A DNA stretch of 60,103 nucleotides, the filler included. It is 8 parts of 8 records of this genome, joined end to end, with 100 filler letters (N's around TTAATTAATTAA, not from the genome) between each part and the next. Parts side by side here need not be neighbours in the genome. Positions count along the whole stretch, not along the records: positions 1 to 8,594 come from SRR31147125_16207; 7 more parts are not named here. The stretch is one strand, 5' to 3'. Numbering within the stretch: the first letter of the stretch is position 1; each line of letters opens with the position of its first letter. The position numbers and the translations under genes are program-made. This document shows, piece by piece, positions 1 to 60,103 of this stretch. The notes beneath the pieces are model-generated. The model was not told the origin of the DNA. It worked only from the letters and a program-made list of their open reading frames with translations, and did no database searches.

Positions 1-4
1 AAAA

Positions 5-82
5 GTTCATCGACGGTGATAGAATCCGTGAAGTATGAAATGGATCCATGAGCCGTAGCAGGGTTTATCGTGCTAGATGAAC
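5..82 (+). repeat. Structured repeat element, copy 1 (P1 GTTCATC/GATGAAC enclosing ACGG/CCGT and TAGCA-N10-TGCTA hairpins)
   Basis: Base pairing read directly from the sequence; 54-82 matches 4510-4538 at 26/29 nt. Confidence 0.7.
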
Positions 83-109
83 AAAAATGTAAAAAAATTG
101 TACAATTAT

Positions 110-154
110 TTGACATGGAAAAAAACAGGCAATATACTGTAAAATAATACAGTA
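110..154 (+). promoter_or_regulatory. Sigma70/SigA promoter TTGACA-17-TATACT overlapped by palindrome TACTGT-N8-ACAGTA
   Basis: TTGACA 110-115, TATACT 133-138, palindrome 135-154; RBS AAGGAGG upstream of ATG 178. Confidence 0.75.
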
Positions 155-177
155 ATTTTAAAAAGGAGGGGTTTTTG

Positions 178-761
178 ATGAAATACGGATATGCTAGGGT
201 AAGCACACCTAAGCAATCTATGTTAAGGCAGATAGGAAGATTAAAAAAGCAGGTGCGGAAATTATAATAGAAGAAGTAGCATCATCAGCTAAGGATAGAA
301 AAAGATTAGAACAACTGTTATATGATATGGAAAAAGGTGATGTACTGATAATTGACAGGATAAGCCGCATGAGTAGAAGCATACAAGATGCAGTAAAAAA
401 GTTTCAGTTACTTCAAGGAAAAGGAGTAGATTTAATATGCTTGGATGGTGGTAAAGTTGATACAACATCAGCGCAAGGAAAATTGTTTTGGCACACTATG
501 GTATTATTCGCAGAGTTTGAACGAGATATGGCGAGTGCTAGGAGCGAAGAAGGACTAAGAGCCAGAAAGGATGCAGGAGTAAAGCTAGGGAGAAGTGAAA
601 TAAATCCAAAGGAAAAAAATGAAATAATTAGACTACACTTAAAGGGATATTCGCCCAAAAGAATAGCGGAAATAACTCATTTAAGTAGACCAACAATATA
701 TAAGTATATAAAAATATACGAAGATAAACAAAAGAAAGGTACTAGCAATGAGAAAAAGTAA
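178..761 (+). CDS. Serine resolvase/invertase (Tn3/Hin family) with a -1 frameshift at 243-249
   Basis: ATG 178 gives MKYGYARVSTPKQ (catalytic YARVS). The -1 frame continues AGAEIIIEEVASS into the ORF with DRISRMSRS, AEFER, GVKLGR and a C-terminal HTH (LSRPTIYKY). Confidence 0.9.
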
Positions 762-2751
762 AGCAAAAACATTTGGGATGATTAGCTTGTTTGTATTAGG
801 AGTGATAGCAATAACATTTCTTTTTACCGTATTAATGCAAATGAAAAGTGGAATATCGCCAAGTGAAACGGATTTTACATTTTCAGTAATGAAAATTTAT
901 AGGGATATACGACACTCATTTGAAGTAGACGAAACAAATAGAACTGTATATATAGGATTTATCCTTGGATATGGAATATTGATTTTTGTATTATTCACTA
1001 ATCATAATTTAGACTTAAACAGATATAATAAATCAACAGGTAAATTTGGTCCTCAGCGAGTGGAAAATGGTGACCACGGAAATGCAAGGTTGTTGCAGGG
1101 AGGAAGAAGTATAAGCAGTGTATTGCATTTGTGGATAACGAGCAATAGACCAAAGAACGTTGGTTTAGTGTATGGAATGCATAAAACTTTATTTGGAAAA
1201 GAAAAGATATGGACAGTGGGGGATGATATTCATAATCTGGTAATTGGTGCTACACGTTCTGGTAAATCAAGAAAATTGATACTACCAACAATTTGGGCGA
1301 AAGGTCAAACAGGCGAAAGCATGGTAATTACTGACCCAAAAGGAGAGTTGAAAATATATACAGCGGATTATCTTAAAAGCAAAGGCTATGAAATAGTTTT
1401 ATTGAATTTGAGAGATACAAACATATCAAATACTTTTAATCCGATGGAGAGAGTTAATATACAAGTGAGAAAGCATGATGCGATTAAAGCAAAGGGTGAT
1501 GTCGAAAATTATGATAAAGCCACTGACCATATGGCAAGAGCAATGAAACACGCAGATGAAGTAGCACACGCTTTAGTTGTGCAAGAAATGAAAGGCTCAA
1601 AGCCTAACGATTCATTTTGGGTAGATATGGCAAAGGCTGTTATAGCATCAGTGATATTGTATGTAGCAATCGAAGCACCAAATGAGAAAGTTAAAAATCT
1701 AAGAACAGTAAGATATATAATAGGTGAATATGGTGCACCGGATGAAGATGACCATATTAAGCTATATGCAATGATGCAGAACTTACCAGATGACCATCCT
1801 GCAAAAATGGTTTGGATAACAGTGAATTTAGCAGAGGGCAGAACAAGAGTTGGTATATTTTCGCAGGCAATGAAAATATTGCAGATATTTGCATATCCTA
1901 ATGTATCAAAGGTAACATGTATTCAAGACCATAACCTTGATGATATTGTAAAGAAACCGACAGCAGTATTTTTAGTTGTGCCAGATGAAAGTCCTATATA
2001 CAATGTTCTTGCAACTTTGTATGTAGACCAGTTATACCAAAACACTGTAGAACTTGCAAATCAAACAGGTAATAGAGCTGAGAGAAATGTAAATTTTCTG
2101 TTAGATGAATTTGGTAATATGCCAAAGATACCAGACTTTGAAAAGAAATTGACTATTGCAGGCGGACGTGGTTTACTATTTTCTTTGTTAGTGCAGGATA
2201 TACAACAAATCGAGGCTATCTATGGTAAAGGTCAGAATACTATAATGGGTAACTGTCATACTTGGGTATATTTAAAATCAGCTGATGTTAAAACAGCAGA
2301 TACAATATCAAAAAAATTAGGTAACTACACAATTCTAAAAGAAAATCAAGGTAGTAGTATGTCTGGAGCAATGATGCTTAAAACACAATCAACAAGTTCT
2401 GTTAATTATACAACAGCCGCAAAAAAAATATTGGACGTAGAACAAGTGTTAAGATGGGATGTTGATGCAGACGGAGTATTAGTAATGCAAATAGGTAAGT
2501 ACTCTTGTGTTGTACCTGCACCAGATTTATCTAAATACCAAGCAAATAAGGATTTTGGATTAGGTGATATAAATCATAATATAAGAACAATAATGGAGAG
2601 AACAGCAAGAGAATCCATGAATAAAAAAAATAATGTTATTACTGAATTATGGGATGGTGGAATGGGTGAACAGATAATTGATTATAATTACGATGATTAT
2701 GATTTGGAATTTAAGGTAGATATAAGAGATGCAGTTGATAGATTTTACTAA
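748..2751 (+). CDS. virD4: Type IV secretion coupling protein (VirD4/TraG family)
   Basis: Two N-terminal TM segments, Walker A GATRSGKS, ITDPKGEL, FLLDEFGN, QDIQQIEAIYG. Confidence 0.93.
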   Translation: MRKSKAKTFGMISLFVLGVIAITFLFTVLMQMKSGISPSETDFTFSVMKIYRDIRHSFEVDETNRTVYIGFILGYGILIFVLFTNHNLDLNRYNKSTGKFGPQRVENGDHGNARLLQGGRSISSVLHLWITSNRPKNVGLVYGMHKTLFGKEKIWTVGDDIHNLVIGATRSGKSRKLILPTIWAKGQTGESMVITDPKGELKIYTADYLKSKGYEIVLLNLRDTNISNTFNPMERVNIQVRKHDAIKAKGDVENYDKATDHMARAMKHADEVAHALVVQEMKGSKPNDSFWVDMAKAVIASVILYVAIEAPNEKVKNLRTVRYIIGEYGAPDEDDHIKLYAMMQNLPDDHPAKMVWITVNLAEGRTRVGIFSQAMKILQIFAYPNVSKVTCIQDHNLDDIVKKPTAVFLVVPDESPIYNVLATLYVDQLYQNTVELANQTGNRAERNVNFLLDEFGNMPKIPDFEKKLTIAGGRGLLFSLLVQDIQQIEAIYGKGQNTIMGNCHTWVYLKSADVKTADTISKKLGNYTILKENQGSSMSGAMMLKTQSTSSVNYTTAAKKILDVEQVLRWDVDADGVLVMQIGKYSCVVPAPDLSKYQANKDFGLGDINHNIRTIMERTARESMNKKNNVITELWDGGMGEQIIDYNYDDYDLEFKVDIRDAVDRFY

Positions 2752-3050
2752 GATTGTGATTTTAAATAGTTATTAAACAAATCATTGTTTTTAAGTTTTA
2801 GGGGAATTTTATATTCCCCTTTAGTTTTGTCATATTTAATATGTATTATTACAGCTGATATTGGACAATTCAAAATATTGCAAATATCATCTAATAGGTG
2901 AATTGGTATTCTTTTTAGAGTATTATTGCACAAAGCGTTAATAGAGGCATAGCGAACTGGCTCGGCTGAATTTTCGTTAATCATCATCCAAAGTTTCTTT
3001 TGCGAATAGCCTTTTTTTTGTAGTTCGTTTTTAAGCGTGCAATACATCAT
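2748..3050 (-). CDS. Xre/Cro-C1 family HTH regulator
   Basis: LKNELQKKGYSQKKLW...YASINALCNN...LDDICNILNCPISAVI; likely start ATG 3050. Confidence 0.8.
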   Translation of the reverse strand: MMYCTLKNELQKKGYSQKKLWMMINENSAEPVRYASINALCNNTLKRIPIHLLDDICNILNCPISAVIIHIKYDKTKGEYKIPLKLKNNDLFNNYLKSQS

Positions 3051-3057
3051 GTATAAA

Positions 3058-3086
3058 ATAATAGCGTAAATGATAACAAAAGTCAA
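3058..3086 (-). promoter_or_regulatory. Promoter TTGACT-17-TATTAT, 7 nt before the repressor ATG
   Basis: Minus strand reads ttgact tttgttatcatttacgc tattat tttatac ATG. Confidence 0.6.
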
Positions 3087-3234
3087 AACCAAAAATACGT
3101 TTAAACAGTAAAAATATGAGATATTCTAAAAGATTGTTGGTTTATAAAATATTTAACATTTTTATATACAAATATGATATATTGTGATATAGTAAAAAAG
3201 AACGTTTAACGTAATTTTTGCAAGGAGATATATA

Positions 3235-3537
3235 ATGATATTATCAAACTTAACTAGCATTTTAAACAAGGTATATTTAAGCGTCGTGATGCTTGCAGTA
3301 GAAGAACCAGAATTTGTAGGTAAATTAGTACAAATGATGGAAGATTCGAGAGGTTATATAATGACTATCGGCGGCTCTGCGCTGGGTACAGCAACGGCAG
3401 TAATAGGAATATACATGGGATTTCAAAGAGATCCACAAAAGAAACAGGGCGCAAGAGGATGGTTTATTGGGTGTTTGATTGGGGCTGTAGCATCACTTAT
3501 AGGACCAGACTTAATAATATGGCTTATGAGTTATTAA
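3235..3537 (+). CDS. TrbC/VirB2-like pilin-type small membrane protein
   Basis: Two hydrophobic helices separated by a basic loop (RDPQKKQGARGW); first gene of the T4SS cluster; RBS AAGGAG. Confidence 0.7.
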   Translation: MILSNLTSILNKVYLSVVMLAVEEPEFVGKLVQMMEDSRGYIMTIGGSALGTATAVIGIYMGFQRDPQKKQGARGWFIGCLIGAVASLIGPDLIIWLMSY

Positions 3538-3551
3538 GGTAGTATTAGAGA

Positions 3552-4469
3552 ATGAAATTTGATTGGATAAGTGATATTGTAAATTCAGTCCTTCAATGGA
3601 TATTTAATGCCGTAGTGGATTTTATAATGCCTTTTTTGGAGGTTACTTGCAGTCTTAATACAGAAATATGGGAAATTGCTTTAATAGAAGATGGATTGCG
3701 ATATTCACAAATATTAGCAACATCAATATTAACAGCAAAAGTATTATATGAATTGTTTATGACCTATGTTGTAAGAAAGGGCGAAGACCCTGCAGGTGAC
3801 CCTATGCATAAAGTAATGAGTGCGGCATTTGCTACATTTGTAATATGGATAATACCAGAGTTGGTAGAGTTTATGGCGAACTTTGGAAACAGCATTGTAA
3901 GAGATATAGGAATAATAAATTCTGATACATTTGACAAATTTGACAATATTAGAAGTAACAGTTTAATACAAGATGCAATTTCAACAGCTTGGAATGGAAT
4001 AATTGATACAGGCGGTATCATGGGTATACTTTTCTCATTAGTTATGATAATTGTATTGCTCGTAGCATATTGTATAATTTCGTTCCAGTTAATAAAGCGT
4101 TCTGTTGAACTAATGTTATTTGCATTAATCGGTCCGTTTTTTGCTCTTTCATTGACCAAGGATGATTTTGGTCCTATGAAAGAGTGGGGTAAAAAACTGA
4201 TTTTATTATGTACTTCCCATGCAGTACAAATATTTCTTTTCCGATTATCATTGCAAATGTTATTTGGTGGAGCAAACGGATATAATCAGTATTTTGCAGG
4301 CACATTATCATCACTAGCGTTATATTTGTTTATAATGGCAGTTGCAATTTTCGCTATAAATGTACAAGGGTTTATAGGAAAATTATTAGATGCGGCTAGT
4401 CCGACTGGAAGTTTCACACAGAAAGCTTTTACAGCCGCACAAATAAGCAGAATGATGAAAAGAAATTAA
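3552..4469 (+). CDS. VirB6/TrbL-like polytopic T4SS membrane protein
   Basis: Multiple TM helices; RSVELMLFALIGPFFALS...WGKKL pattern; T4SS context. Confidence 0.8.
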   Translation: MKFDWISDIVNSVLQWIFNAVVDFIMPFLEVTCSLNTEIWEIALIEDGLRYSQILATSILTAKVLYELFMTYVVRKGEDPAGDPMHKVMSAAFATFVIWIIPELVEFMANFGNSIVRDIGIINSDTFDKFDNIRSNSLIQDAISTAWNGIIDTGGIMGILFSLVMIIVLLVAYCIISFQLIKRSVELMLFALIGPFFALSLTKDDFGPMKEWGKKLILLCTSHAVQIFLFRLSLQMLFGGANGYNQYFAGTLSSLALYLFIMAVAIFAINVQGFIGKLLDAASPTGSFTQKAFTAAQISRMMKRN

Positions 4470-4475
4470 TGATAA

Positions 4476-4540
4476 GAGTTTGTCATCGGTTAGCATCTGA
4501 TAAGCAAATCGTAGCAGAATTTATCCTGCTAGATGAACTC
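4476..4540 (+). repeat. Structured repeat element, copy 2 (three-way junction)
   Basis: GAGTTTGTC/GATGAACTC, ATCGG/CTGAT and TAGCAG/CTGCTA stems. Confidence 0.7.
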
Positions 4541-4554
4541 GTAAAGGAGTATAT

Positions 4555-4785
4555 ATGAACAACGCAACACCAAGTTTTATAGCAAACTTTGATTCACCTT
4601 TAAAGATATTATTAGGAACAGGATTAGCGATGGTACTTGTATGGAACTCAATTAAGTTAGGTATTAATTGGAACACAAATGAAAAACCCAAAATAGCAAG
4701 ACAAATATTCGCAATAATCATGGCGGCAATTGCGGCAGTCATAACACCAGATGTGGTTGACTGGGTTGAGAGGATTATGCGATGA
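4555..4785 (+). CDS. Second VirB2-like small two-TM protein
   Basis: Two hydrophobic helices and a basic loop; ends ITPDVVDW, resembling IGPDLIIW of 3235-3537; RBS AAGGAG. Confidence 0.6.
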   Translation: MNNATPSFIANFDSPLKILLGTGLAMVLVWNSIKLGINWNTNEKPKIARQIFAIIMAAIAAVITPDVVDWVERIMR

Positions 4786-5264
4786 ATAGTGAATATATGT
4801 ATATATGTCCAGTGGATGTTTCAACGAGGACAGAAATATTTAAGGGGTTTGGGTTAAGAGAAATGAAAAGGTTAGCTATAGTAGCCTTTGTGTTCTTAAT
4901 TCCATATTGGTTATTAGGTATTCCAAAGACAGTAAAATATGAGGAAGTTCCTGTAGATAGTCAGCAAATAGAAATGACTTATGATGAAAACGGTGAAAAC
5001 TTAGATATTGAAAAAGAACTAAACAGTGAAATAGAACAAGAAGAACTTTTAAATTCTGATGAAGTGCCAACAGAGGAAGTAGCTGTAACAGTGGATTTAA
5101 TACCTGCAAATCAGAGGATAATGCTTGTGATAATACCTGTTGTAATAACTGTTTTATTATCATTACCATTGATGGGTAGAGTAAGCGGATTCACATACAT
5201 AGGATATATAATCAAATTTAAAAGGATGCGGAAAAGATATTATTTTGAAAGGATTAAATATTAA
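4782..5264 (+). CDS. PrgI/VirB3-like membrane protein
   Basis: YICPVDVSTRTEIFKGFGLREM N-terminus, two TMs, basic C-terminus; directly upstream of virB4. Confidence 0.7.
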   Translation: MNSEYMYICPVDVSTRTEIFKGFGLREMKRLAIVAFVFLIPYWLLGIPKTVKYEEVPVDSQQIEMTYDENGENLDIEKELNSEIEQEELLNSDEVPTEEVAVTVDLIPANQRIMLVIIPVVITVLLSLPLMGRVSGFTYIGYIIKFKRMRKRYYFERIKY

Positions 5265-5267
5265 ACT

Positions 5268-7796
5268 ATGCAAGAATTATTAGGATTTGGAAAAAAACAA
5301 AACTATACCATTGAGAAAAATACAGCAGACCTAACTGGAATTAGAGATATTTTTGATGGGATTGTATATAAAACGGATAAAAGTCTTCAAACAATAATAT
5401 CTGTATCACCGATAAATATGTCACTAATGACCGACAAGGATATGGATGCTTTAGGTGCTAACTTAACAGCATCTTGGAATAGAGAAGAAAAAGGCTTTGA
5501 AATATTTTCTATAGGTAGAAGTGTAGACCTAGACGAGTATATAAAAGGAATGCAAGGCATGATTGATATAGGCGAATTATCAAAGCCTAAAAAAGACCTG
5601 TTGCAGGACTTGATAAATAATGCAAACAACTTAGCATTGAGGGGAGATATTAATTCTCGGCTATATTATATAATTTTAATTCAAGAGGGAATGGGGGATA
5701 AATCAATAGATTTATTAAAAACTCGAACAGATGATTTTGTAAGAGCATTGAAACAGTTTGGAGTTGATGCAGAGCAATTAATTGACGATGAAATAACTAG
5801 ATTATTTATGCTCTTTGCAGATGATTTTGTTTCAACTCAACTTCCTTCAGATAAAGAACGCTTAGGTATACCGATGATTGACCAAAGTTCATTAGAGTAT
5901 AATCCGGAAAAAGCATATAGAGATGAAAACAAAACTAAAATAGTGTCAACAAATAAGAAAAAGAAGAAACCAGAAGTGGTAAAAGTTGATGCAGAAAATG
6001 AAAAGCGAAACGGCAGAATATTGAATATGATAGCCGCAGATGGTATTGAATTTGGCGAAGTCAATTTCATTATGGGTAATAAAAGATGCCAAGTTATCAC
6101 AATAGAAAGTTATCCTACTAGTGTTCCTATAGGGTGGTTAACAAATATTACTACACTCCAAAACACAATTACTAAAATAAATATTAAAGTTACACATCCA
6201 GACACAATGATAAATGGATTGAATAGGTCGGTATCTGAATTTATGGTTCGTGCCGAAAGAAGTAACAATCAACTTGATAAAATGTTGAATGAAAAAGGTG
6301 TTGAGGATGCACAGGAACTCTTAAAACGGATTAGCTTACAAAATGAAAAAGTTACTTATGTAACTATCACAATATTAATAAAAGCTGACACAGAAGAAGA
6401 TTTAGTTATTGAAAGAAAAAGGATTGAAAGCCTGTTAGCGGCAAAGAGTATCAGACCGAAAGAACTAACATTTAGACAAAAAGATGCTTTTCACTCAGTC
6501 GCTCCATATGGTAGATTATCAGAAGATTTACTTGAACATTATGGCAAAAACTTGCCAATGTCCACTATTGGAGCATCATTACCGTTTTCAGACGCAGGAA
6601 TTAATGATATTACAGGCACATTCTTAGGTAAGGATGCGGCAGGTGGTATCGTCCTTATTGACATGTGGAAAAGAACAAAAAAAGTAAAAGACAGAAACAA
6701 TCGAAATTGGTTGGTACTTGGTCAGCCCGGCACAGGCAAATCTACGACTATTAAAATGATTGCTATGCAAGAATGTGCTAAAGGTGCTACGGTGCTTGTC
6801 CTAGACCCAGAGAAAGAGTACCTAGACATATGTAATTATTTTAACGGTCAAGTTATTAATCCAATGACAGCAGAGGGACGTATAAATCCTTTTGAAATAA
6901 AGGACGATTTAGAGTATTTTGAGGAAGATTTGGCTAAAAAAGGCGAAAATGCCGAGCAAAGAAGTCATTTAGCTACTCAAATGCGTAGTTTAAGGACGTT
7001 TTTCAAGCTATACATGGACTTAAACGAAGAAGAAATCTCTTATTTAGAAGAAATTATCGAAAATGTTTATGAAAAATGCGGTATAACATGGGATACAGAC
7101 GTTAAAAAGGTGCGAAAAGAGCAATATCCAGTGATGATTGACCTGTATAACGAGATAAAAGACCGTATAAAAGCCGAACCAGATAACAAAAAACTCGAAA
7201 AATTAAGAGTTTTAGTGAGAAAAGCGGCTAAAGGTGCAGATAAAGAAATGTTCAACGGTCATACAAACGGTAGACTAGAGGCAGATTTTATTGATATAAA
7301 CCTTTCTGACCTGCACGAGGCAGATGCATCCATTAAGAGAACACAGTATTATAATGTACTGTCTTGGTGTTGGTTGCAAGTCCAAAAGGCAAGAGAAAAA
7401 GGAAAGAAAATTTTCTTATTAGTAGACGAGGCTTATTTGCTTGTGGATAAAGATAATCCAGAGGCATTAAAGTTTTTAATGGCGGTATCAAAGCGTATAC
7501 GTAAATATGGTGGTGGTTTAATGGTTATATCCCATAGTGCCGTAGACTTCTTAGAAGTTGGTAGAGAGGGTAGAGCGTTATTATCAAATCCTACATATAA
7601 GGTAATAATGGGGCAAGACGGACAAGACTTAATAGACCTAAAAACATTTTTTAAGCTGACAGGAGCGGAAGAAACATTAATAGAAAATAAAGCACAGGGT
7701 GAGGCAGTATTTATGTGTGGTAGCAAAAGAGTACACCTTAAAGTGCTACCAACACCGTATATGCTTGATGTTATGGGAACGGCAGGGGGAAAATAG
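5268..7796 (+). CDS. virB4: VirB4/TraE-like conjugation ATPase
   Basis: Walker A GQPGTGKS, VLDPEKEY, INPFEI, Walker B LLVDEAY, KRIRKYGG. Confidence 0.93.
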   Translation: MQELLGFGKKQNYTIEKNTADLTGIRDIFDGIVYKTDKSLQTIISVSPINMSLMTDKDMDALGANLTASWNREEKGFEIFSIGRSVDLDEYIKGMQGMIDIGELSKPKKDLLQDLINNANNLALRGDINSRLYYIILIQEGMGDKSIDLLKTRTDDFVRALKQFGVDAEQLIDDEITRLFMLFADDFVSTQLPSDKERLGIPMIDQSSLEYNPEKAYRDENKTKIVSTNKKKKKPEVVKVDAENEKRNGRILNMIAADGIEFGEVNFIMGNKRCQVITIESYPTSVPIGWLTNITTLQNTITKINIKVTHPDTMINGLNRSVSEFMVRAERSNNQLDKMLNEKGVEDAQELLKRISLQNEKVTYVTITILIKADTEEDLVIERKRIESLLAAKSIRPKELTFRQKDAFHSVAPYGRLSEDLLEHYGKNLPMSTIGASLPFSDAGINDITGTFLGKDAAGGIVLIDMWKRTKKVKDRNNRNWLVLGQPGTGKSTTIKMIAMQECAKGATVLVLDPEKEYLDICNYFNGQVINPMTAEGRINPFEIKDDLEYFEEDLAKKGENAEQRSHLATQMRSLRTFFKLYMDLNEEEISYLEEIIENVYEKCGITWDTDVKKVRKEQYPVMIDLYNEIKDRIKAEPDNKKLEKLRVLVRKAAKGADKEMFNGHTNGRLEADFIDINLSDLHEADASIKRTQYYNVLSWCWLQVQKAREKGKKIFLLVDEAYLLVDKDNPEALKFLMAVSKRIRKYGGGLMVISHSAVDFLEVGREGRALLSNPTYKVIMGQDGQDLIDLKTFFKLTGAEETLIENKAQGEAVFMCGSKRVHLKVLPTPYMLDVMGTAGGK

Positions 7797-7936
7797 TTTC
7801 AATGCTTATTACTTAATAAAATGGTGTTTGTCGTCATGGTTTGATTAATAAGAAAAGTAATTATAATGGATTCAGCACCTTGTCAACTTGTTTGGCCGAC
7901 AGCTGCGGATTCCATTAGATAAATAAAGGAGAGAAC

Positions 7937-8518
7937 ATGAATAAATTTGAGTTTGAAAAAAACAACGAGTATATTAATGGTGCTTTATCAAGTTTGGATA
8001 ATACGAAGAAAATGCTAACATATATAAAAAATGAACAGTATGTAGAATTTTTAAAGCATTACAAAATTAATGATACTGACTATGAAGTATTTCATAGTGC
8101 ATACTTTTCTAGTAATGGTATTAATGATTCTTATTATGAATTACCGTATACGTTGTTGAATATACTTCTTGCAAATATTAATATAGAATTACCTGTTTTT
8201 TACAACGAAGATAAAATAATAGCATCCTATCAAGGAATAAAGCTTGCTACGCTTAATATAAAGTCAAGGAAATATATAATCAATAACTATTCTTTGAAAA
8301 CAATTTCCGATAAGTTAAGTAAAGTTAATACACTTCTCGAAGATATTAAACATAAAGTATATTCTCGAAGATATGACAAAACAGTAGCAAAATACTTAGC
8401 TAACATACCATATTATTTCGATGAAATAAAACTTCCTGTAAAAGAATTTAATGCAAAGATTGAAGAATTAAAAGCTATATACAATAAAATTGGATACGAG
8501 GAAGTTACAGAACTGTAG
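7937..8518 (+). CDS. Hypothetical protein
   Basis: 193-aa ORF with strong RBS AAGGAG; no recognised motif. Confidence 0.7.
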   Translation: MNKFEFEKNNEYINGALSSLDNTKKMLTYIKNEQYVEFLKHYKINDTDYEVFHSAYFSSNGINDSYYELPYTLLNILLANINIELPVFYNEDKIIASYQGIKLATLNIKSRKYIINNYSLKTISDKLSKVNTLLEDIKHKVYSRRYDKTVAKYLANIPYYFDEIKLPVKEFNAKIEELKAIYNKIGYEEVTEL

Positions 8519-8594
8519 AAATGGAATTAATAACAATTGAGTGTGCCAGCACAATTTATTTGCCGGCACAGGAATGATTAAGTTATCGAATAGT

Positions 8595-8694
8595 NNNNNN
8601 NNNNNNNNNNNNNNNNNNNNNNNNNNNNNNNNNNNNNNTTAATTAATTAANNNNNNNNNNNNNNNNNNNNNNNNNNNNNNNNNNNNNNNNNNNN
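8595..8694. other. Artificial contig spacer (also at 14046-14145, 23926-24025, 29860-29959, 37448-37547, 44605-44704, 52175-52274)
   Basis: N runs flanking TTAATTAATTAA (stops in all frames); composition changes across spacers. Confidence 0.98.
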
Positions 8695-8731
8695 GGGGCA
8701 TTTTCAATATAGGAACTGCATGCGACACCAT

Positions 8732-8761
8732 GTCATTCCGCATGTTCGTAGCGGGAATCCA
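8732..8761 (+). repeat. REP-like palindrome of the GTCATTCC(C)GC...GCGGGAATCCA type
   Basis: gtcattccgcatgttcgtagcgggaatcca resembles this widespread short palindromic repeat class. Confidence 0.5.
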
Positions 8762-8990
8762 TTGCATTTACCCTTCATAATCCCTTTCAGTCATTACAGC
8801 CACCTCCCCCAAATTTCTGACTAGAGCACCAGGGAATAACTCTTTTCTGTCAGGCACATCAAACGTATTCTGTCTAATAATCCTATTCAATAAAGTCCAA
8901 TTTCCAGTATCACGTTCTTTCGGAATCAATACGCTCCTTTCAATGTTATTACAAATAGAACAGTATTAAATAGTAAGAGGTTGAAATTAA

Positions 8991-9467
8991 ATGAAGCAAC
9001 GTTTTAACGAAAAAGGGATGATGATTTTCCCAAATCCGGTTAAAACCAGTTCGCCTCGAGCCAAAAAAGTATTGGTCGTTAAAAATCTGTTCTGCCCGAA
9101 CAAACATAATCTGATTAACAATCGCGTTAAATTCAATGGCTATTCCGGTATTTTGATCCAAATCCGAAAAGAACAGAAGAAAGGCCTCCTTGCACTCAGT
9201 CCTATTTATGGAGAGAAAAATCACATTTCCATAGATATAGACCTCTCAAGTGGAGAAATTTTGCGTCTTTTCTGTCCGACCTGTGATACGGAACTGCCCA
9301 TTCATTCCCCTTGCAGCATCTGCGGCGCCAATCTTGTTTCCTTCTTTCTCACCAGGGATGTGGATTATGCCAATTGCATTGGCATTTGCAACCGGGTGGA
9401 TTGTGTCAACGCCAGTATTATTGAAAGCGGTAACCTGTTTTCGCTCTCAATGGTAGACTCTTTTTAA
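8991..9467 (+). CDS. Cys-rich hypothetical protein, putative metal-binding
   Basis: CPNKH, CPTC, CSIC and CIGICNRVDC motifs. Confidence 0.75.
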   Translation: MKQRFNEKGMMIFPNPVKTSSPRAKKVLVVKNLFCPNKHNLINNRVKFNGYSGILIQIRKEQKKGLLALSPIYGEKNHISIDIDLSSGEILRLFCPTCDTELPIHSPCSICGANLVSFFLTRDVDYANCIGICNRVDCVNASIIESGNLFSLSMVDSF

Positions 9468-9696
9468 AAAAGTCCTTTTCCCATCACCAAGAGCTCAAAC
9501 AACATTATTTTCACATCAAAAAATGGTCAAACAAATATCGTGAGAGGCCATTTTGCATATCTTTATAAAAACTTTATGCTTTGATCTGAATAACAATTTC
9601 TTTTAACAGGAAACTATCACTCAAAACACACGTAATTCTAAATTATATTGTACATGTCGAAACATGGAATATCACATTAACAAAAGGAGGCACTAA

Positions 9697-10122
9697 ATGA
9701 AAAAATATACAGTTTATATCGTACTATTTCTTTTCGCAGTTTTAATGTTTTCCGGCTGTGCCACAACAGGTATCTTTCCCTCTGCAAACCTGACAAACGT
9801 GGAACTCTCTGAAAACAATTTCAACATTATTGCCAAAAATGTTTCCGGTGAAGCGTCAGCTGAGTATTTGCTTGGATTCAGCGGTGGACTCGGTGCGGAA
9901 ATGAGAACCCTGGCCCTGATCCGTATTAATGGCGACGGCTTTCTTTTCAGAGCGGCTCTTGAAGAACTGTGGAACAATTTCGAATCACAGCATGGCAGCG
10001 TCGAAGGTCGTCATCTGGCTCTCGTTAATGTTCGCTATGATTTCGATGGTATGAATGTTCTTGGACTTTACACAAAACCAACAGTCTCCATCCGCGCCGA
10101 TGTGGTCGAGTTTGTTGAATAA
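9697..10122 (+). CDS. Lipoprotein (DUF6567-like)
   Basis: Lipobox FSGC; NLTNVELSENNFNII...ALVNVRYD...ADVVEF; RBS AGGAGG. Confidence 0.7.
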   Translation: MKKYTVYIVLFLFAVLMFSGCATTGIFPSANLTNVELSENNFNIIAKNVSGEASAEYLLGFSGGLGAEMRTLALIRINGDGFLFRAALEELWNNFESQHGSVEGRHLALVNVRYDFDGMNVLGLYTKPTVSIRADVVEFVE

Positions 10123-10561
10123 TCAGAGAATTTACTAACATTTAGCTGACCCACTTTACATTCAGTGACACTGTTACTGCTTTTGTCTGGTGGGTCATTA
10201 CCTATATATTTTTTTTAGTACGATTCCCCGGATCGGCTCGTAAAACGCATGGTTTTCCTCCAGATCACCTCTTTATTTAATCAAAAGTACAGGTTAAGTT
10301 ATATTCGTTGAAAAATTTCAACTGATTGCTGTTTCAATTTGACTTTTACATCGTTCTCTATTTTTCACCCGATCCCATAGTTCATTTTAATGCTGACGTC
10401 CTATTTAAATCCAGCAACTTGACGACAAGTATGCAAACACTAAAATATCATAAGGTTGTCCTGGAAGACGTTCCTCAATTTAATAGGAGTATTTAATACT
10501 GAAAAATTCACATCTCTCGCACTCAAAAAATTTAATCCAAATTTTAAATTCAGGAGTTAGT

Positions 10562-11809
10562 ATGAAATCCAACAAACTTTTAATTATTTTGTCAATTCCG
10601 CTATTTTATTTGATTGTTGCACAAAGCTGCAAGGAAAAACCATCTGTAACATTGCAGGAAGGTCTAAACTTTTACAATCAAAATAAATTAGAGGAGGCAC
10701 GTCCTCTCCTTGAACAAGCAGTGCAGCAGGAATCACACAATCCGGATGCTCACGCCTGGCTGGCTGAAAACTATCGTCGTCTCAAGGAAACAGACAAAGC
10801 TGTCAGCACAGCACGAAAAGCACTCGATTTAGATCCGTGTCACAGTTTCGCTCACACTGTGCTGGCGTGGGCTTACAATCCTCTTTATTCATCCTGGCAG
10901 AATTCCAATGCAGACACAACCTGGCACCACTTGCTTAAAGCAGCCGAATGCGATTCAAACGACGGAAATATCTATATTGGCTTATGGGTTGAGGCGATAC
11001 GTCGAAATGAAAAAGCCCTGGAAATCAAAGCACTACGCCAGTTAATAAAAACGGGTTTCCTGACACCATCATTGCTCGCCTATAATCGATGGGTCCTGCG
11101 CCATCTTCCTGAAAACGCTCTGCTTTTAACGAATGGCGACTGGGACACCTATCCTGCTGTTGCCTTGCAAGTAGTGGAAAATTTACGCCAGGATGTGGCC
11201 ATTATCAATCAATCCCTGCTCAACACAAGCTGGTATGCACGGTTTATACGAGACCGTTATCACATACCTCTTTATTTTGCGGATAAAGATCTGGATGAGC
11301 TCAGGATATTTCGGGATAAAAACGATAAACTGTTTACCGTCTCTAAACAAATTTTCCTTGGCTGGCTGAAGCACAGCAAGATGGAAACCTTCCCACGTCC
11401 GATTACTGTCGCAGCCACAATAAATCCGGGCTTTTTATCAGATTTTGAGGATCATTTGCAGCAGATCGGACCGTTTTTCCAATGGTTTCCCGAACCAGTC
11501 AAATCACCGCTGGATACAGCGAAAATGCGAATCTGCTTAATGGATATCAATCCTAACGATTATGCCGGTTCCTTTGTAAGCGCCAATGATCCTAGTCCGG
11601 TGCGAAAAACCGGAAGTAATTATATGGTCAGGAATATAACCTCAACAGCCTTGCGATACAGCAGCGCGCTTTTGGAATCAAATCAAGTTTCCGAAGCTTA
11701 CAAGATGTTAACCTGGGCACAGGAATTCGAAAAAAACACTAAATTGGGACCTGTTTTTACCGAACATATTGAAAAACTGATAACAGAGGCAAAACAAAAA
11801 ACAAACTAA
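10562..11809 (+). CDS. TPR lipoprotein with a DUF2723/TMEM260-like soluble C-terminal region
   Basis: Lipobox AQSC, TPR helices, then LPENALLLTNGDWDTYP...DVAIINQSLLNTSWY. Confidence 0.7.
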   Translation: MKSNKLLIILSIPLFYLIVAQSCKEKPSVTLQEGLNFYNQNKLEEARPLLEQAVQQESHNPDAHAWLAENYRRLKETDKAVSTARKALDLDPCHSFAHTVLAWAYNPLYSSWQNSNADTTWHHLLKAAECDSNDGNIYIGLWVEAIRRNEKALEIKALRQLIKTGFLTPSLLAYNRWVLRHLPENALLLTNGDWDTYPAVALQVVENLRQDVAIINQSLLNTSWYARFIRDRYHIPLYFADKDLDELRIFRDKNDKLFTVSKQIFLGWLKHSKMETFPRPITVAATINPGFLSDFEDHLQQIGPFFQWFPEPVKSPLDTAKMRICLMDINPNDYAGSFVSANDPSPVRKTGSNYMVRNITSTALRYSSALLESNQVSEAYKMLTWAQEFEKNTKLGPVFTEHIEKLITEAKQKTN

Positions 11810-11918
11810 TAAAAATATTTTACTATTAAACACTTTTCTTCAATGGGCTGACCACATTGCGTAGTGCAAACGGATTGTAATAAAAAGGCCTTTGCATTTT
11901 TATCAAGGGTTTAAAAAA

Positions 11919-13931
11919 ATGAAAATCAATGACCTGTTTTTATCTGAATTCATGAGCCATGTGGATATAAAACTTTTCACTCCATCCCTATACCGTTATT
12001 TTTTGGATTTTCTCGAAATCGAAAAGGTGCGTAAATACAATAATCAGTTTGTCATTAATACCCTTATCCCTCCCTTTCCGGGTGTCGCTTTTGACAAATT
12101 CATATCCACGTATTTTGGCCAGGATGAAAAAATGCCCATTCAGTCAGTAGACCTGGCATTAACAAATGCCTGTCCTTTTAACTGCGGGCATTGTTATAAT
12201 GCCGGACGCCAGGTGGCTGATCTTCAAACAGAAACCGTGCAAAATATTGTTGGCCAGTTACAGGATCTCGGTGCACTTGTCATAAATTTCACCGGAGGCG
12301 AACCATGTCTGCGCCACGATCTGGTTGACATATGTTCTGCTGTAATGGATAACAACTGCGGAATATTGGCCACCACCGGTTATGGTTTCACAGATGATGT
12401 AGCTGAAAGACTGAGAGAAACCCGTGTCTATTCCATATCCATAAGCCTGGATAGTGCTGATGCAAAGGAACATGATAAAAAACGCGGTATTCATGGAGCA
12501 TTTGAGATTGCGCTTAAAGGCATCGAAACAGCAAAAAAGTGGGGATTTTATACTTATACCTGCGCCGTGCCATCAAAGAAACTATTGGAAGAGGACAATT
12601 TCGCTCGTCTGGTTGAACTCAATAAAAGTCTCGGTGTATATGAGCTCCAACTTATTGAACCCGTACCAGCTGGAAAAGGGATTGCGAGAAAATTCGACTT
12701 TGGTGAATCAGAGTTTGAAAAGATCTTCCAATACATGCAAGCATATAATGAAAAAGAAAACGACATGGCTGTGTCCTCATTCGCTCACATGGAATCACCC
12801 GATTTTTTTGGCTGCGCCGCAGGATATTCCCACATTTATATTGACGGAGCCGGAGAGGTCTGTCCGTGTAACATGATACCGGTATCCTATGGCAATGCGG
12901 CACATGAGGATTTGGGAAATATTATTGAGCGAATGCAAAACGATTTTAAACACCCCTATAGAACGTGTATTGCACATTTGTTACGTGACTTTTTTATGAA
13001 ACATACAAAAAACACCAGGCCTGTTTTTGTAGATTCGATCCCATCCATTCCCTTACCGGAAGAGGACGATTTACCAAAGTTCTTTCATGTATTAGAGGAA
13101 AAAGAACAGAAAGTTGCCGGAAAAGTAGAAATTATCACTGGTTACAATAAAGCCAGCACAACATACGACGATTACTGGCTAACAGTCGCCTCCAAACCCA
13201 TTGATATTCTTTTTGATAGTCTGCACATAAAATCAGGTACGTGCGCCGTGGATTGTGGCTGCGGTACCGGATATGCAACAGACAAACTGGCTGATAAAAT
13301 TGGAAAACATGGCAGAATTTTAGCAATAGATCTGTCTCCTGGCATGATAGAAAAAGCGAAAAATCGAATCCTTTCTGAAGGAATGGTAAATGTCAAATTT
13401 AAGGTTGCCGATATTTTGGTGGAACTGGAAAAAATCCCAACCGAATCCATGGATGTTGCTGTGTTAACCTGGCTTATCGGTTATGTCGGCTGTGAGGACA
13501 TATTTCCACTGTTAAAAAACATATTAAAACCTAATGGATTGGTCGGATTTGTTGCCCATCTGGACCGTTCACCACTGGTCCCGATCGAAATCTTTGAAGA
13601 ATTAACACGGGAGGATCCACAGGCACTGATTAAAGCTGTCAAATTAAAATTCCCCCAGGACGCGGATGAAACCCAATATCACCTTACAAAAGCTGGATTT
13701 AAAACAAAGTGGATACATCAGGATACTTTTGACTTTATTTGTCATAAAGGCCGGGAAGTATATGATCATGTGATGAAATCCGGTGCTGGTACCACGTTTT
13801 ATTATTCTCTGCACCCATCAAAGCGGGAAACTTTTAAAAAGAAATTCATTCAACGCCTGGATGAGCGTTTTCATTGGCTACCTCAAATAAGAATTATACA
13901 CGATTATGTTGTGGGGATAGGTGTATCTTAA
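11919..13931 (+). CDS. Radical SAM (SPASM/Twitch) and class I SAM-methyltransferase fusion
   Basis: CPFNCGHC, FTGGEP, ISLDS, GCAAG...IDGAGEVCPC; C-terminal VDCGCGTG, AIDLSPGMI. Confidence 0.88.
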   Translation: MKINDLFLSEFMSHVDIKLFTPSLYRYFLDFLEIEKVRKYNNQFVINTLIPPFPGVAFDKFISTYFGQDEKMPIQSVDLALTNACPFNCGHCYNAGRQVADLQTETVQNIVGQLQDLGALVINFTGGEPCLRHDLVDICSAVMDNNCGILATTGYGFTDDVAERLRETRVYSISISLDSADAKEHDKKRGIHGAFEIALKGIETAKKWGFYTYTCAVPSKKLLEEDNFARLVELNKSLGVYELQLIEPVPAGKGIARKFDFGESEFEKIFQYMQAYNEKENDMAVSSFAHMESPDFFGCAAGYSHIYIDGAGEVCPCNMIPVSYGNAAHEDLGNIIERMQNDFKHPYRTCIAHLLRDFFMKHTKNTRPVFVDSIPSIPLPEEDDLPKFFHVLEEKEQKVAGKVEIITGYNKASTTYDDYWLTVASKPIDILFDSLHIKSGTCAVDCGCGTGYATDKLADKIGKHGRILAIDLSPGMIEKAKNRILSEGMVNVKFKVADILVELEKIPTESMDVAVLTWLIGYVGCEDIFPLLKNILKPNGLVGFVAHLDRSPLVPIEIFEELTREDPQALIKAVKLKFPQDADETQYHLTKAGFKTKWIHQDTFDFICHKGREVYDHVMKSGAGTTFYYSLHPSKRETFKKKFIQRLDERFHWLPQIRIIHDYVVGIGVS

Positions 13932-14399
13932 AAAACCGGAAGGACGAGACACACCAGGCCACGACAGAAATGTTTCTCTGATCGCTCGGAGATTTCATCC
14001 CCGGGCGAGCCGAACGATTGTGCCAGTGGAACTCATGGATAAAAANNNNNNNNNNNNNNNNNNNNNNNNNNNNNNNNNNNNNNNNNNNNTTAATTAATTA
14101 ANNNNNNNNNNNNNNNNNNNNNNNNNNNNNNNNNNNNNNNNNNNNGTGTATTTCATGCTGCTGCTCTCCGGCCTGGTCGCCGATACGGTGAAAATTGCTG
14201 CGGGATACGACGCAGAGGCCGCAGCGCGTAGTGGCACCCAGCCACCCCCGCGGCCTTCCACGGACTATGAGATGGGAGAGGTGTTGTTTTCCGAGAGTCG
14301 GCGGGGACAGAATGATTTTCGCCAAATACGCGAAGAAAATTCAGTCCCCATCAGGTTATAAGGGCCGGCCCCATAAGGTGGGCGGGAACGAGTCGTCTG

Positions 14400-15965
14400 C
14401 TATTTTGCGTATTCGACGGCCCGGGTTTCGCGGATTACGGTTACCCGGATCTGGCCCGGGTAGGTGAGTTTCTCTTCAATGGATTTGGCGATATCCTGGC
14501 TCAGTAGGACCGCGTCGCTGTCCTTTATCGAATCCGAATTTGCTATAATACGCAATTCCCGGCCTGCCTGGATGGCATACGTCTTGTCCACCCCGTCGAA
14601 CGCGTTGGCGATCGCCTCGAGATCTTCGAGACGCTTCACATAGCTCTGGAGCATCTCCTTTCTTGCCCCGGGTCGCGCACCGGACAGCGCATCGGCAGAC
14701 TGTACGAGAATATCGAGGACGCTGAGAATCGGGACATCCTCGTGATGAGCGCCGATAGCGTAGGCGATTTCCTCCTGCTCACCATATTTTTTAGCCAGAT
14801 CCCTGCCGATAATGGCGTGCGAGCCCTCGACCTCGTGATCCACCGCTTTACCGATATCATGCAACAGCCCGGCCCGTTTCGCCAGCGTCACATCAAGGCC
14901 AAGTTCAGCCGCCATCACACCACACAGGAATGCTACCTCGAGCGAGTGCTGGAGCACGTTCTGACCGTAGCTGGTACGATATTTCAAACGTCCCAGAATC
15001 TTGATAAGTTCGACGTGCACGCCGTGTGCACCAACATCGAAGGTAGCCTGCTCGCCGGCTTCCCGCATTTCGATATCCAGATCCTTCGTAACCTTTGACA
15101 CCACCTCCTCGATACGGCCGGGATGAATCCTGCCGTCATTGATGAGCTGGAGTAGTGCGAGTCTTGCGACTTCACGGCGCACCGGGTTGAAACCTGAAAG
15201 GATAACCGCCTCCGGCGTATCGTCGATAATGATATCGATACCGGTAGCAGCCTCAATTGCACGGATATTACGGCCCTCGCGGCCAATGATCCGCCCTTTC
15301 ATCTCGTCGGACGGAAGCGGTACCATTGATACGGTTTTATCCGCCACATAGTCCCCCGCATAGCGGGAAATGGCCAGCGCGATAATATTTTTCGCCTTTC
15401 GGTCGGCCTCGATTTTCATCTCATTTTCGATCATCGCCAACCGCTTGGAAGCCTCCATCCGCGCCTGGCTCTCCAGCGTCGCCAGCAGCATCTTCTTGGC
15501 CTCCTCCTGACTGACCCCGGCTATCCGCGACAATTCGTATCGCTGCTTGCCGATCAGGTTGTCAACCTCCTTGTGCTTGTCCTCTATCTCATGCTCACGT
15601 CTGGCCAGCGTTTTCTCTGTTGCCTCCTGGTCACTGCGCTTCCGATCGAAATTACTCCATTCCCGCTTCAGCTGGTCCTGGTTTTTCTTGAGCTGCTGCC
15701 GTTCATCCTTCAACTCGCGGCGGTCTGCTTTCAGCTCTTCTTCAGCGGTCTGCTTGACCTGATACGCATCTTCCTTGCTCTGCAGCTGGGCTTCTTTTTT
15801 CAGCTGTTCGGCTTCGACGATGGCGGTCTCTATCAGTTGCCGGGCCTGCTCCTTGATATTCTGTCTATGACCTTCAATAAAGCGTTTCCTGAGGAAAAAA
15901 CCGAGCATCACGCCCAGCAGCAAGCCGGCTGATACGAATATGGAGGGGTGGTTCAATAGGTCCAT
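14400..15965 (-). CDS. rny: Ribonuclease Y
   Basis: N-terminal TM, coiled coil, KH ([12 protein letters not shown]), HD (LLHDIGK), ends ETRAVEYAK; likely start MDLLNHP with GAGGA RBS. Confidence 0.97.
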
Positions 15966-16397
15966 GCACACATCCTCTGCGTACCGGTCAATTACGATCG
16001 ATAAATCCGTCGAATGACGGGGGAAGGAAAACCCTCGGGGGGAGACAGGCCTGCGCACTGGCGGCGCAGCGACTACCGGATTACTTTCGTTATCAACAGG
16101 TTACGCGCTATTACCGGACAGTTCTCCAACAACAGCGCTGAAATTCATCGATACGTATCCGATATGTATGTAAAACCAGTCGATGGATCTGTACACGGCA
16201 AGGGCCACTCCCCTTGGGTGCCGTATCGGTCTCCAGCCGCACTGATGAACAACTCGACAGATTTTTAATACCCTGACCTCAAACCGAAGGTGCTTTTGTA
16301 ATTAACCGTTATTACGCCTGAATGACGATCGTAACACGCTGATCGTCCATATAGTAAAACGATGAGCGACCTCCCCGCCATTCATCGTAGTTAGAAA

Positions 16398-16570
16398 TAT
16401 TTCCCCACCCTGCCGTGTCTGCAGGACAAGTTAAACCTATCGAAATAGGTGGGATCCGCGTATCAATTTCTGACAAGTCGGAAGACCTGTCATCCACTGA
16501 AAGTGGTAGATCCCTTTTTTTGAGAGTTGGCTCAACAACACTACAAATCACCAACAGCGCAGGGAAAAGC
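16398..16570 (-). ncRNA. ssrS: 6S RNA
   Basis: Rod-like pairing: CCCTGC...GCAGGG termini, TTGAGCC/GGTTTAA and GGGATC/GATCCC flanking a central bubble; canonical position downstream of zapA; ends approximate. Confidence 0.85.
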
Positions 16571-16736
16571 CCTATTCGCCGACCCCGCTCCGAATCATCC
16601 CCGGAGCAACGGTTCGACTGGTTCAAATTTCAAAAATCAGTTCAAAAAACAACGATACTACCTTTACTGATATTGTAGCAGATTCGGCCCAAAACAAAAG
16701 GAAAAACTCGGCAGATTAATACTCCCGGAAGTCCTC

Positions 16737-17039
16737 TTATTCCTCGGGTAGCACGAAATCGAGCCTCTCGTTAATCTCCTCAATCCTGGCAGCCGTCGAT
16801 TCCCGATACCGATCATGCTCATTCTGCAGCCTGAAATAATTGGACGCCAGATTCAGGCACGCCATCACCGCAATTTTACTGACCGGTATCGTCCCGCCCG
16901 GTTTATCGCCGCCTATGGATTCGATCTGTTCCTTGACCAGGGACAGAATCTTTTCCATTTCTTCCTCCGACGCGGCCGTGTAGAAAGCAAAGTTCTGCCC
17001 GAGCAGGCTGAATTTCACTAATCGTTCAGGTTCGGACAT
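16737..17039 (-). CDS. zapA: Cell division protein ZapA
   Basis: VKFSLLGQNF...KIAVMACLNLA plus C-terminal coiled coil. Confidence 0.85.
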   Translation of the reverse strand: MSEPERLVKFSLLGQNFAFYTAASEEEMEKILSLVKEQIESIGGDKPGGTIPVSKIAVMACLNLASNYFRLQNEHDRYRESTAARIEEINERLDFVLPEE

Positions 17040-17095
17040 GATAGCTCTTCATCTTAATGGCCGGGACGTCCAGCCTGGTCTGGACCTTATACGTT

Positions 17096-17518
17096 TCAGG
17101 CAGAAAACAGATTCTTCTGTGCTTTCGCACCGTCCCCATTATCCCCCTTGCCCTCTTCGTCGTCGGATTCCACAGAATCTACAGTCTCCTCCGGTTCTTC
17201 ATCCACCACGTCGCCCGTGTCCTCCCCAGCGGTAACATCAACGGAATCCGTTTCCATCTCCGCCTCCCATTGCTCAATCTGACCGATCAGACTGTTCACT
17301 CTGTCGCGCACCGCGCCGCGTTCTGAATCGAGAGAATCCAGGTCGTTTTTCATTGCGTCGATTTCGGCCAGCGCTGCATCCCGTTCCTCCCGCGCCGTTC
17401 CAAGCTGCTTTTCGACTTCCTGCTTCTCCGCTTTCAGAGCGCCGTATCCGGCAAGCAGTCGCTCTATATATTGTTCCAGACGGACGAGTTCGTTATCGCT
17501 TTTATTATCACGTGCCAT
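17096..17518 (-). CDS. zapB: ZapB-like coiled-coil protein with acidic tail
   Basis: LVRLEQYIERLL...ERGAVRDRVNSLIGQI; directly upstream of zapA. Confidence 0.7.
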   Translation of the reverse strand: MARDNKSDNELVRLEQYIERLLAGYGALKAEKQEVEKQLGTAREERDAALAEIDAMKNDLDSLDSERGAVRDRVNSLIGQIEQWEAEMETDSVDVTAGEDTGDVVDEEPEETVDSVESDDEEGKGDNGDGAKAQKNLFSA

Positions 17519-17670
17519 GTTGTTACCTCTAGATGTCAAATGGAGTTTGTAAAGGTCTGACTATACCATGGTACTTGAACTCCGCAAGCTCTATTGATCC
17601 AATCTTTCCTTTACGTATAGACAAAAGGTAACATAACGATATAACAGCTTATATTTAGGCGACACCAACG

Positions 17671-18159
17671 CTATCTCACAAAAGTCCACGACAGTGGTCG
17701 GTTGTTCCGGTACGGCATGTAACCGTGAAAAATACGCGTGTCTTCATCGAACACAAGGGGCAGGAAATATCTGTCTCCTTCCCACATCGGCAGCTCCAGC
17801 AACCTGTCGATATCGTGCCACAGCAATCTTCCTTCCTCATTCGATTCGAACGGGATACCACTGAATTTGTCTATCCGATAGATAAAACCGAACCAGTCCT
17901 CCCCCTGCGGACCGAATCCCGTCCAGTTGATGGTCCCCCGCAATACGACATCTTCGCAGATAATACCTGCTTCCTCTTTGATCTCCCGGCATATGCAGTC
18001 ATGGATGCTCTCTTCAGACTCCATCTTTCCCCCGAGACCGTTATATTTACCGAAATGAGAATCGTTTTCCCGTCCGTTGCGATGGACCAGAAGCGTCTGT
18101 TTCCGATCTTCTGAAATCACATAGCCAAGCGTTGCCAGAATTGGAGTATACACAGTCAC
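17671..18159 (-). CDS. NUDIX hydrolase (8-oxo-dGTP diphosphatase-like)
   Basis: GGKMESEESIHDCICREIKEEAG Nudix box; LPMWEGDRYF. Confidence 0.9.
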   Translation of the reverse strand: MTVYTPILATLGYVISEDRKQTLLVHRNGRENDSHFGKYNGLGGKMESEESIHDCICREIKEEAGIICEDVVLRGTINWTGFGPQGEDWFGFIYRIDKFSGIPFESNEEGRLLWHDIDRLLELPMWEGDRYFLPLVFDEDTRIFHGYMPYRNNRPLSWTFVR

Positions 18160-18381
18160 CTTGTTATTGATTTTATTTGCATTACATTTTCGAGCACATC
18201 GGTTACATATCCAGGTACCGGTGTTCGCAGCCGACAGTTCGTGGAAATGGTACGCAGGGACCTCTTCTTTACTTTATGCGGAGGACTGGCCGTCACCGAC
18301 GCTGACGGCGCTGCAATAATCTATCATCTTTTCTCCAGGGTCAACTGCGGTTGACCGGACAACGGTCATTTACCACGCTTC

Positions 18382-20301
18382 ATGAATTCAACGAGCTTTC
18401 GCCTCCCTTTCTCCTGTCACTTCAGCGCCTTTTGTGCGTTTCTGCTCGTACTGGTGATGTACGGAACCCAGGTTATGGCTCAGGCAAATCCGACCCATTT
18501 TCCTGAATACAAGATCATCGCGGCTAATGTCGATTTCTGGGAGAAAGTATACTCAACCTATTCGGTTAATACCTCAATTATCCATGACCAGTATAACCTT
18601 GGCCGGGTCTACGCGACGGTGTCCCTGCTCGAAGATGGTTTTCCCAATGCACGCAAGCTTAACATCAAAAAGATCGAACAGGTCAAAAAGCATGTCAAGA
18701 CGATCCTGCTCCAGTTGTCCCGCGATCCCGCCCCGAAAACACGGGAGCAGAAACGCATCGCGGCGCTGTTCGGAAATACCGGCAATACGAAGATATACCG
18801 GAACGCGGCCGAGCACATTAGGGCCCAGCGGGGCCTGAAGGAGCGGTTCAGGGAAGGCGTTGTGCGCTCCGGATCATATATGTTCGAGTTGAAACGAATG
18901 TTCAAGGGCTACGGTCTGCCGGAGGATCTCGCCTACCTGCCCCACGTCGAATCTTCATTCAACCCAAAGGCATTCAGTAAATTCGGTGCAGCCGGCATGT
19001 GGCAGTTCACCCACACCACCGGCAAGGAATTTCTCACCATCAACTACATTATCGACGAACGCCGGGATCCCATCATTTCAGCACACGCCGCCGCACAATT
19101 CCTCAAACGCAACTATCAGCAGCTCGGGGCCTGGCCGCTCGCCCTCACCGCCTACAATTACGGACCGTCGGGCATGCAGCGGGCACTGAAACAGGAAGGC
19201 AGCTACCCGAACATTTTCAGGAACTACAACCAGGGGCACTTCAAGTTCGCGTCGAGAAACTTCTATTCAGAATTTCTGGCCGCGGTGAAGGCCGCCAAGA
19301 GACTCGAAAAATCCGGACTTGCCCTGGATCGCCCCCATATGACGGTGCGGGTAAAACTCCCGGCATATGCCAACGCACAGAAATTGAGCAGCTACCTCGG
19401 GATCACCACAAGTACGCTCAGGAAGTACAACCCTGCCCTGCGTGATCCGGTTTTCAAGGAAACGAAGTACATTCCCAAAGGCTACCACCTGAAGCTCCCT
19501 TATACATTCAACAACAGCGCGATCCTTGCCTCGGCCCCGAGTTCGATTTTCAGTGCAAGCCAGAAACGCTCAAAATTCTACCGGGTCCGTCCCGGCGACT
19601 CAGCCGGAGCCATTGCCCGGGCCCACAAGATTTCACTGCAATCGTTGATCAGTGCCAATAATCTCAACAACAAAGCCTTCATCCGGGTCGGGCAGAACCT
19701 GAGGATACCCTCGAATAGCAGTGACAACGAGATCAGGAAAACATCAGTCTCGGCGGTACGCAGCCCGATACTCAGGGACACCAAGAAACTGCCTGCGTCG
19801 GGAGACACAACAGCCTCGACCGCCGCAGCCTATCCGAAGCCGGATGTAACGGTAGCAGGCAATCTGAAAGTCTCGACACTCAAGAAGACCAATAATCTCC
19901 TGACCGGCACGATAGAGGTACAGCCGGACGAATCAATCGGCCTGCTCGCGGACTGGCTCAAGGTCACTCCAAACTCCATCCGGGTCGCAAACAACCTCCC
20001 GAAAGCCGGTTCCATCCGACCGGGACAGAAAATCAAACTCGACTTCATCAATACCAGCGTCGCCTCTTTTGAAGAAAACCGTTTCGACTATCACCAGGAG
20101 ATACAGGAGGATTTCTTCGACTCCTACAGGATCGTAAATATCAGCAGCTACCGGATTCAATCCGGCGACACCCTCTGGGAGATCTGCCGAAATAAATTCG
20201 ATATCCCCCTCTGGTTGCTGAAAAAGTACAACGACAGCCTGAATTACGACAGACTCGACCAGTCAGGCAATCTGAACATCCCCATTCTCAAGGAAATATA
20301 A
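18382..20301 (+). CDS. Lytic transglycosylase (SLT/MltD-like) with LysM domains
   Basis: PHVESSFNP, GAAGMWQF, ALTAYNYG; LysM motifs YRVRPGDS and YRIQSGDTLW. Confidence 0.9.
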   Translation: MNSTSFRLPFSCHFSAFCAFLLVLVMYGTQVMAQANPTHFPEYKIIAANVDFWEKVYSTYSVNTSIIHDQYNLGRVYATVSLLEDGFPNARKLNIKKIEQVKKHVKTILLQLSRDPAPKTREQKRIAALFGNTGNTKIYRNAAEHIRAQRGLKERFREGVVRSGSYMFELKRMFKGYGLPEDLAYLPHVESSFNPKAFSKFGAAGMWQFTHTTGKEFLTINYIIDERRDPIISAHAAAQFLKRNYQQLGAWPLALTAYNYGPSGMQRALKQEGSYPNIFRNYNQGHFKFASRNFYSEFLAAVKAAKRLEKSGLALDRPHMTVRVKLPAYANAQKLSSYLGITTSTLRKYNPALRDPVFKETKYIPKGYHLKLPYTFNNSAILASAPSSIFSASQKRSKFYRVRPGDSAGAIARAHKISLQSLISANNLNNKAFIRVGQNLRIPSNSSDNEIRKTSVSAVRSPILRDTKKLPASGDTTASTAAAYPKPDVTVAGNLKVSTLKKTNNLLTGTIEVQPDESIGLLADWLKVTPNSIRVANNLPKAGSIRPGQKIKLDFINTSVASFEENRFDYHQEIQEDFFDSYRIVNISSYRIQSGDTLWEICRNKFDIPLWLLKKYNDSLNYDRLDQSGNLNIPILKEI

Positions 20302-20344
20302 GCCGACGGTACCCGTGCGGCCACCAACAAACAGTGGAGCAACA

Positions 20345-20707
20345 ATGGATATATCAAGAACGATCGCAGAGATGAAAGCACGGCCCGATTTTGCCGAAAA
20401 CGTCGGGATGGTCCTCGTCCACAACGGTACCGTCCGAGGCTGGTCGAGAGGCGACCGGGCGACGGTTACCGCCATAGAGGTCCAGGTCGACTTAGACCGG
20501 GTCAACGCGATCCGGGAAGAGATTTTACAATTGCCGGGGATTTATGATATCGTTATCGAGTCTCGATCCGGCCTGCTGAAGCCCGGAGACGACCTGCTGT
20601 TTCTCGTCGTTGCTGGTGATATCAGAGAACATGTGAAGCTGGCGTTATCCGAGTTGCTCGAACGGGTTAAAAGCGAGGCGGTCACGAAGCGGGAAGTAAC
20701 CGCGTAA
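20345..20707 (+). CDS. moaE: Molybdopterin synthase catalytic subunit MoaE-like
   Basis: VGMVLVHNGTVRG...LFLVVAGDIREHV...VKSEAVTKRE. Confidence 0.85.
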   Translation: MDISRTIAEMKARPDFAENVGMVLVHNGTVRGWSRGDRATVTAIEVQVDLDRVNAIREEILQLPGIYDIVIESRSGLLKPGDDLLFLVVAGDIREHVKLALSELLERVKSEAVTKREVTA

Positions 20708-20737
20708 TCATTACCTTCGAAGCGATTACCAGTCACG

Positions 20738-22197
20738 ATGGCTCTCACACCGAAAACTGAAGAAGTACAGGCTCAATCAGCAACAAAGACATTCGCGCTT
20801 TTCACGTGGGCCGACTCGGTCTCGCCGGAGGATCCGACAGTTGTTCGCTGGCTCCGGAAACTCGTCCGGATCGTGTTGATCTGTTTCAGGGAAATAAACA
20901 ACAACGTACTCACCATCCGGGCCGGATACCTCACCTACGCGATCCTCCTGTCGATGGTTCCGATGCTGGCAATGAGCACCGCAGTTGTAAAGGGCCTTGG
21001 AGGGGGGATCAACTCAGGGAAGTGGTCTACACCTACATCGATTCACTCGAGAGTTCCGCCGGTCTCGTTACAGAGAGCGTACCGCCGCCGGATCAGGGCA
21101 CACCCGACCCCGATTCGCCAGCACCTTCAGCCGGAGGCATGATCGGTCACCTCAGGTCCGCAGTCGATCAAATATTCGATTACGTTGACCGAACCAATTT
21201 TGCAACCCTGGGAACATTCGGCATGGTCGGTATTTTCTTTTCGGTGATCATGGTGCTTGGCCAGGTGGAAAAATCACTCAACGTGATCTGGAAAGTCCGC
21301 AACGGCCGGTCGTTTCTGCGCAAGGTCGCCGACTATCTGGCACTGATGATACTCATGCCGATCTCGTTGAACGTAGCGCTCGCGGCCGGCACCATGCTCG
21401 GGAGTCAGTCCCTCAACGTCCATGTCGACCGGTACCTGCCCGTTGCCTGGATCCAGACACTCCTGCTGAAGGGCGTGCCGATCGTGGTGCTCTCGTTTAC
21501 CCTCTACATCGTCTACATTTTCTTCCCCAACACGAAGACTCAGGGAAAGTCGACGATGATCGGCGCACTGGTCGCCGGCACCGGCTGGTTCATCACCCAG
21601 AATGTCTACATCAACATGCAGATCGGCGTATCGAAATACAACGCGATATATGGGTCCTTCGCAACAATTCCGCTGTTTCTTGCCTGGGTCTGGGTCGGCT
21701 GCCTGTTCGTATTGATCGGTGCCCAGATCGGCTACTCAATTCAATCGGAACCCACCTACCGGTTTATCGCCCGGACGCCCCGTCCGGTATTGCAGATCAG
21801 TGCTGCCCTGGATATCTGCGCACTGGTCGGGAGGCGATTCAGCGATATGCAACCTGTTTTTGCGACTGACATTGTTGAACAATGCCCGGGGTACAGCAAG
21901 GACGTGCTTGACGAGGTCTTCAAAGAGCTGATTTCAAATGACATCCTGCACCTCAAGGCGGACACCAATGAGATTATGCCGTCACTGCCTCCCGAACTCC
22001 TGGGCAGCCGCAAAATCGTTGAAACCGTTATGGGCAGGGATATGCCGGATACACCGGGGGGGCGAACCACCTTTCAGGCGATGGGCGGTATGGTCGAATC
22101 ATTTCCGGATCACGCCGACCAGAAAACAGAGAAGCCCCCGAAAAACGAGGGTGCAGAGACCGACAAGCCGGAACAAAGTAGTGAAGAGGGAAGATAG
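20738..22197 (+). CDS. YihY/BrkB family membrane protein, frameshift in G-run near 21002-21007
   Basis: RAGYLTYAILLSMVP in the first frame; YNAIYGSFATIPLFLAWVW in the second frame. Confidence 0.85.
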
Positions 22198-22235
22198 CAT
22201 ACCGGCAGGACACCGCCACGCTCTATCGTCCCAAT

Positions 22236-23768
22236 CTATTCGATCGATTCTGCCGGCGCCCCCGATTGTGCAGCGTTTCCACTCTGCCGAGCAGGCACAT
22301 CCAGGTGGCAGCACTCGGGCAGTTCCAGCGTGAATGTCGTCCCGACGCCGAGGGTGGAGTCAACAAGGATCCGGCCGTAATGCGCATTGATGATCTCGTT
22401 GCAGAAAATGAGACCGAGACCACTCCCCGTCTCCCCTCTGGTTCCCCGTCTGCTGGTCTTGATATCCGAACGGAAGAGATCCCGCGCAAAATCCCCGCTC
22501 ATCCCTTCTCCGTTATCCCTGACGGCGATACTCATCTGCCGATCCGGGTCGGGCAGGTACAATACCACCTCCCCTCCCCGATCACTGAACTTCAGCGCAT
22601 TTGAGATCAGGTTGTTGAGAACCACGAAGTACAGGTGCCGGTCGGCATACACCTCCGCATCCGGAGGAATTTCGTTGACGATGCGAATGGCCTTATCAAA
22701 TGCCGGGTGGATGAAATTCTGGATAATCTCCCGGGCCATCCGGTGGACATTAAAAAACGTCTTCTCCAGCTTGATGCCGCCGGTCTCGAACCGGTTCATG
22801 GACAACAGGTTATCGATCATCTGCAGCATACGATGACCGTTGATCGTAATGTTTTCGAGAAACTGCCGATGAATCTCATAATCGAAGTGTTCCCGTTCAA
22901 GAATTCGTTTGAGCATCTGGGTCATCGAGTGAAACGGTGATTTCAGGTCATGGGCGACCAATGCCACGAATCGGCTTCGCATCCCCATCGCCGATTCCGC
23001 CTGCTTTCTTGCCTCCTGCAGGAAGTGCTCAATGGATTTCTGCTCGGTGATATCTATCGCTATTTCCAGCTTCACCAGCCTGCCGTCAAACCATTTGATA
23101 GCCTGATCTTTCGCGCGATACCACTTCTTGTTGAACGGGTTCTGGTATTCCCACTGATACGGTTCCAGCGGCGTCCCGGGGCCCAACTGATGGCGTTGGC
23201 TGTTGCAGAAGAGGCAGGATTTATCTTCCGACGAGTGAATAAGCTGATGACACTGTTTGCCGACGGGGTCGAATCCGAACAGCTGACGTAAATAGTCGTT
23301 TGCGAACAGTATCTCGTGAGTGTCAAAATCAACGACATAGATGATCCCATCGATCGTCGATATGATTCCAGACAACAGTTCGTTCGTCTGCTTGAGACGG
23401 GCCTCCGCCTCCAGCCTTTCGGAAACCTCGCTGCTGAGCTGCCGGTTGCGCTCGTCGAGTTCACTGGTTCTCCGCGCGATTTTTTCCTCGAGGTCGGCCA
23501 GATGATCAATCTGCTCGATATACCGGTATTCCCGTTGAATGCGGGCCGAAATTCTGAACCGTGCCAGAAAGAAACAGACCACCCCGAAAAAAACGAGCAG
23601 CATCGCGGCGGCGAGGTGCAGAGGAATCGCATCGATCTTGTTGATCGACAGCAGAACGACGAGAAGCGCGACACCAACAAATGCCCACAGGAACATGAAC
23701 ACCGTCTGGCCGACAATGCCGGAGACGAACCGCCTGAACCAGTGCTGTCTATGGGCCTTCGCAGTCAT
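22236..23768 (-). CDS. PAS sensor histidine kinase
   Basis: Two TMs, PAS region, AHDLKSP H-box, NLISNALKF, DNGEG, GSGLGL. Confidence 0.92.
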   Translation of the reverse strand: MTAKAHRQHWFRRFVSGIVGQTVFMFLWAFVGVALLVVLLSINKIDAIPLHLAAAMLLVFFGVVCFFLARFRISARIQREYRYIEQIDHLADLEEKIARRTSELDERNRQLSSEVSERLEAEARLKQTNELLSGIISTIDGIIYVVDFDTHEILFANDYLRQLFGFDPVGKQCHQLIHSSEDKSCLFCNSQRHQLGPGTPLEPYQWEYQNPFNKKWYRAKDQAIKWFDGRLVKLEIAIDITEQKSIEHFLQEARKQAESAMGMRSRFVALVAHDLKSPFHSMTQMLKRILEREHFDYEIHRQFLENITINGHRMLQMIDNLLSMNRFETGGIKLEKTFFNVHRMAREIIQNFIHPAFDKAIRIVNEIPPDAEVYADRHLYFVVLNNLISNALKFSDRGGEVVLYLPDPDRQMSIAVRDNGEGMSGDFARDLFRSDIKTSRRGTRGETGSGLGLIFCNEIINAHYGRILVDSTLGVGTTFTLELPECCHLDVPARQSGNAAQSGAPAESIE

Positions 23769-24026
23769 AAATCCTCAACGCTTCCACAGAAATCCCCTCT
23801 CTGAAATTATTTCACACCGCCGCGTAAAAGTCCAACGACCAGATGCCCCTGCGGGAAACCGGAACGAGGACCAGCAATAAAATGTAATACCTCTGCGGGG
23901 GAACAGCAAATGCGGGTATCGGATCNNNNNNNNNNNNNNNNNNNNNNNNNNNNNNNNNNNNNNNNNNNNTTAATTAATTAANNNNNNNNNNNNNNNNNNN
24001 NNNNNNNNNNNNNNNNNNNNNNNNNG

Positions 24027-25214
24027 GATGAGATCGATAAGCTGGGCAGCGATTTTAGAGGCGACCCCTCATCTGCGCTTTTGGAGGCCCTCGATCCGGA
24101 GCAAAATGCCGAGTTCAGCGATCATTATCTGAATATGCCGTTTGATCTCTCCCAGGTATTGTTTGTCCTGACGGCCAACATGACCGACACCATTCCGTCC
24201 GCGCTTTTGGACAGAATGGAGGTCATCCGGATTCCGGGGTACACCCATGAAGAAAAAGAGGTGATCGCAAGAAAACATCTTTTGCCCCGTCAAGTTAGAG
24301 AAAACGGCTTGATTAGACGCTCCATCAAGATCAATGATGATGCACTGGATAAGGTTATTTCCGAATATACACTGGAAGCCGGCTTGCGAGAACTTGAGAG
24401 AAAGCTTGGCGCCATCTTGAGAAAAATTGCAAGGCAAATTGCCGAAGGAAAGAAAGGTAAATTCCTTGTCTCTAAAGAGGCGTTGACGGACTATTTAGGC
24501 CCTCCCATCTACCTTCCCGAATTGGATCAGGATGAGAGCCAGGCCGGACTTGTAACCGGGCTTGCTTGGACGGAGGTGGGCGGTGAACCCCTTTATATCG
24601 AAGTTTCCTTGTGTCATGGAAAAGGGGATCTTGCCGTTACCGGTCAGATTGGGGATGTGATGCAGGAGTCGGCACGGGCCGCATTTACCTATACCAAAGC
24701 CAACATGGATCGGTTTGAAATTGATCGGGATGATTTTGAAAATAAAGATATCCATATCCATGTCCCAGCTGGTGCTATTCCTAAGGATGGACCATCGGCA
24801 GGTATTGCCATGGCCACCGCCCTGATCTCCGTTTTGACCGGACGAGTTGTGGATAACAAGGTCGCCATGACGGGTGAAATCTCCCTAAGAGGGAGAGTCC
24901 TGCCCATTGGCGGACTTAAGGAAAAAGCCTTGGGAGCGCTGAGGGCCGGTATCAAGACCATTATTATTCCGGAAAAGAATCGTAAAGATCTGCATGAGCT
25001 ACCGGATAGTGTGAAAAAAAATATCGAGTTTATCTGCGTTCAAGAGTTGGATCAGGTTCTTGATATTGCATTTGTTGATTCCCGGGAAACTGCTGGAAAA
25101 AAAGAGAGAAAAGGTAAGGCGAAAAAGAAACCGACGCAAAAAAAGAGCAGTGAAAAACAATCGACTTCAAAAGGTAAGGCGCAGTCAACGTCAAAGGATC
25201 AATCAGAATCATGA
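24027..25214 (+). CDS. lon: Lon protease (5' truncated by contig edge)
   Basis: DEIDKLGSDFRGDPSSALLE, HIHVPAGAIPKDGPSAG, PIGGLKEK. Confidence 0.96.
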   Translation, partial: DEIDKLGSDFRGDPSSALLEALDPEQNAEFSDHYLNMPFDLSQVLFVLTANMTDTIPSALLDRMEVIRIPGYTHEEKEVIARKHLLPRQVRENGLIRRSIKINDDALDKVISEYTLEAGLRELERKLGAILRKIARQIAEGKKGKFLVSKEALTDYLGPPIYLPELDQDESQAGLVTGLAWTEVGGEPLYIEVSLCHGKGDLAVTGQIGDVMQESARAAFTYTKANMDRFEIDRDDFENKDIHIHVPAGAIPKDGPSAGIAMATALISVLTGRVVDNKVAMTGEISLRGRVLPIGGLKEKALGALRAGIKTIIIPEKNRKDLHELPDSVKKNIEFICVQELDQVLDIAFVDSRETAGKKERKGKAKKKPTQKKSSEKQSTSKGKAQSTSKDQSES

Positions 25215-25921
25215 GAATCCTTGCCGTGGATACTGCAGAGCAAAGCTGCTCCATTGCACTTGTCGAAGATGAAGTGCCCGTTTGTGAATCGTTCTTTCGA
25301 AGCAAATTGACCCACTCTCGCTCATTGATGGAGATGATTGCCCATATGGTGGAAGAGCGGGCTGGTTTGGTTATCAATGACATTGATGGGTTTGCCGTGG
25401 CCCAGGGGCCGGGAAGTTTTACCGGCCTTCGGATTGGAATCAGTGTGGTCAAGGGCTTAGCATACGCCCTTTCCAAACCGGCGGTCGGGATTTCAAGTCT
25501 GGATGGGTTGGCATGGCAGTTTTCAGAAGGGGAGACTTCGACGGTCTGTGCCATGATGGATGCCAAGCGAGGAGAAGTCTATTGTGCCTATTACCGTTTT
25601 AAAAATGGCCGGTTGTTGGAAAAAGGCCCGGAACAAGCCCTCACTCCCGAAAGAGCAGCGAAGATTGCCGAAGGGGATGATAATGGAGCTGGCCTGTTTG
25701 TCGGATCAGGGGCAGAAGTCTATAAAGATGCCATTCAAACTGTTCGTGGAGCGAAGGCTCGGTTTGCCCCACCATTTAAAAACGTAATAAAGGCCTCTGC
25801 ACTTGCCCATGCCCTTTTTCAGGGAGCACCAAAGCTCTCAAAAGAGCCAAACGCCATCAAGCCGGTCTACTTACGACGTTCCGATGCGGAGATAAATTAT
25901 GAGAAACGCAATTCATCATGA
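25211..25921 (+). CDS. tsaB: tRNA threonylcarbamoyladenosine biosynthesis protein TsaB
   Basis: MRILAVDTA, GPGSFTGLRIG, MDAKRGEVY, PVYLRRSDAE. Confidence 0.93.
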   Translation: MRILAVDTAEQSCSIALVEDEVPVCESFFRSKLTHSRSLMEMIAHMVEERAGLVINDIDGFAVAQGPGSFTGLRIGISVVKGLAYALSKPAVGISSLDGLAWQFSEGETSTVCAMMDAKRGEVYCAYYRFKNGRLLEKGPEQALTPERAAKIAEGDDNGAGLFVGSGAEVYKDAIQTVRGAKARFAPPFKNVIKASALAHALFQGAPKLSKEPNAIKPVYLRRSDAEINYEKRNSS

Positions 25922-25996
25922 GACGCTGTTCACTCTAACTAGTTGTTTTTCACGTGGATTGGGCCAGTTCTTTCGATGATTTGCATGGAGTGCTTG

Positions 25997-26025
25997 TTGA
26001 CAAAAAAAATTGGTTCTGTTAATCT
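25997..26025 (+). promoter_or_regulatory. Sigma70 promoter for pssA (TTGACA-17-TAATCT, extended -10 TG)
   Basis: Motifs and spacing read directly. Confidence 0.55.
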
Positions 26026-26157
26026 AACTCTTTGATGGTAAGTCAAGACGGACCCACAATCTATCTCTTGACTCAGACTATCACCGCAAGATGATCAAAG
26101 AGATGGACAAAATAAATTGGATGCTCAAGCCGTTAACCGGTGTAGAGGGTGGAAATC

Positions 26158-26933
26158 ATGCATAAAAACGATTTTAAAAAAGGGATTTACATTCTTCCCA
26201 ATTTGTTTACCTCGATGAATCTGTTTTGTGGGTTTTATGCCATCCTTTCTGCAGTAGATGGACGGTTTACACATGCTGCGATTGCCATCATCATTGGGGC
26301 TGTGTTCGATCTTCTTGACGGGAAAATTGCCAGAGCCACAAACACGTCCAGTCAGTTCGGAGTGGAGTATGACTCTTTGGCGGATCTCATCACTTTTGGG
26401 GTGGCCCCGGCACTGGTGATGTACCTTTGGGCGCTCAAGCCTTTAGGGCGATTGGGCTGGCTTGCCGGTTTCCTTTTTATGGGGTGCGGTGCCCTTCGTC
26501 TTGCCCGGTTTAACACCGTTGCCGCCTCCGGGGGAGTAGCAGTTATTTTCAAGGCCTTCCCATTCCGGCCGCCGCAGGTATGAATGTTTCAATCGTTTTG
26601 TTTTTAAGTCGAATCGGAGTGGATCCGGCAAGCTCCAAGCTCTTTATATTGATGATGCTCTATTCCCTTTCATTTCTCATGGTCAGCTCCATTAAATATA
26701 ATAGCTTGAAAAAGACCAATCTCTTCAAGAGCATGCGCTTCAACAAACTTGTCGCTGTATTACTTGTCTTGGTTTTGGTGGCGTATGAGCCGGGGATTGC
26801 CCTGTTTGGCGGAATGCTGATGTATGTATGTTCCGGTCCCCTATGTTTGATTTTGAGACTCAACGGCGGTAAAGACGAGGATACCATGTCTGAAGAGTTG
26901 GAAGATGAAATAGAAGATAACTTTTTGATTTAA
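26158..26933 (+). CDS. pssA: CDP-diacylglycerol--serine O-phosphatidyltransferase, frameshift in G-run near 26530
   Basis: ILPNLFT, DLLDGKIAR...FGVEYDSLADLITFGVAPA, LRLARFN; shifted frame resumes YFQGLPIPAAAG. Confidence 0.9.
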
Positions 26934-27124
26934 TTCGACAGGCTGAAATCTATAGAAACCTATCGATTCAAAACGATTCGGTAACCTATTTGAAATTTGG
27001 TGATGTATTTGAATTCACTTGATGGTTGGGAAAACCTTAAAAAAAGGGAAATCCAATGGTCTGGTGAATTTATTTTTTTAAGACCTTGAGTTGATTAAAA
27101 CTATTTGTATGGAGAAAAGATAAG

Positions 27125-27592
27125 TTGGAGCAGATACCAATTACTGTTGAAGGGTTTAAAGCACTGAAAGAAGAGCTTGAAAGATTGAAAACAGTTGATC
27201 GACCCGAAAATATAAAAGCCATTGAAACGGCAAGAGCCCATGGGGATCTCTCCGAAAATGCCGAGTTCGATGCTGCCAAGGAAAAACAGTCCTTTATAGA
27301 GGGCCGAATCGGTGAATTGGGGTATAAAATTGCCAGTGCAAAAGTGATTGATCCCGATACCGTTCCCAAGGATTCCATTCGATTTGCTTCAAGAGTTCTT
27401 CTTGAGAACCTTGACACCGGGGAAGAGGTGGAATATATGCTCGTAGGACAAGAAGAATCTGATATTTCAAAAGGTAGGATTTCGGTCTCATCTCCATTGG
27501 GAAGTGGGTTGATCGGAAAAAAGCCCGGTGATGAAGTGGCACTCCAAGCCCCCGGCGGGAAACGTACCTACGAGATTATTGAAATATTGTAA
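27125..27592 (+). CDS. greA: Transcription elongation factor GreA
   Basis: ARAHGDLSENAEFDAAK, ISVSSPLG. Confidence 0.96.
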   Translation: MEQIPITVEGFKALKEELERLKTVDRPENIKAIETARAHGDLSENAEFDAAKEKQSFIEGRIGELGYKIASAKVIDPDTVPKDSIRFASRVLLENLDTGEEVEYMLVGQEESDISKGRISVSSPLGSGLIGKKPGDEVALQAPGGKRTYEIIEIL

Positions 27593-27631
27593 GTTTCAAT
27601 TTGGAATAAATCAGGTTGGGAGGAACGTATC

Positions 27632-27829
27632 GTGGCACGAGTAACTATCGAAGATTGCTTGAAAAATGTACCCAGTCGTTTTGCTCTGGTTCATATGGCG
27701 GCACAACGGGTACGACAGATCCGGGAGGGGGCGGATTTTTTGATTAAATCCTCCAAAAATGAAGATGTCGTAACTGCCCTTCGGGAAATTGCCGCCGATC
27801 GGGTAGTGATAAAAGAGCACACCGAGTAA
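27632..27829 (+). CDS. rpoZ: RNA polymerase omega subunit
   Basis: [10 protein letters not shown]...[16 protein letters not shown]...ALREIA. Confidence 0.95.
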
Positions 27830-27833
27830 TTTT

Positions 27834-28576
27834 TTGAAAAAAGGCGGCATTCAAAAAAAGGTAAGTCATGTCGTCGGCAGAGCCATACATGACTACAAAA
27901 TGATTCAGGATGGAGAAAAAATCCTGGTAGCCGTTTCAGGGGGCAAGGATAGCTTGACATTGCTGCAGGTGCTTTTTGAGCTGAAAAAGCGAGCTCCTGT
28001 GATGTTCGAATTGCTTCCGGTGTTTATCGATCCCGGATTTGAAGGGGCCCGGCAGAGCCCCTTGATGCTTTCATTAAACGTCGGATCGGCATAGATATTC
28101 ATATTGAATATACGGATCACGGCGTGTTGGCCCATTCAGAGAAGACCAACAGAGAAAATCCTTGCTTTTTATGTTCCCGGTTGAGGCGAAAGCGCCTTTT
28201 TGAAATCGCTGCGGAGCATGGGTGTAAAAAAATTGCCATGGGGCACCATAAGGATGATATCATTGAAACTCTTTTTATCAATATGTGTTATGCCGGTCGC
28301 ATCGGGACCATGACACCGTGCCAGCCGTTTTTTGGTGGGAAGATGACCCTTATCCGTCCACTTGCTTATGTGGAAAAAGATGAAATCGAAATGCTGGCTG
28401 ATCAATTGAACTTTCCAGATTTTATCAATCCGTGTCCCAGTGACGGGACGACAAAGCGGAGCGAGATAAGCACGTTTTTGAATGAGTTGTACACGAAAAA
28501 CAGGAATATAAAAGGTAATCTTTTTCGATCCATGGCAAATGTTCAAATGGATTATCTTTTAAAACAAACGCTATGA
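27834..28576 (+). CDS. ttcA: tRNA 2-thiocytidine synthase TtcA family, frameshifted near 28040-28100
   Basis: PP-loop [27 protein letters not shown] split over two ORFs. Confidence 0.85.
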
Positions 28577-29358
28577 TAGATATGCAAAAACAGCGGGATT
28601 ACCGGAATATCCCCATAGACAAAGTCGGCATTAAAGAACTTCGATATCCCATCAAAGTGTTGGATAAACGAAATGGAATGCAAGCCACCGTGGCACGAAT
28701 CAACATGTATGTCGATCTTCCGCATCAGGAAAAAGGAACGCATATGAGTCGGTTCGTTCAAATGCTGCACACCTTCCGCTCTCAAGTGTCTTTGGAGTCC
28801 ATCACGCATATTCTTGAAGATATGAAAAAAACCTTGGAGGCGCAGTCCTCTCACATCGAAATCACATTTCCCTATTTTGTGGAAAAGCTCTCTCCTGTCA
28901 CCGGATCAAAAGGGCTGATGGATTATACATGCTGTATTGTGGGCTCGTCGTGTTCCACAGACACTGGAAAAAAGAGTGACTTGATGTTGAGAGTGGGGGT
29001 GCCCATTACATCCGTTTGCCCCTGTTCAAAAGAAATCAGTCGGTATGGTGCCCATAATCAGCGGGGTGAGGTGCTGGTCAGTACACGCTTCAAAAAATTC
29101 ATCTGGCTTGAAGATATCATCGAACTTGTTGAAAATGCGGCATCCTGCGATGTGTTTTCCGTACTAAAGCGGGAAGATGAGAAGTATGTGACTGAACATG
29201 GGTATCAAAATCCAAAGTTTGTTGAAGACGTGGTAAGAGATGTGGCCAAAGAGCTGATGGAAGATGAAAACATCACCTGGTTTTCAGTCAGTGCCGAGAA
29301 TTTTGAGTCCATCCATAACCATAGCGCATATGCATATATAGAGAAAAGTAGGCGTTAA
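28573..29358 (+). CDS. folE2: GTP cyclohydrolase IB
   Basis: KGTHMSRF, SVCPCSKEIS, GAHNQR, NPKFVEDVVR, ESIHNHSA. Confidence 0.95.
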   Translation: MIDMQKQRDYRNIPIDKVGIKELRYPIKVLDKRNGMQATVARINMYVDLPHQEKGTHMSRFVQMLHTFRSQVSLESITHILEDMKKTLEAQSSHIEITFPYFVEKLSPVTGSKGLMDYTCCIVGSSCSTDTGKKSDLMLRVGVPITSVCPCSKEISRYGAHNQRGEVLVSTRFKKFIWLEDIIELVENAASCDVFSVLKREDEKYVTEHGYQNPKFVEDVVRDVAKELMEDENITWFSVSAENFESIHNHSAYAYIEKSRR

Positions 29359-29397
29359 AGGGGATTCTCATTCTGGAGGGGGGCGGAAGTTGTAAGG

Positions 29398-29859
29398 TTA
29401 CTTCCGGTTTTCAGCGGCGATCACCCGACGCCATAGCGTTTTTTTCAGTTTAGAATACCCTTTCCCCTGTTGATTGACCATGATGACAAACGGATACAAG
29501 CCCCGGGGGTTTTGAAATAACCACATCGTGTTCTGATACCATGAAGTGTTCCGGTTTTATAAAATTCTCCGTATTCACTGTCCCTTAAATTCTTCGATGA
29601 ATTTCCCTCATTTTTTTGCCATGACATCAACTGATGATGCGGCATAAATTCAACCAATATCTTTAGCATCTCCATCGGAGACACTCTATTTTTTCTGGAA
29701 AGCCCCGAGCCCTCTTCAAGTCTTAGGGCATCGAGTCCAAGCTCCTTCTTTGCATAGGCGATTCCCGCCGTGATCCCTTTTTCAATGGTAGCCGGACGGC
29801 CCATACTTCGGGCGCCGCACGTAAGAAAAAGCTGATTGGCAATGAAATTGTTGGAGTAT
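29398..29859 (-). CDS. dacB: D-Ala-D-Ala carboxypeptidase (peptidase S13), 5' truncated, frameshift near the 3' end
   Basis: SNNFIANQ, EGSGLSRKNRVSP, KTGTL. Confidence 0.8.
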
Positions 29860-30006
29860 NNNNNNNNNNNNNNNNNNNNNNNNNNNNNNNNNNNNNNNNN
29901 NNNTTAATTAATTAANNNNNNNNNNNNNNNNNNNNNNNNNNNNNNNNNNNNNNNNNNNNTTTTTGAGGAAAAAAGAGGCTAACAATTCAGCTACAAGCTA
30001 GTTTTT

Positions 30007-31044
30007 CTAGAAACTACCCTGAATTGAGAATTGCATTACTGAGCCAAGCAAACTACCATAATCACTATAAGAAATATCCAGTCTGCCATTAAAAGGTAGA
30101 TTCATACCATCCAGGTTCATTCCAATGCCGGCGCTTATGCCGCCAGTATCATCCTGGGCGCGCTGAAAAGCATACCCTGTCCGCAAGTCAATCATTTTTA
30201 ACAAAGTGTATTCCAATCCTGCATTGAGATATTCGTCCCTATCCAGGGGATCAACACCTTCGACAGCTAACATCAAACTGTTACCTGAATCATTGCCAAA
30301 TGGAAGCAGCTCAAACAGATTGGCAGCAACACCGATTCGATAAGTTTGCGGTAATTGAAATTCTTCATTTTCATACAACATCTGGCCGGAATAATTTCGG
30401 ATGCTCATTGTCAGTTGAAGGCTTCTGATTCCAGTGTCATAAATGGTTCCAAAATCATAAGCAATGGTGGATTCTTTATTTTCTTTGCCTGTTTCATCGA
30501 CATCATTTGCGATATAGGTGTCATTCACGCCCAATTGTTGCGACACCATTTTAATACCACCACCGATGAAAAATTTGTCCGTCATCTGAGTACCATAGGC
30601 AAGTCCCACTGCAACGCCGCCCACATCTCCGACATCAATATCCGTGTATCCACGGGCATCGGTATCAGAGATGGCTGTGCCGTTAAATTCGCCATAATCT
30701 ATCGCCTGCAGGGTAAGCCCAAAAACACCAAATTTGCCAGCATCGTGAGATAAAGCGACATGGAAAACATTTACATCATCGATCCAGTTGGTGTTGCTGA
30801 GAAAAATAGCAGATCCATCCACAGTGGCCAGTCCGGCAGGATTATAAAACACACTTCCAAGGTCGTTCTTTGCAAAACCAAAAACATTGGCCATAGCAGC
30901 GGCCCTGGCGCTTCCTCCCACTGTGAGAAAACTCATTCCAGCCTGCCCGAGCTTTTTCATGCCTGCTGAAGCCGGAAGTGAGATTAATAAACTAAAGAGT
31001 ATCAAATATAATGCAAAACATTTTTTCATGAGAATTTTCTCCAT
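30007..31044 (-). CDS. PorV/PorQ-family outer-membrane beta-barrel (UPF0164-like)
   Basis: Signal peptide, AGMSFLTVGGSARAAAM, SVFYNPAGLA, C-terminal Phe. Confidence 0.85.
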   Translation of the reverse strand: MEKILMKKCFALYLILFSLLISLPASAGMKKLGQAGMSFLTVGGSARAAAMANVFGFAKNDLGSVFYNPAGLATVDGSAIFLSNTNWIDDVNVFHVALSHDAGKFGVFGLTLQAIDYGEFNGTAISDTDARGYTDIDVGDVGGVAVGLAYGTQMTDKFFIGGGIKMVSQQLGVNDTYIANDVDETGKENKESTIAYDFGTIYDTGIRSLQLTMSIRNYSGQMLYENEEFQLPQTYRIGVAANLFELLPFGNDSGNSLMLAVEGVDPLDRDEYLNAGLEYTLLKMIDLRTGYAFQRAQDDTGGISAGIGMNLDGMNLPFNGRLDISYSDYGSLLGSVMQFSIQGSF

Positions 31045-31094
31045 TTTAAACGTTAAAAGAGGTGCATACGGTGTGATAAATATATTGTCACGCC

Positions 31095-33170
31095 TTAGCG
31101 TATGACAATAAATTTATCCAGATATTCACCCATATCACTTTTAACTGTATAAAGGTATACATCGCTTACAATATATTGATTGAACTCGGTTCGCAAGTTC
31201 CATTCCTCAGTACCGCTACCATCAGTGTGTTCGATTTTGTGCACAATATCACCATTCATCGTGTAAATTGTGATGGTACACTCTGCAGGTAATCCGGTAA
31301 ATAAAACCTGGTCTGGTTCACCGGGAAATGTTTTGCCTGCCATACTGTATGGATTTGGAACGACCCTGATATTATCCATTTCTGATGCATTGGAAATAGA
31401 TGCAGAAGCGGGAGATACACCTGTTGGAGCCCAACCGCTCCAGCAATAAAAACGTCCACTCTCTAATTTCACACCCGGATTTTCCCAATTCTGAGTTCCA
31501 TTATCGTAGGCAACAACATAGTAAAAATATTGAAAACCTGTTGTTACATTCGTATCATAAAACTCATTCTCTGTTCCGTCATACACCAAATGGTAAAGAC
31601 TATCAGAACGACCTATAGCACGGTATACTCTGTAACCCTCAAAATCGAGAGTACCTGTATCAAAATCCGGATCAGTTCGTGGCTCATCGGACCATGATAC
31701 CTTAATTCTCGCTCCATCAGATGCAACCCAGAAATTGGCTGGTGGACGAGGTGCATCAGGTGTATCGTACATGGGTTTTCCGCCTTTATCACCGTTTACA
31801 TTCCAGTTTGCGGCGGATAATGTATTCAAAAGAGAATCCCGGCCGGTTTTTACAAGAGCTTCAATTTCGTCCATAATGGGACCGGTGAAATCCGCTTTTT
31901 TTGCCTCAACACCATATTTAAAACATAATTCCTGGCTAATTCCATTTGCAGCCATAACCTGAATAATATGAACGGCATCACCAAAATTAAGATCATACGG
32001 TCCAAAACACTGGTAAGCGCAGGGGCGTTGAATGGAAGGATCTATGTCACGTGCCGGAATATCCCTTGGAAAATGCACATCCTCCTGGAAGATCGCATTA
32101 TACTGTTCCGGCATGGTCATATAAGTTTTACCAAGATCATTAAAACGTTCTTCAACAACGGATGTAAATTTCGGTTGTGTAGGATCGTTTGTATGGTCCG
32201 TTGCGGATTTATCAGCGTAAAGTGTACCAAAAGCCAGATAAGCGGGTGACAATAATTTAACCCACCGCTCATCCACACTGGGATCTCCCCAATCATTTAT
32301 GCCGTCATCCTTATGGTCACCATCATAAAAAAGAAACATTGGAGTGTTAATGCCTTCGGCAGCCAATGGGGTAATAAATTCTCCCTCAGCATCTCTGGCA
32401 CCAAATGAAAACATATCGCCCATATTGGAGACACGTGCCTGCACATTGGTCTCCCACCAGAAATCCTCTATTGTCTGACCTTCCAGAATATGATCCCACT
32501 CTGTCATGTACCAGTCATCCGGATTAAAGGGCTCATGCCCGTAAATTTTGCCATTGTTTGTGAGCCATGTATCCCGAAGAACATAATCTTCATGAACAGG
32601 CGTGCTGTAAGCATACATCCATTGCACACATTCCACACCCATTGTATAGCGCCATATACTCTTGACAGCTCTTTCTGTAATGAGATCCGGATCCACAGCC
32701 ACATTACCTTTATGAGCTCGCTCAAAATTTTCACCACCATCGATGATAATATTGACGCCATTTACATAAACATTGGGTTGTTCCCATCTTTGATATAAAA
32801 CCATATCAACAGGAAGAACCTGCATCAGGTTTGTCTGATCTTTCCAAAAAGGATCATAGGTATAGTCATGAGTACGGTGTGCACCTGACGTCCAATGTGA
32901 ATAAGTTTTGCCATTTGGACCTGTGAAATTTTTACATCCGGCAACCGTACCAAATTTTTTCACATTCCAACTTTGCCATCTATTGTCAGGATAAAGTCCT
33001 CCGGGCCAGCCTACATTAGAGCTAAAACCCTCTGCTCCATCATTTCCTGCTGTGACCCAGAGTCGTCCGATTCTCATAAACATTTCAGATGTTCCGCCAG
33101 CCATGACGAACTCGGCAGAAAAAGATATAAAGAGAATAAAGAGACTCGCAAAAATCAGTATTTTTTTCAT
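31095..33170 (-). CDS. Secreted protein with FnIII-like domain and T9SS type-A CTD-like tail
   Basis: Signal peptide; PDAPRPP...DFEGYRVYRA...YFYYVVAYD; IRVVPNPY...ITIYTMNG...VYLYTV...KFIVIR. Confidence 0.8.
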   Translation of the reverse strand: MKKILIFASLFILFISFSAEFVMAGGTSEMFMRIGRLWVTAGNDGAEGFSSNVGWPGGLYPDNRWQSWNVKKFGTVAGCKNFTGPNGKTYSHWTSGAHRTHDYTYDPFWKDQTNLMQVLPVDMVLYQRWEQPNVYVNGVNIIIDGGENFERAHKGNVAVDPDLITERAVKSIWRYTMGVECVQWMYAYSTPVHEDYVLRDTWLTNNGKIYGHEPFNPDDWYMTEWDHILEGQTIEDFWWETNVQARVSNMGDMFSFGARDAEGEFITPLAAEGINTPMFLFYDGDHKDDGINDWGDPSVDERWVKLLSPAYLAFGTLYADKSATDHTNDPTQPKFTSVVEERFNDLGKTYMTMPEQYNAIFQEDVHFPRDIPARDIDPSIQRPCAYQCFGPYDLNFGDAVHIIQVMAANGISQELCFKYGVEAKKADFTGPIMDEIEALVKTGRDSLLNTLSAANWNVNGDKGGKPMYDTPDAPRPPANFWVASDGARIKVSWSDEPRTDPDFDTGTLDFEGYRVYRAIGRSDSLYHLVYDGTENEFYDTNVTTGFQYFYYVVAYDNGTQNWENPGVKLESGRFYCWSGWAPTGVSPASASISNASEMDNIRVVPNPYSMAGKTFPGEPDQVLFTGLPAECTITIYTMNGDIVHKIEHTDGSGTEEWNLRTEFNQYIVSDVYLYTVKSDMGEYLDKFIVIR

Positions 33171-33232
33171 AATTTAAACCCTCTTTTTGTTATTTAGTCG
33201 TCAACATAGAACATAGAATCAATAAACGGAAA

Positions 33233-36200
33233 TTAGAATTCAAACTTTATCCCAAATAAAAAGGAGCGGGGATAGTAGAATAATGCGAAATCTTTTTCCG
33301 GTGCAATAGGCGCGCGTGTATTTCCATTGGCATCTGTCCAGTTTTCGGTAAATACATTGTTTCCATTATCATCTTTATATTCACCAACTTTTTTGTCCAA
33401 GCCACCATCATCATCCACAACCTGTGTCAAATACAGATCCAGCTCAGAGCCACTCAATATGCCATAGTTCAATGCGCGGTAATTAAATAGATTGTTTACG
33501 TCCATATATAAACGGAGTTTTACAGAATCCACTATCCTAAGGCGTTTGCTCAACCTGAAGGAGGTTTGATACTTGTTTAACCAGTAATAGATTGTTTTAA
33601 TATCGCGGGTCGGCAGGTTGGATGGATTATACATGACCCTCGTACCTTTTGACCAGGTTTGATTAATAGAAAGTTCCCAATCGCCTTTCAGGTTCCCCCA
33701 CTCTGTCGGTGTATGGAAATTAAAATTAGCGATAAAGCTGGGCACGGATTGAGGCTGCTGTTTTAAAGCACTATATAATGTGTAGGCAAGCAAAGGATCC
33801 TGAAAATACTCTGAAAGGCCATAATTACCTGAGGTGCTGATGCGATAATCCATATTGGCCCAACCAGAGAAAAATCGTCCATATCGTTTGGTGACTTTGA
33901 CTTCGATACCACGGACATCCTGATAATTATTGTTTCGATAGGTCGTGTAATCAGCCTGGCCTTTACCCAATCCTTCCTGATTGGAAAAATATCCAACCAT
34001 CATGGATTCCCGTGTGCTGCTAACGTGGGTACCGGATATCTGGTTCGTATTGTCTTTTGAGTAAAAATAGGCATGAACCAGATACTGATCGGCAATACTC
34101 TGCTCAAAGCCAACTTCATAAGAAGAAGTTTTTGCAGGTTCCAGATTTGGATAACCAACCGTTCTGGTACGGCTTTGATAATGGCCAAATTCATGTTGTG
34201 TGAATTTTATACCATAGCGCTGTAAATTTGTCGGTTCACTATAATAGATACCATAATTAAAAAAGAATTTTGTATTTTCACGCACCGGGTGAGAAAAGGA
34301 CAATCGTGGTGCTAACAATGTATAAGATTTACTTCCTTCTTTTGGCAATTCATCAGGACTATCATAACCTGTTGTTCCGCCTGTTCCCCAAAAAGGTGAA
34401 TAAAGGTAGCCAGCATCGTAAAGGTCACCATTGGCACTAAAATGATCGATGCGTAATCCGATATTGGCAACCAGACCGCCATGCTCGATCTTGTCCTGAA
34501 TATACCCACCCATATAAGTCGGCTTTTCGTCATACTCCAGGTAATTGCCGGCAGGGTCACCGAGAACTGTTTCATTACCGCGGACATACATATCCTTTAT
34601 CACATGATCCATGCCATATACAAAGCCCGCTTTGATCAAATGTTGCGTGTTAATCTGGCTTGTTATATCAAAGTTGAGCAAATGACTGACAACGGATGAT
34701 GTATCCTCAATCTGAGCACCACCGTAAAAATCATATGTACCAGTCAGGTCAGTGCCACCGGTTCCAAAGAGGGCCCATCCATTAGGCTCTTCATTAAAAC
34801 CAACACCACCAATGGTTGTCACAATTTTATCCAAATCCCGGCTGGGTGGCCTTCCTGCCTCGGATTCTGTGCTAAAATTATTATATTTAATTTCATAGAA
34901 TGTTGAAGGACTTAGGGTGTGCGTCATTTTAAACCCGATCTGCTTTGTGTACACATCCAGCAAATCCTGTGCACCCAAGTAATATTTATCCCTTCCCAGT
35001 GCAGAACCAATAATATCTGCTCCATAATCCATAGCGCTGGCGGCACCCCAATCTCTTCCATTACTTGTGGTCTCTGTTTTACCATAAAGACCACTTACAA
35101 ATACCTTAATGGCATTGGTCGGTCGGAAATGGACTTTTCCCTCCAAAGACAGTATTTTATTATTGTCCCTAACAGAAGCAAGGATAGGAGTGGTCTGGTT
35201 GTATTTTAAACCAACCAGGAATCCGGCATTTTTGACACCCAAAGGTCCACCAAAGCCCAGATCAACATAATGATCAGGCTCTTCAGTATATTCTATGGGA
35301 CGATGGCGCCATTTCCATACATCCATTAATTGCTGTGCTGTCCAGTCACTTTTTCCCAAATAGCCTTCAGCATTTTTGGCCTCAGCCACAGCGTTCCAGC
35401 CTGCAAAAATGGGAATTCCTTCAACATCCGTCAGCTCATTAAAAGAAGCGGCACTGGTATAGGTTTTCCAGTCATATTGATCAGCACCGTAGGCATTTGG
35501 TCCGAAATGTTTTTGATGCGCAGGTCCAAAACGATAGTCTATCGATCCAAAAAATTTATCTCCACCCTCTTTAGTGACAACATTAAAAACACCGGAACGA
35601 ATATTACTATATTCTGCGTTAAAACCACCTGACAGTACCTGAACCTCTGAAACCAGAGCCGAGTTTGTCGGTACGTAAACTTTACTGTTCAGTTTGTCTT
35701 TTCTCTCCATACCATCAACCTGGAAACTAATCTGGTCATTACCACCACCTCTGACTGAGACTGTCATTTGTTCTGTTGCCACATCGATACCTGGCTCCAG
35801 ACTGACAGCGTTCATAATATCAGCCACTGGCATAACCTCAGCAATCTCGGTTGTCATAATATTTTGGCTGGCAGCAACATCTTTTTGAACAAGCGGTCTT
35901 TCAGCGACAACAACAACTTCCTCACCAAATTCCATCACTTTTGTCGAAAGACCAACACTCGCCTCTGTTGTGATATCAGCATTAACGCGTACACCTTTTT
36001 GAAGGACTGTACTATATCCCATCATGGTTATTCTAATTGAATAATCTCCAGGCGGGATATTAAGGATAAAATATTCTCCATCAACATTGGTCGCCGCACC
36101 CATATTAGTACCAACGATAGTCACGTTTGCACCGGGCAAAGCCTCCTGTGTATCCGAGTCCGTTATTTTACCCGCTATTTTACCGGTTGTACCAGCGAAT

Positions 36201-36268
36201 AACATACCAGGTATCGAAATACACACGATCAATACTAAAACATAGTTAAAAAGTGATCTGTTAAACAT
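33233..36268 (-). CDS. TonB-dependent receptor
   Basis: Signal peptide, GTTGKIAGKITD carboxypeptidase-regulatory-like domain, plug (VRGG...GGFNAEY), C-terminal PRSFLFGIKFEF. Confidence 0.92.
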   Translation of the reverse strand: MFNRSLFNYVLVLIVCISIPGMLFAGTTGKIAGKITDSDTQEALPGANVTIVGTNMGAATNVDGEYFILNIPPGDYSIRITMMGYSTVLQKGVRVNADITTEASVGLSTKVMEFGEEVVVVAERPLVQKDVAASQNIMTTEIAEVMPVADIMNAVSLEPGIDVATEQMTVSVRGGGNDQISFQVDGMERKDKLNSKVYVPTNSALVSEVQVLSGGFNAEYSNIRSGVFNVVTKEGGDKFFGSIDYRFGPAHQKHFGPNAYGADQYDWKTYTSAASFNELTDVEGIPIFAGWNAVAEAKNAEGYLGKSDWTAQQLMDVWKWRHRPIEYTEEPDHYVDLGFGGPLGVKNAGFLVGLKYNQTTPILASVRDNNKILSLEGKVHFRPTNAIKVFVSGLYGKTETTSNGRDWGAASAMDYGADIIGSALGRDKYYLGAQDLLDVYTKQIGFKMTHTLSPSTFYEIKYNNFSTESEAGRPPSRDLDKIVTTIGGVGFNEEPNGWALFGTGGTDLTGTYDFYGGAQIEDTSSVVSHLLNFDITSQINTQHLIKAGFVYGMDHVIKDMYVRGNETVLGDPAGNYLEYDEKPTYMGGYIQDKIEHGGLVANIGLRIDHFSANGDLYDAGYLYSPFWGTGGTTGYDSPDELPKEGSKSYTLLAPRLSFSHPVRENTKFFFNYGIYYSEPTNLQRYGIKFTQHEFGHYQSRTRTVGYPNLEPAKTSSYEVGFEQSIADQYLVHAYFYSKDNTNQISGTHVSSTRESMMVGYFSNQEGLGKGQADYTTYRNNNYQDVRGIEVKVTKRYGRFFSGWANMDYRISTSGNYGLSEYFQDPLLAYTLYSALKQQPQSVPSFIANFNFHTPTEWGNLKGDWELSINQTWSKGTRVMYNPSNLPTRDIKTIYYWLNKYQTSFRLSKRLRIVDSVKLRLYMDVNNLFNYRALNYGILSGSELDLYLTQVVDDDGGLDKKVGEYKDDNGNNVFTENWTDANGNTRAPIAPEKDFALFYYPRSFLFGIKFEF

Positions 36269-36550
36269 ATCCTAACCTCCATATTGCTTTTTTATTAAAT
36301 TATAACATGGATTTACGGTTCTGCTAATATTCTGCCTGAGACCTCCTTTCTCTCAAAATGATTCATTATTCTCAAACAAAAACAGATTCCTCTCATCACC
36401 TCCTTATACTTTATACTTTTGGTTTATGAATATATTGTCTTCATAATTTTTAAAAAATATCTCTACAATTTTTGAACTCATTTCAGGATTAAGATTATTT
36501 ATATTTTACAAACAAAACATTTAATTATTACAAAATTAAGGTTAAAGTAC

Positions 36551-36594
36551 AAGCCCCTCTCCCTCATGTGGCAAGAGGGGCTTTTGGGTAGAGG
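36551..36594. repeat. REP-like GC-rich hairpin (CCCTCTCCC...GAGGGG type)
   Basis: AAGCCCCTCT/AGAGGGGCTT 10-bp stem in an AT-rich intergenic region. Confidence 0.55.
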
Positions 36595-36748
36595 AGGAGG
36601 TAACACAAAAAACGCAATACAGGATAACAACCTAAACCTAACCGATTACACAAAGTTGTTATCAATTTTTAATCTTTAAATTATATTTTATAGTTTGACT
36701 TGAAAAAATTTCGGTTTTTCATCCTGCAAATAACAAATGATGTCCATT

Positions 36749-37162
36749 TTAAACAAATTCCTGCGGATCCGCAGCCACAGTGTGAGGCCCATCGCTTGCA
36801 TTGGGCCATTTACCTTCATTGTATAAACATGGGAAAAATCCGATCTTGTTCGCATACTGAAGGGTGCTATCCACCGCGTTCCACCAACCGCCTGAGAAAT
36901 AAGGTGATTCGCTTTGATCAATACCAGCTCGGGCATGTATAAACGCATCATAGACACCTTTCTCAACCATCTGATCCATCTGCCAAATTAACCGATCCGA
37001 TTCTAAGGTGCCATTCAAAGACCAAAAAACAGGCATACTATATTCATGTAGGGGATATTTAAACTGTTTTACTAACATGCCATCATATGTACATAAATTC
37101 TGGCAATTAATTATGCAAAATAAGAATACTAATAGGGGAGCAGTTACAACATTTATACGCAT
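36749..37162 (-). pseudogene. Truncated glycoside hydrolase N-terminal fragment (GH106-like)
   Basis: PVFWSLNG...FIHARAG...YFSGGWW...LYNEGKWP, then stop at about 137 aa with no continuation. Confidence 0.6.
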
Positions 37163-37548
37163 CAAATAATATCCTGTTAACCTGTTATTGTTACATCATT
37201 GCTTGACATCAAAAATTCAGTTCGGAAAATGACAAAATTGAACGGAATAACAATCATAATTTCATTCATTCTTTCAATAACGAATCTAATACACAAAAAA
37301 AAATATTGTAACAGGAAACAAATGGCATGATACCACTCCTTTCCTATAAAACATTCTTATCAAAGCAATTTTTAGTAAATTTACTACAACCTAACAGACA
37401 CCATTATAACTATTGATAGCGTTGATGTGTCGCTTTTATCTAAAAAANNNNNNNNNNNNNNNNNNNNNNNNNNNNNNNNNNNNNNNNNNNNTTAATTAAT
37501 TAANNNNNNNNNNNNNNNNNNNNNNNNNNNNNNNNNNNNNNNNNNNNC

Positions 37549-38169
37549 CGCGCACGCTGGCAGGCTGGCGACATTAAGTACAACGACCTGAATGGTGACG
37601 AAGAAATTAACTGGGGAGATAATACTGTAGAAAATCCTGGCGACCAAAAAGTAATTGGTAACAACAGGGCACGCTACAACTATAGCATTTCAGCAGGTTT
37701 TAACTGGAAAGGTTTCGATTTTAACATGTTTTGGCAAGGTATAGGTAAAAGAGATTGGTTGTTCTCGCAATATACCAATGTATTTTACGGATTCAGAGGT
37801 AACAAATGGCAAAACAGTTATATGGATGAGCACATGGATTACTGGACACCCGAAAATACAGATGCCTACTATCCGCGTCCGTACATGGGAGGTGAACACC
37901 TGAAAAATACCAAGTCACAAACAAAATTCCTGCAAAATGCGGCTTATCTAAGGTTGAAAAATGTACAGTTGGGTTATACCATTCCGTCTTCATTAACCGA
38001 AAAGATTAACTTATCGAAAGTGCGTATTTATACTACCGGCGAAAACTTATTGACGTTTACAAAAATGACCGACCTGTTTGATCCGGAAGCTCTTGGTGGA
38101 GCATGGGGTGGTGGAAAAATCTATCCTTTGCCTAAGGTTATTTCAATGGGTGTTAATGTAACATTTTAA
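37549..38169 (+). CDS. SusC-family TonB-dependent transporter, C-terminal part
   Basis: AGDIKYNDLNGD, WKGFDF, AYLRLKNVQLGY, DPE, YPLPKVISMGVNVTF. Confidence 0.93.
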   Translation, partial: RARWQAGDIKYNDLNGDEEINWGDNTVENPGDQKVIGNNRARYNYSISAGFNWKGFDFNMFWQGIGKRDWLFSQYTNVFYGFRGNKWQNSYMDEHMDYWTPENTDAYYPRPYMGGEHLKNTKSQTKFLQNAAYLRLKNVQLGYTIPSSLTEKINLSKVRIYTTGENLLTFTKMTDLFDPEALGGAWGGGKIYPLPKVISMGVNVTF

Positions 38170-38188
38170 ACTTTAAAAGAATTTAATT

Positions 38189-39919
38189 ATGAGATTTAAA
38201 AATATTTCATTATCGATATTAACCTTGCTGTTTTTGTTAACAGCATGCGAAAAAGATTTACTCGACAGGTTGCCTCAAGATGCAATTTCATCAGATGATT
38301 ACTGGTCGACAGCAAACGATTTAAAATTATTTGTAAACCAGTTTTATACCAGCTTCTCCGACGGAGGCTCGTGGAGCGGTGGTATTTTTTGGTTGGACAC
38401 CGGAACCGACGATATGCTGCACAATAGCTACAGCGACAGGATTGCAGGTTTAAGTACTGTACCAAGTTCGGGTGGATTCGATTACAGTAAAATAAGAAGC
38501 GTTAACTTTTTCCTCGAAAACTACCAGAACGTTAGCGGCGATCCATCGTCGTATAACCAATATGTTGGCGAAGCTTATTTCTTTAGAGCTTATTTTTATG
38601 CAGATTTACTAAACAGCTACGGTGGTGTGCCCTGGATTGACAAAACTATGCAGGTAGATTCGGAAGAATTATATGCAGCAAGAGCATCGAGAAAAACAAT
38701 TGCTGAAAATATTTTGGCCGACCTCGATAAAGCAATTGAGCTTATGGCATCCGGACCGAACGAAAGTGGCAACCGCTTAAACAAAGAAATTGCCATGCTT
38801 TTTAAGTCGCGTGTGGCATTGTACGAAGGTACCTGGGAGAAATACCACCAGGGAACAGTTTTTGGTGTTGATGGCTCGGATGGAGCAGCATTTTTGCAAG
38901 TTGCAGCATCGGCAGCCGAGCAATTAATCGATTTAGGAACTTACAGTGTTTTTGGTACGGGCGATACCAAATGGGACTACTGGCACCTATTTAATGCACC
39001 ATATAGTTTCGATGGTAATTCGGAAGTAATGTTATGGAAAAAATACGATGCCGGTTTGGGTATGACACACAACCACCAGCGTTATTTGCCTCGTATTGGA
39101 GGCGGACGCGGTGTAACCAGTACTTTAATTGGCGATTATTTGTGTAACGATGGAAAACCAATTGCCGGAAATTCATTGTACCTGGGCGATAAAACCATTG
39201 AAGAAGTTATTGCCAACCGCGACCCACGTATTTTCCAAACCATATTTACCCCGGGCTGGCCAATGGAAATTGTAGGAACAGATACTACCCGTGTGTTCGA
39301 ACGTAGCCATTTGTATGCATCGGGAGAATCGAAATGTCCTACAGCCTTTCAAATTAATAAAGGTGCTTTGCCCGATCCTGAACAGTATTACACAGGTGGT
39401 GTAGGAGTAAATCCTTCAATTATTTTCAGGTATGCCGAGGCCTTGCTAAACTTTGCCGAAGCAAAAGCCGAGCTGGGTACTTTAACGCAAGCCGATGTAG
39501 ACAAGTCGATTAAATTATTGCGCGACAGAGTAGGAATGCCTAACCTCGATATTAATAACATTGATAGCGACCCGAATTGGTTATTCCCTACATTAAGTCC
39601 GGTAATTAATGAAATTCGCCGCGAACGCCATATCGAACTAGCTGTTGAAGGTTACCGTTGGGATGATTTATGCCGTTGGAGAGCGCACGAACTGTTTGTT
39701 GGAAAACAGCCTAAAGGTGCTTATTTTATACCCGAATTGTATCCTGAGCTTACAATTGGAACAGATGTATTCTTAGATGAAAACGGTTACATCGATCCAT
39801 ACCAGAAATCACTTCCAAATGGTTATGGCTTCAATCCGGGCAGAGATTATTTGAGTCCAATTTCAACAGAACAACTTACTTTAAATACTAATTTGGAACA
39901 AAATCCAGGTTGGGAATAA
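38189..39919 (+). CDS. SusD/RagB-family lipoprotein
   Basis: Lipobox LTAC, GEAYFFRAYFY, RYAEALLNFAEA, EIRRERHIELAVEGYRWDD, QNPGW. Confidence 0.95.
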   Translation: MRFKNISLSILTLLFLLTACEKDLLDRLPQDAISSDDYWSTANDLKLFVNQFYTSFSDGGSWSGGIFWLDTGTDDMLHNSYSDRIAGLSTVPSSGGFDYSKIRSVNFFLENYQNVSGDPSSYNQYVGEAYFFRAYFYADLLNSYGGVPWIDKTMQVDSEELYAARASRKTIAENILADLDKAIELMASGPNESGNRLNKEIAMLFKSRVALYEGTWEKYHQGTVFGVDGSDGAAFLQVAASAAEQLIDLGTYSVFGTGDTKWDYWHLFNAPYSFDGNSEVMLWKKYDAGLGMTHNHQRYLPRIGGGRGVTSTLIGDYLCNDGKPIAGNSLYLGDKTIEEVIANRDPRIFQTIFTPGWPMEIVGTDTTRVFERSHLYASGESKCPTAFQINKGALPDPEQYYTGGVGVNPSIIFRYAEALLNFAEAKAELGTLTQADVDKSIKLLRDRVGMPNLDINNIDSDPNWLFPTLSPVINEIRRERHIELAVEGYRWDDLCRWRAHELFVGKQPKGAYFIPELYPELTIGTDVFLDENGYIDPYQKSLPNGYGFNPGRDYLSPISTEQLTLNTNLEQNPGWE

Positions 39920-39949
39920 ACTTTCTTAAGTTTTTCGTATAGACAGAAA

Positions 39950-39993
39950 GCTTTGGTTGTGGTGTTCCCTATGGGGGACACTGCTTCCAAAGC
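39950..39993 (+). terminator. Long stem-loop after susD (attenuator or stabiliser; no U-tract)
   Basis: GCTTTGG/CCAAAGC and GTGGTGTTCCC/GGGACACTGC pairing. Confidence 0.6.
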
Positions 39994-40010
39994 ATTGTAA
40001 TCAGTAACCA

Positions 40011-40682
40011 ATGAAACAAATTGTATCCATCATTCTTATTGTATTTTCCGGAATAACGATAAATGCCCAAACCTTTAAATTAAAAGCTATTGTAGCTGAT
40101 AATAATGGAAATCCTTTGAAAAATATTTATGTTACTACCTCGGGCAATATAAACAAACACCGCTCTACAAATTATAAAGGACTTTTTACCATTAAAACAT
40201 TTATTGGCGATACTTTATTAATGATTGATGCCGATGAAATTATCTATTCAATACCCGTAGAAAACCAACAGAACAAAAAATTTATACTGGCTGAAAAGAA
40301 TACCGAAATCAATTCAGAAGGGCAATTGTTGCAAAAGCTGGAAAACATAGAAAAGGAAAAATACAAAAGCATTATACAGGCCTTTAAAACAGAGAATCCT
40401 CAATTATATTATACCTCAATTTTCGACATGATAAAAGCTGAATATCCCGATTTACAAGTTGATGAAGGCTCGGGAAATATTACAATCAGGGGGTTAAACT
40501 CTTTGAGCAATCAAGCATATGCTTTAGTCGTTGTCGATGGTGTAAAAGGAATGGATTTTCGAGGCTTAAATCCCTCAGATGTGGAATCGATAAAAGTTAT
40601 AAAAGATGCAACAGCAGGAATTTATGGAGGTCGAGCCACCGGGGGAGTAATCGAAATAAAAACGAAACGGTCTGAAAAATAA
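40011..40682 (+). CDS. Barrel-less TonB plug-domain protein
   Basis: Signal peptide; ITIRGLNS...LVVVDG...LNPSDVESIKVIKD...IYGGRATGGVIEIKTK, then stop. Confidence 0.85.
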   Translation: MKQIVSIILIVFSGITINAQTFKLKAIVADNNGNPLKNIYVTTSGNINKHRSTNYKGLFTIKTFIGDTLLMIDADEIIYSIPVENQQNKKFILAEKNTEINSEGQLLQKLENIEKEKYKSIIQAFKTENPQLYYTSIFDMIKAEYPDLQVDEGSGNITIRGLNSLSNQAYALVVVDGVKGMDFRGLNPSDVESIKVIKDATAGIYGGRATGGVIEIKTKRSEK

Positions 40683-40725
40683 CAATCGCAGTAAATTATT
40701 CCCGATTGTATTTAGTTTGGTTAGT

Positions 40726-40753
40726 AAGAGGGAGGTTGCTCCCTCTTCTTTTA
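40726..40753 (+). terminator. Intrinsic terminator
   Basis: AAGAGGGAG-GTTG-CTCCCTCTT followed by a T-tract. Confidence 0.75.
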
Positions 40754-40815
40754 TAACTTAAAGAGATTGGTTAATTTGCAAACGAACAACTTTAATAACT
40801 AATTAAACCATAAAA

Positions 40816-42496
40816 ATGAGACTAACATCTTTATTCTTGATAATAGCAATTGGAATATTAATGAATAGCTGTAAAGACTATGCAAATCAGGTAGTTTTTC
40901 GCTATGTAGATCCATTAAAAAAAGTATTCCCCGAATCTTCCTACTTCCCCGAAACTACAGCTCATGCCGATGTGGCCCGTGGCGAACATGCCACTTTCCA
41001 GTTTGCTGTTCGCTCCGGAATGGCGTTAAAAGATTTACAAATTCAGGTGAATGTTCCTTCGCTCGATGGAAATGTGCTGGGAGAAGTGAAAACAGGTTTT
41101 GTAGACTATGTTCCGGTCGACCGACCGGTTCCAAATCCCGGCCGCGACTATTTAAAAACAGCTTCAGGGTATTATCCCGATCCGATTTTAGATGATACTT
41201 CTATTGATGTTCCGCCGGCAATGACTCAACCGGTTTGGATTACCATTGAAATACCCAAAGATGCAGCTGTTGGAACTTATACCGGCGAAGCTCTTTTAAC
41301 GGCAGAAATAAATGGCCAAAAAGTAAAACTTTCAAAAGGCATCAGCATCGAAGTGTTTTTTCCGGTAATCGATAAAACAAGCTTGTTGGTAACCAACTGG
41401 TTTAGTTTCGAGCGTTTAGACTTACTGAACAAAGACAAAAAGCTGGAAAAATATTCAGATGACTATTGGAAATACGCCAAAATCATGGCCGATATTATGG
41501 CCGAATATCGTCAGAATGTAGTGCTTCTCCGACCGCTTGACTTAACCGAGTACAAAAAAGAAAAAGATACTCAACTTCGATTTTTCCAATTTCAACAAAA
41601 TGGTGAAATTAATGATTGATGCCGGATGCTGCGAGTACATAGAGGGAGGACATATTGGTGGTAGATTACCACAAAACTGGGGAGGCCCGTTTATAGTTAA
41701 AGTACCCGAAAATGTGGATGGCAAATGGGAAATGAAAGACTTCAATGTTAATGAAACAGAAGCACAAAATTTTTACAAGCAGTTTTTTCCTGCTTTGGTT
41801 GAAAACCTGAAAGAAAACGGCTGGCTCGATATTTACTGGCAACACATTGCCGACGAACCCATTGAATCGAATAAAAAATCGTACGCCGAAATATCAGATT
41901 TTGTTAGAAAACTTATTCCAAATATTAAAATTATTGAAGCCTGCCATTCAAGCGATCTAGATGGCTCGATTGATATTTGGGTGCCTCAGTTAAATTTTCT
42001 GAAAGATGATTTCGAATTCTATAAAAAGCAGCAGGAAAAAGGCAAGGAAGTTTGGTACTACACTTGTTTGGGGCCTCAGGAAAATTTTGCCAACCGTTTT
42101 ATCGAGCAGCCATTAATTAAAACCCGAATATTACATTGGATTAATTACCGCTATGGAATTACCGGTTATTTACATTGGGGATTAAACCATTGGCGTTCTA
42201 ATCATAACAATCCCTACACTATGACTACCGATATGAATTATGCCGGAAATACACTTCCCGGAGGCGATATGAATGTAGTTTATCCGAAAGAAAATAAGTT
42301 GCTACCTTGTATTCGATTAGAAGCCATGCGCGATGGAATTGTAGATTACGAACTGCTAAAAATGCTGGAAGAGAAGAATCCTGAAAAGGCAAAAGAAATT
42401 TCACGGAAGATTGTATTTAACTTCGACCATTACGATTTGAATGTGCTGGCTTTCAGAAAGATTCGAAAAGAAATATTAACAGAGCTTTCAAATTAA
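40816..42496 (+). CDS. GH123-like / DUF4091 glycoside hydrolase lipoprotein, frameshift near 41570
   Basis: ARGEHATFQ, YPDPIL, HIADEP, VWYYTC, GYLHWG, RLEAMRDGIVDYE. Confidence 0.8.
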
Positions 42497-42520
42497 TTAA
42501 GCTCTGTATACAACAATAAA

Positions 42521-43342
42521 ATGAATCAAATTTTTAAAATTTTAGCGATAATCCTGTTTATAATTGGCTATACAATACCAGTTTCAGCGCAAGATAAAAA
42601 CAAGACAGATTCATCTCGCTGTGTGAAAGTAATGACCTTTAATATTTACCACGGCGAAAAATATTACCGCGATCAGAACAAACCTTTCGAAAATAATTTA
42701 GACGTAGTAGCCAGAATTTTAAACGAATACAAACCCGATTTGGTGGGAATGCAAGAGGTTGATTTTAAAACCAACCGCGCACGCGGTCTCGATCTTATGA
42801 CGGAGTGGGGCGTGAGAACGGGCATGGCTCCGCTGTTTGGAAAAGCTATGAAATACGATGGTGGTGAATACGGAGAGGGCGTACTATCGAGTTTTTCGTT
42901 TGCAAAAACACAAAACTATCCGCTTTTTGCAAGCGAGGGCAAAGAACCGCGTGCAGCACTGTGTGTATACGTAGAATTGCCCTGCGGCGAAACAATTCGC
43001 TTTATCGGGACACATTTAGATCATACTTCGGATGAAGAACGGCTGGTGCAGGCAAAACAATTAAACGAGATTTTTGCCGGAAATATCCCATCAATTTTAG
43101 TAGGCGATTTAAATTCTTTGCCCGAAAGTGAAACAATGCAAACGTTATTTAAGGTTTGGAGTCAATCGTCAGCAGATAATGCTCCCACAATTCCGGCAAC
43201 AAATCCTAAGCATAAAATCGATTACATTTTGTTCGCTCCCGAAAACCGCTGGCGGGTAATCGAAAACATGGTAATTGATGAAAGGGTGGCATCGGATCAT
43301 AATCCCGTGTTTACAGTTTTCGAACTTCTGCCTAAAAAATAA
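42521..43342 (+). CDS. Endonuclease/exonuclease/phosphatase family protein, secreted
   Basis: VMTFNI, GMQEVD, GTHLD, GDLN, IDYI, SDHNPV. Confidence 0.9.
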   Translation: MNQIFKILAIILFIIGYTIPVSAQDKNKTDSSRCVKVMTFNIYHGEKYYRDQNKPFENNLDVVARILNEYKPDLVGMQEVDFKTNRARGLDLMTEWGVRTGMAPLFGKAMKYDGGEYGEGVLSSFSFAKTQNYPLFASEGKEPRAALCVYVELPCGETIRFIGTHLDHTSDEERLVQAKQLNEIFAGNIPSILVGDLNSLPESETMQTLFKVWSQSSADNAPTIPATNPKHKIDYILFAPENRWRVIENMVIDERVASDHNPVFTVFELLPKK

Positions 43343-43363
43343 ATAATCAAAATTGTTTTTAAT

Positions 43364-44604
43364 ATGAATAAGTTCAATTCTATTTTATCATTTTGCATCG
43401 CTCTGTTTCTGTTGTCGTCGTGTGCCGATGGATTAAAAACACAACCTCAGGGAATTCGTTTCGACGAGCCGGAAGCGCCTCAATCTGTAGCACCAGTTCA
43501 AGATTGGAACGCGCTAGAAGAAGGAATAAATGTTTCGTGGGCAAGCAGCAACCAACGCTACCACAAAGAATACATTCCCAAAATTGAGGCAAGCGATAGT
43601 CGTACTGTCACTGGTTGGCTAAACGAACGTTTAAATGCTCAATTGGTAGTGTGGAGTAAAGATTCGCTGGTAGATTTGCACGTTCAGGTTTCTGATTTAA
43701 AATCGAAAAATGGCACAATTACTGCCGGTGCAGTTAAGTCGTTTTTTGTTCGGAATGTGCTTGCTGACGAGTTTTTAGGAGGTTGTGGCTACAAAACAAA
43801 AAGTCAGGAAACAGCACATTTGGTTGCCGACTGTTTGGAAGAAGTGGAAGCCTACAATATGCGCGAAAAATCGGCACGTGGAATTTGGTTTACCATCGAT
43901 ATTCCCAAAGATGCCAAGCCGGGTAATTATTCGGCAGAGGTACTTGTAAAAGCCAAAGGCCAAAAGTCGAAGTTGTTGAATCTTGATATTCAGGTTTTAA
44001 ACCGCGTTTTGCCGGAGCCTAAAGACTGGAAATATCAACTTGACCTTTGGCAAAATCCCTATGCTTCGGCACGTGTTCATAATACAGAACTTTGGTCGGA
44101 GAGGCATTTTGGAGTAATGACTCCGCCGTTTGAAATGCTGGCAAATGCCGGGCAAAAATGTATAACGGCCAGCGTTGTTCATAAACCATGGGGCGGGCAG
44201 GCTTTCGACCAATACGAATCGATGGTGAAGCACACGCTTAAAAGAGATGGAAGTTGGGAATACGACTATACAATTTTCGATAAATGGGTAAATTATATGA
44301 TGGATCTGGGAATTACCAAGCAAATAAACTGTTATTCGTTAATTCCCTGGGGAAACCAGTTGTGGTATTTCAACGAATCGTTAGAGCGCGATACGTTTAT
44401 GGTGGCACGGGCATCGTCGGAAGAATTTGCAGAATACTGGACACCATTTTTAGGCGATTTTAAACAGCACTTACAAGAAAAAGATTGGTACGATATTGCC
44501 ACAATTGCAATGGATGAGCGACCACTGGAAGATATGCAAGCTGCCATTAAATTGATAAAAGAACACTCGGGAATGAAAATAACATCGGCTGCAAACTACG
44601 CCCC
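43364..44604 (+). CDS. GH123 beta-N-acetylgalactosaminidase-like lipoprotein (3' truncated)
   Basis: Lipobox SSC; LDLWQNPYA, AGQKCIT, YDYTIFDKWV, QINCYS, IAMDERP. Confidence 0.85.
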
Positions 44605-44704
44605 NNNNNNNNNNNNNNNNNNNNNNNNNNNNNNNNNNNNNNNNNNNNTTAATTAATTAANNNNNNNNNNNNNNNNNNNNNNNNNNNNNNNNNNNNNNNN
44701 NNNN

Positions 44705-44962
44705 ATTCATGCCAATTGTATAGATAAAGCAAAAAAATTTGAAAAGCGGCTACGCGAACATTTTCCGAATGCGACTTATTATTATGGGGAATTTGGTCCG
44801 GTTATCGGCACTTATGCAGGTCCCGGAGCAATTGTATTTGTTGGATTCTCAGAAGCGAAGTTACCTGCAGCACCTGAACCGGTCACAACTCTTGATAAGA
44901 TCATTGACCGTTTAGCTTTACCGTCAGGTGTTAACAAATTGCCGGCTTTGATCAAAAAGTAA
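44705..44962 (+). CDS. DegV/FakB fatty-acid-binding protein, C-terminal part
   Basis: IHANC...EFGPVIGTYAGPGAI. Confidence 0.75.
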   Translation: MHANCIDKAKKFEKRLREHFPNATYYYGEFGPVIGTYAGPGAIVFVGFSEAKLPAAPEPVTTLDKIIDRLALPSGVNKLPALIKK

Positions 44963-44977
44963 CACACAGGAGAAAAC

Positions 44978-45601
44978 ATGAACTTTACTAACATTATTAT
45001 CATGATACTCGCCTATCTGATCGGGTCTTTCCCGGCGGCCTGGGTCTTGGGGAAGATCTTCGGAGGCAGGAAGTATGATATTCGCCAACACGGAAGCGGA
45101 AATGTTGGGACGACAAACGTAATCCGTAATCTTGGATGGAAAGCCGGTTTGACCACTTTCATTCTGGATTCATTTAAGGGATTTGCCGTAACATTCTGGT
45201 TGCCAAGCTTGATGACAGAGGGCATGGAATTTGAAACGGCACGGGTTATTCTTGCGGCTATCGTATTATTGGGTCACACATACCCGGTTTATATTAATTT
45301 TCGCGGCGGAAAAGCCGTTGCTACCACAGCCGGTATTATGATGGCATTCAAGCCTGAGATCGGATTGATCTGTTTGGGTGTTTTTGCGCTTATAGTCCTA
45401 CTGACCAGACAATCAGGGATTGGATCTATTTCAGCTTCTTTTGCTTTTCCGATCACAAACGTGATCTTCAAATTCGTTTTTAATGCTGATATCTCTAATC
45501 AAATGCTATGGTTCAGCATTGCATTGCCTTTCTTCATCGTCTTTACACATCGCGAAAATATCGCAAAGATCATTCGCAAGGAAAATAAAAAGGACTTCTA
45601 A
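44978..45601 (+). CDS. plsY: Acyl-phosphate glycerol-3-phosphate acyltransferase
   Basis: YLIGSFP, GSGNVGTTN, FRGGKAVAT, HRENI. Confidence 0.95.
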   Translation: MNFTNIIIMILAYLIGSFPAAWVLGKIFGGRKYDIRQHGSGNVGTTNVIRNLGWKAGLTTFILDSFKGFAVTFWLPSLMTEGMEFETARVILAAIVLLGHTYPVYINFRGGKAVATTAGIMMAFKPEIGLICLGVFALIVLLTRQSGIGSISASFAFPITNVIFKFVFNADISNQMLWFSIALPFFIVFTHRENIAKIIRKENKKDF

Positions 45602-45996
45602 TGCTTCATGTTGTTGCCGGGATCATTGAATCTAATGGTAAGATATTGCTATGCCAACGACATCGCAATTCAAAACGCTTTCCTTTAAAATGGGAATTTC
45701 CCGGCGGTAAGGTTGAACAAAATGAAACACCGGAGCAAGCCATTGTCCGTGAACTGAATGAAGAATTGGGGATTATAGTCAGTGAGGTCGAAAAGCTTGA
45801 TGAATATGTATTTGAATATGAAGACGAAGATCCTTTTTACCTGCATTTTTTCAAGATCATCAATTTTGAGAATACTGTCCAAAACTTGCAATTTGAAGAC
45901 ATGACGTGGATCAGGTGGCAAAAGATATCCAATTATGATCTATTGGGTGGGGATAAACCATTTCTTGAGCACTGGGCACTGGGCGCCGAGCTCTGA
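45601..45996 (+). CDS. MutT-like NUDIX hydrolase
   Basis: WEFPGGKVEQNETPEQAIVRELNEELGI. Confidence 0.9.
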   Translation: MLHVVAGIIESNGKILLCQRHRNSKRFPLKWEFPGGKVEQNETPEQAIVRELNEELGIIVSEVEKLDEYVFEYEDEDPFYLHFFKIINFENTVQNLQFEDMTWIRWQKISNYDLLGGDKPFLEHWALGAEL

Positions 45997-46028
45997 GAAC
46001 AAAACTTTAAGATGTGTTGTTGTATTAA

Positions 46029-48437
46029 TTAATTTATTGGCTTCAACCGGCCCTTATAATACGAAATAAGCCTTACACCGGAGCTGGAGCGCGGTTTTTC
46101 AGGCGTAAACTCTATGCGACGGATAATACCATGTCGTCCGTCCATTGATTTTAATTTATCAGATATCTCACTTGAAGAATTTCCACCGTTTTCAATGATC
46201 TGCATAAGTAAGTTCATGCTCTCGTAACCATAGATATTAATACGGTTTGGTTGCTTGTCGGTTTTTTGTGTGAAATATTTCGAATAGCGTCTCAGTTCAA
46301 TTGCTTTGGAGTCCCAATAGTAATCACTGGCAATATACATGCTGTCAATATTGGATCTATATCGTTTAAGCAAACTTGTATTATACCAATTACCATCACC
46401 TAAAAGTTGTGCCGGGAATCTATGCTTTGCCCATTGTGGTGCAATATATTGGATATGATTCTGAGGTACGGGGAAGTAAACCGCGTCAATACCGAAATCT
46501 TCATATGGAAAAATATAGGGAAAAAGAACGCTGTCAGTTTCGTTCAGAAGCCATATGGCATCGATCGAATCCATGACCGCCAATGCCCCTTTCAGAGAAT
46601 CTACCAATTCATAATTGATATAGGGCTCCAGATCAACAGTATCCAGAACAAGCGGTGAAAAATAATAATCTCCCAGATATGCAGAATCAATTCTAATACT
46701 ATCCAATTCTTTCAGTAAATAATTGATCTGAACTTTCATGGGGTCTTCGATCTCATCAAGGAAAACACATATACTATCTGTTATCATGGTATTGTATTTT
46801 TCTTCAAGGGTGATCTCTGAAGACAGCCAATTCCTTGCCCGGCTTCGCAATCTTGAAAATAGTGTGTCGGTTGGTACGCGTGTTGAATCAAACCAATTTC
46901 CAAAAAGCAATACTTCGTATATTGCCGCATCGTCCGGCCACAATTCTTCAAGAATGAATGTCGTATCAGGTGCCGGCAGGGTATCTTCCAGTGTGATAGC
47001 ATAAAGAGAGTCTACAAAAAGGCTATCGAAAGCCAGAGAATCAAGGAATGTGCTATCAAGAACCACCATACCCAGACTATCAATTGTCAAGCTATCAACT
47101 TCTAATAAAGTGGTGTCTATCTCAAAATATCCCGTTTTTTTTGCTTCGAGGTAACCGTCCAGATAATTAAAATAGGGCGGCAAATATTCTGCGTCATCTT
47201 TCAACTCGGCCATCTTGTCGTTGATATTTGCCGGCGTACCGTTATACCATACATTGTAAACCACCTGGGCACCGTTTTCCTCAACACTCTTTGTAAAAGC
47301 ATTCGCTATCTCTATACCATACTGAGTTGTCGGTGCAACAATAGCAAAACGTTCATATGCCAATGAATCACTGGCAAAATCAGCCAGGGTCCTAGCGCGC
47401 TGTTGTTGCTCGGGATTCAGCTGAAATATTGAATTACCCATATCGATCAAATCGTCAGCCGTAGCAGTTGGGGCGATCAGGGGAACCCCTGCATACTCAC
47501 AAAGTGGTGCCATTGAAACGGCCATGTCACTGGTAAGAGGACCGATCACAGCAGAAATATTTTGCATATCCAGCAACTGTTTCAAATTGCTTAATCCACT
47601 TCGGACATTACTTTCCGTATCAACTATAATGATATTAACGCGTTTTTTGATTTGATTGCGTGACGATTCAAAAGCATATTTTATACCATCTAACAGTTGA
47701 TTTCCTGTATCGGAATAACGCCCGGTTAAAGGCAGAACAACGGCGATATTTATTTCCGGATCTTCGTTTTTCCTGCTTTTGTTTAAATATTTGTTCAGTT
47801 CTTTATATTTGTTTTCGTACGCTTTATTGTAAAGGTCATCTTTTACATCAGTTAAAAGATTTTCAGCTACTGTAAAATTTCCAAGAATGATATTGCGTTC
47901 TGCCCAGATCAATTTCAGATAAACCAAAGATTCTTCGCCAACAACTAATGAAGAAAGCATTTCCAATTCATTGGGCTTCATGTGGTAACGTGATACATCA
48001 GAAGTAAATGCTCTAATATCTTCTTTCAAGTCTTCATCATCCGTCATAGAGAGTACAGTGATCGACGATAACATGGCCGCAAAATACTGCTCTTTTTTTG
48101 CGAGGGCTTTACCGCGTTCAAACATCACGTCCGGCAGATAACGACTATTTTTGAAAGTCCTCTCGAATATGCGACTGTCTTTGATCACCTGATCATAATT
48201 ACCTAATTCAAAATCGCATTTTACGATCATGAATAATGAAATAGCTGAAAAGACATTTGATTCGAGTGGCTCTGAATCATAGACATAACGAAAAGTTTCC
48301 AATGCTTTTTCGTAGGCTCCGCGTTGGAATTGCTGTACACCCTGGTCTACTTCTGCGCGATCAGCGCCAGAAGCAAGAGCAAAGCAAGCTATCAGCAGAA
48401 CTGCAATATGTCTGAGTATTCCAAATCTATTTTTTAT
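46029..48437 (-). CDS. LppC/LpoA-like protein (TPR plus periplasmic binding fold) with a large Asp/Ser-rich insert
   Basis: INIAVVLPLTG, AVIGPLTS, VPLIAPTA, YGYE; the frame is open 45 codons upstream of the called TTG and encodes a signal peptide beginning at an ATA. Confidence 0.8.
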   Translation of the reverse strand: MKNRFGILRHIAVLLIACFALASGADRAEVDQGVQQFQRGAYEKALETFRYVYDSEPLESNVFSAISLFMIVKCDFELGNYDQVIKDSRIFERTFKNSRYLPDVMFERGKALAKKEQYFAAMLSSITVLSMTDDEDLKEDIRAFTSDVSRYHMKPNELEMLSSLVVGEESLVYLKLIWAERNIILGNFTVAENLLTDVKDDLYNKAYENKYKELNKYLNKSRKNEDPEINIAVVLPLTGRYSDTGNQLLDGIKYAFESSRNQIKKRVNIIIVDTESNVRSGLSNLKQLLDMQNISAVIGPLTSDMAVSMAPLCEYAGVPLIAPTATADDLIDMGNSIFQLNPEQQQRARTLADFASDSLAYERFAIVAPTTQYGIEIANAFTKSVEENGAQVVYNVWYNGTPANINDKMAELKDDAEYLPPYFNYLDGYLEAKKTGYFEIDTTLLEVDSLTIDSLGMVVLDSTFLDSLAFDSLFVDSLYAITLEDTLPAPDTTFILEELWPDDAAIYEVLLFGNWFDSTRVPTDTLFSRLRSRARNWLSSEITLEEKYNTMITDSICVFLDEIEDPMKVQINYLLKELDSIRIDSAYLGDYYFSPLVLDTVDLEPYINYELVDSLKGALAVMDSIDAIWLLNETDSVLFPYIFPYEDFGIDAVYFPVPQNHIQYIAPQWAKHRFPAQLLGDGNWYNTSLLKRYRSNIDSMYIASDYYWDSKAIELRRYSKYFTQKTDKQPNRINIYGYESMNLLMQIIENGGNSSSEISDKLKSMDGRHGIIRRIEFTPEKPRSSSGVRLISYYKGRLKPIN

Positions 48438-49191
48438 ATTCTATCCCGATATTTTTGATCTTTTCCATTTTATTAAAAGCCGTCAAATTGAATTGCACCG
48501 GCGTCACCGAAATATAATTGTTTTTTAGGGCAGTATCATCAATTGTTTCAGGTTCTTTCATCTCTCGTTTTTTACCCGTCATCCAATAGTAAGTGCGTCC
48601 TTTGGGGTCGATACGCTTGTCAAAATTTTCCTGCCAATGAGCCATGCCCTGCTCTGTTACGAGTACATCTTTGATCTCATCTTTATCAAATACATTTGGC
48701 ATATTCACATTTAACAGCACACCTTCGGGAAGTCCTTTATCCAAAACATTGATCACAAGATCGCGGACAAAAGGAAGTATCGGTTCCCAGTTAGGATCAG
48801 TGTAGGTATCCAAGCTTAATGCAACTCCTGGAATACCGTTGAATACAGCTTCCGCTGCTCCTCCAACTGTTCCGGAATAAATAACATTCAGTCCGGTATT
48901 GCAACCGAGATTAATACCCGATAAAACAAGATCGGGCGCTTCCGGCATGATTTCTGTCAGCGCAAGTTTTACACAATCTGCCGGCGTTCCCATAAGGGCG
49001 GTACCCTTAAAAACACCGGTATCCACTTGGCGGACAGGCAAAGGCTTATCTAATGTCAAAGCATGAGATACTGCTGAACGTTCACCATCAGGTGCTACGA
49101 CAGTTATATTGCCAAGATCTTTTACTGCTTCATATAGCTTGTTTATTCCGGGAGCTGAAATTCCGTCATCGTTTACCAATAGAATGTTCAC
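48427..49191 (-). CDS. surE: 5'/3'-nucleotidase SurE
   Basis: ILLVNDDGISAPG, GTPADCV, SGINLGCN, YSGTV. Confidence 0.96.
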   Translation of the reverse strand: MNILLVNDDGISAPGINKLYEAVKDLGNITVVAPDGERSAVSHALTLDKPLPVRQVDTGVFKGTALMGTPADCVKLALTEIMPEAPDLVLSGINLGCNTGLNVIYSGTVGGAAEAVFNGIPGVALSLDTYTDPNWEPILPFVRDLVINVLDKGLPEGVLLNVNMPNVFDKDEIKDVLVTEQGMAHWQENFDKRIDPKGRTYYWMTGKKREMKEPETIDDTALKNNYISVTPVQFNLTAFNKMEKIKNIGIEYKK

Positions 49192-49634
49192 TTCGTCTCC
49201 AATTTTTTCGTCAGGATCAAAGCATCCGCCTGATCTTTTTCATAATATTTTGCGCGGATACCCGTCTGTTCAAATCCGTTCTTTTTATAAAAGCTCTTAG
49301 CACTTTCGTTATGCTCATTTACTTCAAGTGTCATTAGACTCGATTTATGCTTTCCGGCAAAAGAGCTCAGTCGATCCAACAACTTCTGAGCAATGCCTTT
49401 ACGGCGTTTACTTTCCTTGACTGCAATATTATTAATATGCAATTCATCTGCGATCTTCCAGAAGCAAAGGTATCCCAGAATTTCATCATTTTCCACCACA
49501 ACCCAATCATTTGAGGTCTTGGTATAAATTTCAAAATAAAAGTGGGCTTCTGCCCAGGGTTCATTAAAGCTTGCTCTTTCGATCTTCATGACTTCCGATA
49601 CATCATCGGCTGTCATTTCCCGGATCTTGATCAT
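49188..49634 (-). CDS. rimI: Ribosomal protein S18 alanine N-acetyltransferase
   Basis: ELHINNIAV...RRKGIA, LEVNEHN, RAKYY; follows tsaB. Confidence 0.9.
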   Translation of the reverse strand: MIKIREMTADDVSEVMKIERASFNEPWAEAHFYFEIYTKTSNDWVVVENDEILGYLCFWKIADELHINNIAVKESKRRKGIAQKLLDRLSSFAGKHKSSLMTLEVNEHNESAKSFYKKNGFEQTGIRAKYYEKDQADALILTKKLETK

Positions 49635-50278
49635 GAACCCAGCTTCCACTCTTTTGGTTTATAATCCATGCCGTATTCCAACACCAAACTATCGTAATCG
49701 GTACTTGCGGTATCATTCATGTGGCGGACATAATAAGAGCCTATCATGGATGGCAGAATATCTTTTTCGATCACAGGAATGTCAGCGATCTCTTCAAGTG
49801 CCTCATTGCAGACGATCTGCTTGCAATGTGGATGCCATTCGGCAATATCCTTTATCTGGCCATAGCGGATAAGAATGTTGTCGATCGGATCACAGTATTC
49901 CGCAGTATAAATATAGTCTTTATGAGAACGAATGACCCAAAGAGGATCTTTTTCGCGATCAACCACACTAATTGTTCCGGCCATGAAAGCTTTCATAGTA
50001 TTCACACCGGCGAGTGGTATGCGATGAGGATAAACCAATCCTTTGGCAAAGCTCATGCCGATACGCAAGCCGGTAAATGAACCCGGACCCGCAGATACGA
50101 TGACAGCTTTGATCTTTGGTAAACGAATAGTTTGTTCTTCAAAAAGTTTATCAACCAATCCAACAAGTTTTTCTGCATGAACACGCGGTTCTTTTAAATA
50201 AGATTCCGCAATACATTCGCCATTTTCATGTAAAGCGGCTCCGCAAATAACGGAGGATGTTTCCATTGAGAGGATCAT
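49631..50278 (-). CDS. tsaB: TsaB
   Basis: MILSMETSS, GPGSFTGLRIG. Confidence 0.9.
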   Translation of the reverse strand: MILSMETSSVICGAALHENGECIAESYLKEPRVHAEKLVGLVDKLFEEQTIRLPKIKAVIVSAGPGSFTGLRIGMSFAKGLVYPHRIPLAGVNTMKAFMAGTISVVDREKDPLWVIRSHKDYIYTAEYCDPIDNILIRYGQIKDIAEWHPHCKQIVCNEALEEIADIPVIEKDILPSMIGSYYVRHMNDTASTDYDSLVLEYGMDYKPKEWKLGS

Positions 50279-50722
50279 TTATATCTCCATTCTCCGGGGG
50301 GATCGTATCTCAATCTCCCGAGTATTGTCATCAATATAACTCAAGTGTAGTTCAATACTGTCTTCAGGTACATGCACCCCGATCTGTTCAGGCCATTCTA
50401 TTAGAACAATACCGTCCATGACCAGGTATTCTTCAAAGCCCAGCATGATGATCTCGTCAGGGTGTTTGATACGATAACAATCAAAATGAAAGATCGGCAA
50501 ATCACCACTATATTCGTTGATCAGCGTAAAGGTCGGAGATGTTGCCGCTTGATCGGCATTAAGATATTCGCATACACCTTTTGTAAAGGTCGTCTTTCCC
50601 GCAGCCAAATCACCATAAAGTGTTATTACATCGTTCGCTTCAAGCTGCGAGGCAAATACCCGGCCGAAATCAACCGTTTCTTGTGGCGAATTTGTCTTTA
50701 TGGTGTAAATGTGTTTGTTCAT
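50279..50722 (-). CDS. tsaE: TsaE ATPase
   Basis: GDLAAGKTT, SPTFTLINEY, HFDCYR, IEWP. Confidence 0.95.
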   Translation of the reverse strand: MNKHIYTIKTNSPQETVDFGRVFASQLEANDVITLYGDLAAGKTTFTKGVCEYLNADQAATSPTFTLINEYSGDLPIFHFDCYRIKHPDEIIMLGFEEYLVMDGIVLIEWPEQIGVHVPEDSIELHLSYIDDNTREIEIRSPRRMEI

Positions 50723-52174
50723 CGTTTGGGACTCAATTTAGCGACCGGGAGTATCATTTCGTCCATGGAGATACCACCATGCTGGAATGTCCCGGGATAT
50801 ATTTTTTCATATTTTTTCATATTATTCGGATAAAGAAAAAAGTAATCATCTTTAGCAAAAATATACGTACCGGTTAGATGCGTTTGCGGTAAACGATAAC
50901 GTGCCGTTTCTTTAACGTATACTGCCGACTTGCTTGAAACTACCAGATTCCTACCGGTTTTATAACGCACGCTGTCTGTAGAATCTCGATCGGCTTTGAC
51001 CATGGCGCCCTTGCCAACACGTATGCTACCGTGATCAGACGTGATCACAACTTCATAACCGGCATCTCCTGCCAGCTCGATAATACGACGCAGATAGGAG
51101 CCTTCCATCCAATTGCGCACCACATTTCGATAACCGGCTTCATCCGGAACGATCTCCATCAGGACATCAGATGTTGAACGTTTGTGTGCTAAAATATCTA
51201 CAAAGTTGGCCACCAGAACGATCAGATCGTTATTCTTGATATCCGAGAAACGCTTGGCAAGATTGTCACCGAATTTTGAATCCGAAACCTTGTGAAAGGA
51301 ATGGCCGTTCTTAAGATGCAGCCCTTCTTTTTTCAGATAATCCGTTATGAGTTTATCTTCATAGCGATTCATACTTTCTTCGCTATCGGGATGCGCATAG
51401 ACATCGGGGTACTTGACGTTGATCGCATCAGGATACATTCCGGCAAAGATCGCATTGCGACTATAGGGCGTTGCCGTAGGCAAAATACTTAAATGTGCAT
51501 CCAGTTCAATATCGAACTGACTATAGAAAAGCGGAGCCACAGCTAACCAATGGTCATAACGCAAACAATCTATCAATACAAAGAGCGTTTTCTTTTTGTT
51601 TTTTAGTAAAGGTGCTACATAGCGATCAAGCACTTGTGGTGACATTGGGATTTCGGGAGCTTGTTTGATCCATTCGGTATAGTTATTGGTAACCAGACGT
51701 TGAAATTCTTTATTGGCTGATTCTTGAATTTCATTAAGAAAATGTTCCAGATCGTATTGAGTGTTTTTTGCAAACTCTATCTGCCAATAAGCAATTCTGT
51801 CATGAATTTGTGTCCAGCGATCCAATGATTTTATACCATCGAAAAACTCCATGGTAACTTTTTGGTAGAAAGACATAAACTCTCTGGCTTTTGCTTCACG
51901 AGAAATATCTGCAGAATCCAGATTCTTTTTCAAGGAAAGTAAAACCTGAGATGGATTGATAGGTTTTGTCAGGTAATCGGAGATCTCCTTCCCGATTGCA
52001 TCTTCCATCAGAGATTCTTCTTCATTCTTGGTGATCATGATAGCAGGCATTCCCGGACGCATTTCGCGGATCTTTTCAAGAACAGCAAGTCCGTCCAATC
52101 CATCCATCATTTCATCAAGTAAGGCAACTGAAACATATTCGTGCTTGATGATCTCCAAAGCATCCACGCCATTG
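50719..52174 (-). CDS. porX: PorX-like response regulator / PglZ alkaline-phosphatase domain protein (5' truncated)
   Basis: REC (LLDEMM, MITKNEEE, YLTKP); IDCLRYDHW, ILPTATPYSRNAIFAG, TSDHG, FQHGGIS. Confidence 0.88.
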
Positions 52175-52274
52175 NNNNNNNNNNNNNNNNNNNNNNNNNN
52201 NNNNNNNNNNNNNNNNNNTTAATTAATTAANNNNNNNNNNNNNNNNNNNNNNNNNNNNNNNNNNNNNNNNNNNN

Positions 52275-53028
52275 GAGGGCTTCTGAAAAATGGAACACCG
52301 GGATCTGGTTTTGGGGATGGCACCGGATTTCCAGGTTCAGATGGCACATGGCGCAGGCCGTGACCATGCATTCCGCCCCGGATCCAATGGCCCCTTTCAT
52401 GATCCGGTTCACAAGATTCGCCGCAATCCGGGGCCGGCCCACAGAGAGGAAGGTACCGCAGCAGGTGCCGGAATAGGCCCAGGGCAAAGGCTCCCCGCCC
52501 AGGGCTGCCATGGTTTTTTCAATGAGGCCCCGGTGGGATTTTGCCTTTCTCATCATGGGGGGCCTGGCCAGCATGCACCCGTAGTAGGGCGCGATTTTCA
52601 ATCCCCTTAACCGGCCTTTTAAGGCCTTGAAAAGCCCTGCTTCCCCCATGGCCGCCAGCAGTTCGAAAAAGGGCAGCAGTTCAAGGTCCGGGTTGTAGGG
52701 CCGGTTGAAATGGTCTTCCAATATCTTTTTTATCCGGGTGGGCGTTCAGCTCGATTTTGGCCTGGCTCAGCCTAAGAAAACACCCCGGGCATGCCACCAG
52801 GACCGGACGGCCTTCAGGGGCCAGAAAAAGGTTCCGGGCGGCCAGGGCCAGGGCCAGGTCCGAGTCTATGCTGTGGGCCGAGGAGGAGCCGCAGCAGTTC
52901 CAGTCCCCGATCTCCTCCAGCCGGATACCGAAGTCCGCCAGAAAGGATATCAGGGAGCCATTGTTTTCCTTGGCCGTTGTGGCAAGGGAGCAGCCCGGAA
53001 AATAGCTCAATGTTTTATCTATCATCAT
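52275..53028 (-). CDS. hdrB: Heterodisulfide reductase subunit B-like (CCG domains), frameshift near 52730, 3' truncated
   Basis: YFPGCSL, WNCCGS, ACPGC; PYYGC, TCCG, TACAMCHLNL. Confidence 0.88.
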
Positions 53029-53576
53029 AAGTCTCCCGATTTTTTGAACAGGGCCCGGATCCCTTTTCTGTCCTTTATCCTGGAGGGCATGAGGTCCAGC
53101 TTCCGTTTGGAGAGCATCTTCAGGCCCAGGTCAATGTCCGAAAAGAAATCTTTTTCCGACAATTTATGCCGCATCATGATTTCAAGCTTGTGGGTCCGGC
53201 CGTGCCGCTCAATGGAATCAATCACCTTATTATGAAAGGCCAGAATTCCGGGTTCGGCGATTTTTACCTTTTCCCTTACGGCTATCCGGCGGAGGGCGTC
53301 CATGATGGCAGCCATGTCCACGGCATTGGGGCATTCCATGGAACAGGTATGGCAGCCCACGCAGAGCCAGATGGTGGCGCAGCCCAGGACCTCTTTCTGT
53401 AGCCCGAACTGGACCATCCGTATCACCCCATTGGGCGGCACATCCATCTCCTGTGAAAAGGGGCATCCCCCGGTGCAGCACAGGCAGTGCCAGCACCGCC
53501 TCAGATTGGATTGGCTCAGGTCTTCCACCTCTTCAATAAAGGTATGGGGCCTTTCGATGATTCTGTCGGATGCCAT
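53025..53576 (-). CDS. hdrC: Heterodisulfide reductase subunit C-like ferredoxin
   Basis: CWHCLCCTGGCP and IWLCVGCHTCSMECP. Confidence 0.88.
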   Translation of the reverse strand: MASDRIIERPHTFIEEVEDLSQSNLRRCWHCLCCTGGCPFSQEMDVPPNGVIRMVQFGLQKEVLGCATIWLCVGCHTCSMECPNAVDMAAIMDALRRIAVREKVKIAEPGILAFHNKVIDSIERHGRTHKLEIMMRHKLSEKDFFSDIDLGLKMLSKRKLDLMPSRIKDRKGIRALFKKSGDL

Positions 53577-53655
53577 GGCGCCCTCCTTTTATGCATCGTT
53601 TCCATTTATTTTTCCGGGTATGGCCCCAGTCTAATGGGAGAATCTGAAAATGTCC

Positions 53656-53669
53656 TTGACTTAGATCAA
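53656..53669. promoter_or_regulatory. Crp/Fnr-type box TTGAC-N4-ATCAA upstream of hdrC
   Basis: TTGACTTAGATCAA is one mismatch from the FNR consensus TTGAT-N4-ATCAA, 80 nt upstream of hdrC. Confidence 0.6.
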
Positions 53670-53819
53670 TGAAGATGCCGCCGCCGGCCTGGAAAGGGTT
53701 CTGTTTCTTGACCCGTCCAACCCCTTTTGATAAGTGTTGGCGGAATAATTATAAAAATACAGGCAGGGCCTGGTTTCGTCAACGCTTACCACTTCATTCT
53801 GTATGAATCAGGGGGGATT

Positions 53820-55597
53820 ATGAGCCGGCTGTGGACATATGAAAACTATGTCGACCTTCTTTCACATGAGAACAATCTTGTCAGGCAATGGGCTTTTGAT
53901 GCCATTGAAAAACAATATCCGAACAGGTATACAGATGGGGTCAGCAGTCTGGTTTCAGATCCGGACAGCCACCTGGCATGCGCCGCCCCCCGGTATCTTG
54001 GCAGACACAATGCCGTTCAGCATGGACCGGCTATCCTGGAAAGCTTTAGGTCCGGGACAGGGAACATCCCGTCCAATTGCATGCTTGCCCTGGCAAAAAT
54101 GAAATACGAGCCGGCCCTGGAAACGGTCATGGCCTCCTTATCAAGTGATATCAATGGGGATTCCCTGTATGGGGTTTTCAACTACCTGGGAAGTGTTCAC
54201 CATGAAACCGGAAGAGAGACCCTGACGGCCGCCGCAAAGCAGATTAAAGACCCTGGGCTCCAGGGAAATGCCATTTTAAATCTGCTGGGGCACAACCGGC
54301 CGGAAGATATTCCCCTGGTTTTAGGCGAGATACTGAAGTCCGGTGCAAAAGGAATCGCTTCATCTTTAATGGAAGCACTTGCAGATTTCTGGAACGCCAG
54401 GGCGTATTTTAAGGATATTTCAGGAAATTATGAGGGTAAAAGCCTGGGCCAAGACCCCGGGGAAGTATTCACCAATGTGCTGGAGCGCAATTCCCATATA
54501 ATAATACCCCCTGATGAACTTGATAATTTCATAACGCTTTTTGAAAAGAAACAATATCATAATGCTGTTACGGCGATAATGTTTGGCGTTCAAAAGACCA
54601 TCCGGAAAAGATACCCTGGGAATCAACCCAGTGAAGAGAGCCGGGATCTTTTTCACAAGGATGCCATGGCCGGATCTTTATTGGAAGCCTTATCAAAAAA
54701 GGCCTCTGTATGGAAAAAGATGAAGACATCCCGTGACTCCGGATTGGAAAAGCTGATTTATCTGGCATTGGCTGTCTACTTTTCGGTAATTGAGCGCGGG
54801 GTCTATTTAAAGGCATTGTCTTCCCAGGCCCGGATAAAGGATCTCATCGGCGCAATACAAAGGTCCGGCCCCAGGTTCCCTGAAAAACTGGAAGAAAAAA
54901 TTATCGGCCTTGCCCCTGTCCGGGAGCTGAAATCCGCACTTTCAGAAGAATTGGACACCTGGGGGGATATCCGGACCATAAAAATCATGGGGCGGATAGG
55001 AAGCAAGGATTTTGTTCCTGATCTGCTCCGTGTCCTGAAAGAGGCAGACAGCCTGGATTATATATATGAAGAGGCTGTAAATGCCTTGAGGTCCTTAGAC
55101 GAATCTGCAGACGGATTGATCCTGAGTGCCGCCAAAAATAACGAGCTGGGGGATTGGGACCTCTTTTTTATTCTTGAACATCTGCCCTATCCTGAGTCCT
55201 TTGACCTGGTGTCTGAAAAATGGAGGGATGAGAAGAATGAAATGAGTTCCTATGAAACCTTTGCCCATTGCCTCAGGGGGATCGGTGATAAGAGAGGGAT
55301 AAAGGCGCTGCAGGAGATCTACAATAACCATAATGACGCCGGTTATATCGGGGACCCTTTGGAATGCCTCTGCCGCCTTCACGGCGTTGAGATCCCCGAG
55401 CTTCCGGTCATTGGTAAAAACAGGGAGGAAGAGAAAAAACGCAGGGAATTACGGGAAAAAGAGCTTGATGAACTTTTTCGGGGAAAAACACGGGGCCGGC
55501 AGCGCCCTATCAACGGGAAACCAGAAAAGTAGGAAGAAACGAACCCTGCCCCTGCGGAAGCGGCAAAAAGTATAAGAAATGCTGTATGAATACGTGA
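53820..55597 (+). CDS. HEAT-repeat protein with C-terminal SEC-C motif, frameshift near 55475
   Basis: HEAT-like helices; the shifted frame gives [20 protein letters not shown]. Confidence 0.82.
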
Positions 55598-55730
55598 TAG
55601 GGAGGCTATGAATGGCGTCCGTCCGGGTAATTCCATTGGGGATGCCCAGGCTATTATTATTCAGAATTTAAGGGTAATATCCATGCAATGCCGGAACTCG
55701 GTGCTTCAGTTCCTTTAAAGGGAGGCTGTT

Positions 55731-57325
55731 ATGGGATCGAATGGGCGCGAAATGCCTTTGGCCAGGGTGGCGGGCAGTTATATCCTAAGGTTTTTTTGTT
55801 GTATATCCTTTTTTATTTTTCCAGGAGGGGGCGAATCTGAAGAGATTTTTGATCCGGGGTCTTTTTCCGTAAAGGGGAGGACCCTTGCCCTTATCCCTGC
55901 CGACCTGGACGGCACCGCACCTGCGGAAATCATTGTTGTCAGGAGGACCGGTGTATATCCAGGTGAACAGCGGTGGATCACCATCTTTCGTGCAGACGCC
56001 CAGATGGACTATGGACCGGCCCCATGGCAGGATTGGGCTGTGGATAAGGATGCCACCATGTTCGAGGTGGGAGATGTATCCCCATCCCCGGGGAAGGAGA
56101 TTTTTTTTCTTACCCCAAAGGGGATCCGTTTTTATGCAAGGGAAAAAGACGGCTTTTTTAATACCGCTTCCCGTCTGCTTTTGAGTATGGATACGGCAAC
56201 GGTATTTCCCGCCCCGGGCTTTCTGCCAAGATCCAGGCTTTTGTCGGACTGGGGCCGTAACGGACAAAAGATGATGCTGGTCCCAAGGTTTGGGTCCTTT
56301 TCCCTTTTTAAAAGGAACCAAAACGGGGTGTGGTCGGCTTCCCATGAGATTTTTACCAGACCCAGGACATTCCTCTACGGAGACCAGGAGGATGACGGTA
56401 TCTTAAAAACCTTTTCCTTGAGGATGGATTACCGCATGCCCAGGGTGTTTTCCAGGGATTTTAACGGTGACGGCCGGGCGGACCTTGTGCTGACTGAGCA
56501 GGAGTCGGTCTTTGTCTATCTCCAGACCCGGGAGGGGCATTTTGCCCCAAAGCCTTCGGTTTCCGTTCAACTGCCGGGCCGGGATTCGGTTAAGGGGCCT
56601 GACTGGAATCATTATTTTCTGGCCATCCCGGTGGAGATCAATAAAGACGGGTATTCGGATATGATACTGACCCTTGCCCAGAGTGCCGGCGGTTTTTTAG
56701 AGCGAAAGGTGGAGGTCTTTATTTTTCTCAACCAAGGGGTGCTATCCAGGCCTTTTTCCGACTGTCCGGACCAGACCATCACCTTTTCCGGGATCACGCC
56801 CGGGGTCTTTCTGGCTGATGTGAACAAAGACGGCCTTCAGGACATCCTCTTCCCGGGCATTGAACTGGGCTTTTGGAATACGGTGAAAAGCCTTATTTCA
56901 AAATCGGCGGATCTGCATACCGCAGTCTATTTGTTTCAAGAGAATCACAGGTTTTCCCGGGATCCTGATTTCTATGCGGAAACGGCGTATAGATTGGACC
57001 TGACCCACGGGGTCCGGTTTAATGGGATCTGGCCGAGCCTGGAGGGTGATTTTGACGCAGACGGGTATCCGGACCTTTTGATTGCACGGGATGGAAAGAT
57101 CAGGATTTACCAGACCCGCCGGGACAGGGGCTTTTTTCACAGGCGTTCGAACAGGCCGGTGTGGTCACCTGTCCTTTCAAGCATGTATTTGACCTTAACG
57201 GGGACGGCCTGGATGATCTTATCCTGTATGAAAAAAAGACAGACGGACAAGTTTCCATCCTGATCAACAAGGGGGCCCAAAAAGAGATCTCTTATCCTAA
57301 AATTCCGGATCAATTCGAACACTAA
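55731..57325 (+). CDS. FG-GAP/VCBS repeat secreted protein, frameshift near 57135
   Basis: DLDGT, DFNGDGRADL, DVNKDGLQDI, DFDADGYPDL; shifted frame DLNGDGLDDL. Confidence 0.82.
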
Positions 57326-57339
57326 AAAAGGACACTCAT

Positions 57340-58376
57340 ATGAAGGTCATCGGAATCTCTGCCATTGCCGCGTTTCTTTTCCTTGCAGGGGGCTGGGTGC
57401 TGGTTGACTCATGGACCCGCACCCCCTACGGTAAACTGAATCCAAAAATCGCCGTACTTTTAAAATACATTTCCATCAGGGGGATTGACCTGTTCGAACC
57501 GGGGAATTCCATTGAGGATGCCCGGGCCGTTTCAGCCAAAGGGGGCAGGATACTCCGGGCCGCTCCCATCCCAATAAAACATATTGCCGACAGGCGCATC
57601 CCTGGGCCTGGAGGCCCCATCCACATCCGGGTGTACAATAATGGAGGCGAGGGCAGCCTTCCCGTTATCGTTTACTGCCACGGCGGCGGTTGGGTGCTCG
57701 GCAGCCTGGACAGCCATGACAATATCTGCCGGGCCATTGCCAAAAAGGCCGGTGCCCTTGTCATTTCCGTGGATTACCGCCTGGCCCCTGAGGCCCCTTA
57801 TCCTGCAGCCGTTGAAGACATGTATGCCGTATTGGTATGGACGCGGGAGAATGCCGCCGGTTTGGGCGCAGATCCCGACAGGATCATTCTGGCCGGGGAC
57901 AGCGCCGGGGGCAACCTGGCCGCAGTCGTCTCCATTGAAGCCCGGCGGCTGAACGGGCCGCCCATTGCAGGTCAAATCCTCATCTATCCGGTGACGGACC
58001 TGTCCGGGTTTAACACAGGGTCCCATCATGACTTTGCCAAAGGTTATTACCTGACCGGCGCCTATATGGAAAAGTTCAGGGCGTTTTATGTGCCCAGGCC
58101 CCAGGACCGGCTTAATCCCAGGGTTTCCCCCTTCTGGCAACCGATTTGGACAACCTGCCCCCGGCCATGGTGGTGACGGCCCAGTTCGATATCCTCAGGG
58201 ATGAAGGAGAAGCCTATGCCGGGCGCTTGAAAGCGGCCGGGGTCCGGGTCAGGCATATCCGGGTCAACGGGGTGATTCACGGTTTTTTAAACATGGACCG
58301 CATCCTGTCCTGCACCGATGATCTTTTCACCCAGATGGCCTCTTTTATCCGTGACATTGGGCCAACACCTTCCTGA
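57340..58376 (+). CDS. HSL-family alpha/beta hydrolase (esterase), frameshift near 58130
   Basis: HGGGW, GDSAGG, then DILRDEG...HGF in the shifted frame. Confidence 0.9.
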
Positions 58377-58549
58377 TAGCCCCTTTGACCCGGCCGGGCA
58401 TGGCCAATCCCAGGGGCCGCCCCGGCCCTTCCGTTCATGTCTATCCTGTGGATACCGTATTTCGGTTTGATTTCAGGCGCTGACTCGTTTAAAACTCTAT
58501 ACCGTAGTCTCGGGTTTAAAATGGTATATTTTAAAATGGGACAGAGTTT

Positions 58550-59158
58550 ATGAACCCTTCGGCCTTTGATCACATGCGCGGCATCCTGGAAGAATATGCC
58601 CCCATTCCATTGCCCCAGTGGGAAAAACTCAAAGCCTGCCTGAAACCCCTTGAAATTGACCGGAACGGGTATTTCCTCATCCAGGGGGATGAACCGGACC
58701 GGTTCGCTTTTATCCTGTCGGGAATTTTCAGGGTCTTCTGCCTTACGGAAAGCGGGGATGAAAAAACCCTGGCCTTCAGGACAAAGGGCCAGTTCCTTGC
58801 CGCCTTCACCCCCTTTATTGAAAAAAGAGAAGCCTGGTATTCCATCCAGGCCTTAACCCCAGGAACCCTTGTCTACCTTCATTTTAAAGATTATGTCAGG
58901 CTCTCCCGGGCCCATCCCTGCTGGGAAAAGCTGGTCAAGGAATATATTCTCCGCCTCTTTATTGAAAAAGAGGCCCGTGAAAAATCTTTTCTCACCGAAA
59001 ACGCAAGAACCCGCTACCTGGGGTTCCGGCGCCAGTATCCGGACCTTGAAAAAGAGATTCATAATTTTCATATCGCCTCTTATCTGGGCATCTCCCCGGT
59101 CAGCCTGAGCCGGATCCGGGGAGAGCTTAAAAAAATCCCGTCAATTAACATAGGTTAA
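58550..59158 (+). CDS. Crp/Fnr family transcriptional regulator
   Basis: cNMP-binding region; HIASYLGISPVSLSRIR HTH. Confidence 0.9.
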   Translation: MNPSAFDHMRGILEEYAPIPLPQWEKLKACLKPLEIDRNGYFLIQGDEPDRFAFILSGIFRVFCLTESGDEKTLAFRTKGQFLAAFTPFIEKREAWYSIQALTPGTLVYLHFKDYVRLSRAHPCWEKLVKEYILRLFIEKEAREKSFLTENARTRYLGFRRQYPDLEKEIHNFHIASYLGISPVSLSRIRGELKKIPSINIG

Positions 59159-59160
59159 TT
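59143..59160. promoter_or_regulatory. Palindrome AATTAAC-N4-GTTAATT at the 3' end of the crp gene, candidate operator for the downstream gene
   Basis: Perfect 7-bp inverted repeat with a 4-nt spacer, 77 nt before the next ATG. Confidence 0.6.
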
Positions 59161-59236
59161 ACAATCCCCTTGTTTCATTCCATTCTCAGAATAAAGAGAA
59201 CCTGAGATCAGCCATTCAATTTCAAGGGGGAGGGGG

Positions 59237-60103
59237 ATGAAAACCGCATTTGTCACCGGCGCCACCGGATTTCTCGGCTTAAATCTGATTCAACAGCTCC
59301 AGGAAAAAAACTGGGAGATCACCGCCTTTCACCTGCCGGGTGAAAATCTAAACTACCTGTCCAGATTTGATGTCAGAACGGTGTCCGGGAATATTCTGGA
59401 CCCGGCCTCCCTGAAAAAGGCCGTGCCCAAGTATCCTAATGCGGTCTTTCACCTGGCCGGAGACACCAGCATGTGGGATAAAAACAGGGACCGCCAATAC
59501 CGGGTGAATGTGACCGGTACGGCCAATGTCTGTGCCGCAGCCCTGGAGAAAAACGCCGAACGGTTCATTCACACTTCTTCCAGTTCCGCTTACGGATACC
59601 ATAAGACCCCGTTAACAGAGTCCACCCCGTCCAATGCCCTGAACTGCGGGATGAACTATAACCGGACCAAATATCTTGCCGAAAAGGAGGTCCGGAAGCA
59701 TATCGATGCCGGCCTTTTTGCCGTGATCCTGAATCCCTGCAATATTATCGGCCCCTTTGACCCGGGCAACTGGTCCCAGCTCATCATAAACACCTGCCGG
59801 AACAAGGTGCCGGGGTATCCTCCGGGCACCGGTACATTCGCCCATGTCAGGGATATTGCCCTGGCCCACATTTCGGCCGTTGAAAAGGGGGAAAAGGGAG
59901 GAAACTATCTGCTGGGCGGGGTTCAGGCCGGTTTTAAATCGGTCATGGATGAGATCATCAAGGTGACCGGGGCCGATATCCGGCTAAAGCAGATCTCCAG
60001 GGCCAAATTGAAAGGGGTCATGTATCTTTCCCGGTTTACCTCCTTTTTCAGCGGGCGGGAACCTTTGATGACCTTTCCCAAATACAGGCGGCTGACCGGG
60101 ACC
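59237..60103 (+). CDS. NAD-dependent epimerase/dehydratase (dihydroflavonol reductase/HpnA-like SDR), runs off the window
   Basis: MKTAFVTGATGFLG, VFHLAG, HTSS, YNRTK; absent from the ORF track because no stop is in the window. Confidence 0.9.
   Translation, partial: MKTAFVTGATGFLGLNLIQQLQEKNWEITAFHLPGENLNYLSRFDVRTVSGNILDPASLKKAVPKYPNAVFHLAGDTSMWDKNRDRQYRVNVTGTANVCAAALEKNAERFIHTSSSSAYGYHKTPLTESTPSNALNCGMNYNRTKYLAEKEVRKHIDAGLFAVILNPCNIIGPFDPGNWSQLIINTCRNKVPGYPPGTGTFAHVRDIALAHISAVEKGEKGGNYLLGGVQAGFKSVMDEIIKVTGADIRLKQISRAKLKGVMYLSRFTSFFSGREPLMTFPKYRRLTGT

Follow-up and report, generated by a model that had tools for sequence, protein, structure and literature searches.

The question raised by this locus is what a repeated, foldable element does in two spacers of a conjugation module. 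The DNA analysed, a stretch of 60,103 nt (the window), carries two copies of a 29-nt block, identical at 26 of 29 positions, both on the + strand in direct orientation and 4456 nt apart. The pair is the only one of its kind in the window, and the block had no match in 100 dinucleotide-preserving shuffles, a result which confirms the two direct intergenic copies of the original prediction. Homology reaches the 5' arm, where AGTT..TC..CGGT.A is common to both copies (alignment A2), and breaks off abruptly at the 3' arm, beyond which each junction is followed by unrelated sequence. The resulting units measure 65 nt for copy 2 and about 78 nt for copy 1, the left edge of which is outside view, as the window begins 4 nt before it; a public contig from the same sample extends 309 nt further upstream.

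Table 1. Positions of the two repeat copies and of neighbouring features in the window
Feature	Position	Strand	Remarks
Copy 1	5-82	+	P1 5-11/76-82; P2 13-17/52-56, inner helix 24-29/40-45; P3 57-60/71-74; block 54-82
Nick-core-like motif TTATCGTGC, copy 1	65-73	+	P3 loop and 3' arm; one mismatch to relatives' core
Palindromes ATTGTACAAT (97-106) and TACTGTA-N6-TACAGTA (135-154, over the -10)	97-154		Sequence inspection
Sigma-70-like promoter, best of the contig	110-138	+	TTGACA-17-TATACT, 11/12; after copy 1, before resolvase gene
Small serine recombinase (Resolvase + HTH_7)	178-761	+	Pfam domains
VirD4-type coupling protein	748-2751	+	
Cro/C1-type HTH protein (HTH_26)	2748-3092	-	
Terminator-like hairpin after virD4	2800-2820	+	
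Small membrane protein (pil1)	3235-3537	+	Weak T4SS_pilin match, below Pfam cut-off
TrbL/VirB6 family protein (TrbL_4)	3552-4469	+	
Copy 2	4476-4540	+	P1 4476-4484/4532-4540 (two G-U); P2 4487-4491/4507-4511; P3 4512-4517/4526-4531; block 4510-4538
Nick-core-like motif TTATCCTGC, copy 2	4521-4529	+	P3 loop and 3' arm; 9/10 bases of CTTATCCTGC
Second small pilin-like protein (pil2)	4555-4785	+	Weak T4SS_pilin match
PrgI/VirB3-like protein	4782-5264	+	Weak match
VirB4-type ATPase	5268-7796	+	

Gene calls agree with the identities first proposed for the conjugation module (Table 1), and place copy 2, as had been stated, between the virB6 stop codon (4467-4469) and the RBS of the second pilin gene (4543-4549; ATG at 4555): the repeat begins 7 nt past the TrbL stop and finishes 2 nt ahead of the RBS, which stays free. 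Both copies are sense-oriented and reside in spacers between genes of the same strand. No + strand intrinsic terminator was called at either copy, and none between copy 2 and either pil1-trbL or pil2; a weak - strand call at 4531-4512, within copy 2, has no equivalent in copy 1. A frameshift in an A6 run (243-248) interrupts the recombinase frame as it reads in the window; one extra A in this run restores it in the same-sample public contig. The palindromes at 97-106 and 135-154, judged by their sequence, are candidates for the operator or res sites used by the resolvase; neither recurs near copy 2.

Rfam 15 families, searched at gathering thresholds over the whole window, matched only a 6S RNA (16398-16568); at E values up to 10, positions 1-8590 gave two weak matches to eukaryotic families, neither at the copies, and the view that the element is no recognised riboswitch or ribozyme held. 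ARAGORN called no tRNA or tmRNA.

Both copies are predicted to fold alike, a closing stem (P1) from which the hairpins P2 and P3 branch, the junction leaving 0-2 bases unpaired. The RNA minimum free energy is -25.3 kcal/mol for copy 1 (z -3.6; 0 of 200 shuffles equally good) and -20.2 kcal/mol for copy 2 (z -2.7; 1 of 200), the corresponding DNA fold energies being -11.2 and -8.9 kcal/mol. On the + strand helix probabilities are 0.84-1.0 in both copies as RNA; as DNA they are 0.72-0.97 in copy 1 and 0.45-0.72 in copy 2. On the - strand of copy 2, P2 drops to 0.04 (RNA) or 0.27 (DNA), and P1 to about 0.4. By these folding models the shared three-way junction is robust in both copies on the + (gene-sense) strand only, and best as RNA, so that both the common fold and the top-strand bias of the original prediction stand; the AAG that it had placed in a linker is actually found inside the P2 loops.

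Differences between the copies spare the fold. The 5' arm reads GTTCATC in one and GTTTGTC in the other, and U-G and G-U pairs are kept on the + strand only, as had been claimed; 2 of 7 P1 pairs are changed, each on one side, none being broken. Four of four stem substitutions (the two in P1 counted computationally, the two in P2 read from sequence and fold) are transitions that pair on the + strand, C-G to U-G, A-U to G-U, G-C to G-U, U-G to U-A, and all four give A-C mismatches on the - strand. Given transitions, such an outcome on one strand has p ~1/16 by our own arithmetic. All pair changes between the two copies are one-sided and wobble-preserving, two-sided (compensatory) changes being absent. 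P2 measures 44 nt in one copy and 25 nt in the other, with different sequence, yet closes the junction at the same position. The pair-preserving substitutions on one strand, and the persistence of P2 as a hairpin despite its divergence, suggest selection on the fold. UUAUC, the loop conserved in P3, has a complement in the P2 region of each copy, GAUAG (18-22) and GAUAA (4499-4503); P3 and P2 could thereby make a loop-loop contact in both copies, or the match could be due to chance.

The element is missing in three contig collections, in plasmids and phages, and in 88 related T4SS loci, and the remaining 51 kb of the window contain no further copy. It is an orphan without known relatives, the two copies of which are real. 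TrbL is directly followed by the next gene in 25 of 29 syntenic relatives (gap of 20 nt or less, against 85 nt here), hence copy 2 is a lineage-specific insertion. The VirD4-pilin-TrbL order is the ancestral order of the 29 relatives, and therefore the segment between the copies is not an inserted cassette. A gene of 73-115 aa occupies the pil2 position in 25 of the 29 syntenic loci, and the single one tested among the relatives (locus L011, 9265-9489) is also weakly pilin-like. Pilin-to-TrbL gaps in relatives feature a GC-rich hairpin with a T-rich tail (6 of 6 folded); the 14-nt gap of the window has no such hairpin.

The best single reading, still short of an even chance, is that of a co-transcribed intercistronic RNA structure serving processing or stability, and the job of the element is most likely that of shaping the operon mRNA. 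In its favour are the sense-oriented intercistronic positions with no terminator between copy 2 and its neighbours, a fold that is robust in both copies on the + strand only and best as RNA, the pair-preserving transitions, the constant closing position of P2 and the possible loop-loop contact. A precedent is offered by Clostridium cellulolyticum, where, according to PMC4423207, processed intergenic sites that carry stem-loops determine in what ratios transcripts for subunits of multiprotein complexes are present; the pilin-to-TrbL hairpin of related loci is another intercistronic structure of this kind of operon. The cip-cel processing stem-loops of clostridial operons are, by the same source, likewise intercistronic, found in sense RNA, associated with multi-subunit machines, located at gene ends and lineage-specific. 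They are seemingly simple hairpins with mapped processing sites, whereas the element here is a predicted three-way junction that is repeated and has its loop conserved.

Some observations run against an RNA function. Copy 1 is located upstream of the best promoter of the contig, and would be found in mRNA only upon read-through from an upstream operon. Simple stabilisation would require no three-way junction, and no block conserved at 26 of 29 positions with its loop, and this pattern suggests sequence-specific recognition by a protein. Copies are only two, with no homologue in the collections scanned. Finally, were the element an RNA structure, the 9-mer match to the putative nick core of relatives would be a coincidence, of probability ~0.002-0.008 as estimated from background counts.

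That match favours the main rival, somewhat unlikely in our judgement, by which a branched hairpin of + strand ssDNA presents, or neighbours, a MOBP-type nick core recognised by an HUH relaxase, in the manner of an oriT. The putative nick would fall on the + strand at TTATCCTG/C, an accessory protein possibly reading the variable P2, and the copies could function as secondary origins, be mimics that were acquired from a different plasmid lineage, or be duplicates in decay. Both TTATCCTGC in copy 2 and TTATCGTGC in copy 1 resemble CTTATCCTGC, the putative oriT core of relatives, which is invariant in 10 related loci (alignment A3) and ranks first by frequency among the non-RBS, GC-containing intergenic 10-mers counted over 88 loci. 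A hairpin precedes the core in relatives, 4 of its 8 pairs showing compensatory changes, and in loci with an identified relaxase gene the core resides upstream of this MobL-type gene. It fits the consensus (C/T)ATCCTG(C/T), required for cleavage by RP4 TraI and VirD2 according to a section of PMC3772185, and in the window the core-bearing strand is the one favoured by the wobble pairs. The match is less good in copy 1 (8/10, altered at a C invariant in the 10 aligned relatives), and the surroundings differ. The MobL-type putative oriT of relatives (18 of 88 metagenome/viral loci) shares the 9-nt TTATCCTGC with copy 2, and there as here hairpins precede the core on its own strand. Yet it consists of a covarying GGCNNTGCC hairpin, a TGTGT spacer (in most of the 18 loci) and an unpaired core, and both the hairpin and the spacer are missing from the window copies; the GGCNNTGCC-apex hairpin precedes the core in 18 of 18 composite sites, and is found nowhere in positions 1-8594 of the window. 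All 21 cores in relatives occupy the template (-) strand, those of the window the sense (+) strand, where they form part of the stem and loop of P3 instead of an unpaired tract past the hairpins, and where no shared sequence follows the junction. A profile of the oriT of relatives scores copy 2 at E 3.3, and two sites in coding regions as well or better, at E 0.48 and 3.1; TATCCTGC is present 6 times in the window. Neither the contig nor the window as a whole has a detectable relaxase gene (Pfam; best tblastn E 0.3 or worse).

The closest structural parallel is the experimentally defined oriT of pWBG749 (NC_013327; MOB_MG/MobP2 relaxases, Firmicutes plasmids), a three-way junction (closing stem IR1, IR2 and IR3) beside the core. 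It has the same topology, similar size and similar DNA stability (-13.5 kcal/mol, to be compared with the DNA values of the window copies given above), copy 2 folding poorly as DNA. As the window element, oriTs of this family are found between genes of a conjugation cluster that all run on one strand, and may be more than one per plasmid. Passages of PMC4652767 report that in the family IR2 is variable, IR1, IR3 and the core being near-identical, and that plasmids can hold several oriTs with differing IR2; P2 differs from P1 and P3 in the same way. In contrast, the pWBG749 core, CTTATGCTCTT, is unpaired and directly 3' of the junction; it is absent here, where the 9-mer sits inside P3, and so is the IR2 motif GGC-TTT-GCC. 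Plasmids with two oriTs of this family never have both on one strand, both copies being here on the + strand. Same-strand oriT pairs are absent in S. aureus plasmids, an absence attributed to relaxase-mediated deletion in the parts of PMC4652767 that deal with them, and relaxases delete between direct oriT repeats, as described in a portion of PMC4902927.

T-DNA borders provide a further comparison, two same-strand cores of the (C/T)ATCCTG(C/T) type likewise flanking a segment. Unlike these simple 25-bp repeats, which have no branched hairpin, the copies described here surround essential T4SS genes, and the core is exact in copy 2 only.

Less probable, and in our view decidedly unlikely, is a MITE-, REP- or IS200/IS605-end-like repeat, inserted or duplicated at two tolerant intergenic spots with no role in transfer, whose palindromes would serve a transposase and not the host operon. 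Absence from the 88 related loci, and the 85-nt gap in what is a tight junction in most relatives, look like insertion, and the outer 7-bp inverted arms, with the sharp end of homology at the 3' arm, resemble terminal repeats. However, a consistent target-site duplication was not found (flanks are AAAA/AAAA at copy 1 and AAGA/TCGT at copy 2), none of the 9 ORFs of the contig encodes a transposase, no additional copies turned up in the window or in any collection scanned, and the selection on the fold suggested by the one-strand, pair-preserving substitutions and by the maintenance of P2 is at odds with a neutral repeat. REP/RAYT elements and IS200/IS605 sub-terminal hairpins also fold in a strand-specific manner, in direct orientation and in intergenic DNA. 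They are simple hairpins with many genomic copies, a Y1 (HUH) transposase and cleavage tetranucleotides; here the window has two copies, the hairpin is branched, and neither a Y1 transposase on the contig nor a recognisable tetranucleotide pattern was found. The ssDNA hairpin originally proposed gains an unforeseen lead in the nick-like core common to the oriT of relatives; REP or IS200/IS605 features were not found on the contig.

Very improbable is the excision switch originally envisaged, in which hix- or res-like crossover sites would recombine as direct repeats and excise resolvase-virD4-repressor-pil1-trbL: copy 1 sits 96 nt upstream of the small serine recombinase gene, the shared block contains an imperfect dyad (TAGCA...TGCTA) with a T-rich, non-palindromic centre, as hix/gix and res sites do, direct repeats of which lead to deletion, and the recombinase homopolymer differs in length between two assemblies of one sample, but the dyad spans only 20 bp with arms of 5-6 bp (hix and res site I measure about 26-28 bp, and a dimer-bound dyad of about 26-30 bp is expected of such sites), like accessory sub-sites are missing, conservation runs 7 nt past the dyad on one side, its pairing partner being an arm located 50-60 nt upstream, which, as the maintained pairing of the divergent P2, is unexpected for a duplex site, the palindromes over the recombinase promoter are better res or operator candidates, and excision would remove essential T4SS genes that are in ancestral order.

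As an intercistronic RNA structure, the two copies would represent a duplicated lineage-specific insertion of ~65-80 nt, co-transcribed with the transfer genes and acting as RNA. The repeat, the common fold, its strand bias, the intercistronic positions and the absence from relatives are observed; transcription through both copies, and any cleavage or stabilising effect, are inferred. In the polycistronic sense transcript each copy would fold into a compact three-way junction between cistrons, an endonuclease might cleave the unpaired A-rich tract immediately 5' to the junction, and the junction would act as a barrier, to 5' exonuclease for the message that follows it (pil2-prgI-virB4, or resolvase-virD4) and/or to 3' exonuclease for the message that precedes it (pil1-trbL). 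Levels of adjacent T4SS subunits would be uncoupled as an outcome. If the copies are oriT-like instead, a relaxase could initiate at one copy and terminate at its partner, and the 4,456-nt resolvase-virD4-trbL segment would be deleted or released.

The block shared by the two copies of the element (54-82 and 4510-4538) is a direct repeat with 26/29 identity, as originally noted. It is the sole such pair in the window, with no match in 100 shuffles, and the 5' parts of the two copies are likewise homologous upon alignment. Folding predictions also upheld a common structure, in which a closing stem (P1) and two hairpins (P2 and P3) leave nearly all junction bases paired in both copies. P1 and P3 hardly differ from one copy to the other; P2 diverges in sequence and length but closes at the same point. 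The bias attributed to the top strand was borne out by helix probabilities, the common three-way junction being robust in both copies on the + strand only. Values on this strand are 0.90-1.0 (copy 1) and 0.84-0.99 (copy 2) for RNA, 0.72-0.97 and 0.45-0.72 for DNA. On the - strand, copy 1 gives 0.94-1.0 for P1 and 0.55-0.69 for P2, copy 2 ~0.4 for P1 and 0.04 (RNA) or 0.27 (DNA) for P2. All four stem substitutions, two counted by pair-change analysis and two read by us off sequence and fold, are transitions, after which the bases still pair (wobble or Watson-Crick) on the + strand but are mismatched on the - strand. Since two sequences are compared and none of the pairs changes on both sides between them (the shuffle control for covariation was also empty), support for the predicted fold comes from thermodynamics and one-sided changes, not from covariation.

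Neither copy matches an Rfam family, even at E values up to 10, in line with the original prediction, and a known ribozyme or riboswitch was therefore rejected; a tRNA-like reading was discarded by tRNA/tmRNA search. Exact-pattern scans of viral, genome and metagenome contig collections yielded no match. A looser 16-base pattern matched viral contigs five times, hits taken as chance because both the TAGCA arm upstream and the P1 arm are absent from all of them. In blastn searches, the 8-kb region has no match among plasmids, and the elements alone have only chance-level matches of 19-34 nt (E 0.6-9) among plasmids and phages. The covariance-model search proposed earlier retrieved both copies, but no further homologue: run over the window and 1.55 Mb of related loci, the model built from the two copies detected its sources only, the next best hit having an E value of ~5. 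The element, known from two copies on one 8.6-kb contig, is new as a sequence family; the kinds which possibly embrace it are known, and its architecture or placement departs from each.

Gene calls made earlier on the piece 1-8594 agree with those obtained with Pfam (see Table). The recombinase ORF is broken by a frameshift at a run of six A residues; a public contig from the same sample (8,904 nt, reaching 309 nt further upstream than the window) has seven at that run and an intact frame, the difference being due to a mistake in assembly or to heterogeneity in homopolymer length. The octamer ACGTTTAA occurs twice in the region between the divergent HTH repressor gene and the first pilin-like gene (pil1), and the pair may represent operators. 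Eight contigs are chained in the window, and a '122-nt repeat family' emerging from the repeat search was rejected, being made up by the contig linkers and not by a genomic repeat. The G+C content is ~33% in piece 1-8594 and spans about 31-54% across all pieces, so that a single replicon or organism is not assured, and more than one replicon, even more than one organism, may be represented. A 6S RNA gene was found on another contig of the window.

Table. Coordinates of features in the window and in related T4SS loci (L numbers)
Sequence	Feature	Coordinates	Strand	Remarks
Window	Element, copy 1	5-82	+	core-like motif 65-73
Window	Palindrome ATTGTACAAT	97-106		near strong recombinase promoter
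Window	Promoter	110-138		best of contig
Window	Palindrome TACTGTA-N6-TACAGTA	135-154		over -10 of recombinase promoter
Window	Small serine recombinase	178-761		Pfam; A6 run 243-248
Window	VirD4	748-2751		Pfam
Window	Cro/C1-type HTH protein	2748-3092	opposite to other genes	Pfam
Window	ACGTTTAA	3097-3104, 3202-3209		candidate operators
Window	Small pilin-like protein (pil1)	3235-3537		Pfam
Window	TrbL/VirB6	3552-4469		Pfam
Window	Element, copy 2	4476-4540	+	core-like motif 4521-4529
Window	Second small pilin-like protein (pil2)	4555-4785		Pfam
Window	PrgI-like protein	4782-5264		Pfam
Window	VirB4	5268-7796		Pfam; single 842-aa ORF
Window	Linkers	8595-8694, 14046-14145, 23926-24025, 29860-29959, 37448-37547, 44605-44704, 52175-52274		N(44)-TTAATTAATTAA-N(44)
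Window	6S RNA	16398-16568	-	Rfam RF00013, 72.6 bits
L001, L004, L006, L008, L009, L011-L014, L018, L020, L023, L027-L030, L066, L075	Putative oriT		template	L004: 2722-2800 (-)
L001, L009, L010	Post-pilin GC-rich hairpin	8346-8432, 8668-8729, 8291-8337		before trbL; folding
L011, L015, L016	Post-pilin GC-rich hairpin	8320-8406, 7667-7733, 4271-4320		before trbL; folding
L011	VirB4, two ORFs	9935-10567, 10578-12416		~205-210 aa and ~610 aa
L041	VirB4, two ORFs	9947-10564, 10581-12413		~205-210 aa and ~610 aa
L041	Repeated hairpin	~3505-3580, 8420-8497, 15540-15620, 21240-21315		similar in L038, L039
L039	Repeated promoter	3763-3796, 14074-14107, 18035-18067		TTGACA...TATAAT

By sequence comparison, the transfer proteins of the window are remote from known ones. 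The best VirB4 identity among 1.84 billion representative proteins is 46%, a first VirB4 scan of the genome contig collection found nothing, and TrbL had no match in a word-based search of proteins of 167-534 residues. The closest plasmid relatives, Bacillus thuringiensis plasmids, show 26% (TrbL) and 32.5% (VirB4) identity. VirB4 is split into two ORFs in two of the loci listed in the Table, and most database matches are ~600 aa long, aligning to residues ~250-842 only.

Alignment of VirB4 allowed the gathering of 88 related loci (best-segment identity 30-45%), 29 of which share the order VirD4, pilin, TrbL, small gene, PrgI-like, VirB4. The gap following TrbL is 20 nt or less in 25 of these 29 loci, vs. 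85 nt in the window; since, in addition, the covariance model has no match in the related loci, copy 2 appears to be a lineage-specific insertion in a junction that is normally tight. The ancestral gene order is kept, which disfavours the segment between the copies being an inserted cassette. Among checked relatives, the gene preceding VirD4 encodes a MobL-type relaxase in L011 and L004, an actin-like segregation protein in L010 and L001. In all six relatives' gaps folded, a GC-rich hairpin ending in a T-rich tail comes after the first pilin-like gene; it looks like a terminator and may be an attenuator or stabiliser. The corresponding gap in the window, 14 nt long, lacks this hairpin, the three-way junction being found after trbL instead.

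Self-BLAST of the 88 loci for repeated intergenic hairpins revealed, among the repeats inspected, a clear multi-copy family in L038, L039 and L041 only; the others (11 pairs or sets in 8 loci) are terminators, palindromes or coding repeats. In these three loci another element punctuates the conjugation clusters in 3-4 direct copies, one of which separates the pilin gene from that of TrbL. It is a long hairpin, with a stem of roughly 25-35 bp, covarying lower stems and a conserved asymmetric apex (...CTGTACTGCGAAGCAGATCACAG...) containing GCGAAGC, and has no match in Rfam. GCGAAGC is a very stable DNA mini-hairpin. L039 additionally carries three near-identical consensus-like promoters, each preceded by a small GC hairpin.

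The element is best read, tentatively, as a co-transcribed RNA three-way junction acting in intercistronic processing and stability, because it is sense-oriented and placed between cistrons, the fold of copy 2 is robust specifically as RNA, and the substitutions are wobble-only. The coincidence with a nick core and the location of copy 1 upstream of a promoter weigh against it. So read, the element would act in the manner of the stem-loops of clostridial operons, which, according to the abstract of PMC4423207, determine the ratios of subunit transcripts.

The main rival, an oriT-like single-stranded DNA structure, is rather less probable. The conserved stretch formed by the loop and 3' arm of P3 (TTATCCTGC in copy 2, TTATCGTGC in copy 1) fits the MOBP nick consensus, (C/T)ATCCTG(C/T) in passages of PMC3772185, with exact agreement in copy 2. 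The chance of such a core within the element is ~0.002-0.008 by our own estimate, a suggestive, not decisive, figure based on 88 TATCCTGC occurrences in 2 x 1.49 Mb of loci (21 being cores) and six in the window. In the relatives, GCAGGATAAG, the complement of CTTATCCTGC, tops the non-RBS words in a census of intergenic 10-mers from the 88 loci. Aligned over 10 loci, the CTTATCCTGC core shows no variation. Its 21 occurrences, distributed over 21 loci, are all on the template strand, and wherever the relaxase gene was identified the core resides upstream of it. In 18 loci the core comes after a hairpin that has a GGCNNTGCC apex and in which 4 of 8 pairs show compensatory changes; as a rule a TGTGT spacer, and as a rule also a second variable hairpin, come between the two. 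We take this module to be the putative oriT of the related T4SS family. It is similar to the experimentally defined oriT of plasmid pWBG749, with its GGC-TTT-GCC hairpin and CCTTAT... core, which is predicted to fold as a three-way junction adjoining the core. In the pWBG749 family, as described in part of PMC4652767, IR2 is variable, IR1, IR3 and the core are constant, and several oriTs per plasmid are possible; both topology and conservation pattern match those of the window element, in favor of an oriT-like site.

Several features argue otherwise. The core is on the sense strand in both window copies, as in none of the 21 relatives, and the GGCNNTGCC hairpin, present in 18/18 relatives, is missing. 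The core is embedded in stem and loop rather than unpaired 3' of the hairpins, nothing 3' of the junction is common to the two copies, and copy 1 is altered at an invariant core position. The profile of the relatives' oriT detects copy 2 with an E value of 3.3 only, two coding sites scoring equal or better. Instability is to be expected where two oriTs share a strand, since relaxases remove the DNA separating them (passages of PMC4652767 and PMC4902927). The MOBL prototype pLS20 is nicked on the template strand, in a region adjoining an inverted repeat; this region, as far as reported in an excerpt of PMC5313138, has no likeness to the conserved block. A - strand core 3' of the junction (CTCTTATCA, 4467-4475) was dropped, being a run of stop codons after trbL; its copy-1 counterpart falls beyond the window edge.

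That the element is a mobile repeat devoid of function is improbable, and a recombinase site far more so, some of the probability being assigned to none of the four readings. The dyad originally proposed as a hix-like crossover site spans only 20 bp, with arms of 5-6 bp; conserved bases beyond it pair with a distant arm, and P2 diverges yet stays paired. The palindromes at the recombinase promoter are better candidates for the enzyme's own site; they lack a partner near copy 2, and are likely operator or res sites. Joints between ~65 and ~4521 were not found in contigs of one DNA run, probably the source, covering the stretch, contigs being blind to rare forms; among the sequencing runs listed as containing the stretch, none is of RNA. 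Equally hard to credit is the possibility that the copies are border-like, same-strand nick sites of a MobL/MOBP-type relaxase: the branched hairpin would present each site, the variable arm setting specificity, both copies would be cleaved by the relaxase at TTATC(C/G)TG/C, and the 4,456-nt resolvase-virD4-repressor-pil1-trbL segment would be released or deleted as a single-stranded circle.

The element is real, neat and unexplained, and the relaxase-core lead is intriguing. On its own, the hairpin-plus-CTTATCCTGC module, found in 18 of the 88 related loci, may aid in annotating such elements. Were the element a relaxase site, oriT-like structures would lie on the 'wrong' strand within a transfer operon, and through a pair of them core transfer genes could be lost or released, with a bearing on the decay of conjugative elements into mobilisable ones. 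With border-like sites, self-transmissibility would be switched by the relaxase, or else the segment would be a mobilisable cassette resembling T-DNA, inside a Gram-positive-type conjugation operon. To our knowledge, post-transcriptional control in Gram-positive-type T4SS operons has been little studied; if acting as RNA, the element would set subunit ratios in one of them, as a three-way-junction module both compact and transplantable.
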